A stretch of DNA of 64,000 bases from Diadema antillarum (Eukaryota), in the NCBI RefSeq assembly GCF_040938485.1, contig NW_027272059.1:806001-870000 (forward strand), given 5' to 3'. The notes beneath the pieces were generated by a model. That model was not told the DNA's origin, did no database searches, and saw only the letters and a list, made by a program, of their open reading frames with translations. This document shows, piece by piece, positions 1-64,000 of this stretch. A program made the position numbers and the translations under genes. How positions within the stretch are numbered: the stretch's first letter is position 1; each line of letters opens with the position of its first letter.

Positions 1-3000
1 CTAGATCCTCAAAAGAGTGCTGGAAACAAACACAGAAAAATATATACCGGTAATAAGTCCATCATGACAGAATTGCATAGTATCACTTGGTGTGGAATTT
101 ATCTGACAATGAAGAAATAAGTTATATGTTTATATGCACTTTGGAAACTTGATTCTTTCATGGTTACAAATCACATTTCTCACATTGGTACTTTTTCTCA
201 TTAAGAAGATGACATTGCAAAACATTATCAAAGTATATAATCACATGACCAAGGTGTTAACTTGGCCCCTGACAGACACTTTTAAAAGTAAAATATACAA
301 ATGGAGCTTGGAGAGACATGAAGAAATTGTTTCTCATAATTTTCCATCACTTTACCATCTTTTTTTGAAAATCTATTATAACTATTTAAAAGAAGTAACA
401 GAAGAGGGTATTTTCCTTGACTATGGATAGAGAGTGAAGTTCAAAAATAATGTTTTGTGAATCATACAAACCTGAGAGAACAGCTTCAGCTTTCTGTTGC
501 TAGGCAACAACTCTTCCAGAAACAGCCTCTTGACTGCATCCAGCCCCAGGAGGGCTTCCCTCCGACCCTTCTTCCTGACCATAGCCAGCAGGCTGTCCAG
601 GCTGAGGGGTGTGTGGACAGGGGCACCCTGCACCTCCAGAGTGAGGGCCGCCACCTTGTCTGAGAGTGCTCCTGACTTTGCCACGGTCTGCATCCATCTG
701 CTCTGAGATCCACTCTCACTGCTCTTTCCTGGATGCCGCACAGAAAACTCATATTCCGTCACTTATTTAACAACTCTTTCAGCTCCTCACTCTCACAATT
801 TCTCTTTCATGTCAAAACTTACAATAGAGGGTATGTCACAAAAAAATGTCACACATGCAGAAAATAATCAAGTCTGAAATCAACAATATCTGAATTCTCA
901 CAGAGCAAAAAATAAACAAGGAAAAGTAGAAATTACGCGGTGCGTAACATATGTCCCCGCCGGAAGTAGCATTTTGTAACAAAATGTGCAATATAGGTAA
1001 AAAATCAAGGTCAAAGGTCAAAGAAGTCAAAGGTCAAAATTCTGTGTAGAAGTTTTGAAGCCCTCACCTAGTGCCATCACATAAAGCAAATGGAATCGAA
1101 ATTGGGTTAGAAATGGCGAAGGAGTAGCATTTTGTAGCCAATGTACAATATAGGTCAAAAATCAAGGTCAAAGGTCAAAGAAGACAAAGGTCAAAATTCT
1201 GTGCAGAAGTTTTGAAGCCCTCACCTAGTGCTATCACATAAAGCAAACGGAATCGAAATCGGGTTAGAAATGGCGAAGGAGTAGCATTCTGTAGCAAAAT
1301 GCACAATATAGGTCGAAAATCAAGGTCAAAGGTCAAAGAGGTCAAAGGTCAAAATTCTGTGTAGAAGTTTTAAAGCCCTCAACTAGTGCCATCATATAAA
1401 GCAAACGGAATCGAAATCGGGTTAAAAATGGCGAAGGAGTAGCATTTCGTAGCAAAATGTACAATATGGGTCAAAAATCAAGGTCAAAGGTCAAAGAAGT
1501 CAAAGGTCAAAATTCTGTGTAGAAGTTTTGAAGCCCTCACATAGTGCCACCACATAAAGCAAACGGAATCGAAATCGGGTTAGAAATGGCGAAGGAGTAG
1601 CATTTTGTAGCAAAATGTACAATATAGGTCAAAAAATCAAGGTCAAAGGTCAAAGAAGTCAAAGGTCAAAATTCTGTGTAGAAGTTTTGAAGCCCTCACC
1701 TAGTGCCATCACATAAAGCAAACGGAATCGAAATCGGGTTAGAAATGGCGAAGGAGTAGCATTTTGTAGCAAAATGTACAATATAGGTCAAAGGTCAAGG
1801 TCAAAGGTCACGACTGAAATTCTGTGTAGAAATTTCAAAGCTCCCATGTAGTGCTATCATATAAAGCAAACAGAATCAAAATTGGCTCATAAATGACAGA
1901 GAAGTAGCAAATTGAAGATTTTGATCACACACGGACGCACACACGGACACACGGACACACGGACGGACGGACGGACGGACGGACACACGGACGGACACAC
2001 GGACACACACACGTACGGAGCCCGTTTCATAGTCCCCTGCTCGAACTCGTTCGGCGGGGACAAAAATAAAATATCACTGCAACTGACTACTTGGACAATT
2101 TTTTAATGCTGAATTACAAAACAAACCATACAATTTAAAAATACAATTAAATTACTTACTTGCTGCATAGAGTTCTACTTCATTGTCATAAAGTTTTGTT
2201 GCATACTCCTTGTATGCAGTAACAACAGCTTCATCTGGTGGCTGGACACTCACCGACTTTGCAGACTCCTAAGTCAAACATAAGAATTACAAAGAAAAAC
2301 AAAAGGAGCTTATTAGAGATAATATCAAATTTGCAAGTTGATCCTGTTACTACAGGGGACTCCTGTCACAAAACAAAGGCCTCTGGACTGGCAGTTTTCT
2401 TTCACAATATTGAAATTTCATTACGACCAAATAGTAGAGTATGTGAAGATACATGTACAATGTATATACATACTTGATAATTTTAAGATCTGACTTTTTT
2501 CTTTGTTGTGTAAAAAATGTCGTTATAACCATGCTTTTGTTTTTGTTTTAGAATAACAGGAGTGCACTGTACTGTATTTATCAGAGCTCTCATCATTCTT
2601 TGTTAGATAAAGTAAATCAAACAAGAGCTCTAATGTTTTGCCTTAGACAATCATAACAACAATACTTATGAGTTCCTTTCACATGACCCAAAGCTTCATT
2701 CAACTTAAATATATTCAACAGAAAAAAACAACAACAGGGTATATCATGTGGCATATAAAAGGAAAAAAATCATGGTCTGCAACAAACAAATAATAGATGA
2801 AACATAACAATATATGACTGAAATAATTATACATATATGTGTAAACAAGCAAACACACATACTTTAATATATATAATGTACCATATGAACACATTTTTCT
2901 GGTATTCATATTTAGTTATTCATCTGTTCTTTCAATTCAAATTTCTGAATACTCACCAGAATTGTAAACCATTTGACTCCAGAAGGTACTAACATAATGG

Positions 3001-5218
3001 AAGTTGGTGACATCTGCAGATTGACTGGAACTTTTCCTTTGGAATGTTGCTTTACATTCTTTTCTGGACTTCTTTCATTCCCCACACTGGGTACTGTCCT
3101 TGCATTGACTTTAGGTGCATTTTGTGTATCTTTCACTTTTGCCTTTACAGCTGTGTTTCCTTCAACCTTTTTGCCTTTCTTTTTAGTCTTCACATTGTGT
3201 CCAAGGATATCTGGCTTCTCTTCTGTCTGATGCCTTGACCCATCTTCCTGAGTAATTTTGTCTTCATTTTCTTGTATGCTTTTGTTTCGCACATCCAAAG
3301 AGGGTGCTTTTTTGTCCAGTTTCTTCTTCTTTTTCTTTTCTTTAAAGCTGGACGGTTCCTGCTGATACCTGAAAGGCAACATCAAAGAAAATTACTGAAT
3401 GCATGGAAAACTTGTTATCTTACAGCCTACCAATGTTTCTACTTCAGGATAGAACAACATGGTGAGTACACTCAAAAATAAAATTATATATCACAAGTCT
3501 CACCTTTAATTTCAGACCTGCAGAAAAGCATAACTTCTTCTGCAGTCATATTTATGAAGGACAACTATGAAACATGGTAAGATACTTGCTTATCTTTCTG
3601 ATATAACATGGGATTATTTTCTACAAAACGAATTATTTCATACACTTTATTATTGGTATCCTAAACCACAATTTTGCCAAGCACGTAACCACTGGCTGAA
3701 GACATCGCTTCAGTTCTATGTGAAATAGACTTTTAAGGTGGTGATATGTAAATAAGTCTTCGCAGCATTTCTAATCTATTGATGATCTGCAGTGAAGTAG
3801 TGGAATGGGTTTCATGCATTGTAAGTTTGTAGCTCCCAACCCTCCAGGAATTTTGGTACTTTTGGTCTTTAGAGAAGAGAGTGGCTAAATTTATACCCAT
3901 CATGCAATTACACTTTTATTTTGATTTCCAATGAAGGAAAGAATTCCATATGTAACCCCCTTCCCTTCAAATTGATCCATTATCACTCTATTCTTGCCTA
4001 AAACCAAGCCAAACCCTCACCCTAATCTTTTCTCTGTACCCTAGGACACTGGTGCCCACCATCTTTACAAAGGACACCAGGGTCCATGTACCATAGGACA
4101 CCATACTTCGCATATCCTAGGATTATAAACAGGTTTTGAATACGAAAATGATCACCTAAATGTCTCATCACTTCTAACAAAATTAATCTAAGTTCACCAG
4201 TTTGTTAACATCCTCACATATAACATGTGATGAATGTGTTTAAATTGTTATGATATGAACAGAGTATGAAAATAGTATTTTTCCATGTTGTACAACCTGT
4301 CTACATCATAATACCCAGTTTCTTTTCTCATTTTTTTTGTGGGGGGGGGGGGGGGGGTGGGGATGGGGGAAAATGGTACTCTAGCCCCAATCAATCTACC
4401 TGTCAAGTTTCAACTTCTTGATGATGTCATTAATCTCCGATGCTGGGACATCTTCTCCTTCCACTTGATGACTCGTCTCCATCTCACCTCCATCATCCTG
4501 AATGCTATTCATCAACTGCAACAAATCTTCCTATGGAATACCAAGATCAAATTGAAGAAGTACAAAATTGTTGAAATGCTTTTAATTTAAAAATGGTATG
4601 GAATGGTATCTTTACTTTGTGAACACGATTTCAAGTGTGCAGATATGGGTGTATTCGTGTAGTGTATGAAAAACAATATCAACAGAACCAGTTTAATTCT
4701 TGGATACTCGGTGACTAGATCCAACCAACGTTAGTGATAGTGCTGTGTCGCTGTCTAACGTTACACGTTACATGAAGTGAGCTGATGAGCGTCTAGTCTG
4801 CATTTTAGTAGGATAGGCCTAGCGCTATACTGCAATTGTCTGCATGGGAGCTAATTGATAAATACATATTAAACTTACATTAAGCACGCCAACATTATAC
4901 AAAACAGCGGAGATGATAAGGGTTTCTACTGTCTAGAATCATATACCTTTGAAGCCGAGGCGAGGGCATTAATATCATTATCAAACAGAAACTGTTGACA
5001 GCATAGCAGCTCATCACATTCACAGTATGAAACACACAAAAATATGCAGATGTGGGACTATGCACGTAGACGACAGTCAAGAGAGCTCAGAACACGAACA
5101 TATCCCTAACACTCTACATTCATGAATACTCTGCAAAACAATGAGTTTTACGTACATCATCACTGTCTTCCTTTGAAGACCTTATCCGTCCCCCTGCTTT
5201 CTGCTTATTCTTCTTCAT
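1..5218 (-). CDS. CEBPZ: CCAAT/enhancer-binding protein zeta (NOC1/MAK21 family, 60S biogenesis), 5' part; continues beyond the window start
   Basis: Phase-consistent GT-AG exons: 5218-5156 (MKKNKQK..SDD), 4991-4947 (45 bp, tentative), 4530-4400 (EDLLQLM..KLKLDR), 3368-2957 (..IMLVPSGVKWFTIL), 2268-2160 (..AYKEYATKLYDNEV..), 728-472 (WMQTVAKSGALSDKVAALTLEVQGAPVH..LLPSNRKLKLFSQ), 19-1 (HSFEDL). These match recalled CEBPZ segments (LLLRPGGKW; WMKAIVSSGTLGDRMAA; LLPDNRKLRIFSQRPFD). Confidence 0.9.
915..2062. mobile_element. Non-autonomous Helentron-associated (HINE/DINE-1/pearl-like) element with internal tandem array, in a CEBPZ intron
   Basis: Starts AACAAG; subterminal inverted repeat TGTCCCCGCCG (~950) / CGGCGGGGACA (~2052); about six ~158-bp tandem units (962-1910); ACGG/ACAC microsatellite (~1927-2014); 3' hairpin GTCCCC..GGGGAC; A-rich flanks. 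Confidence 0.7.
962..1910. repeat. Tandem array of ~158-bp units (five full copies plus one diverged copy)
   Basis: The unit start GGAGTAGCATT recurs at ~1121, 1278, 1436, 1594 and 1753 with near-identical intervening sequence containing AGGTCAAAGGTCA. Confidence 0.95.
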
Positions 5219-6424
5219 ATCGTTGGTATCATCGAACTTATCATGCGCCGCGCTTCGATACAAAACAGTCTTCGCCAAGTCTTTGCCACAGTGCGTGCAT
5301 GCACGCTGGAAAAAAGTCTGCCCTTTCGCCTTCACTAGCCCGAGCGTGTATCACTAGCACGGCGCTGCTGGCGTGGCACGCTATCAAGTTTACAGCACTG
5401 GTTTTAGTCTAGCGGATATAGGGCACATATAGGGTGAATCATGCACATTATGGTAAAAGCACCATATTTGGTACACATGTATATGATGCCAATACAAGTC
5501 ATTTCTGATATGGAAGCCACTCTGATTCTGCCTGTGGCGGCCGTGGCGGCCATTTTTCAAAATGGCCGCCAATGGCCGCCATGTGATATAGCAATGCTGT
5601 GTATTTTGGAAACTATAAGTCCGATTGTCGTGATTCTTGTACCAAAGTATAGGTTTTGAGGGTCAAGGATTCCAATAGAATGATTTTTGAGAGGATAAAA
5701 CCATGGCAACCTACTTATTGGCGGCCATTTGAAAAAATATGGCCACCATGCTAGATATAACATAACCTTAAAACGTATGGACAAAGGGTCATGACTCTGA
5801 TACCAACTTATATGTTTTTGGCGTCAAGGACTCCGATAAATTCAACTGTAAGTGAATATGAATCGTTTCATCCTACGTTTTGGCGGCCATTTTAATAAAT
5901 ATGGCTGTCATACAACGGATAATGAATATTGTATATCTTCGAACTCAATGAATACATAATCACGATTCAAGTGTAAAAGTATAGATTTGGGGTGAAGGTT
6001 TTCAATATAATGATGTTTTAGCAAAGTGAGTAGGTTCATCACATCCTTTGTTTTGGCGGCCATTTAATAAATAGGGCCTCACTCCAGTTAAACATGGCTG
6101 CCGCTCTGCATTCTATTCATATATCTTTAAAACCAATGCATGCATCTTCATGATTCTGGTACAAAAACATGTTTTTGAGGTTCAATTATTTAAATGGATA
6201 CATCTTTTCGTGTATACAACCATCCTATGTTTTGGCTGCCATTTTGAAATATGGCCACCGCAATATATACTATACTGTACGTCTTTGAAACTAATTGGGG
6301 TCAATGATTTTAAACAAGCATTTGTTGATGAATAGAACTAACACATTTCGTTTTCATGTCCATTTTGATAAATATGACTGCCGCACTACATAGTGTATGT
6401 ACACACACACACACACATTATATA

Positions 6425-6897
6425 CAGTGTGGCCTAGAATTAACGGAAACGCGAGTTTTCGCAAATATCTGCACATTTGCATTATTTTGATGCCAAAATG
6501 AATGACATAGTTGTAGAGAATTCATCTAGAAGAAGAATGACACCAAAATCATCCGATTTGGTTGAGTAGTTTTCATTCTACAGATGTTTTTTTTAAAAGA
6601 CGGGTCGAGCGTAAATTTCTTAGCTCAATTCAACAAATTTCAGCATCGAACAAAAGCCACTTGGGAGACTAACAAAGAATTGAGGCCGCACATCACAATG
6701 TGGAATGCTTGAATAGGATTATTGTCGAAAATTGATCTTCAATTGTTGGGTAGTCTCCGTTGCTGAGCTTTGATAATAAAGTAAGAAATTAATGATTAAC
6801 AAAAACATGTCTAGAAAGAAAAGTACTCAACAAAATTGGACAATTTCGTTTTGGTTTTGGAAAAATATTCGTTTCCATTTTCTGAGGGGCCACCCTG
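6425..6897. mobile_element. Tc1/mariner-like MITE nested in the Academ element
   Basis: TA|CAGTGTGGCC ... GGCCACCCTG|TA; short TIR and TA duplication. Confidence 0.6.
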
Positions 6898-8066
6898 TAT
6901 GTATTATATATACACCCTCACTTGCCATATGTATTGTCCCATTGACAAGAATCGTTCACCTATCATTGGTAAATGAACCTCCTATGTCGTTGCGGTGTTT
7001 AGTTCTTTATTGTTCATTGATTGTTGTTGATTGACCATACCTCTATCACATTCACTATTCAAGTAGGTATTGAACATCACATAAGTACAATTGTTGCATA
7101 CGTGGAATACTAAAGATAATTATGTTGAATATCAAAGGTAGAATAAAATGGTGAGAATGGAAAAGAAGACTTTTCCCCAATTTTGGATGCATAGACAGGA
7201 GAGTACAATTAATGTACTGTCATAGTTTCCAGCCACAAAGACATGATTCGTATTGCAGTCTTATAAGACTGATTTCTAAAGTTTGTTTTCAGTTCTTGTT
7301 CATTATTTCATGGTATGACCTTGTCAAAACTGTTACACAAAATTATAAGGAATCATATGAAGGAATCGAATTAGCTCTGACAATCCGAAACAATATTGTT
7401 CCTTATCATCCATTGCTAAGCGGTGATGAACATGAATGCATAGATGCAGGTGCGCTTTAGAGAACGTCTTCAGTATTTCTACTGGTGCCGGTAAGTAAGA
7501 TTGATTTACTGAATATTTTATTCTGCAGTTTTATCTTCCAATAATTATGAACCTAAAAATTTGTATTTCTTTGAGGTTTTCCTTAAATTCATAAATTAGC
7601 ATAATTTTTCTTGTAGTTTATATTTTAATAGTAGAATCATGTGGACCTGCAAATGACAATTACATTTAAACCTATAAAGATGTATTGTATTTGCCGGAGA
7701 GATGATGAACTACAACACCTTACCGCCTTAGGGGTTCCGTTCCGGATTTGGATAAGGTTTACTCCCTAGCCTTTGATTAACCAAAAAAATGCCCGCAAGG
7801 AAGCGGAAGACTCGTGGAGGGCGGGGACGTCTTTCTACCCGTACAGGACCAGAAGGACCTGCCCACTGCCACTATTTACTTTATCGTTTGATGTACAAGA
7901 TTCAGTGTAGTTATAAGTATCAGAACAGCCTGGTCAATCATGGATTTTATAGACATACATATAGTGTGTTTACATTTGATGTAAGTGACCCAAGAAGTTT
8001 TAGAAGTTTTCTCACACTTAGTGTCATTTTTCCAAAGAAAACAGATGTACTAATTGGTTGGAAAGT

Positions 8067-8577
8067 ATGATTTTCATTCCATAGTCCAGGGACCAGAGAA
8101 AGCGAGAGTCTATATTTCTAGAAAATATATAATCTTGATTAATATGTACTTCAGACATGAAATTGTGAAGATCATGTTTTCCACATACACTGTACACAAA
8201 GAAATCCTATAAAGGAAGTTGAGCATATTTTCCAAAATGCTTACAAAGTTAACTATGCCCAGATGTCCCACATTACAATACTAAAAATGAGTGAACAAGT
8301 AATTGTTGACCCCTAAAACAAATGATTTTCATTCCATAGTCAAGGGACCAGAGAAAGCGATAGTCTATATTTCTAGCAAATATATAATCTTGACTAATAT
8401 GTACTTCAGACATGACATTGTGAAGATCATGTTTTTGACATACACTGTACACAAAGAAATCCTATAAAGGAAGTTGAGCATATTTTCCAAAATGCTTACA
8501 AAGTTAACTATGCCTAGATGTCCCACATTAGAATACTAAAAATGAGTGAACAAGTAATTGTTGACCCCTAAAACAAA
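8067..8577 (+). repeat. Direct tandem duplication, 2 x 255 bp
   Basis: TGATTTTCATTCCATAGT..CCCCTAAAACAAA begins at 8068 and again at 8323, with few substitutions. Confidence 0.9.
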
Positions 8578-10999
8578 CGTTTACACCAGAATCAATCCAC
8601 AATGGGCATCCCGCTGTCATAACACTCGTACGCTATTTATTAAATGGCCGCCAAAACAAAGGATGTGATGAACCTATTCATTTTGCTAAAACATCATTAT
8701 ATTGAAAACCTTCACCCAAAAGCTATACTTTTACACTTGAATAGTGATTATATATCTTTTGAGTTCGAAGATATGCAATATTCATCATCTGTTGTATGGC
8801 AGCCATATGTATTAAAATGGCCGCCAAAACGTAGGATGAAACGATTCATATTCACTTACAGTTGAATTTATCAGAATCCTTGACCCAAAAACATATAAGT
8901 TGGTACCAGAGTCATGACCCTTTGTCCATACGTTTTAATGAGATGTTATATCTAGCATGGTGGCCATATTTTTTCAAAATGGCCGCCAATAAGTAGGTTG
9001 CCATGGTTTTATCCTCTCAAAAAATATTTTATTGGAATCCTTGACCCTCAAAACCTATACTTTGGTACAAAAATCACGACAATCGGACTTATAGTTTCCA
9101 AAATACACAGCATTGCTACATCACATGGCGGCCATTTTGAAAAATGGCCGCCACGGCCGCCAAAGGGAGAATCAGAGTGGCTTCCATATCAGAAATGACT
9201 TGTATTGGCATCATGTACATGTGTACCAAATATGGTGCTTTTACCATTAAGTGCATGATTTTTTCTATATCCGCTGGACTATTTACAGTATTGCACTGAT
9301 TGCCCACATGTGGTTGATCGCACACCATGTTGTATTTCAACTCAAGATGGCGCTGTATCTTTTGATGTGCTCGCTGGACGGATCGGACTACTAGTACATC
9401 GAATCACAAGTTTGGAACCGGGTAGAGTTGCGGTAAAATAAAGTTGTTAACCAGACATAGTCACAGTAATGAATGAACATGAAGCAAATGGATATGAGTC
9501 CCCAAGAAGCAGAGCTTATGATTGGGGCCCATTATGAATGGACTTCTCGATCCCAGCTTAATCAAATGCAAAAGGAATTATCCAGTTTTCTCCTTTTCTT
9601 CTTGTCTTTTTGGAGTTTTTGTTCCCTGTTCCAGTGTGGTTTGAATTTACGATCTATGTTGAAGTTAGACAGGGTCACGATTATTATGTATTCAATTAAT
9701 GTATTAATTCAATATGGTAATTAACAACATCAGCATTCTTTTCATTCTTTTCCCGGTTTTCTTTCTTTCTTTTTCATTTTTATTTCCTTATGACTATCTT
9801 AATCCAATCGCTGTAGGAAATAAAAGCAAGAAAAACACAAGTGTTTTTTTTTTTTTTTTTATCAAGCAAGCTAACCACAAAATTCATGAAAATCAATAAA
9901 GTGGAATCAATGAAATGAAAAAACGAAAATGCTCCATAATTTGATCAAAATAGAAAGTTGAGGAGTGTTAAACATTCATGTCTTTTTACTTAATAGGCCT
10001 AACTGATGTTGTTTCACTGTCACATAAAAAGTTATTAGACTGTCTTAAACTTTAAACAAAAACCTTGACCGAATTCTTTTGTATAGAACAATAATTGAAG
10101 AGTTTTATCGCAAAACGAGCGAACTCCATTCTTGTTAAATTGAAATATTTGTGATTAAAGCTGAAAAAAACCCAACAACAACAACAACCAAGGAAAATAA
10201 TAAGAAAATACAGGATATTTTAAATCATAACTTTTAGAATATTCCTTGTTATGTCACAAGTGAGATATTACTGGAATGGTTACATTTTGTTATCTGATTA
10301 TGGACTTACTTTAGAAATGGCGCATAACTCATTTTGCAATAAAACTCTTTTAATTTAAGACACCTTGTACAGTTTTCACTGCTACTGAGTCAAAGACATG
10401 TTCCTATGTAGTGCAAAATCCATTAGCCAATATTTCCTACATCACTTTTTAATAATAAGTTAGACAGCAAATTTCTCTTCCGCTTTTCACACACCATTTT
10501 CATGCCAGAATTTGGTATCTGTGTGGATGAAAGGACACCTTCACATTAATATAATCTATGTGTTATGTGGGTTGAATAAAGCAATATCAATATAAAACAC
10601 ATCTATAAATATATTCAGTGAAAAATTGCGGAAATTACTACCGATATTGCTGCATTCAATGACATCACTCAATCCACACATATTATATTTGAATGAACTT
10701 ATCCTTTAAAATCCATTTCAAATGCCTGTAACAAATAATATCCTCTATCTTGGAGCATTTGAAATAGCATGATGTTTGATCCATACTGAGCAGAGAAAAC
10801 ATAATCTATTTGTCATATTTGTCATATTTGGCCCAAGTTATTGAAATTCCTTGCATCGGCCGATATTAAAAATGCCCCCTCTATATATACTCATTCAAAA
10901 GGAAACTGAAATTTTTTCTATTGCAATCTTATAATAATTAATATTCTACTGAATTGAATTAACCAGCTGTTATAACTCCTTATCTAAGAACCTATGTTT

Positions 11000-11625
11000 T
11001 CATGTATTGATCGCTACGTATCTTAGCTCCTATCATTATACTTGTATAAGGCTAGGATATTTCTGCGATTATTATCTCTATTAACACCTTGTTTTTTCTC
11101 GCGTTACTTTTTCCCACCCTCTCAACATACTTCTGACGAGATCGCTGTCTCTGCTTAACGTTTTTGTCTCTTCTGTTCTGTTCTTTACTGTTATGTTAGT
11201 TTTGTCTCATTTTGTCTCGTCTCATTGTCAACTCTCCGTTGTACTATTACTCCTATTTCAGTCCCGTTTCATGTTTATTTTTTTGTATATCTGCCTGTTT
11301 TTGTTGATCTCTCTTTCTAGTGGGCTTCCAGACTTTTACTTTGCTCTCAACTGATGTTTTTCCTCTGAGGGGCCCACATCCTACAAGCTTTGTCTTTTTA
11401 GTGGGTCCCTCCATTTTTCGAATTTTGCATACTGTTTACTTACTTCTAATCACTTGAGTTTTATGATAATGTATAATTATCGTAAGGTGCTACAATCATT
11501 GTACATTCTTTTCATCCTAAATAGTTTTACGCACCTTATTTTCTGTTACCCCCCAAAAGTGATGTCTATATGTTCTTGTCGAAAAATGAAATAAAACACT
11601 GAATTGAATTGAATTGAATTGAATT
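11000..11625 (+). mobile_element. 3' end of a LINE (L2/CR1-like) with (GAATT)n tail
   Basis: T-rich 3' UTR with a GGGCCCAC..GTGGGTCCC stem, then AATAAA and five GAATT repeats (11600-11625). The left boundary is approximate. Confidence 0.5.
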
Positions 11626-11828
11626 ATGTTAGAATATGAAATTTATGACATGCAGCAGCTTCTCATTCATCCCCCCCCCCCCAAAAAAAATAGTCACTAA
11701 TTCAAGTCTCACAGTAGGCCTTAAAATTTTTAGGCGGCCAAGGCTATTGGCAACAGGGCCGGCGGAACGGGGGGGGGGGGGGGGGGGAGGGGAACCCGGA
11801 AGTGGCACACAAGTTGCGCTGAAGGCTT

Positions 11829-11863
<35 letters not shown>

Positions 11864-11891
11864 GCTTGTTAGCTGATGAAACACGGAAGTG

Positions 11892-11922
<31 letters not shown>

Positions 11923-12198
11923 TTTGAAAACGTGGCGCCGGTCATGGGCAATCACCACCATTGACCTATCTCAATAACATTTTCACAGAGTTTATGTTTT
12001 AATGTTTCACCATTTTTTTCTTCAAATAATCTCATCTCATAGACTGTAGGCAAAAATCCTACAGGATCTTTGCTGTAGGTAGTTCCGTCCACACCTTGCC
12101 TTTGAAGTTTCTGTTAGAAGACGGACCTACATCTTTTGAAATACAGTTTCACCTAAATTGATCGGAATCATTTCACGTTATTCATGCACATTCAAACT

Positions 12199-12344
12199 CA
12201 GGGGCGAATCCAGAAATTCCGTAAAGGAGGGGGGGGGGGCACAAACAATATTTCTGGTGCTACTTCCGGGTTTCATCTCATTCTTTTTCTTTTGTTTTAA
12301 CAACAAATAAAGAGGGGGCGCGTACCCCTCTGGATCCGCCACTG
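12199..12344. mobile_element. hAT-like MITE (CAGGGGCGGATCCAG family), copy 1
   Basis: TIR CAGGGGCGAATCCAG / CTGGATCCGCCACTG, internal poly-G and GGTGCTACTTCCGGG. A second copy lies at 21699-21876 and a related fragment at ~11740-11940. Confidence 0.6.
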
Positions 12345-13024
12345 CAACTGACTGGCCATCGGTATACTTTTGTTGTTCAATGCTATGTCATTGCTGCCTG
12401 GGGAGAAAAATGTTTTCAGCGGAGAGAGGAATACACAAAAAATATATCATCGTATGTAGGCCTATCGCTGTCTGTCATTTCAGCTTGAAGATGAACTGTG
12501 TATGGCGGTGTGTTTTCGTAGTCTTAATTTGATCGTTACAAGCTTATATCTTAAAATGTAACTACCTTAAAATATAATGAAAGAATTTATGATATTAAAA
12601 TATATTTTTCAAGCTTTTAACTCAGTTAAAATGTGCTATTCTTTTTAAATTCATCAATATGATCCAATTGTAAGAACAAATTATATTAAACATCCTTATA
12701 AAGACTAATGAACTCTTGCGTTGCGTGACGACGTATCAACAATCCACTCAGCTGTGCCGATGGTGGCCTGGAGGAGAAGCACCACCGTACCCGCGGCCCG
12801 CACGCAGCGAGATGCTAGCGCCGTGAACAGTGTCGTCGGGCCGGAACCGCTGGAGTGCCCTATTTTCGTTATGCGGCGCTTGTTCATGTTATTCGGAGAA
12901 TGTAGCGGTTAACATGAACGGAACAGTCAGTAAATTGGAGCCGAAAGACCGGACACAGATCAGGATTAGTTACATAAATAGGCCACGCGTAAGAATGGAC
13001 ACATTAACAGTCTAATTAACGACG

Positions 13025-16000
13025 ATGTCTAAATCTTCGACGACAGTGCCCTCGTCGAAAGCAGCATCTGCAACAGGCGACAAGAGTGATGAGGAAACAG
13101 AAAATGGCGGCGGCGGCGGCGGAGGAGGTGTCTTGTTTTATGTGAACAAGGACGGTTTCCCCATGTCACATCAGACATGGGAGAAAATGTGGAACCACTG
13201 TGCAAATATTCATCCCGATGGTGAGAACATGGTGAACAAAATTCGCGGAAATAAAAATGTTCCAAAGGTGAGAGCTTTAACTTATGACCAAATCTACTTA
13301 CTGTACTGAAACATTTGATACAGTTCAGTTGTAGGCCTAATAATAGTATAATGTTGATCATGTATATCTGCAGTCACTGAGTCAGGTTGGTTAAAATGTG
13401 ATAGAGTCTAGTCCTAGTTAGTAGGTTGAGATATGTATTGATGTAAACACATCCCAATTCAAGTGGCCTGTTGTGCATTCTATTTTTAACTTTTTGATGC
13501 AGTATCAAATTGATATTGATATATTAATAAAATCAAAAGTCTCCGCTAGACGTGCACAAACAATTACATTCTCAGTAGTGATTCAAAATCAAATACTCTC
13601 AACCGTAAAGAAATAGCTTCAACTTAAAGAAAATTTGACTTATGATTGATTAAAATCTACAGAATATGAAGAGAAGAGGACTTGAAAAGACCTTCGACTT
13701 AGGCAATTACTCGACTTACACGAGGTCAACTTAAGCAAGGTTGATTGTACTGAACAGTATGTGATCAACAGTTCTGCTAGTACTACACTATTAGTACTGC
13801 TAGATGCATGAAAGACGCACTGTATGTACACATTTCGTAATCCCTGTCCGATCCCTTTTTCCTTCATCTAGTGATCGCACACATTCAGACACATGCAACC
13901 AAAGTAACATTTTCTCTCACAGAGATGAAATCACAACAACATTAATTAGCCAGGCAACATTTCGATGATACGTGATGGCATTTTATTATGTGTAGTCAGT
14001 GCATGTGAAATTCTATGTACCATGAGTGTCACATTTCTAAACCTTCTGGAGTAGATGTTTGAAGAGGTGTGACTGACCTTTGTTCTTATTTCATGTACAG
14101 TGCACTCCCATTATAACGAACACGGTTAGAACGAAATTCCCGTTACAACGAAGTAAAAATTTAGGCCGCAACATTATCCACTCTATGTATTTCTATTGTT
14201 TATTTGTTCGGTTATAACGAAATTTCGATATAACGAAAGAAACTGCCAGTCCCGACGACTTCGTTATAACGGGAGTCCACTGTATCTAATCAAAGTAACT
14301 TTTCCATTTCCCAGGTTCCTGTTCCAACAGCTCCATCAGTTCACCTGTACACATCTGCATCAACAAGAGTTGAGGCTGTACAGAACTACATGAAAGAACT
14401 TCAGTATCCTTTCCTTGAAATGAGGAATTTTACTTACTGGTAAAGGAATCCAGTTGATGAATTGTAAAGTGTGTGCACTGTCTTATTACATGTCATGGTG
14501 TATACACTCATGTCTTTGATTGTTGAATATGAAGTACATGTTGTATGAGCTGTCATGATTTTCATGCGAAATTTTCATGTTTTTTTTTCTGATAGAAAAA
14601 TGTCTCATGTGTAGTAAATGTTACAGTATCAGAATATTGTGAGATTTTTACCTTGACCAATGTACTTTGTCAGATACAACCATACAGGCATGCAATTCTA
14701 TGAGATCAGAAAGAACAGACCACTCTCAGGGTAAGTAGAATATCTCGCTAATACCTCTGATATGCCATGGCAAGTTGCTATGGCATATTAAAAGTATTTA
14801 TTTGTTTATGTTTGCTTGTATTTAGTTTCCTCTTCTCCAAGTAGATTTTACTTATTGATTTTTATTCATTTATTTATTTATTTTTAAGATGGCTGCCACT
14901 CAAAGCTCCTAGAGAGCACACTGAGACATTCATTAAAATTCAGTATCATGCTGCTAATGTACTCTTCATACAAGGTAGGCCTACAGGCCTTTCTATAATT
15001 CTCCACTATTTCAGTAATCATCTGTGTATGCCTCTTACTCTATAATATATTGTCCTACTCACTTTTTTTTTTTCATGCAGAATGCTTTTTTTTTTTCATG
15101 CAAAATATCAGTGTTATTTGTTTTTGTTCTTTCTAGTTTAATGGAGTCTGCAAAGGAAATGATAAGAGAGTCCCTGCCAATCAAGTGCTTGGAGGCTGTT
15201 ATACTTGGAATGTATCCTTTCATTAAAGCTGACAGTACCATCAGTCTCAAAGATGTGTATATTATAGGTAAGTATATAGGTAACTGAGTTGACATCTTTA
15301 CACCATTTGGCCTGCTTTAGCCTGCAGGTGATTTTATCGATTTATTTTTGTTTTATCATTTGTATACCAATTACGTACTCACATTTAAAACCAGTACAGA
15401 ATTCTTTGCAATAAATGATCTGGGGTTTGAAACCAGTGAGAATACTAGTCTCACCTGATGAACTTTCTATCTTTCATGAAGAGATGGAAAAGGTAAATAC
15501 TGTATACGCCAAATATTTCGCGGGGTTTTTATTCTCGCGAATTTCGCGAGTCAGGTGCTATTCGCGAAATTAAAGACACGCGAAAATATTGACTCTGATC
15601 CCGATGTGAATGTGACGTACGCGTGTACACTTCTCCGTTCAGTACAGACGCCATGATCGCGAATTTAGCCACTCGCGAAATCGTTGGGAATTCCCGATTT
15701 GCGAAAATTTAGACTCGCGAATATATGGCGTATACAGTAGCACATTGAAGTTTATGAAGACTGTTGTACATATAAACAAATGCATATGGTACATCAAGGC
15801 AAGTTTTAAACCCATAGATATCTCCGCAAGGCTCATTGTTTTCCTCATATCTTTCATCTGTATTTTATTCCTTAGCTGCAAGGTATTGACACAACAGTCC
15901 CAGAAGTTCAAGGACCCGCAAATGTTCTGTGTACTAAAAAGTACTGTGTAGTCATGTGGTCTAATTAAGTAATAAGTTAAAGGGGAAGGTGTTGCTATGT

Positions 16001-19000
16001 GTTCTCATGTCAGTTCCATCGTCCTTGACAAAGACACTTCTGTTTAGCTATCTGACTAATGGAACCCCTGGCCTTGAGCGGTTTCCTATCAGCTTCAAGA
16101 CACAGTTCTCTGGAAACATCCACAGGCACGTGGTCCTTGGCTTAGCGCACAATTCTCGCTATGGCGCCCTTGGGATGAGCAGGAGGGAAGACTTGATGGA
16201 CAAGCACATAGATTTCAAGGTTCATATATCTGAAGTTTGGCATATTTTGTGTGTAATTCAAACCATCTTTTCTTAGGGGTATGAAACAACCTTTAAAAGG
16301 AATGATGGATGGAAAGTAATTCACTCAGCTATTGCATAGATAACAAAAGGTTGAATACAATAAAAATTGAAAGTCTTGGATTGAAGTGATATGCAGTAAT
16401 CATTAACTGTGGCAAGAGCAAGGAATCAATTCAAAGGAGTTCTTTGTACAAATTTGAATCGGCTTTAATAATGATGTCATATTTTATGGAAAAAATATAA
16501 AACATGTCACGTACAAGGGATTCAAGTAAAGACTACTCTGAAACTGCTTGAACACTTGAATGTGAATGCACATTACGATGTGCAGTAATGATGATATATT
16601 TTCCTTTAGTAAGTTTACATGCCCTGAGAACCACATTTGTGTTCAGAAAGGTTAGAAAACATGACCTTCTACTGTTTGCCTTTTTAAAAAAATTCTGAGT
16701 CTCTATCATGTAATATGCATCATTTCCACATTGTGTTTATGTTTGTTTGTTTTTGCAGTCGTTATCAGAACTCATTTTCAACTACCAAGATGCTTACAAG
16801 AAGTGTAAGTACATCCACAAATGATATCAGAGTTGTTTAAAGATTTAAAAAAAATATATTTCTGTCACATTGTGTTTTTTCCACTCAAAAAAACCTCCAT
16901 TATTAATATTCTTTATGAAAAAAAATTGAATTTAGAAATGTAGGCCTTATAATTGCTGAATGAAAAATGAAAATAGTAGCTTCATTTTAAAATCTAGAAT
17001 TTAAGCTAAGGCATCTGAGAAAACTTAATGGAGTATTTTCACTTTTCCAACTTCAATATCATAGATTATACACGTATATGTTTAGTAATGTGATGTTAGG
17101 TTTCATTGAATTTGCTGTGTTCTGAGGTTTATTGCCCTTAAATGAAAAACTCTTCATAAAAAATACGAAGGCTTGAGAAAGAGGGATCCATTTATTCTTT
17201 CTTTTCAAGTATCAGTGATCTGAATTATGAAAAGTTGCTGTTTCCTTGCTTGTATGCAATGACTGCAGATGTTATTTGGTTAGCTTGAGAATTTTTTTTT
17301 TTTTGTAACTTGTAAACCTGCCAGAAATTTCAAAAGAGAATGTGTGTGTGTGTGTGTGTGTAAGTGTGCACATGTGTACTTGTGCATGTTGTAGTCTGAT
17401 AATCATTACCAAAGTTGAGCAAAAAATTTCATGATAAGGATATGAAACATCACAGAAATCAATCAGGTATGACATTTGACTTTTAAACATCAAACTGTGC
17501 ACCCATTTCAGTCTTTCAAAAGGAGCTAATGTGCTATGTGTTTTATATCTGTTCCCTTTAAACAGACTGGCACATAGTGAAGAAGGTGAAAGTTGGTCTG
17601 CCAATCTCCCATGACCCTCACAGCTTTGAGCAGATTCAGTGGAGGGTAATTATGGCTGATGTTCAGCCAACTCTTGTCTCTCTCTGGAAAAGATTACAGA
17701 TCAAAACATGAGTATCAATTAGGGTACTTACAATGTATTTCTAAGTTTACCCAGGTGAGGTACTTTATCTTATTCTTTATATCATGTCGGTACCTACTGC
17801 AGTCTCATCATGGTATCCTCATAACAGAGGCAAAGTAGAGTGTTTCTATTTTCTTGCATAAGATCAGTGAGTGCAGATTTTTACCTTCTGTACCAGTACA
17901 GTATATAATAAGGAAGTAAAACATTGATTGCATTCAGGGGAAGTGTTTATTCCAATCTCACCCAATTGACAAGAGTAACTTGAACCCAATTATACAAAGT
18001 CAACTGTATGACACAGTTGTAGCATTTCAAACCAGAATATCAGTAATCAAACAACTGAAGGTGACTTGTATCGTTCATTTGCATGACATACTAATAGTTC
18101 TTACTATTGACTGAACGGGGTTCAGTGATATTAGCTAAAGTTTTCCATTCGCCCTAATCTTAGTTCTATTACATCCACAAAATAAGTGTGACAGGCCATG
18201 TGTCTATGTTTTTGTCCTCTTCTAGCAGTGCCATGATACTGACACTAATGTTCCACTTTATGTGTGTGATGTTTGTTTTCTAGCACCTTTCTCTCAATCT
18301 ATGGAAAATGAGTCGGACAGAGGCCACAAGAGAGATTGACAAGTATGCCAAGGACATGAAGGCATGTGTAAGTAACCTGCTTTGCATCTAGTTGTCCTTT
18401 TTGTATATCACAAGCAGGAAGAGTAAGGCCATGGTGTTCTCTGATGCTATGTCCACTGTAAGGCAGTTAATATTTAGTAAATTTTGCAGCTTGTAGAGAG
18501 AGTAAATGGAAAGCAAGATGAGCATAGTTTGAGAGCTATGTGTTGCTCAAGCTCCAGCGTCAAATTTGCTGTTAACTCTTCAACAGGACCTAATATACTG
18601 AATAACAAAAAAGGTATTTACCTGCAATACTGTAAATTACTGCATTTGCTTGTGAATATCATAAAGTTTTGTATCTCCAAGTGTACTTACCAATCCAAGA
18701 TAATCAACTCTTTTCTCTGTGCTGTAAAGCAAAAGATGTATAGGCATGCATACTTTTCACAGAGGGCAAGGAAACAAGAAAACTTAAAATTTTCGTTGGT
18801 ATGGCTTGGATTTGTCAATTTGATCCTAAATTCTTTGAGAGACACTTTCAGTCTACACATTGCATTGACTTCATCAGTAATAAGACAAAGTCAGCTCTAT
18901 CACTGGAGTGAAGTTACACAGACATCTGAAATTCCAGACTTTGTCTAACCATCTCCATCTTTCTATCCTAGTACAAATCCAGCAGGTCTGGTAACGCCAG

Positions 19001-19202
19001 CTACCAGTTCGTCCAAGAGGCCAACCCATACAACTCACCCCGAAGAAACCCCGGCCCCAGCAACACGCCTCGTATCAGAGAAAGTCATGCTTCCCCTGTG
19101 GCCATCAGGATGACCCAGGCAGGGACAGAGCAAGACAGTGATGATGATGGCCCTGTGGTGGAGAAGAAGCTCCATGCAGGAGGATATGAGATCAGGATTT
19201 AA
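13025..19202 (+). CDS. VASH: Vasohibin / tubulinyl-Tyr carboxypeptidase (VASH1/VASH2 pro-orthologue)
   Basis: Nine phase-consistent exons: 13025-13267, 14315-14403, 14674-14730, 15137-15211, 16048-16219, 16759-16804, 17566-17645, 18284-18367, 18972-19202. Motifs: [35 protein letters not shown] (catalytic Cys), HRHVVLG (His), [12 protein letters not shown] (Ser), [13 protein letters not shown]-terminal GYEIRI*. Confidence 0.96.
14098..14282. mobile_element. Tc1/pogo-like MITE, copy 1 (VASH intron 1)
   Basis: TA|CAGTGCACTCCC..GGGAGTCCACTG|TA with internal TTATAACGAA repeats; second copy at 27689-27858. Confidence 0.75.
14404..14673 (+). other. U12-type (minor spliceosome) GT-AG intron, VASH intron 2
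   Basis: The 5' splice site is GTATCCTTT; branch-like TTACCTTGAC lies ~20 nt before the AG. Confidence 0.8.
15212..16047 (+). other. U12-type GT-AG intron, VASH intron 4
   Basis: The 5' splice site is GTATCCTTT; branch-like GTCCTTGAC lies at ~16021, ~20 nt before the AG. Confidence 0.8.
15500..15737. mobile_element. MITE with TA TSD inside VASH intron 4
   Basis: TA|CTGTATACGCCA..TGGCGTATACAG|TA with repeated TTCGCGAA motifs; a degenerate relative lies at ~49210-49378. Confidence 0.7.
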
Positions 19203-19427
19203 ACCCTCTGTGTGCCAAATTAATTTCCTGTCCATATGTTTGTGTGTGAAATTAATCCACATTTGACTCATTAGCAGAGAAAGGGTTAAAGGAATATAAC
19301 TGTACATAATATGTAGTATACCATGTGCTTTCACATAATCAAGTGCAGCAGGTAATATTCAAAACCTTCCTAAATAAATCAGTGTTCTTCATAGAAGACT
19401 AGTGTTTTATGCTATATCATTGCTGTA

Positions 19428-19602
19428 CAGTCAAACCTGCCTTAGCGTCCACCTGTCTATAGTGACCACCTGTCTATAGCGGCCACTGAAAAATCCCCCC
19501 AGGAGAAAAGCTCTGTTAAAGACCCTGTGTGTAGCGGCCACCTGTCTATAACTGCCACTTTTTCCGTCTCCCTTGGGTGGCCGCTAAAGACAGGTTTGAC
19601 TG
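19428..19602. mobile_element. pogo/Tigger-like MITE
   Basis: TA|CAGTCAAACCTG..CAGGTTTGACTG|TA; a diverged second copy lies at 20519-20685. Confidence 0.75.
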
Positions 19603-19690
19603 TACCTAAAAAAGGTGTGCTCAACAAATAAAAATATTTTTGTATTTCAGTACAATTATGTAGAAATATAAGATGTAAGAAAAAGAGCAT

Positions 19691-19726
<36 letters not shown>

Positions 19727-21698
19727 TGATTGAGATTGTATGGACATGATGCTGGCATCTTAAAAAAAAATACAAACAAGCAGATGTAAAACTGAAATAG
19801 AAATGTTATCTTCATTTGTGTTCTATTTTTCATTTCCACTGAGAATTTAAGCATATACAGTGCAAGTATCTATTTTTTCTTTCGATTTAATAGAAAGACA
19901 TAAAGAAATATCTAGGTATTCGAGATTGACAAGATATTGTTCAGCTCTTAACTTTACATTAGGTATGAACAACAACAACAAAAATCCAAGAAACTGGTAT
20001 TTGATCGTCATATTGAAACTGCATGTATTCATACTCTACAGGGTATTCAATCTACTGAAAAAAATAAATTGATAGATTAGGGAGGATATTTTTGGCATTT
20101 TTCACTTCAGAGGAGATGTAATGATATCCAGAATATGAGGCATTCTTATCTGTACATAGTATGCATCTTTGTTCTGAAATGAAATCCCAAAGTTGCCAAT
20201 GAGAACTTTAGCAGTTAGAATAACATTTGTCTCACTTGCCCACAATGCTGAGTATTTTCTTGCATTGCAGAGTACATGTACTTCAAGCTCTGATCAGAGT
20301 TACTGTATTTTTGTTCAGCAACTTTGTGTTGCAGGTATGATGCACTTTATTCTAAAAAAACAAGCAATCAATCAAGCAAGCAAGCAAGCAAACAAACAAA
20401 CAAACAAACATCAATTTGATGGTTGCAATGAAACCGTTCATGAATTAAAAACAGTATAAAACCATATGCTGCCATACTTAAACACTCAGTTTTACTGTTG
20501 ATACAGAGTAACGTACTACAGTCAAAACTGCTGTAGTGGCCACCTGCTGTATACGGCCACTAAAAACAATCCCCCCCCCCCCCCCCAAGAGAGCCATGTT
20601 ACAGACCCTGTCTATAGTGGCCACCTGTCTATAACAGCCACTTTTTTCATCTCCCTTGGATGGCTGATATAGACAGGTTTTACTGCATTTTTTTTTTTTT
20701 TTTGGGGGGGGGGATATTGTGTTTTTAACGCGATTTAGAGAATATACTATATTTTTTTCAGGAGGTATAGAAAAGAAAAATAAAGATGCTGTGTATGTTT
20801 GTATGTTATCTAGGTCAGTACTTTTCCAATTATTCAATTCTTGTTTCATTCCGTCCTTATTTCCAGTTTTCTGTGACGTCTTTCCTAAAAATTTGTACTG
20901 ATATCATGTACTTTAACAACACAAATCATTATGTAATGTATGTGGATCATTGTGAAGTGACTGAATTTATTTGTCCATGTTCATATACTTGTCAATTGAT
21001 ATGAACAAGGAAGAGAACAATACCTAGCTAGCTAGACAGATAGAAACAGAGAGAGTGAGGGGGGGGGGGGGGGGTGTGAGAGAGGTAGAGAGCAAGGGAG
21101 AGATAGATAAAGCAATACATTTGATGTAATGTTAAATGCCATGTAGGACTGAATCATGTTCTCAAATTTATGCATCTGAACTTTGCTCAAGCCTACAGTA
21201 CAATGCAGAAAGTGCCTTGAAGGAGAATAATGTCCTTGTAATCCATTGGGTAAAAAATAAATGAAATCAAAGTCTCATGGTGGAGGTTTGTTAGTTGATC
21301 AAAACTTTGTCAATCACTGTTTACTTTATTACTCTTCCAGTGAAGTTCCATGTTCATAGTGAATTATCGTGATAAATCCTGCATTTTCATGGTAAAAATA
21401 GTGTTCTGTTAATCACTTTTTGAATGGAATAAACCATGTGTTAAGGTGTCTGTAATGAAAATGATTTATAGGCTTGAACTTGCAAAAACAAGGAAATCTG
21501 TGACATCTACACATGTTTGATTAAAGAGTAAGCTGGTGTACAGTATGAATTACCCAGGGATATCTATTTTGTCTTTGAAGATTATATCAAATTTGAGATC
21601 ATATCGAATCTCTGCTTGTGATTATTGCGATGGCTGTCATGATTTAGATTACTTCTATAAAGTAGTCTATATACATGTAGATAATTACAGTGCCAACC

Positions 21699-21876
21699 CA
21701 GGGGCGGATCCAGGAATTCTGTAAGGGGGGGAGGGGGGGGGGGGGCGTGACTAATATTTCTGGTGCCACTTCCGGGTTTCATTTCATGTTTTTTCTTTTT
21801 ATTTCTTTTGTTTTTAACAAAAAATAAAGGGGGGGGGGGCATGCGCCGGTTGCGCCCCCCTCTGGATCCGCCACTG
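21699..21876. mobile_element. hAT-like MITE (CAGGGGCGGATCCAG family), copy 2
   Basis: Same TIRs and internal GGTGCCACTTCCGGGTTTCAT as 12199-12344. Confidence 0.6.
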
Positions 21877-23173
21877 CGAACCTACATGCTGTTGAATGGG
21901 ATTCATAATTGAACCTTTATTATTACAGAAAAAAAGGTGTATATAATTGATCTCAATGTTGCATGAAAGTCCTTGCTGTTATGTCTATCATAGAAAGTAG
22001 TGTTCATGTGATAAAGCCTTGTTTTGGGCCCTACATGATTTCACCCATGTAGGAATATTGTCTAGTTGTATGCTTGGATGAAATAGATACAGCTCGACAA
22101 CATGTAGGCCTATTTGTCTGTTAGGTGGATTTTTTTTTAAAAGATGTATCGTATCTTCTGCATGCATTATCCGAAATTAAGAGAAGTGAAGAGAAAAATA
22201 AAGAGAATTCAAAGTTGTAGACCTGACGTGTAATAAAAGAATAAGCTTGATATATCAACCATTGTTTTTGTGTGTATTTTATACACTCTACCTGTGTTTT
22301 TTGTATACTGTACCTGTGTTTATAATTATGCATATGCCTTTACTCTTACATAGTATACACTGTTTTTATAAACACAAGAACCAAACAACAGCTATGAGAG
22401 AATGGAAACAGCAGAAGTATTATGTGAAGATGAGTTTAGAAAAGGGGAAGGGGAACTTAATTCTCTGCATTAGTGAAAAAAAAGAATTGTAGAAGATACA
22501 GTACTGGGTATTACCATGTTTATAAATACTGAGTGATGTAATCATAAGGACATCTTTACTGTATGAGTTATAGAAGGGACTTGATAACTGAGAAGTTTTA
22601 TTGACAAGGATTTACAATATATTATTCATCAAAAGTAATTTCAAGAGTAAAAAAAAATGCCATAGTGAGTCCACAGATGGAAGTTTGGAGGATTTGATGG
22701 GCAAGGTAGTCGTTGATATAATTTTATTTGAAATTAAAAAGAACACTGAAAACATTTTAAAGGCCCTCACGCAGTTAAATTGGCACCAATCACGTCCATC
22801 TTCTTTAATTAGTCTTGCTGTTTCTGGCAGCTTACGACAAATACATAAATAGGGGCCTATGTATTTTTGCATTGAGTTGTAATATTCAACCTTGCATTGC
22901 AATTCAGTGAGCTGAGAGAAGGAAAGAGAGAAGGAAAGAGAGAGAGCAGAGGAAAGGAAAGTAGACAGTGATATTAGTGGAAGAATACAGAGAGAGAGAC
23001 CAGGTGAAGAGATACAAGGAAAGTAGGCATTGCTGCTGAGAATGAGAGTAAACAAATTGCGAGAAAAGAAGACAAACTACCTCTGGTAGCTGACTGTATC
23101 GAGATGGACTCTTCGTCTGAAGACGCGAACTAGTAGACGCAGACTAGTAGCAGACGCCGCTAGCCAAAGACGC

Positions 23174-23227
23174 GTAAACACACCGCCCGAGAGGGCGCTT
23201 CGCGTTGCCACGGCAACTGGTGTTTAC
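23174..23227 (+). promoter_or_regulatory. RFX X-box flanked by two forkhead (FOXJ1-type) sites upstream of SPATA45
   Basis: GTTGCCACGGCAAC at 23204-23217 (near-perfect X-box palindrome), GTAAACA at 23174-23180 and TGTTTAC at 23221-23227, in a CpG-rich patch. Confidence 0.65.
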
Positions 23228-23438
23228 ACCCGCCCATTCATCAGCTGTTTTCGACGGAGACGCATGCTGCTGCCACCACAACATACATGTACTGCCGCGC
23301 CGGTGTATACCGTAACCATATCATATGAGAGGGTATCGATTGCCGCTGAAACACGTGTATTCAAGCTGCAGTACTGTCATCATTCTAAAAGCAGACTCTC
23401 AGGTTAACACTATCGTGCAAAATCCAGAAGAGTGAAAT

Positions 23439-24450
23439 ATGGATCCTCAAAAGATGTACGAGATGAATAACCAGCGCGAATCCTGGTGCGCTGTAGAACT
23501 CAGTGCACGGCAGGACTGGTGCAAAGCTCAGAGACAGCACTACTCGGAGAACTTCAAAAGCACCGTTATGAACCCGAAACAAAACCAGCCAGAAAGCGAG
23601 GCGAGATGCACTTTCCAAGTCAATGACAGAACACATAGAGAGAGGAGGCACTTCCCCAACAAATCCAGTAAGTAAACTATCAATATCGACGCTTTACATT
23701 TGCCTAATTTATTTGTTCGTATACTTTTTTTTTTTTTTTTAATGTGCAAAAGCCAACTTGTTTTATGTTTGAGTTAGACTTATTTCATTTTTCCGGTAAC
23801 AACAAAAACAAACAAACAAAAACACAATCATATAAGCCTTATAGAAGCTGAGAAAAGTGAACATAGAAGGGTGTATTGACAGGTAGATAAATCATAAAAA
23901 AGCTAAAAGGAACCTGTACATGACTCAAATTTTAGTTGTTATTTTAATTATGGTTCCTTAGTCGAAATACTTCTGCCTTTGAATTTCCTATTGTGCACAT
24001 GCAGTATGTTATGTGGCTATCTTTTGGACCCCCTCCCAATGTTGGGTTTGAGTGAGCTTGGGAACCGCTGAAAACTAAGAGATGGTAACACGTTCTTTGG
24101 CCAAAGCAGTTAACTTCACCATACACTTAGATTGATACAGATTTATATGGAGCTAGTATAGTACGTAAGTAGTTGGTAAGTTGTGCCTTGTATCGTCTCT
24201 CAATTTCCAGTATTTTCCAGGCTCAGTCAAATCGAAAATACAGTATACTAGACTGCACTATTCATGCACTTCTTCCTGTGTACTGAATATCTATATTGTG
24301 TAACCCCTAATTTTTACCCATATAATTGTCTTAGCTGGTAGATGTTGATGTTATTAACTATTTTGGTGCTTTTTATAATCTACAATGTAGTTATAACCTT
24401 GCTTGAAAATGTTCCCTTTTTTTCCAGGTTACAGTCATCTTGCCATCTAA
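23439..24450 (+). CDS. SPATA45: Spermatogenesis-associated protein 45-like small protein (~83 aa)
   Basis: Exon 23439-23667 (MDPQKMYEMNNQRESWCAVE..KAQRQHY..HRERRHFPNKS, donor GTAAGT) plus a probable last exon 24428-24450 (SYSHLAI*). It resembles recalled SPATA45 motifs (EINKKRESNCLVE..VQKRHF; HMERKHFPPK) and lies next to TATDN3 as in human. Confidence 0.8.
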
Positions 24451-26137
24451 AGCCAAGCAGGGAAGGGGAGATCTGCTGGAGAATACCTGAAGCTAGCAAT
24501 GACACATAAAGAAGATGGGTGCTGCAGAGGAAACTTAAAAAAGGTGATCTGTTGATGCTGGACATCCATGGCTGGATTGCTTTGCTGCAGAGTCTGAGAT
24601 CATGTGGAGCTGGACTGACCCTAATAATATTCTGCTTCAGTATAGATTCTGATCAGGGACTGGTGCCAAGGAACCTTCTGTGCTTGATAGTGTGTGCAAA
24701 CTTCTCAAAATACACCTACCCATTGTATGTCTGATATTTATGATTAACATAAGGTATGGCAGTCATACATGTACATGTAGTGGATAATGTAATAAATTGG
24801 CTTGAAATGAGCTGGCAATACTATCATCATTGTTATGATGAACAGTTAGCATGGATCTTTTTCATTTTGTTACAAAGTCATCTTATAAAGGTTTCCTACA
24901 GTACACAGGATTTGGTCATGTGTGGTGCTTTTCACTTAAATGTACAAACTTTGCCTCTTCACACTGTCCAGGGATTTGTGTCATTCCTTCAAGTAGTATA
25001 CCACTGTACTTCTGCTACAAGGGGGGGGGGGGGTGCCTCCTTATCTAATTCTCTCTGGTCATGCAGTGTTGAACATGTAATTTTCAAAGTATCAAAAAAG
25101 GGAAATGATGGGCACGAATTTACCAAGAACTCCTCCACCATGAAAAAAAAAAGAATCCTTCAATAGTTATTAGATTTTGCCCACAGCATTGTTATTTATA
25201 CATTTAAAGCACAAATTTCAAGAGAGCATTTTTCTAATATTTATATGTACATTTCATTCAGACTTGGTGTGCTTTTCAATACATGTACCTTAGGGAACTG
25301 TCAAGTACTTGATATCTTTTTTTAATAGTAATCCCAAGAGAGTTGAATGTTTGTTACTCACTTGAATAATGTTACATAATGCATAGTGGAATTTTGAATG
25401 GCTTGCATTCGAACACTTCTAAGTATTACTGTATTTGGGTACCTCGTCTTGATCTGTCACATCAACTTGTCAGATGAAAGAACAGAAAAAATTAGTTTAA
25501 TTCTAAATGTCAGAAGCTGTTTGCCGTTACCCAAGTACATCGTGCATAATACACAACATTCAATTTTGACAAATCACCATAAAGATGCCTTGTGTTAGAT
25601 TTACTCATATTTGAATAAGGCAGCTACATTGTATGCTGAAGGTTGTTGAAAGTAATTTCTTTATGTCAAGATGCTACAACATATTTTTGAATGTGTGCAT
25701 ATTTGTCATTGTACGGTGTATATTGAAATGTGCTGCAGATCGAGGACAATTGCCGTAAAAATCTAAACTCACTCATGGGCTGTATCATACAGAACTGCTG
25801 TTATTATCAGCTATGTGTGACCATATCTGTGATAATAGAATACCCCGACTGTTCAAAGAGGGATATCTATTATGGCCCCGTGTAGTCATTAATTAAAGCG
25901 TTTCGACAAGATTCTTACAGAAAACCTGTCCAAAATGTGCAGTACATGTATGTAAGCTTCTTCGTCACAAGGATACATTTTTACTTGGGCATGCATATAC
26001 CCTGTACATGTATCAGATTATGGATGGACAATTTTAGTCTGGTGTACTACTGGTAATACCAAAGGGGAAAGCTATGCAAGCCTCAGTTGGACTACACAGT
26101 AATCTTGTAAAAAATGTGTCGACAGAATGAGAGTGTT

Positions 26138-26535
26138 GTTACCTCTGCTGAGAAAGGTTGTGTTTCATCGCGTTGGTTTGTTTGTCTGTTTGCAAAATAC
26201 GTAACTCAAAAAGTTGCTAATGGATTTCAATGAAACTTGCAGGAAAAGTTGATGACGACAAAAGGAATGTATGATTAAATTTTGGTGGTTAATCTGCGAA
26301 TTTGTATGGGTTATTTGAAGGATTTTTGAACTTTTGGCAGATAGGGTGCATGAGTATGTATTTGATGTTTGCATGTGCTCTAAAGTGCGTGCTCTGAGTG
26401 CTCGGGTGAGGCACTGTGTAGCTGGAAACTGTAAACAAAAGGCTTCTGTATTGGGAAATTGGGCTATTTTCAGCATGTGTTCATGGGTGGAAATGAGCTG
26501 CTTGTCAGAGGTCTGCACTGAGCGTTTTATCTAGT
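26138..26535 (+). mobile_element. Helentron-associated (HINE-like) element, diverged
   Basis: Starts GTTACCTCTGC, contains a GTTT/GTCT microsatellite, and ends GCAGAGGT-like..GCACTGAGCG..TCTAGTT, the typical HINE layout. Confidence 0.5.
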
Positions 26536-27688
26536 TATTGTTGCATTCTTTATAGGGGGTTGTATTTGCAGGGCTGCTGTCTATATACACATAGCATTTC
26601 AAAAGCTTCTACAGTTACTTGAGTAGTTGTACACTGTAGTTGATGTCAGTTGCGATATTTCTTGAACCAAACAACACTGTATCATTTAACTAAACCCACA
26701 ATGTGCTGATGAAATTTATGCAGAATTTGATTACCAGTGTGGTACTTGTCTTGATTTTTATGCAATATGTATGAACAATGTAAGCAATATTGATGTATAC
26801 TTTTGAAATAAATATTTCAAGAATGAAACTTCTTGTCAAATGAAAGCAGCAATTCTTGTACAAATGTATGATAGTGAGTGCATGGGAGGAATCTGAATGA
26901 AACACCGACAAGATATCTCAGTCCATTAAAACTCATAAATGCACACCACACACACACACACACACATGCCTACTAATCCACACAGATTGGACAGATTGAA
27001 ATGTCCTAGTTGACCTCTATGGCAGTCTGTGATGGGAAGGCATTTCATTTCACTTGATCACTCTTACACACACACTGTCAAGCTCTCATTATTGACCACC
27101 AATATCTTTACGCATGTTAAAGAAAAAAAAAAAAACTCTTCTCTTCTCTAAACAATGATAACATTCAAACTTGACAAATGATGTAACTGGACCATGGTAA
27201 CATTTATGATATATTGCACTTAGAAGTTTATCTCTCTTTGTTTACATGTTGTAATAATTTTTTTTTTAGGCTGCCAATCAACCTTTGTGGGCCAGCCATT
27301 TTTTTTTTTTTTTTTTATTATTTTCCCCCCTCCTTTTGCTCCTTGAGAAATACAAAATAAATTCATGTTATGCTATGTTGAGGCACCAACTAAACCTACA
27401 TGCCTATTTATTTATCTGTTTATTCAAGAAGGCTGAAAATCACATTCCTAGCCAATAATATTTCAAATTCAGCCCTACACCAGACCTATCCATAATCTAT
27501 GATTGATTTTCAGTGAATGTCAAAATCAAATGTATAGCATTCAAAACAAGACAGTCTACCAATTGGTGCTCAAAAAGCTAGGAGAAATGTGGACTTTACA
27601 TTGAAAACATAAGTGGGAGAACATTTGACATTTCAAAAATTGGGGCCCCACTTCTTGAAAATGTTTGCAAAGATTGAAAGTGGCAATA

Positions 27689-27858
27689 CAGTGCACTTCC
27701 GTTATAGTGAACACGGTTATAACGAAATTCCGGTTACAACAAAGTAAATATTAAGGCGGCAACATTATCCACTCTATGTATTTTTATTGTTTATTTGTTC
27801 GGTTATAACGAAAGAAAACTGGCGGTCCCGAGGACTTTGTTATAATGGGAGTCCACTG
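27689..27858. mobile_element. Tc1/pogo-like MITE, copy 2
   Basis: TA|CAGTGCACTTCC..GGGAGTCCACTG|TA; aligns by eye with 14098-14282. Confidence 0.75.
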
Positions 27859-28331
27859 TAACTTCAGTTGTTATGGCAACAGTTGGGAACAAGCTATCAG
27901 CTTTGAATATGTATGCCGTTGCTGCATTTATTGTGACTTGTGATGATGCAAACATTCTTCAATGAAATAAGACTGATGGAGAATTTGTCATTCTGCTGAA
28001 TGCCATGCCTGAGGTATGGCTACTGTTGGGATGCAGGATGGCAAACCTATAGGCGTATGTATGTGGGTCACTCTCCCAGTGATAGACCAAAAACTTTGTC
28101 AAAAACCTGCATCCAACCCTGTTGCATGATAGATATCTTTGCAAGATTTGGCCACAATGTCACTGATGCCAAGTTGATGTGTCTTTGTATTGTTGGTCCT
28201 TTGCTCACTTTATGCAATCATGATGCAAGAGTCTTTCTATGACTGCTGAGCTTCTGAAATTTTGCACTTGACTTGTAACCTATGTCGACCAGTCTCTAAA
28301 TCATATGAGTATATGTTTCAAGGTGCACTCG

Positions 28332-31300
28332 TCATCTTGGTTGGAGAAACTGCCGAATCCTGGGGAAGAGTTTGAGAGCATTTTCTCGGGTGACCTTCCT
28401 CACTGTCTCAGCTGACACACCTTTGACCTCTGCGATGTAGTCACATGATATTCGGATATTGCTTGGTTCATTTCTTGTCTGCATGGATAATTGAGTTAGG
28501 AGAACAGATATATTAATCATATCAAAATTAAGACTCCAAACACGATTCATGTTTGATAAAATCCAAAGCATTGGCATAAGGCTACAAAATCTCTACACGA
28601 TGTCACATGTAGTCACAGCAATAAATTTTATGCCTTTCCTGTATGCTAGAGTCCTGAGGAGTGTGCAATAAATTTTTTCCCACCTTTTGCATTTTATCAA
28701 GTGTTTATTATTTGCTGTTTTATACCAATATCTGAATCGAGTTCACCAAAGAATGGGTAAAAGTCCTCTAGAATTGTATCACTTAGGCCAGAAAGTTGTA
28801 TAAAGAGTCTGAACTGTTAATGAGTGAGAAATCATCTTTCCATGTCTCACCTGCTTCTCTGCAGCCAGGGCTGGGGAGTCAGTTTCCAGTAAGATGTTTT
28901 CCAATGGCAGCTGCTTCACCAGCTTTTGCTTCTTGTTGAAATTAATAAATAAGAAATGAGAAAAATTCATTGCAATACGAGAAAGAAGAGGAAAAATGGC
29001 AAAACAGCTGTATTATTTTGTATCAATATTCTGTGTCTGAAGTGTCATCTATTAGAATGTGCAACACAGTTTTGGTAGTTGTTTGGCAACTTAATATTGT
29101 TTCTTTCCAAATATCAAAACATTTTTGGACTAAAAACAAAAAATGTGTTTGCCAATTATGACTGAAGTTCAACCATAACCAACCCATTACTTCATTTGAA
29201 AGTTTGTGTTTATTTGTTGTTTTTTTACTAGGTGTGGTGATACTGTGAGTACTCATACAGTATTAATTCTATCTGCAAATCGCTATCTTTGTGGCAAGAT
29301 GTATGGAAATAATCCTGCATGTCACCAGCATGTCACAAAATCTACATTTTTTTTTTTTGTTGTTGTAGAGTCTCATCATTAAGCATGATGTAAGGAGAAT
29401 AATCAATGCCGAACAGCGATATCAGACGAGAATTCTTCAGACCAAATTAAAGTAAAGAAAGAGGATGAAAGAACACATGATTGAGACAATCTACAACAAG
29501 CCTACCTGACCACTCCTAATGATGGAAGGAGGGATAGAGAAGAAGTAGCCATACTGTACTCCCTGAAGAGCAACTGATGCCTTCCCATCAAAAGCATGGA
29601 GTAATACATTCTCCGCTCCTGAAACAAAGAAAATCAAGCAACAGTTACACACTGAACATCTGAACATGCCAAGCTATTAACTTCAGCAAATGTGATATGT
29701 TACGCTGTAACATTAAATGTTAAATATATATGATGTATCAACCACTATATATATATTGTGTATACGGTGGTTGATACCTCATAATCCTTTGTAAGGAGAG
29801 ATACTGCAAATTATACATTTGTCACCCTGCTCTAATTTTTCCCAGGACAAACTTAAGGTCTCAAGAATGTGATGAAATTTACAGAGTACATGGTACTTTG
29901 GCAAGTATGAGACTGATGAAACTGTATCCTTTGAGCTAAAATCTACGATATGAACACTTATCTTAACATAAATAGTATCATAGGGTTGCCTGGGTTGGCA
30001 GATTGACAGTGCAAATCATCCCCTGACTCATTTCTCAATAGGCTGATTAGACAGTGAAGACAAATTCTTTCATCGAAGTACAGCATTTCTTGGACTATAA
30101 TGCAAATTTTTGGTGGGTGTGGTCTAAACCATCACTTCATAGATGACTACTTGTCATAAGCTATAAAGTAATAATGTTTTCTTTCACATCATTGCAAAGT
30201 AAAACAACATATTGCCATGATACTACCAACTCTACAAAAATATTGGATAAAATCCTAGGATATGAAAATCACTTTTCATACAGGCTTCATCGTCTTGGTC
30301 TATTGAAAGACTATAAATCAGCGTGGATGGAAAATTCTAACAAGATGGGTGTATCATTAAGCAGATACGGTTTCCATAACATGTAATGGTCTGAGGTAAT
30401 AAGTCTACAGTGATTTGAACAACACATTATGAACAGAAAGGGAGAGTGTAAGGACGGATCAGAGTTGATATGATTTGCAACAGTAAATGACATGTAAAAG
30501 AAGAAACCATCTTTCACCTTGTTCATGAAGAAGTGCTATTGTAGGTCTCCCTGCTGACCTTGAATGGACATTTCTACATGGAACACAGAGTATGAAAAGA
30601 ATTACTGCCTGGTCTCTCTGAAAGCCATTTTTACATTTGACTCACATGTACAATAATATATATTCTTGAAATCATGTTTTATTCTGTATCTAAGTCTCTA
30701 CAAAATATTCAGCGTTGCCCTAGCAATTAGCTTTGCTGAAATGCATGTATCTGGTAATTGAACACAATTGTCTCACCACAAAACAGAATAGAGGATACAT
30801 AACTTACAAAGGGAGTCCTAGTCTCTTTGCCAGTTGTACTTGTTGGATGAGAACAGCTTTTTGTGTGTCCTTCTCCTCTGCATTCCTTGCTACTCTTGGT
30901 GTGAAGTCTAGTCCCACCTGAAAACAGAATTACATGTTTCAGTATATAACATCGCAATACGATAGAATGATACCTAAATTCATAATCACAGGAACCGATT
31001 TGCTTTTATCAGAAATCCTTTAACTGCAATCCATCTCCACTTTTTTTTTCTTTTTTTTTGTGAGGATTGAAGCTGTGCTGTATGGGTAACTTGAATATGA
31101 GCATCCATATCTATGAAAGGGTATTACCTTTACAATATTTCAAAATAAAGCTACGGATAAGACAGCAGATTTGAGCATGTAACATGCAGCAGTTCATAAT
31201 AATCACCCTAGATACAAAATAGTTCAAAATAACTGTGTGCCTTTGACAAATGACATGACTTTGTCCTTCACTTCTGCTTACCATATAATAAAACTCATGA

Positions 31301-34300
31301 TATATTCACACACAGGAAATAAGAGAAGAAAGGGTAAAACTAGCATGCATGAAAATGAATGAAATCTACAGAAATTCATAACCATGGACAAGAATTCCTC
31401 TTTACCTCTCCAACAGCCACAAGTTGATCGGCATACTTCTCAATAACTCCAATGCAGTCATCCAAGTCAGTATGCTGTACACTGCGCTGCTCATCAGGGG
31501 GATTTCCCTACAAACATGAAACCATAATGTAAAAAGTAAAATGCCATCAGTACATATCACCTCCCCCCCCCCAAAAAAAAAATAAATAAATAAATAAAAA
31601 AATCAAAAAAAAAAATCACATAGTCTGATGCTGTGCAAATATCAGGAAGGTCATTATCGTATATAGGATATCGCAGAATTCAATCTGACGTGCATTCACA
31701 GGGGACCTGAAAGAATTGTCTTGGTAACACAACTTTTTTTTTTTTTGTTGTTGCTAGTGAAATACATCTGTACTGATCATTTGTGTGAGAAAGTTATAAT
31801 ATTGTACACTTTTGTGAAAATATTTTTTCATCATGATAATCAAAAAGAGGCTGCAAACCTTGAGGACAAATCAGTATTAAACTGCTCAGGGACAAAAGAG
31901 CTTTACTCGCTTTTCATAATTTCCCTTTTCCTTTGTCACTAAATAGGGTCATTTCAGCTTGTGTATGTGTATGGATGCAATATCGCATGACCTGCTGATC
32001 CATAAAGTTATTAACACTGTGTTGATCTTTCTGATATAAAAGCTATTTTCAACAAATCCACTAAAATGATGACTGCTGTGAAAGGATGTCCCATGTACTG
32101 GAAATACACACACACACACACAAAAGAAAAAAGGTAGAGAATGTTTGAAAAACTTCAAATTATCTGAAATGGCATTCACCATGTGATTCAAAAAGCTCTT
32201 AGGTGTGATTTTATGACAAGATATGTAAGCAGTGGTCCTCTCTTTTCACTTATCTCTTAATGAAACAATCTTTTAAGACAATGCTCAAGATAAATGTGGG
32301 ACTTAACATTCTTGTTGACATCTTTCATGGGGGAAGAAGTTAATTTGTTTTTAAAGACAAGTTGCAGGAACACATCAAATTCTGAGAACAAACCAAACAC
32401 CTGCACAGGATGAACACCAAGGCATGGCAGAAGGAAGCCTGGGTAGAGTCTAGATAGTTCCATGACCCCCTCAAACTCTTGACCATTCTCTGCAACTACC
32501 AGTGCAGCCTCCACACCATGCTGGAATAAAACATATACCATACCACAAACAGATTCAGGTCAGATTTATGCTCTCTCTGTATTACATGCTACATTTTCCA
32601 TTTTCTCAAGCTATACACACATTAAATGGCTGTACCTTGAAATGTGGAGTTGGTACATCAAGATATATTCTCCCTATTAATATCACCATTACCAAACATA
32701 TGCACCCTAACTATAAAGTTACCTATAGAGTAGTAACTACATTTTCTAACGAGCAAAGTGAAAACTATATGATACCTCTTGTATGTTTACTTTTATTACC
32801 TTTTGTGTTCAGGTCTACAACTACACACTGAAGTTCATGTAAAACAGACAAATAAACATTTTACTAACCCTGGTTAGCATTATGTTAGATACTAATATTA
32901 ACTCCTTCAGTTCACAAAAGTATGGAAGTCCACAATATCTACTACATATTCAAAAGTTGACACAAGTTTGTAACCAACGAGTAAAAAAAAAAATAGTGAT
33001 ACTTTATTTTGATCATATCTGGATAATTCCCAGATCTACATACCTCTCTGGCCCTGCACACCACCTCATCAATATCCTGTTGAAATGCAACACACAATAC
33101 GATATACTTATTATTAAAGACAGTTGAAAAGTCATAAATTGGTATGACAAGTTCAAGGATTTCATTGTATGAAATCTTATTTTAACATTTTTTAAATGAA
33201 ACTGCACATTACCTTGACCTTTTCCTGACCTCATCAGGCTCATTGGATTACTTAAAACCAATGCCCTGGAGCTTTATATTTCATTGCTCTTTCTCTGTCC
33301 AAGAAAAATTAATTCGTGTGAAATTTTTAGTATGACACTACCAATTGTTGCAGAGATCTCATGAATCAAAAGCAGCACTGAATATAGCCTACCCGTCTTA
33401 GCAGTGACCAAAACAAATTGGCATACTCATGAAATAGGCCCCACCACTGCGTGTCCGTACTAATACTACGGCTGCTCGCCTTATACTCGTGAATTCAGCC
33501 CCACTGTGTGGCGTTCATCGGTAGGTAAGCACAGTGGTGGGGCTTCCTTCCACAGTATACTCATGAATGCAGCCCCACCAAACGGCATTTATGCGAGATT
33601 GCTACAGCGGTGGGGCCGATTTCCACAGCATTATATTAGTCTTCAACTTTTTATTCTCGGAAGGCCTCCCTAATGTCCCTCGACTAATTTAACGGCCAGT
33701 TTAACCATAAATACAACCCTACCTAACCCTAAAAAACCCTAACCCTAACCATAACCCTAGGATCTACCCTTGCTTGCTAACGCACGGGTGCACGCACACT
33801 GCGGTGGGGCCTATTTCACGATTTTGCCAACAAATTCCCTTGGGATCAGATTTCAGATTCCAATATTATAAGCCCAAACAGATTAAATTTTATAAAGATA
33901 GATAAAAAAATAAGTTATTGATTTAATTATAATTGCTCACTGCTTCAGTTACAAACAACTAGATTCTCTAGATCTACATCATGGTAGTGGTGTTCTAGTC
34001 AGTACATTACAAGTAAAACAGCGTTAGTAGATTGTTGAATTGTGAAGCCAAGTTCACGAAGGAAGTGTGCAGTGGTGTCATAGTACAGTAAGGGTACCGG
34101 TTTTCGACACTTTAGCACATTTCCTTGTTTACCATCAATACTGCACCGTTTTACCTCAGAATTTCGATATGAAGTTGAGCTACTAAGGCCAGCAATAATA
34201 TGCCTTGAACGTATTCCCATTTGAATGCACTCATGTTCAATTTTAAGCCATTTCCGTCACGCCGTCGCTGGCATCAGATTTCGACACCCAGCATCATTTT

Positions 34301-35009
34301 TCGACACAATCATGCAGCGCGCATCACACATAAATCACATGGCACGTACAGTATGCGTACACTGCATTGTGTGCGCAAACCAGCAATCATACCAGCGCAA
34401 GAACTTGTATTTTCTTCTATAACGTGTCTTAATATGGGAATGTCGAAATCCGGTGCCACATTCTCAAAGCCAACTCTTTCTAAAAGTTTGCTCATTTATC
34501 ACGAATTCAGCCATGAAATTACCAAAGACGAATATGAAATGAAACATCAGGATTTGGCAAACAAACTGATACTAAAGTAAGATAACCGGCATGGGTCAAT
34601 TTCATTTTACGGCGATGTATACAAAATGCGTCATATTGTCAGCTGATTGTTTTGAACCCCTAAAAATGGCTGACATCAACATTTCTGCTGACACTGTGTT
34701 GCTTTTCTACTAAATATTCTACCGTCGGATTATGATGACAAGTGACAAACGGTGTTTACATAAGACTAGAAATGTGATTGATAACTTGGTTGATTGTTGA
34801 AGTCAGACGTTTGTACTGAGTATAAAATTCAATAAGAATTATCTGCTGGGTGTCGAAATCTGGGTCCTGTCGAAAACTGGTGCACTAACGGTACATGTAT
34901 CACTGTGTGGCAGCAGTGCAGTGCTTACATGGACAAAATCCTCTGCAGCGAGATGGCAGTGACAGTCTATATATTTAGCGTGTTCTTCTGGGCCCGATTT
35001 CGTCTCCAT
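28332..35009 (-). CDS. TATDN3: TatD DNase domain-containing protein 3 (~280 aa)
   Basis: Nine phase-consistent exons: 35009-34929, 33076-33044, 32520-32401, 31507-31406, 30917-30808, 30573-30518, 29618-29506, 28931-28851, 28478-28332. Motifs: [67 protein letters not shown]. Confidence 0.95.
33418..33830. mobile_element. MITE with ~35-bp TIR and internal telomere-like (AACCCT)n run
   Basis: TTGGCATACTCATGAAATAGGCCCCACC vs GGTGGGGCCTATTTCACGATTTTGCCAA; CCTAACCCTAAAAAACCCTAACCCTAACC at ~33715-33760. Confidence 0.65.
34086..34891. mobile_element. pogo-like non-autonomous element in TATDN3 intron 1
   Basis: TA|CAGTAAGGGTACCGGTTTTCGACA vs TGTCGAAAACTGGTGCACTAACGG|TA, with internal repeated TGTCGAAA/TTTCGACA motifs. 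Confidence 0.6.
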
Positions 35010-36930
35010 TCCTGTTGAGTTGTACCAGACCAGATTGGGATATACGCAGATTCACTGTCTTTTCTCGATAGTCGGAGCCAGGGTCAGCAGGGAAGTGTTA
35101 GACACTACATGCAGGCTGTGTGAAAACTCGAGCTCGAGTGGAGCCACAAATCAAGCAAGAAGGATCACCAGAGACACGGGACACGGCTCCCCAATCTGTG
35201 CCGTCTAAAAACAAAAACACGCCGGAGGAGCGGCGCAGCCTAGCCGACCGAAGACTTCAGATCCATGCACTGTTGAGCTCTCACTGCTCTCGTACTCCGA
35301 GCGGGTAAATTTAGTCCAGGCTAGAAGGCACCCAACCTTGTTTTTTGATATATACAATGTTTTTTGATGGTTTCTTGTCAATTCGAGGGTGCTGATTCCA
35401 AATCCGATTGATGCCACTCGCGTAACCTTGAGCATTTTCGGCAAAATGCAAAAATCCAAAATGGCCGCCAGATATGCTAATTCGGCCATGATAAACACAA
35501 TAATGTGCATTATATGACCAATTATTCCACCAAGCTTCGTACATTATTGTTCCTAGAGTTACTCCATCTGCATTTGCAAGCGAATTTTCATTTCATATAG
35601 GTTCATTTAGCATTTAAAGTTCATTTTTGTATTCAAAATGGCCGCCATTCCTATACTTATGTACTATATGAATGGCAAAACATATGCATGGAAATATAGA
35701 ACAAATTTACTGTATTTCCAGTCCCTTACCTACACTATCATAAAGTTTTGTATGTGCAATATGTTGGGTGTCACTTACAATATATAGGGGGGCTACATTA
35801 TGAGCATTTAATATTCATAAACCTTACGATGTTGAACACAATTTCTTATATATTTCATTTTGTCTCAACAAAAGTCTCGACAATATAAATTCACTAACGT
35901 CTCGCAAAGAATGAAAATACCATCATAGTCTATATGCCGGCTGAATATAAACATGTAATACTAACACAATATATCAAGGAGCCTAGATACATGGTATTTA
36001 TCAAATAATGTTGAAAATGGAGGGGAAGCTAGAAAGCAAAGCTTGTGATATGCATTCCCCTAAAACCATATTAACAAAGTACAGAAAAATCCTATACAGT
36101 AAGTGCAGAGATACGTGGTTGCAGACAAAAACACATCGGACGTTAATGGCACAACTAAAAACCCTTTACATTGTAGATTTTTTTTTTTCCAGCAAGGAGT
36201 TGGGGGGGGGGGGGGAGGGAGCAGTCCTGAGGCGAGTTCGAAATGGATCATAACCTCCATCACTTTGATATGATTTAATTTAGAAGTGCCGCCTTGATAT
36301 TATCGAGCAAACCTGATTTTCTTCTTGAATTAAAACAACAACAAAAACTGTTGAAGGCATAAACGAAACTGTCCTAATGCAATACCGTACAAACTGTTCA
36401 TTAAACATCAACCAAGGAGCAATGGGAGATACCTCTTTCAGTTCTCTCACAGTTCCCAGGTGTTGATAATACATGTATACACTTTGACATCATGATCTCA
36501 TTCAGTGTTGTCTTAAAACTAAAACTGTCATTTTTATTGTCTTTAAAGAACCCTTAATTTAATCGTATGTTTAGCAGCAGGCGACATCAGCCCCAAGTTT
36601 GCAGAATTCTCAGGCTAAAGATGCATATTAGTCCTGCAATTGTTTTAATTGTAACCACATCTGGTGATGTTCAGCACTTCCTCAGGGGTCAGAGGGCGAT
36701 TATTTGCCATAGAAACAGGATGAAGACATGAAGACTTGCTTGATCACCACCCGTTGAAGCCCTGTGGCTTTGTTGCCAGGCCAGAGATAGTGTTGTAGGT
36801 AACTTGGGTGGTATTAGAGATGACATCAGACCAGCATCTGCACCAACCTGTTTTGGGGTCAAAGCTTTCAAGTTACAGTAGGGAAATCTATAGGCTTGTG
36901 GGATTTCAGGCGCATTGATGGCAGGTTGTT

Positions 36931-37079
36931 CAAGGGGGCATTTCATGAAGTGTTTTGTCAGATCTTTTCTTTTTTACAAACTGTTATAAGCTATTAAATC
37001 CTTGCATCTGATTGGCTGAGAGCAAATTTGTCAGACAAATTTGTCCGACAAAATGCTTCATGAAATGCCCCCCCCCCCC
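36931..37079. mobile_element. Small MITE nested in Academ element 2
   Basis: GGGGGCATTTCATGAAG..CTTCATGAAATGCCCCC; similar in architecture to 41931-42086. Confidence 0.55.
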
Positions 37080-37089
37080 ATGCTATCGT

Positions 37090-37600
37090 GTTTGGAAGGT
37101 CAAGGTATGCGTTGACGGCACTGGTGACACTTGCCATCCTTTCCTTCCAGTGTGAGGGAGAGTGATTGAGTGCCAGTGAAGGAGGGTGGACTTCCTTAGC
37201 CTATATGATATGCTTGGAAGGCTTGCCACAGAGGGCTGCCTTGAACATGACGTTGGCAAGATGGTTACTAAGATGGAATGCATGGATCTGATGATAATCT
37301 AATAAAGGTTGGGGCAAAGTCTCCAGAAGATGAAGTACTCCACTATTGTCTTGAGATGGGTCAGTACTCGGCTCATGTCATCCAAGGACTTTAACCCTGA
37401 GACGTAAAGGCAAGATCATCTGCAAACTTCCTACGTGAAGTGAATGTAATGTCACCACATATATGTTAAAAAGACCTCTAGTGGAGTTAATTTACAGCCA
37501 CCATTAAGGAGGCCATCATTCAGAGTCCTAACACAGCTGGTCTGGTTACCGAGAGCAATCCTGAATCTGAAGATTAAAGACAAGCAGTGTGAAGTTGTTA
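37090..37600 (-). pseudogene. Degenerate LINE reverse-transcriptase fragment (Vingi/Ingi-like) inside Academ element 2
   Basis: Manual minus-strand translation across frameshifts and stops gives FRIALGNQTSCVRTLNDGL, LFNIY, RKFADDLAFTSQ..VEYFIFWRLCPN and AFHLSN. This is the RT domain 4-7 order typical of Ingi/Vingi elements. Confidence 0.65.
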
Positions 37601-39741
37601 TAACACTGCTTTCAGAATAAGGCAGCACTGTACAGATCTCAGAGTCTCCCTCGACATCATAGGCCTATACTCAAACACATTCACTCCGAAAAAAAAAAAG
37701 CGTGGTAAAATTCATCTACCATGTTCATCTGGGTTAACATAAAAAAACTTTGGGGCATTGTCTTCATTTCAGAGATTTGACAACAGGAAGTGAGGTGGTC
37801 CCTTTTTCCACTTTCCCCTGCCTCATGTTCTTTCTCGGATGAGGGGACTGAAAATTTTGTATAATATCGCTTTTAGATAATGTAGAACAGGACAGTTAAT
37901 TGGAAATTTCATTTGTGTCATCATCTAGGATTCAGCCTTTTAATTCAGTAAATCAGAATGAATATTTTGATGTTGAACATCTCAAGGAAAGTAAGTATCA
38001 AATGTTCATATCTAATAATTCCTGATAAACGATCTTGATGTTGGCGTCAATTCAAGTTTTGGTGGATTTTTCCAAATACCTAGGGAAAATTTCAGGTTGA
38101 GGTAGCAAATTTGGATGTTTGCATAAAAAAAAATAAAACAGCCTTTGTTAGTAACAACCTTCTGATTTATAGTCAGCACACAAATTGGTAAACAGTGTAC
38201 CTGAGTGACAGAAAAAAAAAAAAAAAAATTTGTTTATTTCACAAGCTCTGCCGTTCATATTGTGCAGGGGTATATTAGTGGCGTCCATTTTGAAGTTTTG
38301 TATAAAGAAGAATATAATAAGCCTAAAAACAATAAACTTTCTGTTTGTTTGCTTTTTTGTTTGCTTGTTTTGCTAGTGGCACTCATCAGATTTGCATTGC
38401 ACATGCAAAACTTGATAAAAGCGTAGGTATGTGACTGGAAATTCGTCTTCTATTTCTATGCATATTTTTTGCCATTTATATAGTACATGAGTATAGGAGT
38501 GGCGGCCATTTTGAATTGAAAATAAGCTTAAAATACTAAATGTACCTCTTCAAATGAAAAATTTCTTGCATGTGCAAGTAGAATTACTCAAGGAACAAAA
38601 ATTTTAAAAACTTTGATGGAATAATTTGTCATAAAATTGACATAACTGGGATTATCATGGCCAAATTAGCATATCTGGCGGCCATTTTGGATTTTTGCGT
38701 TTTGCCGAAAATGCTCAAGGTTACGCGAGTGGCATCAATCGGATTTGGAATAAGCACCCTCGAATTGACAAGAAACCATCAAAAAACATTGTATATATCA
38801 AAAAACAAGGTTAGGTGCACTTTCTATGGAGCCTAGCCTGGACTAATTACAGAATACCGGCAGCCAATCACGGAGAGCGCAAATCGCTCTGAAAAGAGCG
38901 TAATTACGCTTGCCGATAGCAACCATCTGAAATATTAATCCGATCTGCGATACGGTCCGTGATTCGGCTGTCGACGATTGCATTTGTTTACGTGTGTTTT
39001 CTTTGATCTGTGCGGTGAGAAGTGTGGTATCTTACGTTGTTCTCGGGGGTTTCGGGGGTGTCCCCCGAATAATGTAGTTCTACATCCTGACGATGCTAGT
39101 CTAGACTAGCCGTTAAAATTTACCCGAATTTACGATGAATACTCACGTTTTTAGGAGTTGAGGATAGTCCGTATCCTAGAAATCGACAGCAATTTAGGTG
39201 AGACTAGAAAACAATCACTTATCTAATTGCTGGTGCTAGCTTACAGTAGAGCTTACGCACTGTGTGGGTGCTCTTGACAGCCCACCATGTTGACTCTATG
39301 CAGTCGTACAACAATACCTACACACAACAGCTTATGATGCGTACGTGTGCAGTGGTAGCGCGTATTGAGTCTGCAGAACGCGCGCATGTTTACTAGTACA
39401 GTGTACAATACGTGTAGCAGTTGAGTGCGCACATGTCTCTTGACAATACGCGTATACGCGCTGCCTTGCCAAACTAGTGAGTAGTGTGATTGATCGTGAA
39501 TGACTTGTGTCGAAAAGAGATGAAGGAAGGAGGATGTCAGCTGTGATGACGTCATCAAGTTTAAAGTAGTTCCGCCAAAATCGGCTCGATTTTCTTTACC
39601 GACGATTTACTCGAGTTATCTTGATTTAGAGCAGTTTTCCTCTGAAACCACTCAATTTTCATAAAAATTGTGTGGTCAACCTACTTTTTGACGGCCGTTC
39701 CGTTCCCGGGCTTTTTGGGGCCCCCAGACGACGGGAAAGAC

Positions 39742-39823
39742 GAATTTCAGCCCTTCGGGCTGAAATTCATCTCTAAGGGAGAGCCGCCGGAGGCGGGGCC
39801 GAAGGCCCCGCCTCCGGCGGCTC
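39742..39823. repeat. Two adjacent perfect hairpins with 3-nt loops
   Basis: GAATTTCAGCCC-TTC-GGGCTGAAATTC (~39742-39768) and GAGCCGCCGGAGGCGGGGCC-GAA-GGCCCCGCCTCCGGCGGCTC (39781-39823). Confidence 0.95.
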
Positions 39824-39881
39824 TTATACGCACTAATATGCTAATTTATATGATGCAAAACCGGTATTCTGTAATTTCCCC

Positions 39882-40230
39882 CAAAATTCCTGTTTTTTAG
39901 CCAATAATTTTTATTAAATTACTATTTACCCAAACAAATAATCCTTTTAATGAACGAGGTCAATATCATTGAGGGAGGGGAGCACCGAACTAAGTTCGGT
40001 GGAGGGCCCGCGCCGCGCCCGGGGGAGGCTAGTGAGGGATCATCAGAGCAGGGAGGGTCCCTGCTCTGATGATCCCTCACTAGCCTCCCCCGGGCGCGGC
40101 GCGGGCCCTCCACCGAACTTAGTTCGGTGCTCCCCTCCCTCAATGATATTGACCTCGTTCATTAAAAGGATTATTTGTTTGGGTAAATAGTAATTTAATA
40201 AAAATTATTGGCTAAAAAACAGGAATTTTG
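39882..40230. repeat. Perfect 349-bp palindrome (two 173-bp arms, GGG loop at 40055-40057)
   Basis: The arms read as exact reverse complements by eye from c39882/g40230 inward. The mirror-image ORFs 39922-40143(-) and 39969-40190(+) in the ORF track show the same symmetry. Confidence 0.97.
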
Positions 40231-40355
40231 TAAAATAAATTACAGTTTTATAAATACTTGTATGTGAAATATGATGAAAATAATATCAGAAATGATCTTA
40301 AAACATATTCATTCCTCAATGTACCCAATTCTGAGAAGCGCGATGGTCAAAAAAT

Positions 40356-43300
40356 ATGGAGGACAATTCAGATTCAACGCCGACTCTCGTAAACTGCTGT
40401 AGTAAACAAGCTGTAGAATCGGCTTGTCATATGGTTGTATCAACCATTCAGCTTGTGTTGGAGAAAAATGAGTATGAAGATGACTTCCGTGAACGTATCA
40501 AACAACGATTTAAAGAGGTACGTCTGTTTTATGTCGTATACAATCGTGACGCCTTCACCAATTATAAATCAGTCAAGAAAAGCAACCGCAAGACAGGGAT
40601 GTAGACAAACGTTGGTTAGCGGCCGTTGGCGTGCGCGTTGATTTCTATGCACAGTCGCTGTACTCTGTAGGTCCTATTATTTTGCACGTAAAGTCGCGAC
40701 AGGCTTCGCACGGCGTCATGTGTGTGTGTGAAGGACCGGTGTGATCGTGATCTGGGCCCCATTCCATAAAGAAGTTAATTGATGGAAGTTAAATAATAAG
40801 CAAGTTATTATTTTTTTTCTGTGCACTGGCGCAAGCTCTCACCGCACCGACCGCCAGTTTTCCCTTTAGGCTTTGAACAGTGTTGAAAAGCACATAAAAT
40901 TTTAAAATCATGGTTTGGAAATCCATCCAGTGTCACTGTCAGTGAATGGCAAATAAAATAGATTCAGAATGCTAGCACACTCATTCTTCCCAGATGTAAT
41001 TTCCCTTTGGAATAACCTCCCAAAAGAAATAATATTATCCAAGAGCACAGAAGTCTTCAAAACCAAACTAAAAAAGTCAAAGCTTTTATAAAACAAAAGA
41101 AACTTGTGTTACCACTCTCGTCAGCCCTGAGTTACCCTTCCTAGTGGAGGTCTTCGGGGATAACAACTACAAGGTACAAGGTACAAGGTATGTAACGATA
41201 GGCGTTAGGCTTAACGTAACCGCAGCAGCGACCCCAACACATACCAAGTACAGCGCCCCGTGCCGGGGTTATATATAGGCCTAACGTTACTGCGACCAGC
41301 AGCCCCATACGCATAGCGTTACGCTATGCGTATGGATGGGGCTGCTGGTCGCAGTTAGGCCTAACGTAGATTCTAGGCTATGTGTTAACAATGATTACTT
41401 GTATTACTAATGAGGATTTTCTTCCAATTCTTTTTTTCCTGAGATTATTTACCTGCATCCCCCTGATTTCTCTTGATTTCTATTCCATGCATACTTTTGT
41501 CATGATTTTATACGCGAGAAAGCCATTGCGCAAGCGCCAAGGGTGGTCGATCTAAAAATAGGTGGTTAATCGTGATGGATAGAAAAGTACTAGCTGTAGT
41601 AGTAGAACATAGGGTAAGAGCATGAAATTGATCCAAAGATATATTTGAATAATTCAGTTTTTCTTTTAGCTTTTAATATCCATAGACTCATGAAGAGTTT
41701 ATTTTCCATGCATGCCTCAAGTTATCATTTCTTCTCACACTTAACCTCCCGTACATCACAATTCGTTTCCCCTTCCTTGTGCCTATTTATATACACTTTC
41801 CAGTACTGGTACCTTCTTTACATCTCACCCATCTCCACACCTCATGACTCTTTTGTTCTGTTCCCATTCATGTTTAAGTTCAACTCATGATCACCTCATC
41901 TTTACTTTCCAATAGTTCTTTCTTTGACCTCAGGGGGATGTTTCATCAAGTTAGTCAGCGCTGACAAGTTGTCTGTCTCTGACATTCACCATGGTAACAG
42001 TCAGTGACCAGAGCATCTCAGCCAATCAAAACCAAGGATTTTGCTGAAATTGTCAGCGCTGACTAAATTGATGAAACACCCCCCTGGTCACACTCTTTTG
42101 AATAGCGTTTTGATTGGTTTGTGTAGTTTGTGATTTAAATACGCAAATGGAAAGAACCCTGTGGGTTCTTAATAAAGAATCAGTCTACCACTGGAACTCA
42201 CTGAGAGAGGACCTCCTTCTTCTGCCTAGGGCTCCCTTCTTTCTTTGAATGTTTGTTGGAGGTTGACTAAAATGCTGCTCAGCTTGTGGAGTGCCGAGTG
42301 AGTAGCTGATGATGATTTTGGACACCAGAATAAGTGTCACAGTCGACTAACTACATCTGGTCGTCAAGGATATGTTCTGCAGAGACTACGTCTGGCTTCA
42401 CGGAATCCCCTCCTCTACAGAGGAGAGCCGTAAATGTCAAAAAATGATGAAAAAGAAAAAAAAACAACAACCTGCAGAGGACATACAACAGATTTTTTCT
42501 GTCTAGAATGTAATCTAGTAATCTGTATTCAGTATTTGCAAACAAGTATAGAAGTAGAAGATCTAGTCTAAGACTCTAAGTTTGACATCTCCAAAGTTAA
42601 ATGTAAATTTTGCAGTGTGTGACTGGCATTCATGATTGACATCAATTATCATACCATTGAAGTTGTATGAAATTAAAAATAAATACAGTATGTCACATTG
42701 ACATCAAGCAGCTTGAATTATCAAATATTGACAAATGCCTTTGTTCCTGCAGGTGTATGAAAATGCTGTTCACTACAATGTGTCAGTTGAAGGTCAAACC
42801 TGGAGTCAAGCTATGGAGGAAGGAAACGTAACAAAAGGTATTCACCACTATGCACTCTCTGATTTCTCACTCTCAAAATGTTACCTACTTTAACTGTGTA
42901 ATTGCCTCCCCTTTCTTTTCTTCCTTTATCATCGATAGTGTAATGAATGCCAAGAATTCTTCAAGCTGGTTGGTCTACTGAATGGCCCTTTCTATATGCT
43001 TAAATCAGAAGACACAGTTACCACTGAATTTTCTTTCACATTTCTTATGTAATGGCCACAGGATTACACCTCACTGACTTGTTGTGTTGTGCTAAATGGA
43101 ACAGGTGCCATAAAAACCTCAAGTAATACAGTACATGCCAGTGATTATAAAGACTTTAAGTCTTCTTTGTCAATATACATGTACCGGTATCATACTGTAT
43201 GCTTACCCAAAAGATGGGGAAAAATGCTTTGCATCAATGTCTGCATCAAGTTTGTTCCTCCATTCATGTATTTGTTTGGGTTGCAGATTTGTCAAAAGAT

Positions 43301-46300
43301 CTTGACTTAGTTTTGTAATTAATAACATACTTTAGAAGCAGGGAGGTGCCACCTCCCTGTTAGAAGTCAGGTTCATGTTTCTCTTAAATTGACATTTTGT
43401 ATTTTTGTGAAGATTTAGTGAATTCAACCAGTCCCAAAAGTAGGACTCACACTAAAATTCTGATTTGCCAATGTAATGGGTCGAAATTATTATTTCTGCT
43501 GCAGAATGCCTTTAGGATTTGATGGGTTGATGAAAATTTATGTCAGTTTGGTTTGAGAAAAGATAGCATTTATGAAGTCCTTAATTACAACAATTGTAAT
43601 CTGGACCTGCCAAATGAATTTGGTCATTACAATGTAGTGATATCACATAGGTTTTTTTTTTTTTTTTTTTTACTTTATTCAGTTTAGTTTCCACCCATGT
43701 AACAATTTCTCAAAGAACCTCTGTTTACTCCTGTTTAACAATACATTGTGCTGACTCGTATACAGAATGGGAGCTACCTATCCCATGTCTGCTCTTCTTG
43801 AACTTCAATTTAAGATGTGCCCTTCCACAAAGAAAGCCAACCCTCCACAACTTAGTGTAAACAGTTCAAGATTCTACAGTTAATTCTCAGAAGGTACTGG
43901 TAATCCCCACATGTTCAGAGCTGATTACATCCAAGGTGGCCATTCAGTCCAAAACATTAGAATCCCCAACTTGCTGTGTACTTACAAACCTACATGGCCC
44001 CAAAATGCAAAAGAGCAGTGGACAGTAGCACCCTCTTAGTACATATTGTGTACTCATTACATCTTCAACAGCTATTTAATCCCTCTTTGAACAGGACTTA
44101 ATTGCCCACCCAAGCAAATATAAAGAATGGGACAAAGCCAGAGTCAACTTCACCAACAAGACATGTACTAAAGCTACAATTTTAATTCCCTCTATGAAGG
44201 TTGTCCAATCAAAAATTGAGTTAACAACCTTAAATCTATTGTTGTCTTGCACAAAATTAGCATATGGATCTCATATATCCCATTTTCCATGATCTCCTGC
44301 ACAGTTGTAAAAGTGCACGAAATGATTTGTTTAAAATGTGTTTATTTTGCATTGTTTTAGATTATGAGCCAGTTAATGTGGAACTGAGGAAGGATGTGGA
44401 TGCCAAAGCACTCAGATTGGATGAGCTCCTGGTGGAAACAACAGCAAAAAGAAGGGAGATGCCCCCAAAGATCACACAAGAAATCACCAAAAGGATGGAG
44501 CACTTGAGGCATTCAGCTGTAAGCCAAAAGCAGAAAAAAAAGTTTACTTCTCAAATTTGCTGGACAAATCAGACAGTTGACTAAAGTAATTATATATTCT
44601 GTTCAGTTCTATGGAGCAAAGTTGCAATAAAAGACATTTGATGCAACAGCACATGACATAATTGAACAGTGAGTAGCTCTGCGGTACTAGGAAAAAAAAT
44701 TCCTTAAAAAAATATTTTGAGAGCAATAATGAGGCCAAGAGATAGAACTCTTGATCTAGGCTGCAATTAGTTTCAAATGAAAGATACTGCATCAAATGTT
44801 GATGATGTCTGTAACTACCAGTACTTAATGTGGTAAACAAGTTGTCAACATTGCATAGTTGTTTCAGTAGCACCTTGCTTGAAGATGAACCAGCTCTTCA
44901 CTAAATTTTGGTGGGAAAGCAAAATCATGGTATCATCTAGGTATTTCATTTGCTGCAGTTGATATTTCCATAATATTGATTTTTTTTTTTTAATGGTAAC
45001 CATGACTTGTGCTGAACTCATCATATATGGTAATACTGTACCTCTCTTTCTGCAGGAACAATATACACCAGTAGTGAATGGGCTTGAAGTTGATACCAGC
45101 AATTTTCCAAGTCAAGGTAATTATATAATGTTACTGACAGATTTGTCAAAATCACAGTGATACTCACACTTCCAAATTACCCCCATGAACTATCTGTAGT
45201 GCTCATGACTCCAAATATATTTTGCCCATTGATAGATGATGTAGAATGTGCCAATGTAAGCAAAACTTAAAGGCATTGTTTAACTATATGTCTAATTAAA
45301 AAGGGTTAAAGCTATCGCCGCGATGTGTCATACTCATGACTTTTTTCTTTTGAGTCTCCCGCATCTTTTGACACCAAATCCCAGATGCCTGGGCGCGCGA
45401 TTCGGAAGTTGGGCATAAATATGTACGTGCATGTCAGACCAAATATTGCTCAAAACTGTGAATTTGTGTACAATTTCAATGCAAACTGTGCTTTCAGGCA
45501 AATTTCATAAAAGCATGATTATTTGGGGGTTTTATCCATTAAAATCAATTAATAGCATATTTTCTTGTTCGGAACAATGTCGCGGACAAGTTTCATCGAA
45601 AAGACAATGAAAAACATAAAGTCGAAAAACAGAGAAATACATAAGAAATTCAAAAAACAATAAAATACTTACGAAATTTTTTCTGATGCCGCAATTTTTG
45701 TCTCTTATATTTGCTCAGGACACCAAAAAGAATATTTACACAAAAAATGTGCCCATTTTGAGCTTTATTTAGTGATTTATACCAAATTGTCTGATTTCAT
45801 GCATCATTATGCATAAATTAGCATAATTTAGCATAAATGATAATTTTTTTTAAATTTACCTTCGTAGTACCGTAGATTACGTCATAGGCAATGTGTGTGC
45901 CAATTTTCGTCACGGTCGACGGCCGAGATCTGGAGGGGGGGCCTAGGAGGCCCACCCCCCTGGCTCTATGATCTACCTAAATAGCCCGGCCTAGTTAGGG
46001 TTAAATATCATTATACATCCCAGTCAGCAAAGTGTGACAGTTTTCTTCAAAGTTTGACAGTTTTCATTAAAGTTTCATATTACTTACAGTGAATATGCAT
46101 TGTCATATGACTTTAAGGGCACAAGAAAGTTTTCCGTAGTAGGGTAATCCTCCGTACTGTATGACTACAAGTGTTTCTATACTTTGTAAAGTATCCAAAA
46201 AATGTTACCGGGTACACACCTTGTGTTTGCTTATGTTACACTTCAGAGGAAGTAACCAATCCAAGTGCTAATTGCTTTCTGTTTTCCGTGCAGTTCTGAG

Positions 46301-47060
46301 CGACGATGCAAGACTGTTGGAAGAGTCAGGCGAAGCAATTGCCAGGTTATCAAGGGTAAGATAACAAATTTCTGGCTGTAGATGTACATGTATGCTGGCT
46401 AGTGTGTACAGTTAAATTGAACTTTTGCCAACACTCACTTAATAATGAGTCAATCTTTGAAAAGAAAATTGAAGTTCTTTGGTGAAATGATAAACTGCTG
46501 GATAAAGGTAGCATAGCATTCAAGTCCTGTTCCTAACTAACGTCCATTGAATGAAATTGAATATTTGATTTTAAGTGAATACCAGATGTAAAGAAACTGA
46601 AGTAATATTTCTGTCTGTTACTGCTAAACAAGTAGGCTGAGGTAAACTTTGATGAATGCTTCAGATCACTACCTGCCATCTCTTGATGAAATTTGATAAA
46701 TTGTGTGTGCTTACAAATGAGAAGCTACCAAAATGAGATTACAAAGAATTGACATCCTCATTCTGTATTCCTCCAACCTCTCTTTGCTCTTTGTTACAGG
46801 ACCTTCCGCTGCTGGAAGACAAGGCGTCCCGTCTCCACGAGGCTCATGAGATGAAGTCTTCCATGCATGGTAGCAGGGTCTACAAGGTTCTCTCTCATCC
46901 CTTGGAAGAGGAAAGCAAGATGGCGGTGTCTATGACTCCCCTGCGTAGAAGGCTTGCAGATGAGACACCATCACCTATCATCAAACCCTCGGCCAAATAT
47001 GCTTTCCGGGCTCTCAAGGTGCAAAACCACCCTATTAATAATAACTACAAGTTAAAATGA
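40356..47060 (+). CDS. NSL1: Kinetochore-associated protein NSL1 (MIS12 complex), ~262 aa
   Basis: Six phase-consistent exons: 40356-40517, 42753-42837, 44361-44518, 45056-45116, 46294-46355, 46800-47060. It resembles recalled NSL1 motifs: VNCCSKQAV (VRCTSKRAV), YENAVHYNVSVEGQTWSQA (FESAVQENISINGQAWQEA), LDELLVETTAKRREMPPKI (FDEIIVDIATKRKQYPRKI), DLPLLEDK. Head-to-head with TATDN3. Confidence 0.88.
40900..41188 (+). mobile_element. 3' fragment of a LINE with (TACAAGG)n tail, NSL1 intron 1
   Basis: A plus-strand frame gives HSFFPDVISLWNNLPKEIILSKSTEVFKTKL, the typical C-terminus of CR1/L2/RTE-type ORF2, followed by a short 3' UTR and three TACAAGG repeats. Confidence 0.65.
41931..42086. mobile_element. 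MITE with long TIR
   Basis: CAGGGGGATGTTTCATCAAGTTAGTCAGCGCTGACAA / TTGTCAGCGCTGACTAAATTGATGAAACACCCCCCTG. Confidence 0.7.
45310..46003. mobile_element. Probable piggyBac-like non-autonomous fragment (one end visible)
   Basis: Ends CCTAGTTAGGG|TTAA and is compositionally distinct from the intron; no matching left end was found. Confidence 0.4.
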
Positions 47061-50000
47061 TTGCTATCGATTATGCTGTGAAGATTGGACAGAAATAATC
47101 TTAAATCATCTTACATCGCTTAACCTTTTCATGACTAGTCCTGTCTTTGGCCTAGATCTGTGGAGAATGTGTACTAGCCAAGCCACCATGCCATTATTAT
47201 AGGAGAAATCTCTTTACACAGGATAGGCATGACTACAAACCAATGTTTGTCTGTAGTCAGAGGTAACCAGTACCTTTGAGCAAAGTTCTTGTGTTAACCA
47301 GTCTGCCACCACTGTTACTCTCTTGTTCTTCCCTGTAGCACACACTACAAGCTACATGTATATATGGAGCTGCATTGGACATGTATCTTTGTATACTGGT
47401 ACGTAAACTGAGAACAGGCTTGACTGAGAGATACACTGAGATACACACATTCTTTCTCTCTCTCTTTAAATATATACATTGACTGACCAAATTGTACATC
47501 CACTACTTGTAATATCAATATTCACTATGATTTACATTGTACATGTATTTTTCTTTGAATTTAGTACTAAGACTAATAGCCATAACTATGCGCTGCTTTA
47601 TCTTTTGTAGGCTTGTACATACAGTCCTACATACCAATCATTTGTGATAACATACAAGAGTTAATGTGTATAGTAGCAGATGACTTTATGTATATCAAAG
47701 CATGAATGTGATATTGCACTGCTAGAGCAGGGCAGATACAAGTGTACCAGCAACAAGCATAATTTGTGTCTTTGTGTGAAGTGTCTCAGATGGATTGCAA
47801 AGTTTTTAAAGGAAATGATTAATTATCAATATAAACTTGACAACAAAGACACTCAGTTTTAACAAATATGTGCTTACTTGGGGGGATTGCTGCATAACAA
47901 TTTAATCTGTCCACAGGTGTCCATGTGCTATATTTACTGTTTTCATTTTGTAGGAGCAGCTGTAACTTTTTTATTTCCTTTTTGCAACACACATATGTTG
48001 TAAATGTGGTATATATTGTAGTGTTTAAAGTTTTACAAATTTTGCACGTTGACTAATATTCCCAAAATTAACAACTTCTGAAAATACACATATTCTGTCC
48101 CTCTATACAAATGCTGTATACCATCTCTTGAAGTGGGAAAATCACCAACTTTTTTTTTTCTGGAAAGAGATAGTGCATGTATTCATTTGTCATTGTATAA
48201 TTGTAGTTCTTGATTGCCAAATCAACCACTTGCAAAATTGTCTTACTAGCCCCAAACAATGAAATATACTTAACAAATACCAAAGTATATACCATATGCA
48301 GTATGCTGTAAGATTATTGGGATAAAATGTGTAAACTCTGCTCCTAGTTCTCTCAGGATCATTCGAGTCAATGAAAATATCAGAAACATCCACAAAAAGT
48401 TCTTGTAAGCCACAAGGGTGTGACATGAACAAATGAAGAGTTTATTTGCAAAAACAGATAGGTCAATGTTTGAAGATTTTGAAGTACGGTCTCTGTCATG
48501 AAGTACAAAATAATACCTTTTAAATGATATATTGGTCGCTACATATAAAGGTACATTTTTGAAGTTATGGTCAAAAGAAGCAAAAATGTTATTATTCTCT
48601 TTATTTTTCTTAACCTTTAATCGCAAATATCTCCATTTGGCAAATATGGACTTATCGGTTTTTGTGAACAAACTCTTCAAATATTCACCACCGTCTCTAA
48701 GTAGTAGTAAAGTCTCTTTGATCTTGTTGGACGAAAGATGCCCGATTGATCCATACTGCTATTGCCACTATTGACAAACTAATAGATGGCACCATTTACA
48801 CATATGTGTATTCTTGTGTGTGTGTGTGAAACAAACCACTTCTCCAGGTTTGCACTCCACTTTGCAAGACCTGAAGTGAGATTTTATGTATCACGAAAAT
48901 ATCCAAACAAATTTAATGATTCATTTCCTTCTTATATCAAGTGCATTAGGATGAAATTTGGCGAGTACACGTACATTGTAGTTCATTGAGCATGTTGTAA
49001 ATGATGCACACAAAATGCTTACCGGTACATGTGATTTCGTGTCCGTTCTGATTTTTTTCATGTTTGTGTAATGGATCTTTACTTGGGAGCAAATGGCTAC
49101 ACTGCATATAACAGTGGACATAATTGGGTATTCCTGTAAATTCTACCGAGTTCAAATTAATGTGATTCACATTTATGTGTACGTGAGTGTATATTTTCAT
49201 GGTACAGTATACTGTAATAGTGGATATTTTCACGAGAGCAATGTTTTACGCTCTTCTGATTAGGATAAATTTTGCAGGTTTTTAATTGCATGGAATCAAA
49301 TCAAATTTCCGTGCTAGTTTCTGGTTATGCGAAATGTGTGAAACTTTTCACATGGCAAAAATTTCCACTTTTACAGTATCATCTGCATTCTGAGTAGCCA
49401 GTGTATAACATAGTGCAGTTCATGTATTGGCATACATAACTATTTTGGTAGAAAATCATTCATATTTGTCAAATTTGTAGTCAAAATTACATGTATCATA
49501 TATTATTCTGATATATTACTTTGACCTTTGTTGCATAAAAACATGATTTTGAGTTCCAGCTATGTATTGCACTTCCTACCAAAAAGTCACCAGTGTGAGC
49601 CTGTAAACTGTATTATACAGTCCTTGAGCAACAATGTAATTGTATGGAAATCCTGTTCTAACAAGGTTGCCAGGACCACCAACAGTAAATATGCTGTACT
49701 AAAAACACACAACGTAAATACAGACTTGGAAAATCATGACCACAGAATTCACCTCGTTAAAAGTGGGACATGTACCTTGTTGTAAGCAAGCTTGTTATAG
49801 CTGAATTTCCTTGTACATCCAACCTCAGTTATCTGACCATGTTGGGACCGATGCCCTTTCGGACATGTAGGGAGATTGGACTCTCTGGGACAAGTGATAT
49901 GGCTGGACAAGTGAGACCAGGGAGATGGGCTTCTCCCTGGTCAGATATGCTCAAGCCTGAGGCATGTTGGGGTTTCTATGTAAGACACTGATTATTCATT

Positions 50001-52648
50001 ACGATTTACATGATACTTGCATGTGTCACAATTCAAATACACATTTGTAATGTGACGATGAAATGGAATATGTGTGGAAATATGCCTTCCTCTTGGTCTT
50101 TGTTCTCTCTAGCTACAGTATTTTGGTTGGTATGAATATATACACTATATACAAGTATTGTATCATAGTGATCAACATTGATTATGTCCTGACTTTCTCA
50201 TTTCCTCATGAACTGTACACTGTATTTGCAAGAGAATCATTGCTTTGTACTATAGTTCAGTTTCGCACTGATGCTGAAAAGACGTAAGTACCGTTCCATG
50301 TCCGGAAAGTACAGAGATCAAGAAAAGTAATGGCCCAATAACCGAGGTTGGCCTGTAATGTTGTGGTTAAGGTACTTTGTACCGTAGATATGTAAATGTA
50401 CTAGATTGCTTTCACAGAAATTTGGGATAAACTGACCAGACTGGTCTCATTGTTTAAGGACACCAGTCTATTCCATGTTACGTCATTCTCCGCAATAGGA
50501 CAATGTGCTGGCACAAACACTTGTACTGTATAATGTTCAAGCTCATTTAGCATTTTGTTAGCCTGGGGTACTATTGTACAACGTACTTGACTTGACTACT
50601 GTACTAAATCAGTGGTTAGGTGGACTAACAAAATATATGTTCATTGCATTCTGTGGAACATTTCATAATCAAAGAATAAATTCATGTGTGAATGAATTGG
50701 TTTCTCACAAAAATTTGTTGGAATATTTTATTGAAATTCATGAAGTCAATGTACATACATATAGTGTCACACTTTGGACATTTATGTACAAAATGAGTCA
50801 AACTGAATGTACAAAATCTAAAAATAACATCCATAATGTTTCCTGGCATCCACAACCAGAGTGGAGAAAGAGAAAAGAAACTAAGGTAGACATCCAAGAC
50901 GACTCAGTGAAAGTCAAAATCTTGAGTCGACACTCCACATCAGGTCTCCTGCATTCTCTCTTTTTCTTTGTAAGGTTTATACATTGTATAGTTTCATCTT
51001 TTCTATATCTGGTAAATGTATTTCCTTAATCTCACTGGATTTCTACTCAAATTTCAAGGTTTACTGAAAGTGACAAAATGCTTCTATGAGAATTCTCACA
51101 AGCTACAACTAAAACTATGATGCTCCTAATTTGGTAACTAACATCACATGCATTGCTCTTTAAACAATATGAATCGTGCATATCCTACACACCACTGAAA
51201 AACAACAAACAAACCAAAAACAAACCTGTGCAGAAACTCATACATTTGTTAAGTCAGGCATTGACTATTGGTTGTACATAGAACACATTTGTATATCTCT
51301 TTTTATTCTGAAGATATGTGTACTGATATGATTTTAAAAAAAAGGGGGGGGGTATTAGAAACCTCATCCATGTGACTATTACCACCTATGGAGTATGCCT
51401 GTAATATAGAAGTTACCACAGTGGAAAATTTGCACAAACATTTTCATAAGAGCAGGTTATTTCAGTCATGAGAAGCCGAAACAAATAAAAACATGATTTT
51501 TTTTTCCCCATCTGGACAAATGAACAGAGTATCTCATGTCAAGTACGACTGTATGTACAGTCAACCTTGCATAAGTCAATCTCATATAAGCTGAAGAATT
51601 AGCTGAATCAAAGGAAAATCGTACACTGGATGAACATAAACGTGTTAATTCTCTTGTGTAAAGCAAAATTCATGCATTAAATCAAAAGTATTTTCTCTGT
51701 TCCCTTTAGATGCCACTTAAGCAAAGTTAACTTTATTTTGCTGTATCAAGTACTCTGTACACCAAGTTTCTTCTGTGTGCACTGAATTAACATGGATGAG
51801 AAAAGTTGGCAGCTACTTTGTACAAGGGAACCTTGTTATAATGAGAATCTAAAAACCGAGACAATTACCTTATTATATCAGGTTCTCACTATGTCAGGGT
51901 ACAAAAACAAGAGTTGGAACCTACAAAATCACCTTGTTGAAAGAGGGTTTGTTATATCCAACCTCTTTATGAGGTTCCATTGTATCTGTGCATTTACAGC
52001 TAATTGCAAATTACCATGGAAGACCAAACAATTCTTTTTATAAACACACACTGATTAATTTAACATTAATAAGTAGAGTGTGAAGTGTGCATCTCTCTTC
52101 TTGGTATCAATGGTAATAAACACATTAAGGCATTCACGATTCTCATGGATTTGTTCATTATTCCCAGAATATATCATGTAAAGGAAATCCTACGACAAAT
52201 CTGCACAAGAAATCTTGAAAATGAGAAGGGGGAAAAATACAGTTTTGTCAGTCTTATCATATGGAATGATATGTGATAATTCAGATTGAAAACTGCTAGC
52301 AGTAAGCATTATGATTCATTTGCAATTTTCGTGTGATACACATGCAATGGCTCACCATAACTTGTATACCATCAAACTTACTTCCAGCTGAACCTACTCC
52401 TGCTAAAATTTAGCTGGCTGTGGACGAATGAATAAAATAGTTGTTACATGCCGTAGGCAAAATCTAGACCTATACAAGTCTGAGAAATGACCCTCCCCCT
52501 CCGCCCCCCCCCCCCCCCAAAAAAAAACAAAACCCACCACAACAAACTTTGATCATCATCAGCGGATTATCATGTCTTGATGGCACTGTCAGCAAACTTG
52601 GGTAAAAAAGAAATAATCTTGGCAGAAACACAAGACACACAACTCTGT

Positions 52649-55600
52649 TTAATTCCTGGTAGAATTGAGGAAGTGGAGAAGCTGCTCTCGATTTTTGTCC
52701 CGCTGTAGAGGGAGACAAAGACAACAGAGGGACTGCTGAGATGAAAGTTACTGGAAACTGGTGAGGAAGCATGGAATACATAGCTAATTGTATTGGGTCA
52801 CACCATAATCCATTGCGACACCTTGGCAGTGGTTTCAAACCATACTGCAATGCTGCACACTGGCACTGGTCTAACGGTCCCTGACCACTAAAATTAATCA
52901 ATGTCAGACCAGTAGCTTTTCAGAACGGACCGCTAAAATATGGAAAAACTTACAGATTGTGTGGACAATGATATAAAATATAAAGGGAATTCCACAAAAA
53001 TTCATTTTTTATGAAAATTGCACATTCCATCAACTTGATACTGACATATGTTAAGGGTAGAAATTATTACCCCTGCTTTCTGAAAACGGTTAGTCAAGTG
53101 CTCTTTCATTATGCTAGAAAAGTGAATTTTTGTGGAATTTTCTATATATTTTCTTTATATGGTTGTCCACACATACGTCATAACCTCTACAGTAGTAGTC
53201 TCCTCATCCAGCAGTTCCAACACCAAAACTTTGAAAATTCATAACTTTTGCATCGTTTATCCGATTTTCCTCAAACTTTCACTAATGTGTTCTACTAATG
53301 TTGCTGCTTTCACTCAATCCACATTGCTCTTTGGGTTTGGGTTCCCTTTAATGATCATACAATTCTATAAGGAATTCAATGTTTATTTGATGAAAATTGA
53401 TTTTTAAATGGCTGAGATATCCATAACCAAAGTAAAACAAAGCGATCCTAACAAAAAGTGGGTCCCACCTTTTATTAGGATCACTTAGTTTGGGATATCT
53501 CAGCCATTTCAAAACCAATTTTCATCAAATAAACTTTGAATTTCCCTAGAATTATATGCTCTTTCATATTTCACAAGAGGTTTCTCATTATCTCCGAAAA
53601 ATCATCATCAAAAAATGTTGGAAACCTGAAGCCCCACCTTGACTGAAACTGCACCTCCCCTTTAAAGTGAAAACTTACTGCTTTGTCTGAACTGCTCTTC
53701 TTCACCTTCATCTTGATCTTCTGGCCGGAGACTATACTTCTGCCTGTTTCTGGCTTCATGTACTATTGGTAAAAAAGGAAGGTTTTTTAGTGTGTAAAAC
53801 ACTGTAAATTCATTAAAATCAGACAGACACATGATATTCACCTTGATACCATATACCATAAAATGCAAGTGGAAACTTAGTGACATCATAACAAGAGTTT
53901 GGCATCTACCCTGTTAATGTGATTGTATATTTTGTCAATGCAAGTTGCATTAATTCTGGTTGGTGTTTAAAAATATGACAAAATGATGATTTACTTCTCT
54001 TTTATCATAAGAGATGATAACATACACTAATGAAGAAATGCTACTTGTTGGTAGCAAGTGATATTTTCATTCATAGTGACTAGGACCGCAAAAAATAAGT
54101 CTTGCCACTTGTCATTAACTTGTCTAAAGTAATTCAGCATGGTACACAGTACATGTAGAACTTTTGTTATCTGTAGAGTACCAGGTGTATGACAAAAAGT
54201 TTGGAACAGCGAAGGTGACGTAATGACTGCTCTCATTGATAGTTTGTCATGCCGCAGATTTAAATTCATATAGGTAACTTTTGTAACACAGAATCTGCAT
54301 TCTCGCCAAATGACTAAATACAAGGTAAAATGAGGTTTGCATTTTCATTCACAATGCCATTACTGCAGTGCAATAGACATCAAGTCCTGCATGTGTATTA
54401 TTAGCAGGTTTTTGTTGAGATCCTTCATTATCAGGAAAATCTCAGTCCAAATGATCTAGTTGCAACGTGACATAAACCTACACATACGCACCTGTGATAA
54501 GCGAACAGGTCCACTGTCATTTTTGCTATCTTTCTTCTTCTTTGTCTTCTTATGTTTCTGGTAAAGAGAGAAACACAATACCTTCATCATTCATATCTTT
54601 TGATTCAATATCTGTGCTCTACCAAAAGCACTTGATAACAAACTCACTGATACAGTTTGAAGTAGGTGTACACCTCTAGTTCTTACTGGAAAGGATATGA
54701 AGGCTGATAAAATATTACCGGTAAATGTTCACGAAGACCCATGTGGAAGATGCTTACTACGAGGATTTTTCACATTTTTGCCCCCGAACTGCCAAAAGCC
54801 GTATAAAAAAATCAGTTAACTGCATATGGCTGTCTCATGTGTGTGTGTGTGTGTGTGTGTGTGTGATATTTCTGCCGTGTGAATTGTGGAGGGAAGGGAA
54901 GGATAAGTGGTTATGCAAGTGATAAGGGCATGGGGTGGGGATATTTGGACTTGGGAAATAAAGGGGATGGGAGGAATGAAGGATGTCTGTTTGGTATTGG
55001 ACTGGATTTAAAGGGGGAGTGGAGATGTGAATATTGAGGGTGTTTGATGTTTTGGATAGTTGTAAAGGTATAGTATTAGGAACGGTAGTTAGGAAAAATT
55101 GGTCTGGAGATGGGTTTTATTTCAGATACGATATACATGTACAGTCAACCTCGCATAAGTCAAATAATCACCTTAATGCTTTCCAAGTCCTCTTCTCTTT
55201 ATATTCTATCGATTTTAATCCCTCATGAATTAAATCTTCTCTAAATCAACGCTATTTCTTCAGTCCAAATCGATTTGACTAAGGCAAGGTTGACTGTATT
55301 TCCACTTTTTTTTTTTTTTTTTTGGGGGGGGGGGCGGTAATTTGCTGTACTATTTTCATTTCATCTGTTACAACAAAAATGGAATGTGAGTCTCAATTGA
55401 TACCTTTGTTCATTTCCATTCCCAAGTGCAGAAATGTTACTAAAGGAATTATTTTAGATACATTGCCTGGGAATACCAAATTGAATCGCTGTTAGAGTAT
55501 AATTTGGATGGAAGTGAATAAATATTATTGGGGAAAAAAGTGATAGGCAAAAGTGTGTGTTTCTTTGTCTGGTTCATATCATCCCTGTATCAGCCAACTC

Positions 55601-58600
55601 TGCAATATAATGTCCATAAATACAGAACGATTTGCTTTACCCATGTAAAATCAAGTAAAATTTACTGCTTCTCTCAGTGAGTAAGGGTTGTTTCAAAACC
55701 CTAGATGAACTAAAGGGATAATTACATGGTCTACGTAAATACTGGTCGGTGACTGGCCATGATGCAATCGCATGACTAATGCAGCGAGGATAGAAATTGT
55801 TACACATATGGTATTGCCAACAGTGATGTCACTTCAAGTAACATAATTCCAGAATTCAACTGGCTGAAGACAGAATGAGTAATACACAACTTTGTAATCA
55901 TCCACACTGGTGTGATTCTATGCTACAATGAAATTATGTGTTTTTAAATAGATCATGCAGAATAACAAATATTGCCTCAAATATTGTTGCAATATAACTC
56001 TTGTCATCAGTTTGTTCCTCGGGATTTTATATTTTTTTCCTTGAGAAAATATTTTCCTGAAGCCTGCAGCACTTCAGGAAAATATAATCTATTAAAAAAA
56101 TATATAACTTCTGCAATGATGATAAGTGTAAATATATTACTGTGGGAATATGGACATTTCTGTATAAGGTTGTCAAAAGAAGAATGCAATAATGGTATGT
56201 TAAAAGACACCATAGTAGGGGAACACCTCAAGCTGCCAAACATAAATCAAAGTACAGCAAGACTAAGGACCTACTGTTCACTGGTCCATGATGAGACCAA
56301 ATCACTAAGTTTAGCTGTGGGGCTTTAGTAATCCCACACTGAAATAAAGCAGTCCCGAGATAATGATAATCCCTTTTGTTCATCAGGTTAAGAGATTTGC
56401 ACTCAGTAAATTTTGTATTTATATCAAACATTGAGTATCATAAATATATCTTTATAATTAATGTGCATGTTCTGAAAATGATACACGCATATGAAGGGAT
56501 ATGTGATAGTTTGGTCAGTGGTTAGTCTCTAGCTTGGAAAATGCTTACTTTGAGAAAAGACATATGGCCATGCTGGAGAACGACAACACAGGATGAGCCA
56601 TGCAGGCTGCTGATTGGAGAGCAGAATTTCATGTATTGGCTACATTGAGGTATGTACGATAAGTATTGCAGTTTGTTATTATTTGCTAATTTATCATTTG
56701 GAAAGTTAATGCTTTGTTGTTTGATTCATTTGATTCATGGACAATGATCAAATTGTTTCATAGCACACATTTAATGCTGGACAATGGCAAATGATGAAGT
56801 CATGACATTATGCATCAATGGTACGGGCAAATAGAAACAGTGCTCAGTGTTTAAGACTGTTCTTTTTTGTTCTTTGCAGAGGTTTTCTTCTCTCCCATTT
56901 TCTTCTCTACACCCGTTTCCTTCTTTCTGGATGTTGAGACGGTATTCAGTTATTACAGCCATGATAAATCCTGTTCAACCATACAATCATAAGTCTTGGT
57001 GTTTTCTTTGGTAGTGCTTATCTTGACATACAACCCCTTTCCAAGCTACATTATGCCTCTAAAAAGGCAATATCTGTATTATGTCAAGCTTTAAAAGACA
57101 AGTTCACCTTCATAAACATAAGGATTGAGAGAATGCAACAATATTAGTAGAACACATCAGTGAAAGTTTGAGGAAAATTGGACAATCGATGCAAAAGTTA
57201 TGAATTTTTAAAATTTTTGTGTTGGAACCGCTGGATGAGGAGACTACTACAGCTTGTGAGTCATATGCGTTCAACAGTATAAAGAAAATGTAAAAGAAAA
57301 TTCAACATATTTTCACTTTTTTCGCATAATAAAAGAGCTCTTGACTTGCCTCTTTCTAAAGGCAGGGGGAATAATATTGCCCATAACATTTGTCGGTAAC
57401 GAGTCAGGGGAATGTGTACTTTTTTCAAAAGATGGAATTTTGTGAAATTCTCTTTACATTTTCCTTATATTGTTGTACGCAAGTTATTCATACACTGCAG
57501 TAGTCTTCTCATCCAGCAGTTGCTGCACAAAAATTTTAAAAATTCATAACTTTTGAACGGATTGTCTGATTTTCCTCAAACTTTCAATGATGTGTTCTAC
57601 TAATATTGCTACATTCTCTCAATCCTTATGTTTATAAAGGTGAACTTGTCCTTTAACCAGTGTACTTATCACACACATATGTCTTCACAGTTCCTGTAAT
57701 CCAAAACAAAGTGTACACACAAAACATGTTGTAAATAACAATGGAAAGCAACACAAGCATTCCAAAATGAAAATTTTGCAATAGGGAGTAATTCAAAAAA
57801 TGAAAAGAGGTTTCAGATTATTTTGACACATACCTTCTCTTTTTTCTTTTCTCGCTTTCGTTTCTTCTTTTTCCTCTGCTTCTCTGTAAATGTTAAGGAT
57901 TAAAGGCAATAATAAAAAATTCCTGTAAACATGAAGAGTAATGCTTATACAGAATTTTCAGAGTGCAAGTCAATATCTATTTTAATCTAAGCTTTTCAAC
58001 GTTAAGTGACTAGATGGCCAAAAGCAATGACTACACTTGCAATTAGATCTTACCAGTGCCCTTGCCACCCCCAAACACAGCGTATGTGCAAGCTGTTGTT
58101 GGACAGTGGATTACCCAAATACATCTTCTGCATATGTTTCTTCAGTACAGAAGACCTGCAACGTGTTTGCTGATTTACTTCGTTCACTTGGCTCACCCTC
58201 AATTACGTCATTACTGTATCATGAGAGTATAGTTACCTTGCACACACTGTTACATTCCTCAAAGGCTGATCACAAAAAAAGAAAAGAAAAAAGAAAAGGA
58301 GACAAGTGAAAGTAACAGGTTGGAATATTAATAACAGTCAATGAAAATCTACCACATATGTAGGTGCATATTATACCTATACTAGAGTCACTTGTAGAAC
58401 TGTCCGAATCACTTGTTCCCGAGGTTGAATCACTACTGCTGCTCTCTGATGAATATTTTGTCTTTTTCTTCTTTTTATGTCTCCTCTTGGCTACATCCTC
58501 CCTTTCACGAGAAGCGGAAGAAGGCGACGAACTGGAGCTTCTGGATCTATGCCTCTTACGATTCTTTGACCTATGCCTACTTGAGTCTCGTGAGTGACTG

Positions 58601-58713
58601 GATTTCCTTTTCTCTATGTGTCTGTCTCTGCGGTCATGATCATCATCACTGCTGCTATCAGTTGAATAGTCAGATGAAGAAGACCTGTGATGCTTCTTTT
58701 TCTTGCTGCTCAT
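52649..58713 (-). CDS. Uncharacterised Ser/Arg/Lys-rich protein (~196 aa) with conserved C-terminal motif
   Basis: Phase-consistent exons 58713-58377, 57883-57834, 54557-54492, 53762-53679, 52702-52649. N-terminal RS/SD/K low complexity; C-terminus GPVRLSQYMKPETGRSIVSGQKIKMKVKKSSSDKARDKNREQLLHFLNSTRN*. A possible extra in-frame exon lies at 56926-56825. Confidence 0.85.
53045..53665. mobile_element. Kolobok-like non-autonomous fragments, including a ~170-bp internal palindrome
   Basis: Ends ..GTTCCCT|TTAA (~53350) and ..CTCCCCT|TTAA (~53665). It shares internal sequence with 57094-57652. Imperfect palindrome at 53372-53542. Confidence 0.5.
55142..55296. mobile_element. pogo/Tigger-like MITE
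   Basis: TA|CAGTCAACCTCGCATAAGTCAA..GACTAAGGCAAGGTTGACTG|TA; related fragments at ~13600-13750 and ~51555-51640. Confidence 0.65.
57094..57652. mobile_element. Kolobok-like non-autonomous DNA transposon
   Basis: TTAA|AAGACAAGTTCACCTT..AAGGTGAACTTGTCCT|TTAA: TTAA TSD with purine-purine ends and an extended imperfect TIR. Confidence 0.72.
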
Positions 58714-61700
58714 GATAATTTCATGTCCTCAAGAGGTTCTCTGAAACTAAGGAAAAATAAATCATAAAATTATGGAAAGGAAGTTGAATTAGTCCATGTC
58801 GCACGTAAGCCATTATCGCGAGAAAGAATCTTAGTCATGCTTTCCCATTTTGCTTCCTGTGAGAAAGTAAATAGGGTCCCAAATCATTTCAGTCTATGAA
58901 AAAATACTCACAATGAACACAGCTGTTGCAAAATTCTTGTTGTATGGAAGCAATTTTGGAGTGCAATGGATGAGAAATAAAAAACAACATCACAAATGCA
59001 TTCAGTTAGACTGCTAAATAAATACAGAACCAATAATTTGCAAGCTTAAATGTATTGGTTCGGAATCAAATGTTTGACAGTTTCATAGTGTTAGCCATGC
59101 CTCCTGCAAATGAACCTCCACAGCATACTCACTACAAAGCTATTCAGACTTGAAATCCACCTGCAATGGCATAAAGTGTGACTTCACACTCTCATCGTGA
59201 AAGTTATGAAATGTGTTTCAACCTCCTTCCTTCACATCAGCACATCAGCACTAAGCATCCCTTCCAATAAACACTCAGATGATTTTTTTTTTCTTGTACT
59301 GCTATCTATATGATCATGAAACATTTTCTGATACATTGTAAAACATGCTTAATTTCATGTATACAATGTACTTATATGTTTCATTATTGTGCTTTCTACA
59401 ATGTTGATGTGAATACAACTTTTGAACTCTCAATGTTTGTAGAATTGAACCAAGTCTTAGGCTTTAACAGGGTGTCTAACATTGCATTTCGCACTCTCCT
59501 TGAAGGCAAAATAAATCAGACACAATACTGCATGCACAAAGTTTACTGTTTTCATTATTTGCATATTTTTTTGTTTGCTGACTTATAATAAAATTTTGAG
59601 ACATCGAGTTAAAAAGTGCCAGTCCAAAGGACTCTGTTACAAGAGGGAGCACCTTATTTGGTATTCTGTCTGAATATTAGTAGGGGCCTACCGGGTGCTC
59701 CTATTAATGGGTGAAGAAAGCTTACTAAGTTAAAGACTGCTCAGCACTAGTGACGTAGTGTATGTACACTAGTGCCGACTGCTATCTTGTGAGGAATTTG
59801 TGGGTATAGTACTTTGGGGAGGGTTGGGGCATTTTGTGCAAATAAGGAATACATACAATGACAATGTATACACTGTACATTGCACATACTTGCCACATAA
59901 TAAACATGGAACTTGAATGAACTGATCCTTTAGATTGTCTGTTTTAAATAAATAGTGGCATTTACTCCTACAAGATTAGTCATCAACTAAGATTTTGTTT
60001 TTCATGGGGAAGAGGGTGAAACGGGAACAGTTGAGTTCTTGCCGTGGACTAAGTTCTGGACAATTCTTGACATAAATTGGACTGACAAGCCAAACCATTG
60101 AATAAGCAAACAAGAAACGGTCTGTTAATCATCCCAGGAAATTAAAACTTAGCTATCTTTTTTTTTCTTAAAACTTCAGAAGGAAAGCAAATTGAAGGAA
60201 AGGAACATTTTTTTTTTGGTGGTGCATAAAGTCCAGAGTGGGATGGCCATGCCATGTGAGGCCAGATAAAATAAAAATACTTACAGTTGCTGCCATGATC
60301 GGATGACATCTTTTCGACTTACACATGTATTTTCCTAAATGTGTTCACCTAGATAGTGCCAAAATTCACTGATGAACTGGTGTTAATCAAAGAAGACTGA
60401 ACAGTGCACACACTGAAACAAGCAGATATTACCACAAACACAATACCAGCGCTATAGCTAGGCCTATGGCTATGGTAACCCCGTCGCGGGGCGCTGTAAC
60501 ACAGTACGGTACGTATTTGTCCGTATGGGGTCGCTGCTATGGTAAGGCCTATGGATCACTGTCTACAGAATTCGGAAGACAAGCTAGCAAGCAGGCTCAC
60601 AGCAACATGAGTAAGATCAGATGGGACTACAGAAAGCAAAATTCGCTAGCGACGCACTGACATAGTCGCAACTCGCCCTTACCCTGACCACAATTTTTAG
60701 AGTTGTTGGGTCATGGAACTGTAGTGGACATGTAATGTCGGCACAGCACAAGTAGAATCGATACCTAAAACAAAAACAACATCGCAGGAAGCAGTACATA
60801 CCTCTACCTTTTGCCTTCGTGTGGTCCCTTTTCGTAGCTTTTATTTCAGCTTGATGCGGATTTTAATATGTGCGTTGAGCAACGTCAATGATCTTTATAT
60901 GTATATGTACGTACATGTATGTGTACTAATATGTGTATGGGATATTTGGTATCACACCCACAGTATAATCAAATGGTTGTTGCAGCATGCACTCACGCGC
61001 GGTATCGGTACACTACTGTATGCGATGCGATATGATGATGAGTGATGTAGACAGAAATAAATGATCCGTCTGTCGGGTGTTGTATCGTGGGTTACAAGTA
61101 ACAAAACTTAGGACTGCAAATAAGGAAGGAACAAAAAAGGAGTCTTTTATTTTTTGTTTGACGTTATCGCTGTGGGGATCCGTGAGGCCAGACGCAGTCT
61201 CCGCGGAACATATCCCCGACGACCAGATACAGACCGATCTTTCGGTCAAATGATGATGATGATGATGATGATGAGTGAGTCGAACCACCAGTCATATGTG
61301 TTTATATCATTCTCTCTCTTCCTTCTGTAAAGGCATCTATTAATGTATATATATACACACACACATAGATACATGTATGTAGGCCTATGTATAAATGAAA
61401 AGATGCAGATTCCATGTATAATCACACGAAAATTATTGATGTTTTTCTTTCTTCCTTCCTTCCTTCCTTTCTTTCTTTCTTTCTTTAATTCTTTTTTTTT
61501 CTTCTTCTTCTCCTCCTCCTTCTTCTGGTTAAGTCTGCCTCCTTTAACAAGCTGAAGAGTCATGATCGTATTCATAATCATGAGCACCAGTTAATCACTA
61601 TTTGCTTTGATGTTTTGTTTACAGAAAAAAAAGACAACGATATAGGCCTGCATACTGTACGCTATAGGGCCTATATTACAGGATTATTCTCGATTGTAAC

Positions 61701-61908
61701 TCTCTTTGGTCTATACGGTAGGCAATTTGTATTTCATTTTCTTTTCCTCCTTTCTGATCCTCCCCAATTCATGAGTCTCTCTTGTTTGTAAGTAATGAAC
61801 GAGATGAATGGAGAAATGTATACCAAAATACATGTTTCATCCAAGCAAAGGTAGAGAAATATGAAAAAATAATGAGACATTATGCAATTGCCAAGAAGGA
61901 AAGGGCTA

Positions 61909-61912
<4 letters not shown>

Positions 61913-61950
<38 letters not shown>
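61913..61950. repeat. (TA)n microsatellite abutting the LTR end
   Basis: A run of TA dinucleotides directly joined to TGTCA at 61950. Confidence 0.95.
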
Positions 61951-61953
<3 letters not shown>

Positions 61954-62582
61954 ACCGACGGGACAAATAGGCGTCCACTCGGTATTTAAGTAAATACAAA
62001 AGAAATATAAATATCAAAGTGGGAGAGCAATTCTAAATCTGTTGTTCAAATAAGAAGACTGGGGGAGAAAGAACGACGCATTATTAGCAGTTCTTTTAAA
62101 TTGAATAGTAAATTTGTTTATTCATTCATTTTTTAGATCTGAATAACAATTACAAAACAATACATTTTTTTGGAATACAAGAATACAAAGAATGAAATTA
62201 AAATTTAAACCTAAAACAACGCAACACTGTGTTCAAGGTGAAGAGCTAAACCATAAGAGCTACACCATCTTCATCGTGATCCACTCAGGCGTTAAAACAG
62301 GAGACAGACAACAAAGTCCTGACAAACTCCGTGATGGAGAGAGTATGCCTCAGCCACCGATATTAACTGGTGTTAAATGTGGATAAATTATCCACAAAAC
62401 AAGCGAGAGTGCGGGGTGTCCGGTAACGTTGGACTCGGATCAGCTCAGTGGATGAAAGCGTTCTTTTGTTATGATTTCTTCTATGGCAACAACAAACAAT
62501 TGCGCATGCGCATTAACAAAAATACACAGAAATAAGCATTAGTAAAGGGGGCACACGTGTTGAAATATTTTGTATCATAACA
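61950..62582 (-). mobile_element. 3' LTR of a Ty3/Gypsy retrotransposon (~633 bp)
   Basis: On the minus strand it begins TGTTA right after the PPT-like GAGGAC..TTAAAGCGCGGGTGAG, ends TGACA, and lies ~100 bp after the integrase stop. The matching 5' LTR is outside the window. Confidence 0.7.
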
Positions 62583-62685
62583 CTCACCCGCGCTTTAAAA
62601 TTATTGTTGTCCTCAACAATAAGTGAAATTAGACCAATATGAATTAGATGAACAACGTTATTACGGGATTAATGTGACAAACATA

Positions 62686-64000
62686 CTAGCCTGCATTAGA
62701 CACTGAGGTGGAGTGCTCGCTTCCATAGCGTTGTGGTTTCCTCCTCGTTCTTGTTGAGCCTCGACATTTTTCTAGAGTCTGCGCCGCTTCCTCGACCACA
62801 AGTTCCTCTTCCTCGTCATCACTTGAGAACGTGCAGGCAGTAAGTAGATTTCGATGGACCGTTTTGCAATTGCCTTCGTCGTTACGTATGACATAAACGT
62901 CCTGTTGTGGCATTCTACTTTCTACAGTCCATGGAGTTGCCAGCCACCTGTCTGCGAGTTTCTGCCTACCAATAATGGCTTTATTGGCTAATAAAACTCT
63001 GTCACCTTTGCAAAATGGTGCTTCTCTCGCTGCAGTGTCGTAGATCCCTTTCATTTTCTTGCGGGCAGTGTCCGCTTGTTTCTCGGCAGTGCGATAAGCT
63101 TCCCGTAGCGTGTTGTGTAGATCGCCAACATAGGCTGATACTTCCTGGGGCTCGTCTTCATCAACATCGTCGTTTCCAGCCATGAGATCGAGAGGAATGC
63201 GAGGCTCACGCCCAAACATCAGGAAGAATGGCGAGTAACCGGTACATGAATGCCTTGTGGAATTGTAGGCATGTGTCATTGACTCCACATATTCTTTCCA
63301 GTTAGGCTTCTGTGAAGGTTCTAGTGTTCCAAGCATGTTTAGGAGAGTTCCGTTGAACCTCTCAGTCATTCCATTCCCCTGGGGATGATATGGAGTGGTT
63401 CTCCTCTTCTCCATGCCAAGGACTTCGCAAAGTTCCTTTATTACAGCTGCCTCGAAACACCTGCCCTGGTCGCTGTGAATGCGTTCTGGTATGCCATAAT
63501 GTACAATGTATCTACTCCAAAGTGTCTTTGCAACAGTTGATGCCGTCTGATCCCTGGTGGGGAAGGCTTGTGCGTGTCGGGTGAAGTGATCAGTTATCAC
63601 CAAGATGTTTTCTAGTCCACCTCTTGACGACTCCACGCTTAGGAAATCAAGGCAAACCAGTTCAAGTGGTCTCGTACTCTTGATCGGCATCAGTGGGGCT
63701 CTCGATTTGCATTCCTTAGTCTTCCTGACAGTGCATCTTCGACATCGTGAGATATATTGTTGGACAACAGATTTCATACCTGGATAGAAGAATCTGTCTT
63801 GCATGAGAGCCAGTGTCCGCTCAACACCAAGGTGGCCCATATCTCGATGTGCTCTATGCAGTGTCTTCTTCCTCATGCCCTTCGGCAGAACCAACAGCTT
63901 GTGGTCATCCGGCCTGACATACCATAGTACTCCCTCTTCACAAATCTCTAGACGATTCCAATGACGAACCAGCATCCTCACAGGGACCTTTTCCTCCTTC
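62686..64000 (-). CDS. Ty3/Gypsy pol polyprotein, integrase region (open to the window end)
   Basis: Uninterrupted ORF with HHCC zinc finger (HRDMGH..CRRC), DDE core (CLDF, HSDQG, GMTERFN), GPY/F motif (GYSPFFLMFGR) and SH3-like C-terminus (GDRVL..HRNLL). The frame stays open to base 63999. Confidence 0.95.
   Translation of the reverse strand, partial: KEEKVPVRMLVRHWNRLEICEEGVLWYVRPDDHKLLVLPKGMRKKTLHRAHRDMGHLGVERTLALMQDRFFYPGMKSVVQQYISRCRRCTVRKTKECKSRAPLMPIKSTRPLELVCLDFLSVESSRGGLENILVITDHFTRHAQAFPTRDQTASTVAKTLWSRYIVHYGIPERIHSDQGRCFEAAVIKELCEVLGMEKRRTTPYHPQGNGMTERFNGTLLNMLGTLEPSQKPNWKEYVESMTHAYNSTRHSCTGYSPFFLMFGREPRIPLDLMAGNDDVDEDEPQEVSAYVGDLHNTLREAYRTAEKQADTARKKMKGIYDTAAREAPFCKGDRVLLANKAIIGRQKLADRWLATPWTVESRMPQQDVYVIRNDEGNCKTVHRNLLTACTFSSDDEEEELVVEEAAQTLEKCRGSTRTRRKPQRYGSEHSTSVSNAG

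What the first reader, a model, noticed from the sequence alone, without database searches (positions are those of the whole stretch)
39882..40230. Perfect 349-bp palindrome 126 bp upstream of the NSL1 start, in the TATDN3/NSL1 divergent promoter
Seen: two 173-bp arms with no mismatch I can find, a 3-nt GGG loop, a GC-rich core, AT-rich outer arms, and an internal CACCGAAC-TAA-GTTCGGTG hairpin in each arm. Pairing continues imperfectly outward (TGTAATTT/AAATTACA). Established: perfect palindromes of this length with tiny spacers are unstable, extrude cruciforms and are rare in animal genomes. Inference: it is very young or actively homogenised. It could be a tail-to-tail junction of a hairpin-ended mobile DNA, a cruciform-forming element next to the start site of a kinetochore gene, or a source of ~170-bp hairpin RNA from either strand.
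Basis: partly seen in the sequence, partly recalled or inferred. Interest (0 to 1): 0.75.

Follow-up and report, generated by a model that had tools for sequence, protein, structure and literature searches.

The report
Young fold-back copy of NSL1 promoter DNA
A flawless 349-letter mirror-image stretch just upstream of a sea-urchin kinetochore gene is real and single-copy, and is best read as a recent repair or replication accident that copied promoter DNA backwards onto the end of a neighbouring jumping gene, not as a mobile element.

Summary
Arms 39882-40054 and 40058-40230 are 100% complementary around a GGG spacer.

It is not a repeat family. One 172-nt contig at about single-copy depth covers an arm in the best-matching run. 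DNA just to the left runs at 40-150 times that depth.

That DNA is a roughly 1.04-kb transposon with 21-nt terminal inverted repeats. Its left end is split by a nested Academ-like element. Other copies diverge exactly after 39881, one base before the palindrome begins.

In a related species, contigs run from NSL1 exon 1 through 40230 to about 40130 without a break. So the right arm's outer part is ancestral promoter DNA, and the left arm is a later inverted copy.

Best reading: a templated fold-back (snap-back or template-switch) duplication at a break at the transposon end. A 9-nt microhomology just outside the arms fits this (chance 0.2-0.6%).

Hairpin-ended mobile DNA and MITE readings are not supported. 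Cruciform formation and hairpin RNA were not tested, because no RNA run was found. An assembly artefact is unlikely but not formally excluded.

The scan has noted other perfect palindromes in this genome. One (s1-229767) was read as a fold-back at a small natural hairpin. This locus had not been noted before.

The parts
39882..40054 (.). Left arm, read as the derived inverted copy of 40058-40230.
   Evidence: It is 100% complementary to the right arm. It begins one base after the point where other copies of the neighbouring transposon diverge (table 7). One 172-nt contig in X1 covers 39882-40053 with 0 mismatches at depth 28.8, against 25 for single-copy DNA (table 8).
40055..40057 (+). GGG spacer at the centre. 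With the innermost stem it forms caggga-ggg-tccctg, the proposed snap-back seed.
   Evidence: Sequence. The X1 arm contig ends at 40053, which is the branch point expected of a true palindrome in a k=31 graph. The depth of bin 40036-40102 shows that unlisted contigs cover the centre.
40058..40230 (.). Right arm, read as the original. Its outer AT-rich part (about 40130-40230) is ancestral NSL1 upstream DNA.
   Evidence: Contigs of the related organism B run unbroken from NSL1 exon 1 across 40230 to 40130-40140: X3 record 24 and X4 records 30 and 31, at about 90-96% identity.
39973..40139 (.). GC-rich core of the palindrome (82 + 3 + 82 nt), carrying one CACCGAAC-TAA-GTTCGGTG hairpin per arm (39983-40001 and 40111-40129). 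Its origin is not resolved.
   Evidence: Nothing from organism B lies on 39902-40102 at 85% likeness or more.
39869..39877 (+). ctgtaattt, a microhomology partner lying inside the transposon's right terminal inverted repeat, 4 nt outside the left arm.
40237..40245 (+). aaattacag, the matching microhomology partner in the unique right flank, 6 nt outside the right arm.
   Evidence: A 9-nt or longer inverted match within 25-nt flanks occurs in 0.2% of random flank pairs from the window and 0.6% of AT-rich pairs.
38846..39881 (+). Main body and right end of a high-copy non-autonomous transposon. Its right inverted repeat is 39861-39881. Perfect 3-nt-loop hairpins lie at 39742-39768 and 39780-39824.
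   Evidence: Summed contig depth is 900-9000 against single-copy 25, 4.4, 58 and 37 in the four runs. Loose ends start after 39881 and before 38846. Inverted-repeat match. Hairpins.
35303..35311 (+). The remaining 9 nt (gggtaaatt) of the transposon's left inverted repeat, cut off from the body by the nested Academ-like element 35312-38845, which has an ATT target duplication.
   Evidence: In other copies the letters before 38846 read ..TAGGGTA (table 7).
40249..40256 (+). TATAAATA, a possible TATA box for NSL1, 19 nt right of the palindrome and 100 nt before the ATG.
   Evidence: Sequence only. This is an inference and was not tested.
40356..40520 (+). Putative NSL1 exon 1: ATG at 40356, with GT after 40520.
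   Evidence: ORF. The Pfam Mis14 hit is on a downstream exon. Exon 1 itself has no significant family hit.

Best explanation
The palindrome is a locus-specific, evolutionarily recent inverted duplication. About 170 nt of the DNA just upstream of NSL1 (the right arm) was copied in reverse complement and now sits between the original and the right end of an older transposon insertion.

Most likely sequence of events (inferred):
1. The DNA broke or was nicked exactly at the transposon's right end. Transposase cleavage would do this.
2. The flank's 3' end was resected and snapped back on a small natural hairpin (caggga-ggg-tccctg).
3. That end was extended along its own strand for about 170 nt.
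4. The extended end was rejoined to the intact transposon end, helped by a 9-nt microhomology.

A replicative template switch of the 1-4-3-2 type gives the same product, and I cannot tell the two apart.

The result is a by-product of repair, not a mobile or selected element. Its likely consequences are a tendency to extrude a cruciform, fragility, and a mirrored copy of proximal promoter DNA 55-400 nt upstream of the putative NSL1 start.

Shown: perfection, single-copy status, the exact junction with the transposon end, the right arm's orthology in a related species, and the microhomology. Inferred: the break, the snap-back seed and the order of events.
For: - The palindrome is perfect: 173 + 3 + 173 nt.
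- It is single copy. The X1 arm contig has depth 28.8 against 25 for unique flank, while the adjacent transposon runs at 900-3300 in the same run. No organism B contig lies on 39902-40102. There is no other copy in the window.
- Contig ends in X1 fall at 39882, 40053 and 40201. These are the branch points that a real palindrome produces in a k=31 de Bruijn graph (table 8).
- Organism B contigs cross 40230 unbroken, so B has no inverted copy of the outer arm and the right arm is the original. B differs from A at 8 or more sites in 40168-40226, yet the left arm carries A's letters at every one of them (table 3).
- Other transposon copies diverge after 39881, one base before the arm (table 7). 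The inverted repeat ends at 39881.
- There is no target-site duplication, either around the palindrome or between the transposon's two flanks. That fits a rearranged right flank.
- The microhomology ctgtaattt/aaattacag sits at near-symmetric offsets, with a chance of 0.2-0.6%.
- The mechanisms are documented. Fold-back templated inverted insertions at double-strand breaks involve synthesis at one end and NHEJ or alt-EJ capture of the other (PMC11724301). The four-point template-switch model has a 1-4-3-2 type that creates inverted repeats (PMC5453318).
Against: - The ancestral allele was not seen, so the snap-back seed and the original transposon-flank junction are inferred.
- Documented fold-back insertions are mostly 5-34 bp (PMC11724301), and the cited template-switch study (PMC5453318) concerns short, local events. 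A 173-nt copy is large by comparison.
- Homology with organism B stops at about 40130-40140, so the GC-rich inner 80 nt of the right arm is not shown to be ancestral.
- The transposon's CCCC end is kept, although simple microhomology joining at the 9-mer would remove it. A bulged annealing intermediate or a blunt join has to be assumed.
- All read evidence comes from assembled Logan contigs, not raw reads. No listed contig spans the centre. The best run may be from the sample that was assembled.
Confidence: 0.62

Rival explanations
1. Hairpin-opening ('giant P-nucleotide') footprint. A hAT-, Transib- or RAG-type transposase cut at the transposon's right end and sealed the flank into a covalent hairpin. 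The hairpin was nicked about 173 nt from its tip, unfolded, filled in and rejoined to the transposon end.
For: The geometry is the same as in the best explanation. The transposon end is kept to the base, and the centre would mark the old transposon-flank junction.
Against: A covalently closed hairpin gives a palindrome with no spacer or a 1-nt spacer, not an unpaired GGG. Hairpin opening normally happens within a few nucleotides of the tip (established knowledge of V(D)J and hAT chemistry). The transposon's superfamily is unknown. The 9-nt microhomology would have no role.
Confidence: 0.1
2. Assembly or sequencing artefact. The genome has only one arm, and the mirror copy was made by a fold-back read or a consensus error.
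For: Arm depth in X1 is about once, not twice, the single-copy depth. No listed contig spans the centre. X2 shows nothing on the arms. The best run may be from the assembled sample.
Against: X1 contigs end exactly at 39882, 40053 and 40201, which requires two contexts at both ends of the arm. A single arm would give one unbroken contig into the flank. Fold-back read artefacts mirror whole reads at random points. They do not produce 173 nt between two different unique flanks, and they are not seen at depth 25-30. Bin 40036-40102 has depth 31 beyond what the arm contig supplies. Once-over depth fits a palindrome on one haplotype, and a second allele, C at 40215, is seen at depth 11.
Confidence: 0.1
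3. Mobile fold-back element: a MITE or FB/TU-like transposon, or a junction of hairpin-ended DNA, inserted next to the transposon.
For: It has the shape of a palindrome with AT-rich ends. This genome holds many palindromic repeats.
Against: It is at single-copy depth in organism A, and nothing in organism B lies on the left arm or the GC core (39902-40102) at 85% or more. There is no target-site duplication. The outer right arm is contiguous, orthologous promoter DNA in organism B. No match turned up in the window or in the viral or metagenome scans.
Confidence: 0.05
4. Older palindrome kept perfect by arm-to-arm gene conversion or selection, because it works as a cruciform promoter element or a hairpin-RNA or miRNA source.
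For: It lies 19 nt from a TATA-like box of an essential gene. The centre gives weak miRNA-model hits: mir-185 at 36.8 bits and mir-1343 at 33.2 bits.
Against: The Rfam hits are far below gathering scores (60 and 51) and occur on both strands, as any perfect hairpin would give. Organism B lacks the inverted copy. It was not detected in a second sample of organism A. No RNA run holds the stretch.
Confidence: 0.06

Closest known systems
Fold-back (snap-back) templated inverted insertions at double-strand breaks; SD-MMEJ (PMC11724301, PMC2943611, PMC5728401)
   Same: An inverted copy of DNA next to a break, with a short unpaired spacer at the fold. One end is extended by synthesis and the other is captured by end joining. 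There is microhomology near the junctions.
   Different: The reported events are mostly 5-34 bp, while this one is 173 nt. The break is inferred here and placed at a transposon end. This is a germ-line allele in an animal, not an experimental break.
Short template-switch mutations, four-point model, type 1-4-3-2 (Loytynoja and Goldman 2017, PMC5453318). Such events also create hairpins and new miRNAs (PMC8794818, PMC10710096).
   Same: A copied fragment in reverse complement creates a new perfect inverted repeat in one step. Switch points can be assigned: 1 = 39881, 2 = 40230, 3 = 40058, 4 = 40055.
   Different: The copied fragment is much longer than the short, local events that study describes. 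Switch point 1 coincides with a transposon terminus, which a replication slip does not predict.
Fold-back transposons and palindromic MITEs (Drosophila FB, sea-urchin TU elements; recalled from memory)
   Same: Long inverted arms with a tiny spacer, in a genome rich in such repeats.
   Different: This one is single copy, has no target-site duplication, and has one arm that is orthologous unique DNA.
Large palindromes seeded by short inverted repeats after a break (Tetrahymena rDNA, yeast and mammalian gene amplification; recalled from memory)
   Same: A small natural inverted repeat next to a break seeds intrastrand pairing, and synthesis then yields a perfect palindrome with a short spacer.
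   Different: Those events give hairpin-capped chromosome ends and arms of kilobases to megabases. Here the copy stopped after 173 nt and chromosome continuity was restored.

Membership tests
Templated fold-back / template-switch inverted duplication | The new sequence is the exact reverse complement of adjacent DNA. | tested here: met
   The arms are 100% complementary over 173 nt.
Templated fold-back / template-switch inverted duplication | One copy is ancestral and the other is absent from the outgroup. | tested here: met
   Organism B contigs cross 40230 unbroken and cover 40130-40230. There is no branch at the arm border. This is shown only for the outer 100 nt.
Templated fold-back / template-switch inverted duplication | Microhomology at the switch points or junctions. 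| tested here: inconclusive
   A 9-nt inverted match lies 4 and 6 nt from the outer junction (chance 0.2-0.6%), but it is not at the junction itself. The inner seed caggga/tccctg is present but cannot be shown to predate the event.
Templated fold-back / template-switch inverted duplication | The ancestral allele differs only by the inserted copy. | not testable with these tools
   No ancestral allele could be read.
Fold-back transposon / palindromic MITE | Multiple dispersed copies. | tested here: not met
   Arm depth is 28.8 against 25 for single copy in X1, and nothing in organism B lies on the left arm or the GC core (39902-40102) at 85% or more. No second copy lies in the window.
Fold-back transposon / palindromic MITE | Target-site duplication flanking the element. 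| tested here: not met
   The flanks read ...atttcccc | ... | taaaataa..., with no direct repeat.
Junction of hairpin-ended linear DNA (viral or telomere-resolvase type) | The arms belong to a foreign replicon that continues on both sides. | tested here: not met
   The right arm runs straight into NSL1 upstream DNA that is shared with organism B. The left arm runs into a host transposon. No viral contig matched.
miRNA / hairpin-RNA locus | A match to a curated family at its gathering score, or evidence of expressed small RNAs. | tested here: not met
   The best Rfam hits are 36.8 bits (gathering score 60) and 33.2 bits (gathering score 51), on both strands. No RNA run was available, so expression was not tested.
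Transposase hairpin footprint (P nucleotides) | A palindrome without a spacer, centred on the excision site and a few nt long. | tested here: not met
   There is a 3-nt unpaired spacer and the arms are 173 nt.

The most novel reading that the evidence does not exclude
Cleavage at the end of this active, hairpin-bearing transposon family regularly triggers snap-back synthesis of the flank. If so, the family, or transposon ends in general in this sea urchin, would be a systematic generator of the long perfect palindromes that the scan keeps finding in this genome. Here it would have placed a segregating, cruciform-prone palindrome in the proximal promoter of an essential kinetochore gene.
Probability: 0.15. 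Interest if true: 0.6.

Novelty: new member of a known kind. Interest (0 to 1): 0.38.

Why it matters
Long perfect palindromes with tiny spacers are expected to be short-lived. This case carries its own before-and-after evidence: an orthologous single copy in a sister species, an exact junction with a transposon end, and a flanking microhomology. That shows how such a structure is born in an animal germ line, at a size well above what break-repair assays usually report. It also offers a natural allele for testing whether a 349-bp cruciform-prone sequence 100-450 nt upstream of a start codon affects an essential gene. For the scan, the message is that this is a structural mutation, not a new kind of element.

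Tried and rejected
- Exact look-up of the 82-aa exon-1 ORF in public assemblies, to fetch other alleles or species: nothing on record.
- Word search with the same ORF: no candidate.
- Metagenome scans with a conserved exon-1 45-mer and with a core 27-mer: no hits.
- Viral-contig scan with the internal hairpin: no hits.
- Rfam: only sub-threshold miRNA-model hits on both strands, the generic response to a perfect hairpin.
- Search for a continuation of the left arm beyond the transposon or elsewhere, to test 'transposon inserted into a longer palindrome': the 31-mer right of the arm occurs once only.
- Sensitive blastn of the arm against the window: only self hits.
- The scan's own notes, searched by sequence and by 'inverted duplication flank template switch': nothing.
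- The two mirrored 73-aa ORFs inside the palindrome are a trivial consequence of symmetry and were not pursued.
- A spliced NSL1 or TATDN3 protein was not built or searched. Exons were scanned separately by reference.
- A microinversion between haplotypes, mis-joined by the assembler, was considered and rejected. The right-flank contig would then break at 40231, but it runs from 40201.

Full report
**Observation**

The window holds a perfect palindrome. Arms 39882-40054 and 40058-40230 are 173 nt each and 100% complementary, and they flank a GGG spacer. Folded as single-stranded DNA, the region gives -291 kcal/mol against -77 +/- 6 for shuffles, z = -37.7. Each arm has an AT-rich outer 91 nt and a GC-rich inner 82 nt. 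Each arm also has an 8-bp hairpin with a 3-nt loop, CACCGAAC-TAA-GTTCGGTG, at 39983-40001 and 40111-40129.

**Gene context**

- The ATG at 40356 opens an ORF that ends at a GT after 40520.
- A downstream exon matches Pfam Mis14/NSL1 above its cut-off (31 bits against 24.9).
- Four minus-strand exons at 28.3-32.6 kb match TatD_DNase colinearly with the profile. A TatD-like first coding exon with a DCHCHL motif lies at about 34.9-35.0 kb but has no Pfam hit.
- So the head-to-head TATDN3/NSL1 setting is right. However, 4.6 kb of the 5.3-kb spacer between the genes is transposon.

**What lies beside it**

I laid Logan contigs of four runs on 38830-40830 at 85% likeness or more. X1 and X2 are organism A, from two studies. 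X3 and X4 are a related organism B.

- 38846-39881 carries summed depths of 900-9000. Single-copy DNA in the same runs carries 25, 4.4, 58 and 37.
- Other copies run on unlike the window exactly before 38846 and after 39881.
- The element has 21-nt terminal inverted repeats. The right one, 39861-39881, matches GGGKAAATTACAGAATACCGG with 0 mismatches.
- The outer 9 nt of its left end (gggtaaatt) sit at 35303-35311. They are cut off by a 3.5-kb Academ-like element at 35312-38845, which has 221-nt inverted ends and an ATT target duplication. This confirms the scan's note s1-224788.
- The palindrome therefore begins one base after the end of a young, abundant transposon about 1.04 kb long.
- Perfect 3-nt-loop hairpins with stems of 11 nt or more occur three times in the 64 kb, and all three lie within 39742-40230.

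**The palindrome itself is not a repeat**

- In X1, one 172-nt contig lies on 39882-40053 with no mismatch, at depth 28.8. The unique right flank is a 556-nt contig at 40201-40756 with no mismatch, at depth 25.
- No organism B contig lies on 39902-40102.
- Sensitive blastn of the arm against the window finds only itself.
- Scans of viral and metagenome contigs with core motifs find nothing.
- There is no target-site duplication.
- A MITE, a fold-back transposon or a hairpin-ended replicon junction is therefore not supported.

**Is it real?**

In a k=31 de Bruijn graph, a true palindrome forces three branches:
- one at the outermost arm word, so the flank contig starts at 40231 - 30 = 40201;
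- one where the other flank enters, so the arm contig starts at 39882;
- one at the innermost arm word, so the arm contig ends at the centre.

X1 shows exactly these ends: 39882, 40053 and 40201. A single arm would give one unbroken contig into the flank.

Bin 40036-40102 has depth 31.3, although the listed arm contig supplies only about 8 of it. So unlisted contigs cover the centre.

There are caveats. These are contigs, not reads. No listed piece spans the centre. X1 may be from the assembled sample. Arm depth is about once, not twice, the single-copy depth.

The once-over depth fits a palindrome on one haplotype. A short contig with C at 40215, the state seen in organism B, lies beside the reference allele at depth 11 in X1. 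It is the only allele in X2, which has no contig on the arms. X2 is only at 4x, so that hole proves nothing. I put the artefact reading at about 0.1.

**Which arm is original, and how old is it?**

- Organism B contigs run from NSL1 exon 1 leftwards across 40230 without a break, to 40130 (X3, 667-nt contig, 21 substitutions and 20 gap letters in 492 nt) and to 40140 (X4, two allelic contigs, 12-14 differences in 135 nt).
- So organism B has the outer right arm as ordinary upstream DNA and no inverted copy of it.
- Organism B differs from A at 40168, 40192, 40193, 40196, 40210, 40214, 40215 and 40224 or 40226. The left arm mirrors A's letters at every one of these sites.
- Zero differences in 173 pairs bounds arm divergence at about 1.7% (95%), against 4-10% between the species.
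- The copy was therefore made well after the species split, or was last homogenised then.
- Homology with organism B stops at the border between the AT-rich and GC-rich parts (about 40130-40140). Whether the GC core is ancestral in A remains open.

**Mechanism (inferred)**

The structure reads: transposon end | reverse complement of A | GGG | A | flank. This is what a fold-back templated insertion produces. The steps would be:
1. A break occurs at the transposon-flank junction. Transposase cleavage would keep the transposon end intact to the base, as observed.
2. The flank is resected.
3. The flank's 3' end snaps back on a small inverted repeat. The innermost stem, caggga-ggg-tccctg, would serve, and it explains the 3-nt spacer.
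4. The end is extended along its own strand.
5. The extended end is captured by the transposon end.

Yeast work describes this hybrid route: synthesis at one end, and NHEJ or alt-EJ capture of the other, for inverted insertions of mostly 5-34 bp (PMC11724301). SD-MMEJ papers describe snap-back priming (PMC2943611 and PMC5728401, listed).

In the four-point template-switch model, the same product is a 1-4-3-2 event, which creates a new inverted repeat (PMC5453318).

The 9-mer ctgtaattt lies in the transposon's inverted repeat, 4 nt outside the left arm. Its complement aaattacag lies 6 nt outside the right arm. Chance gives such a match in 0.2-0.6% of flank pairs. It probably helped to pair the two ends. 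Because the transposon's CCCC is retained, either a bulged intermediate or a blunt join has to be assumed.

The transposon's two flanks share no target duplication. That fits a rearranged right flank.

A hairpin-opening ('giant P-nucleotide') variant has the same geometry, but it predicts no 3-nt spacer.

**Function**

Nothing suggests a selected role.
- The Rfam hits at the centre (mir-185 at 36.8 bits, mir-1343 at 33.2 bits) are far below gathering scores and occur on both strands.
- No RNA run holds the stretch.
- By sequence, a TATAAATA lies at 40249-40256, 19 nt right of the palindrome. So the right arm is proximal promoter DNA and the left arm is a mirrored copy of it facing the transposon.
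- From established knowledge of long perfect palindromes, the expected consequences are cruciform extrusion under negative supercoiling, nuclease attack at the tip, and deletions that break the central symmetry. This agrees with the palindrome being young and possibly still segregating.

**Comparison and verdict**

This is a new example of a known mutational process, notable for three things: its size, its exact junction with a transposon end, and its place in the promoter of an essential gene.

The scan's notes list many perfect palindromes in this sea-urchin genome. One follow-up (s1-229767) read a 5.4-kb palindrome as a fold at a small natural hairpin, which agrees in kind with my reading here. 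I did not test that note.

The most novel reading still open is that transposon-end cleavage in this genome systematically seeds such palindromes. A survey of the flanks of all copies of the family would test it.

**Limits**

Exons were scanned one by one by reference.

Noticed in passing
window 35303-35311 + 38846-39881: High-copy (about 40-150 times single-copy depth in both sea-urchin species) non-autonomous transposon of about 1.04 kb, with 21-nt inverted ends GGGKAAATTACAGAATACCGG. No target duplication is visible for this copy. Its superfamily is unknown.
   Followed up: partly
window 39742-39768 and 39780-39824: Two perfect hairpins with 3-nt loops (12-bp stem with loop TTC; 21-bp stem with loop GAA) lie near the transposon's right end. 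Other copies carry a shorter version (GAGCCGCC-AGA-GGCGGCT), lack it altogether, or have the loop flipped from GAA to TTC (tables 5, 5c, 7). So the hairpin grows, shrinks and inverts among copies.
   Followed up: partly
window 35312-38845: Academ-like 3.5-kb element with 221-nt inverted ends at 91% identity and an ATT target duplication, nested in the left inverted repeat of the transposon above.
   Followed up: partly
window ~40207-40242: A second allele (C at 40215, as in the related species) appears as a very short contig that ends at the same place in two independent runs of organism A. Its structure further left is unknown.
   Followed up: partly
window 983-1917 and 1915-2027: Satellite of 157-159-nt units (about 6 copies, 78-98% identity), followed by an ACGG/ACAC microsatellite.
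   Followed up: no
window 5427-6074 / 8633-9270: A 3.8-kb element with inverted ends of about 650 nt (93-96% identity). It contains a 255-nt tandem duplication at 8067-8576 and 13-bp perfect hairpins TGGCGGCCATTTT at both ends.
   Followed up: no
window 57091-57320 / 57427-57656, related to 53189-53320: Imperfect 566-nt palindrome (230-nt arms at 84%, 106-nt spacer). Its arm recurs at 53.2 kb, so it is MITE-like.
   Followed up: no
window 41305-41335: Perfect 15-bp stem with a 1-nt loop (CCATACGCATAGCGT-T-...) in NSL1 intron 1.
   Followed up: no
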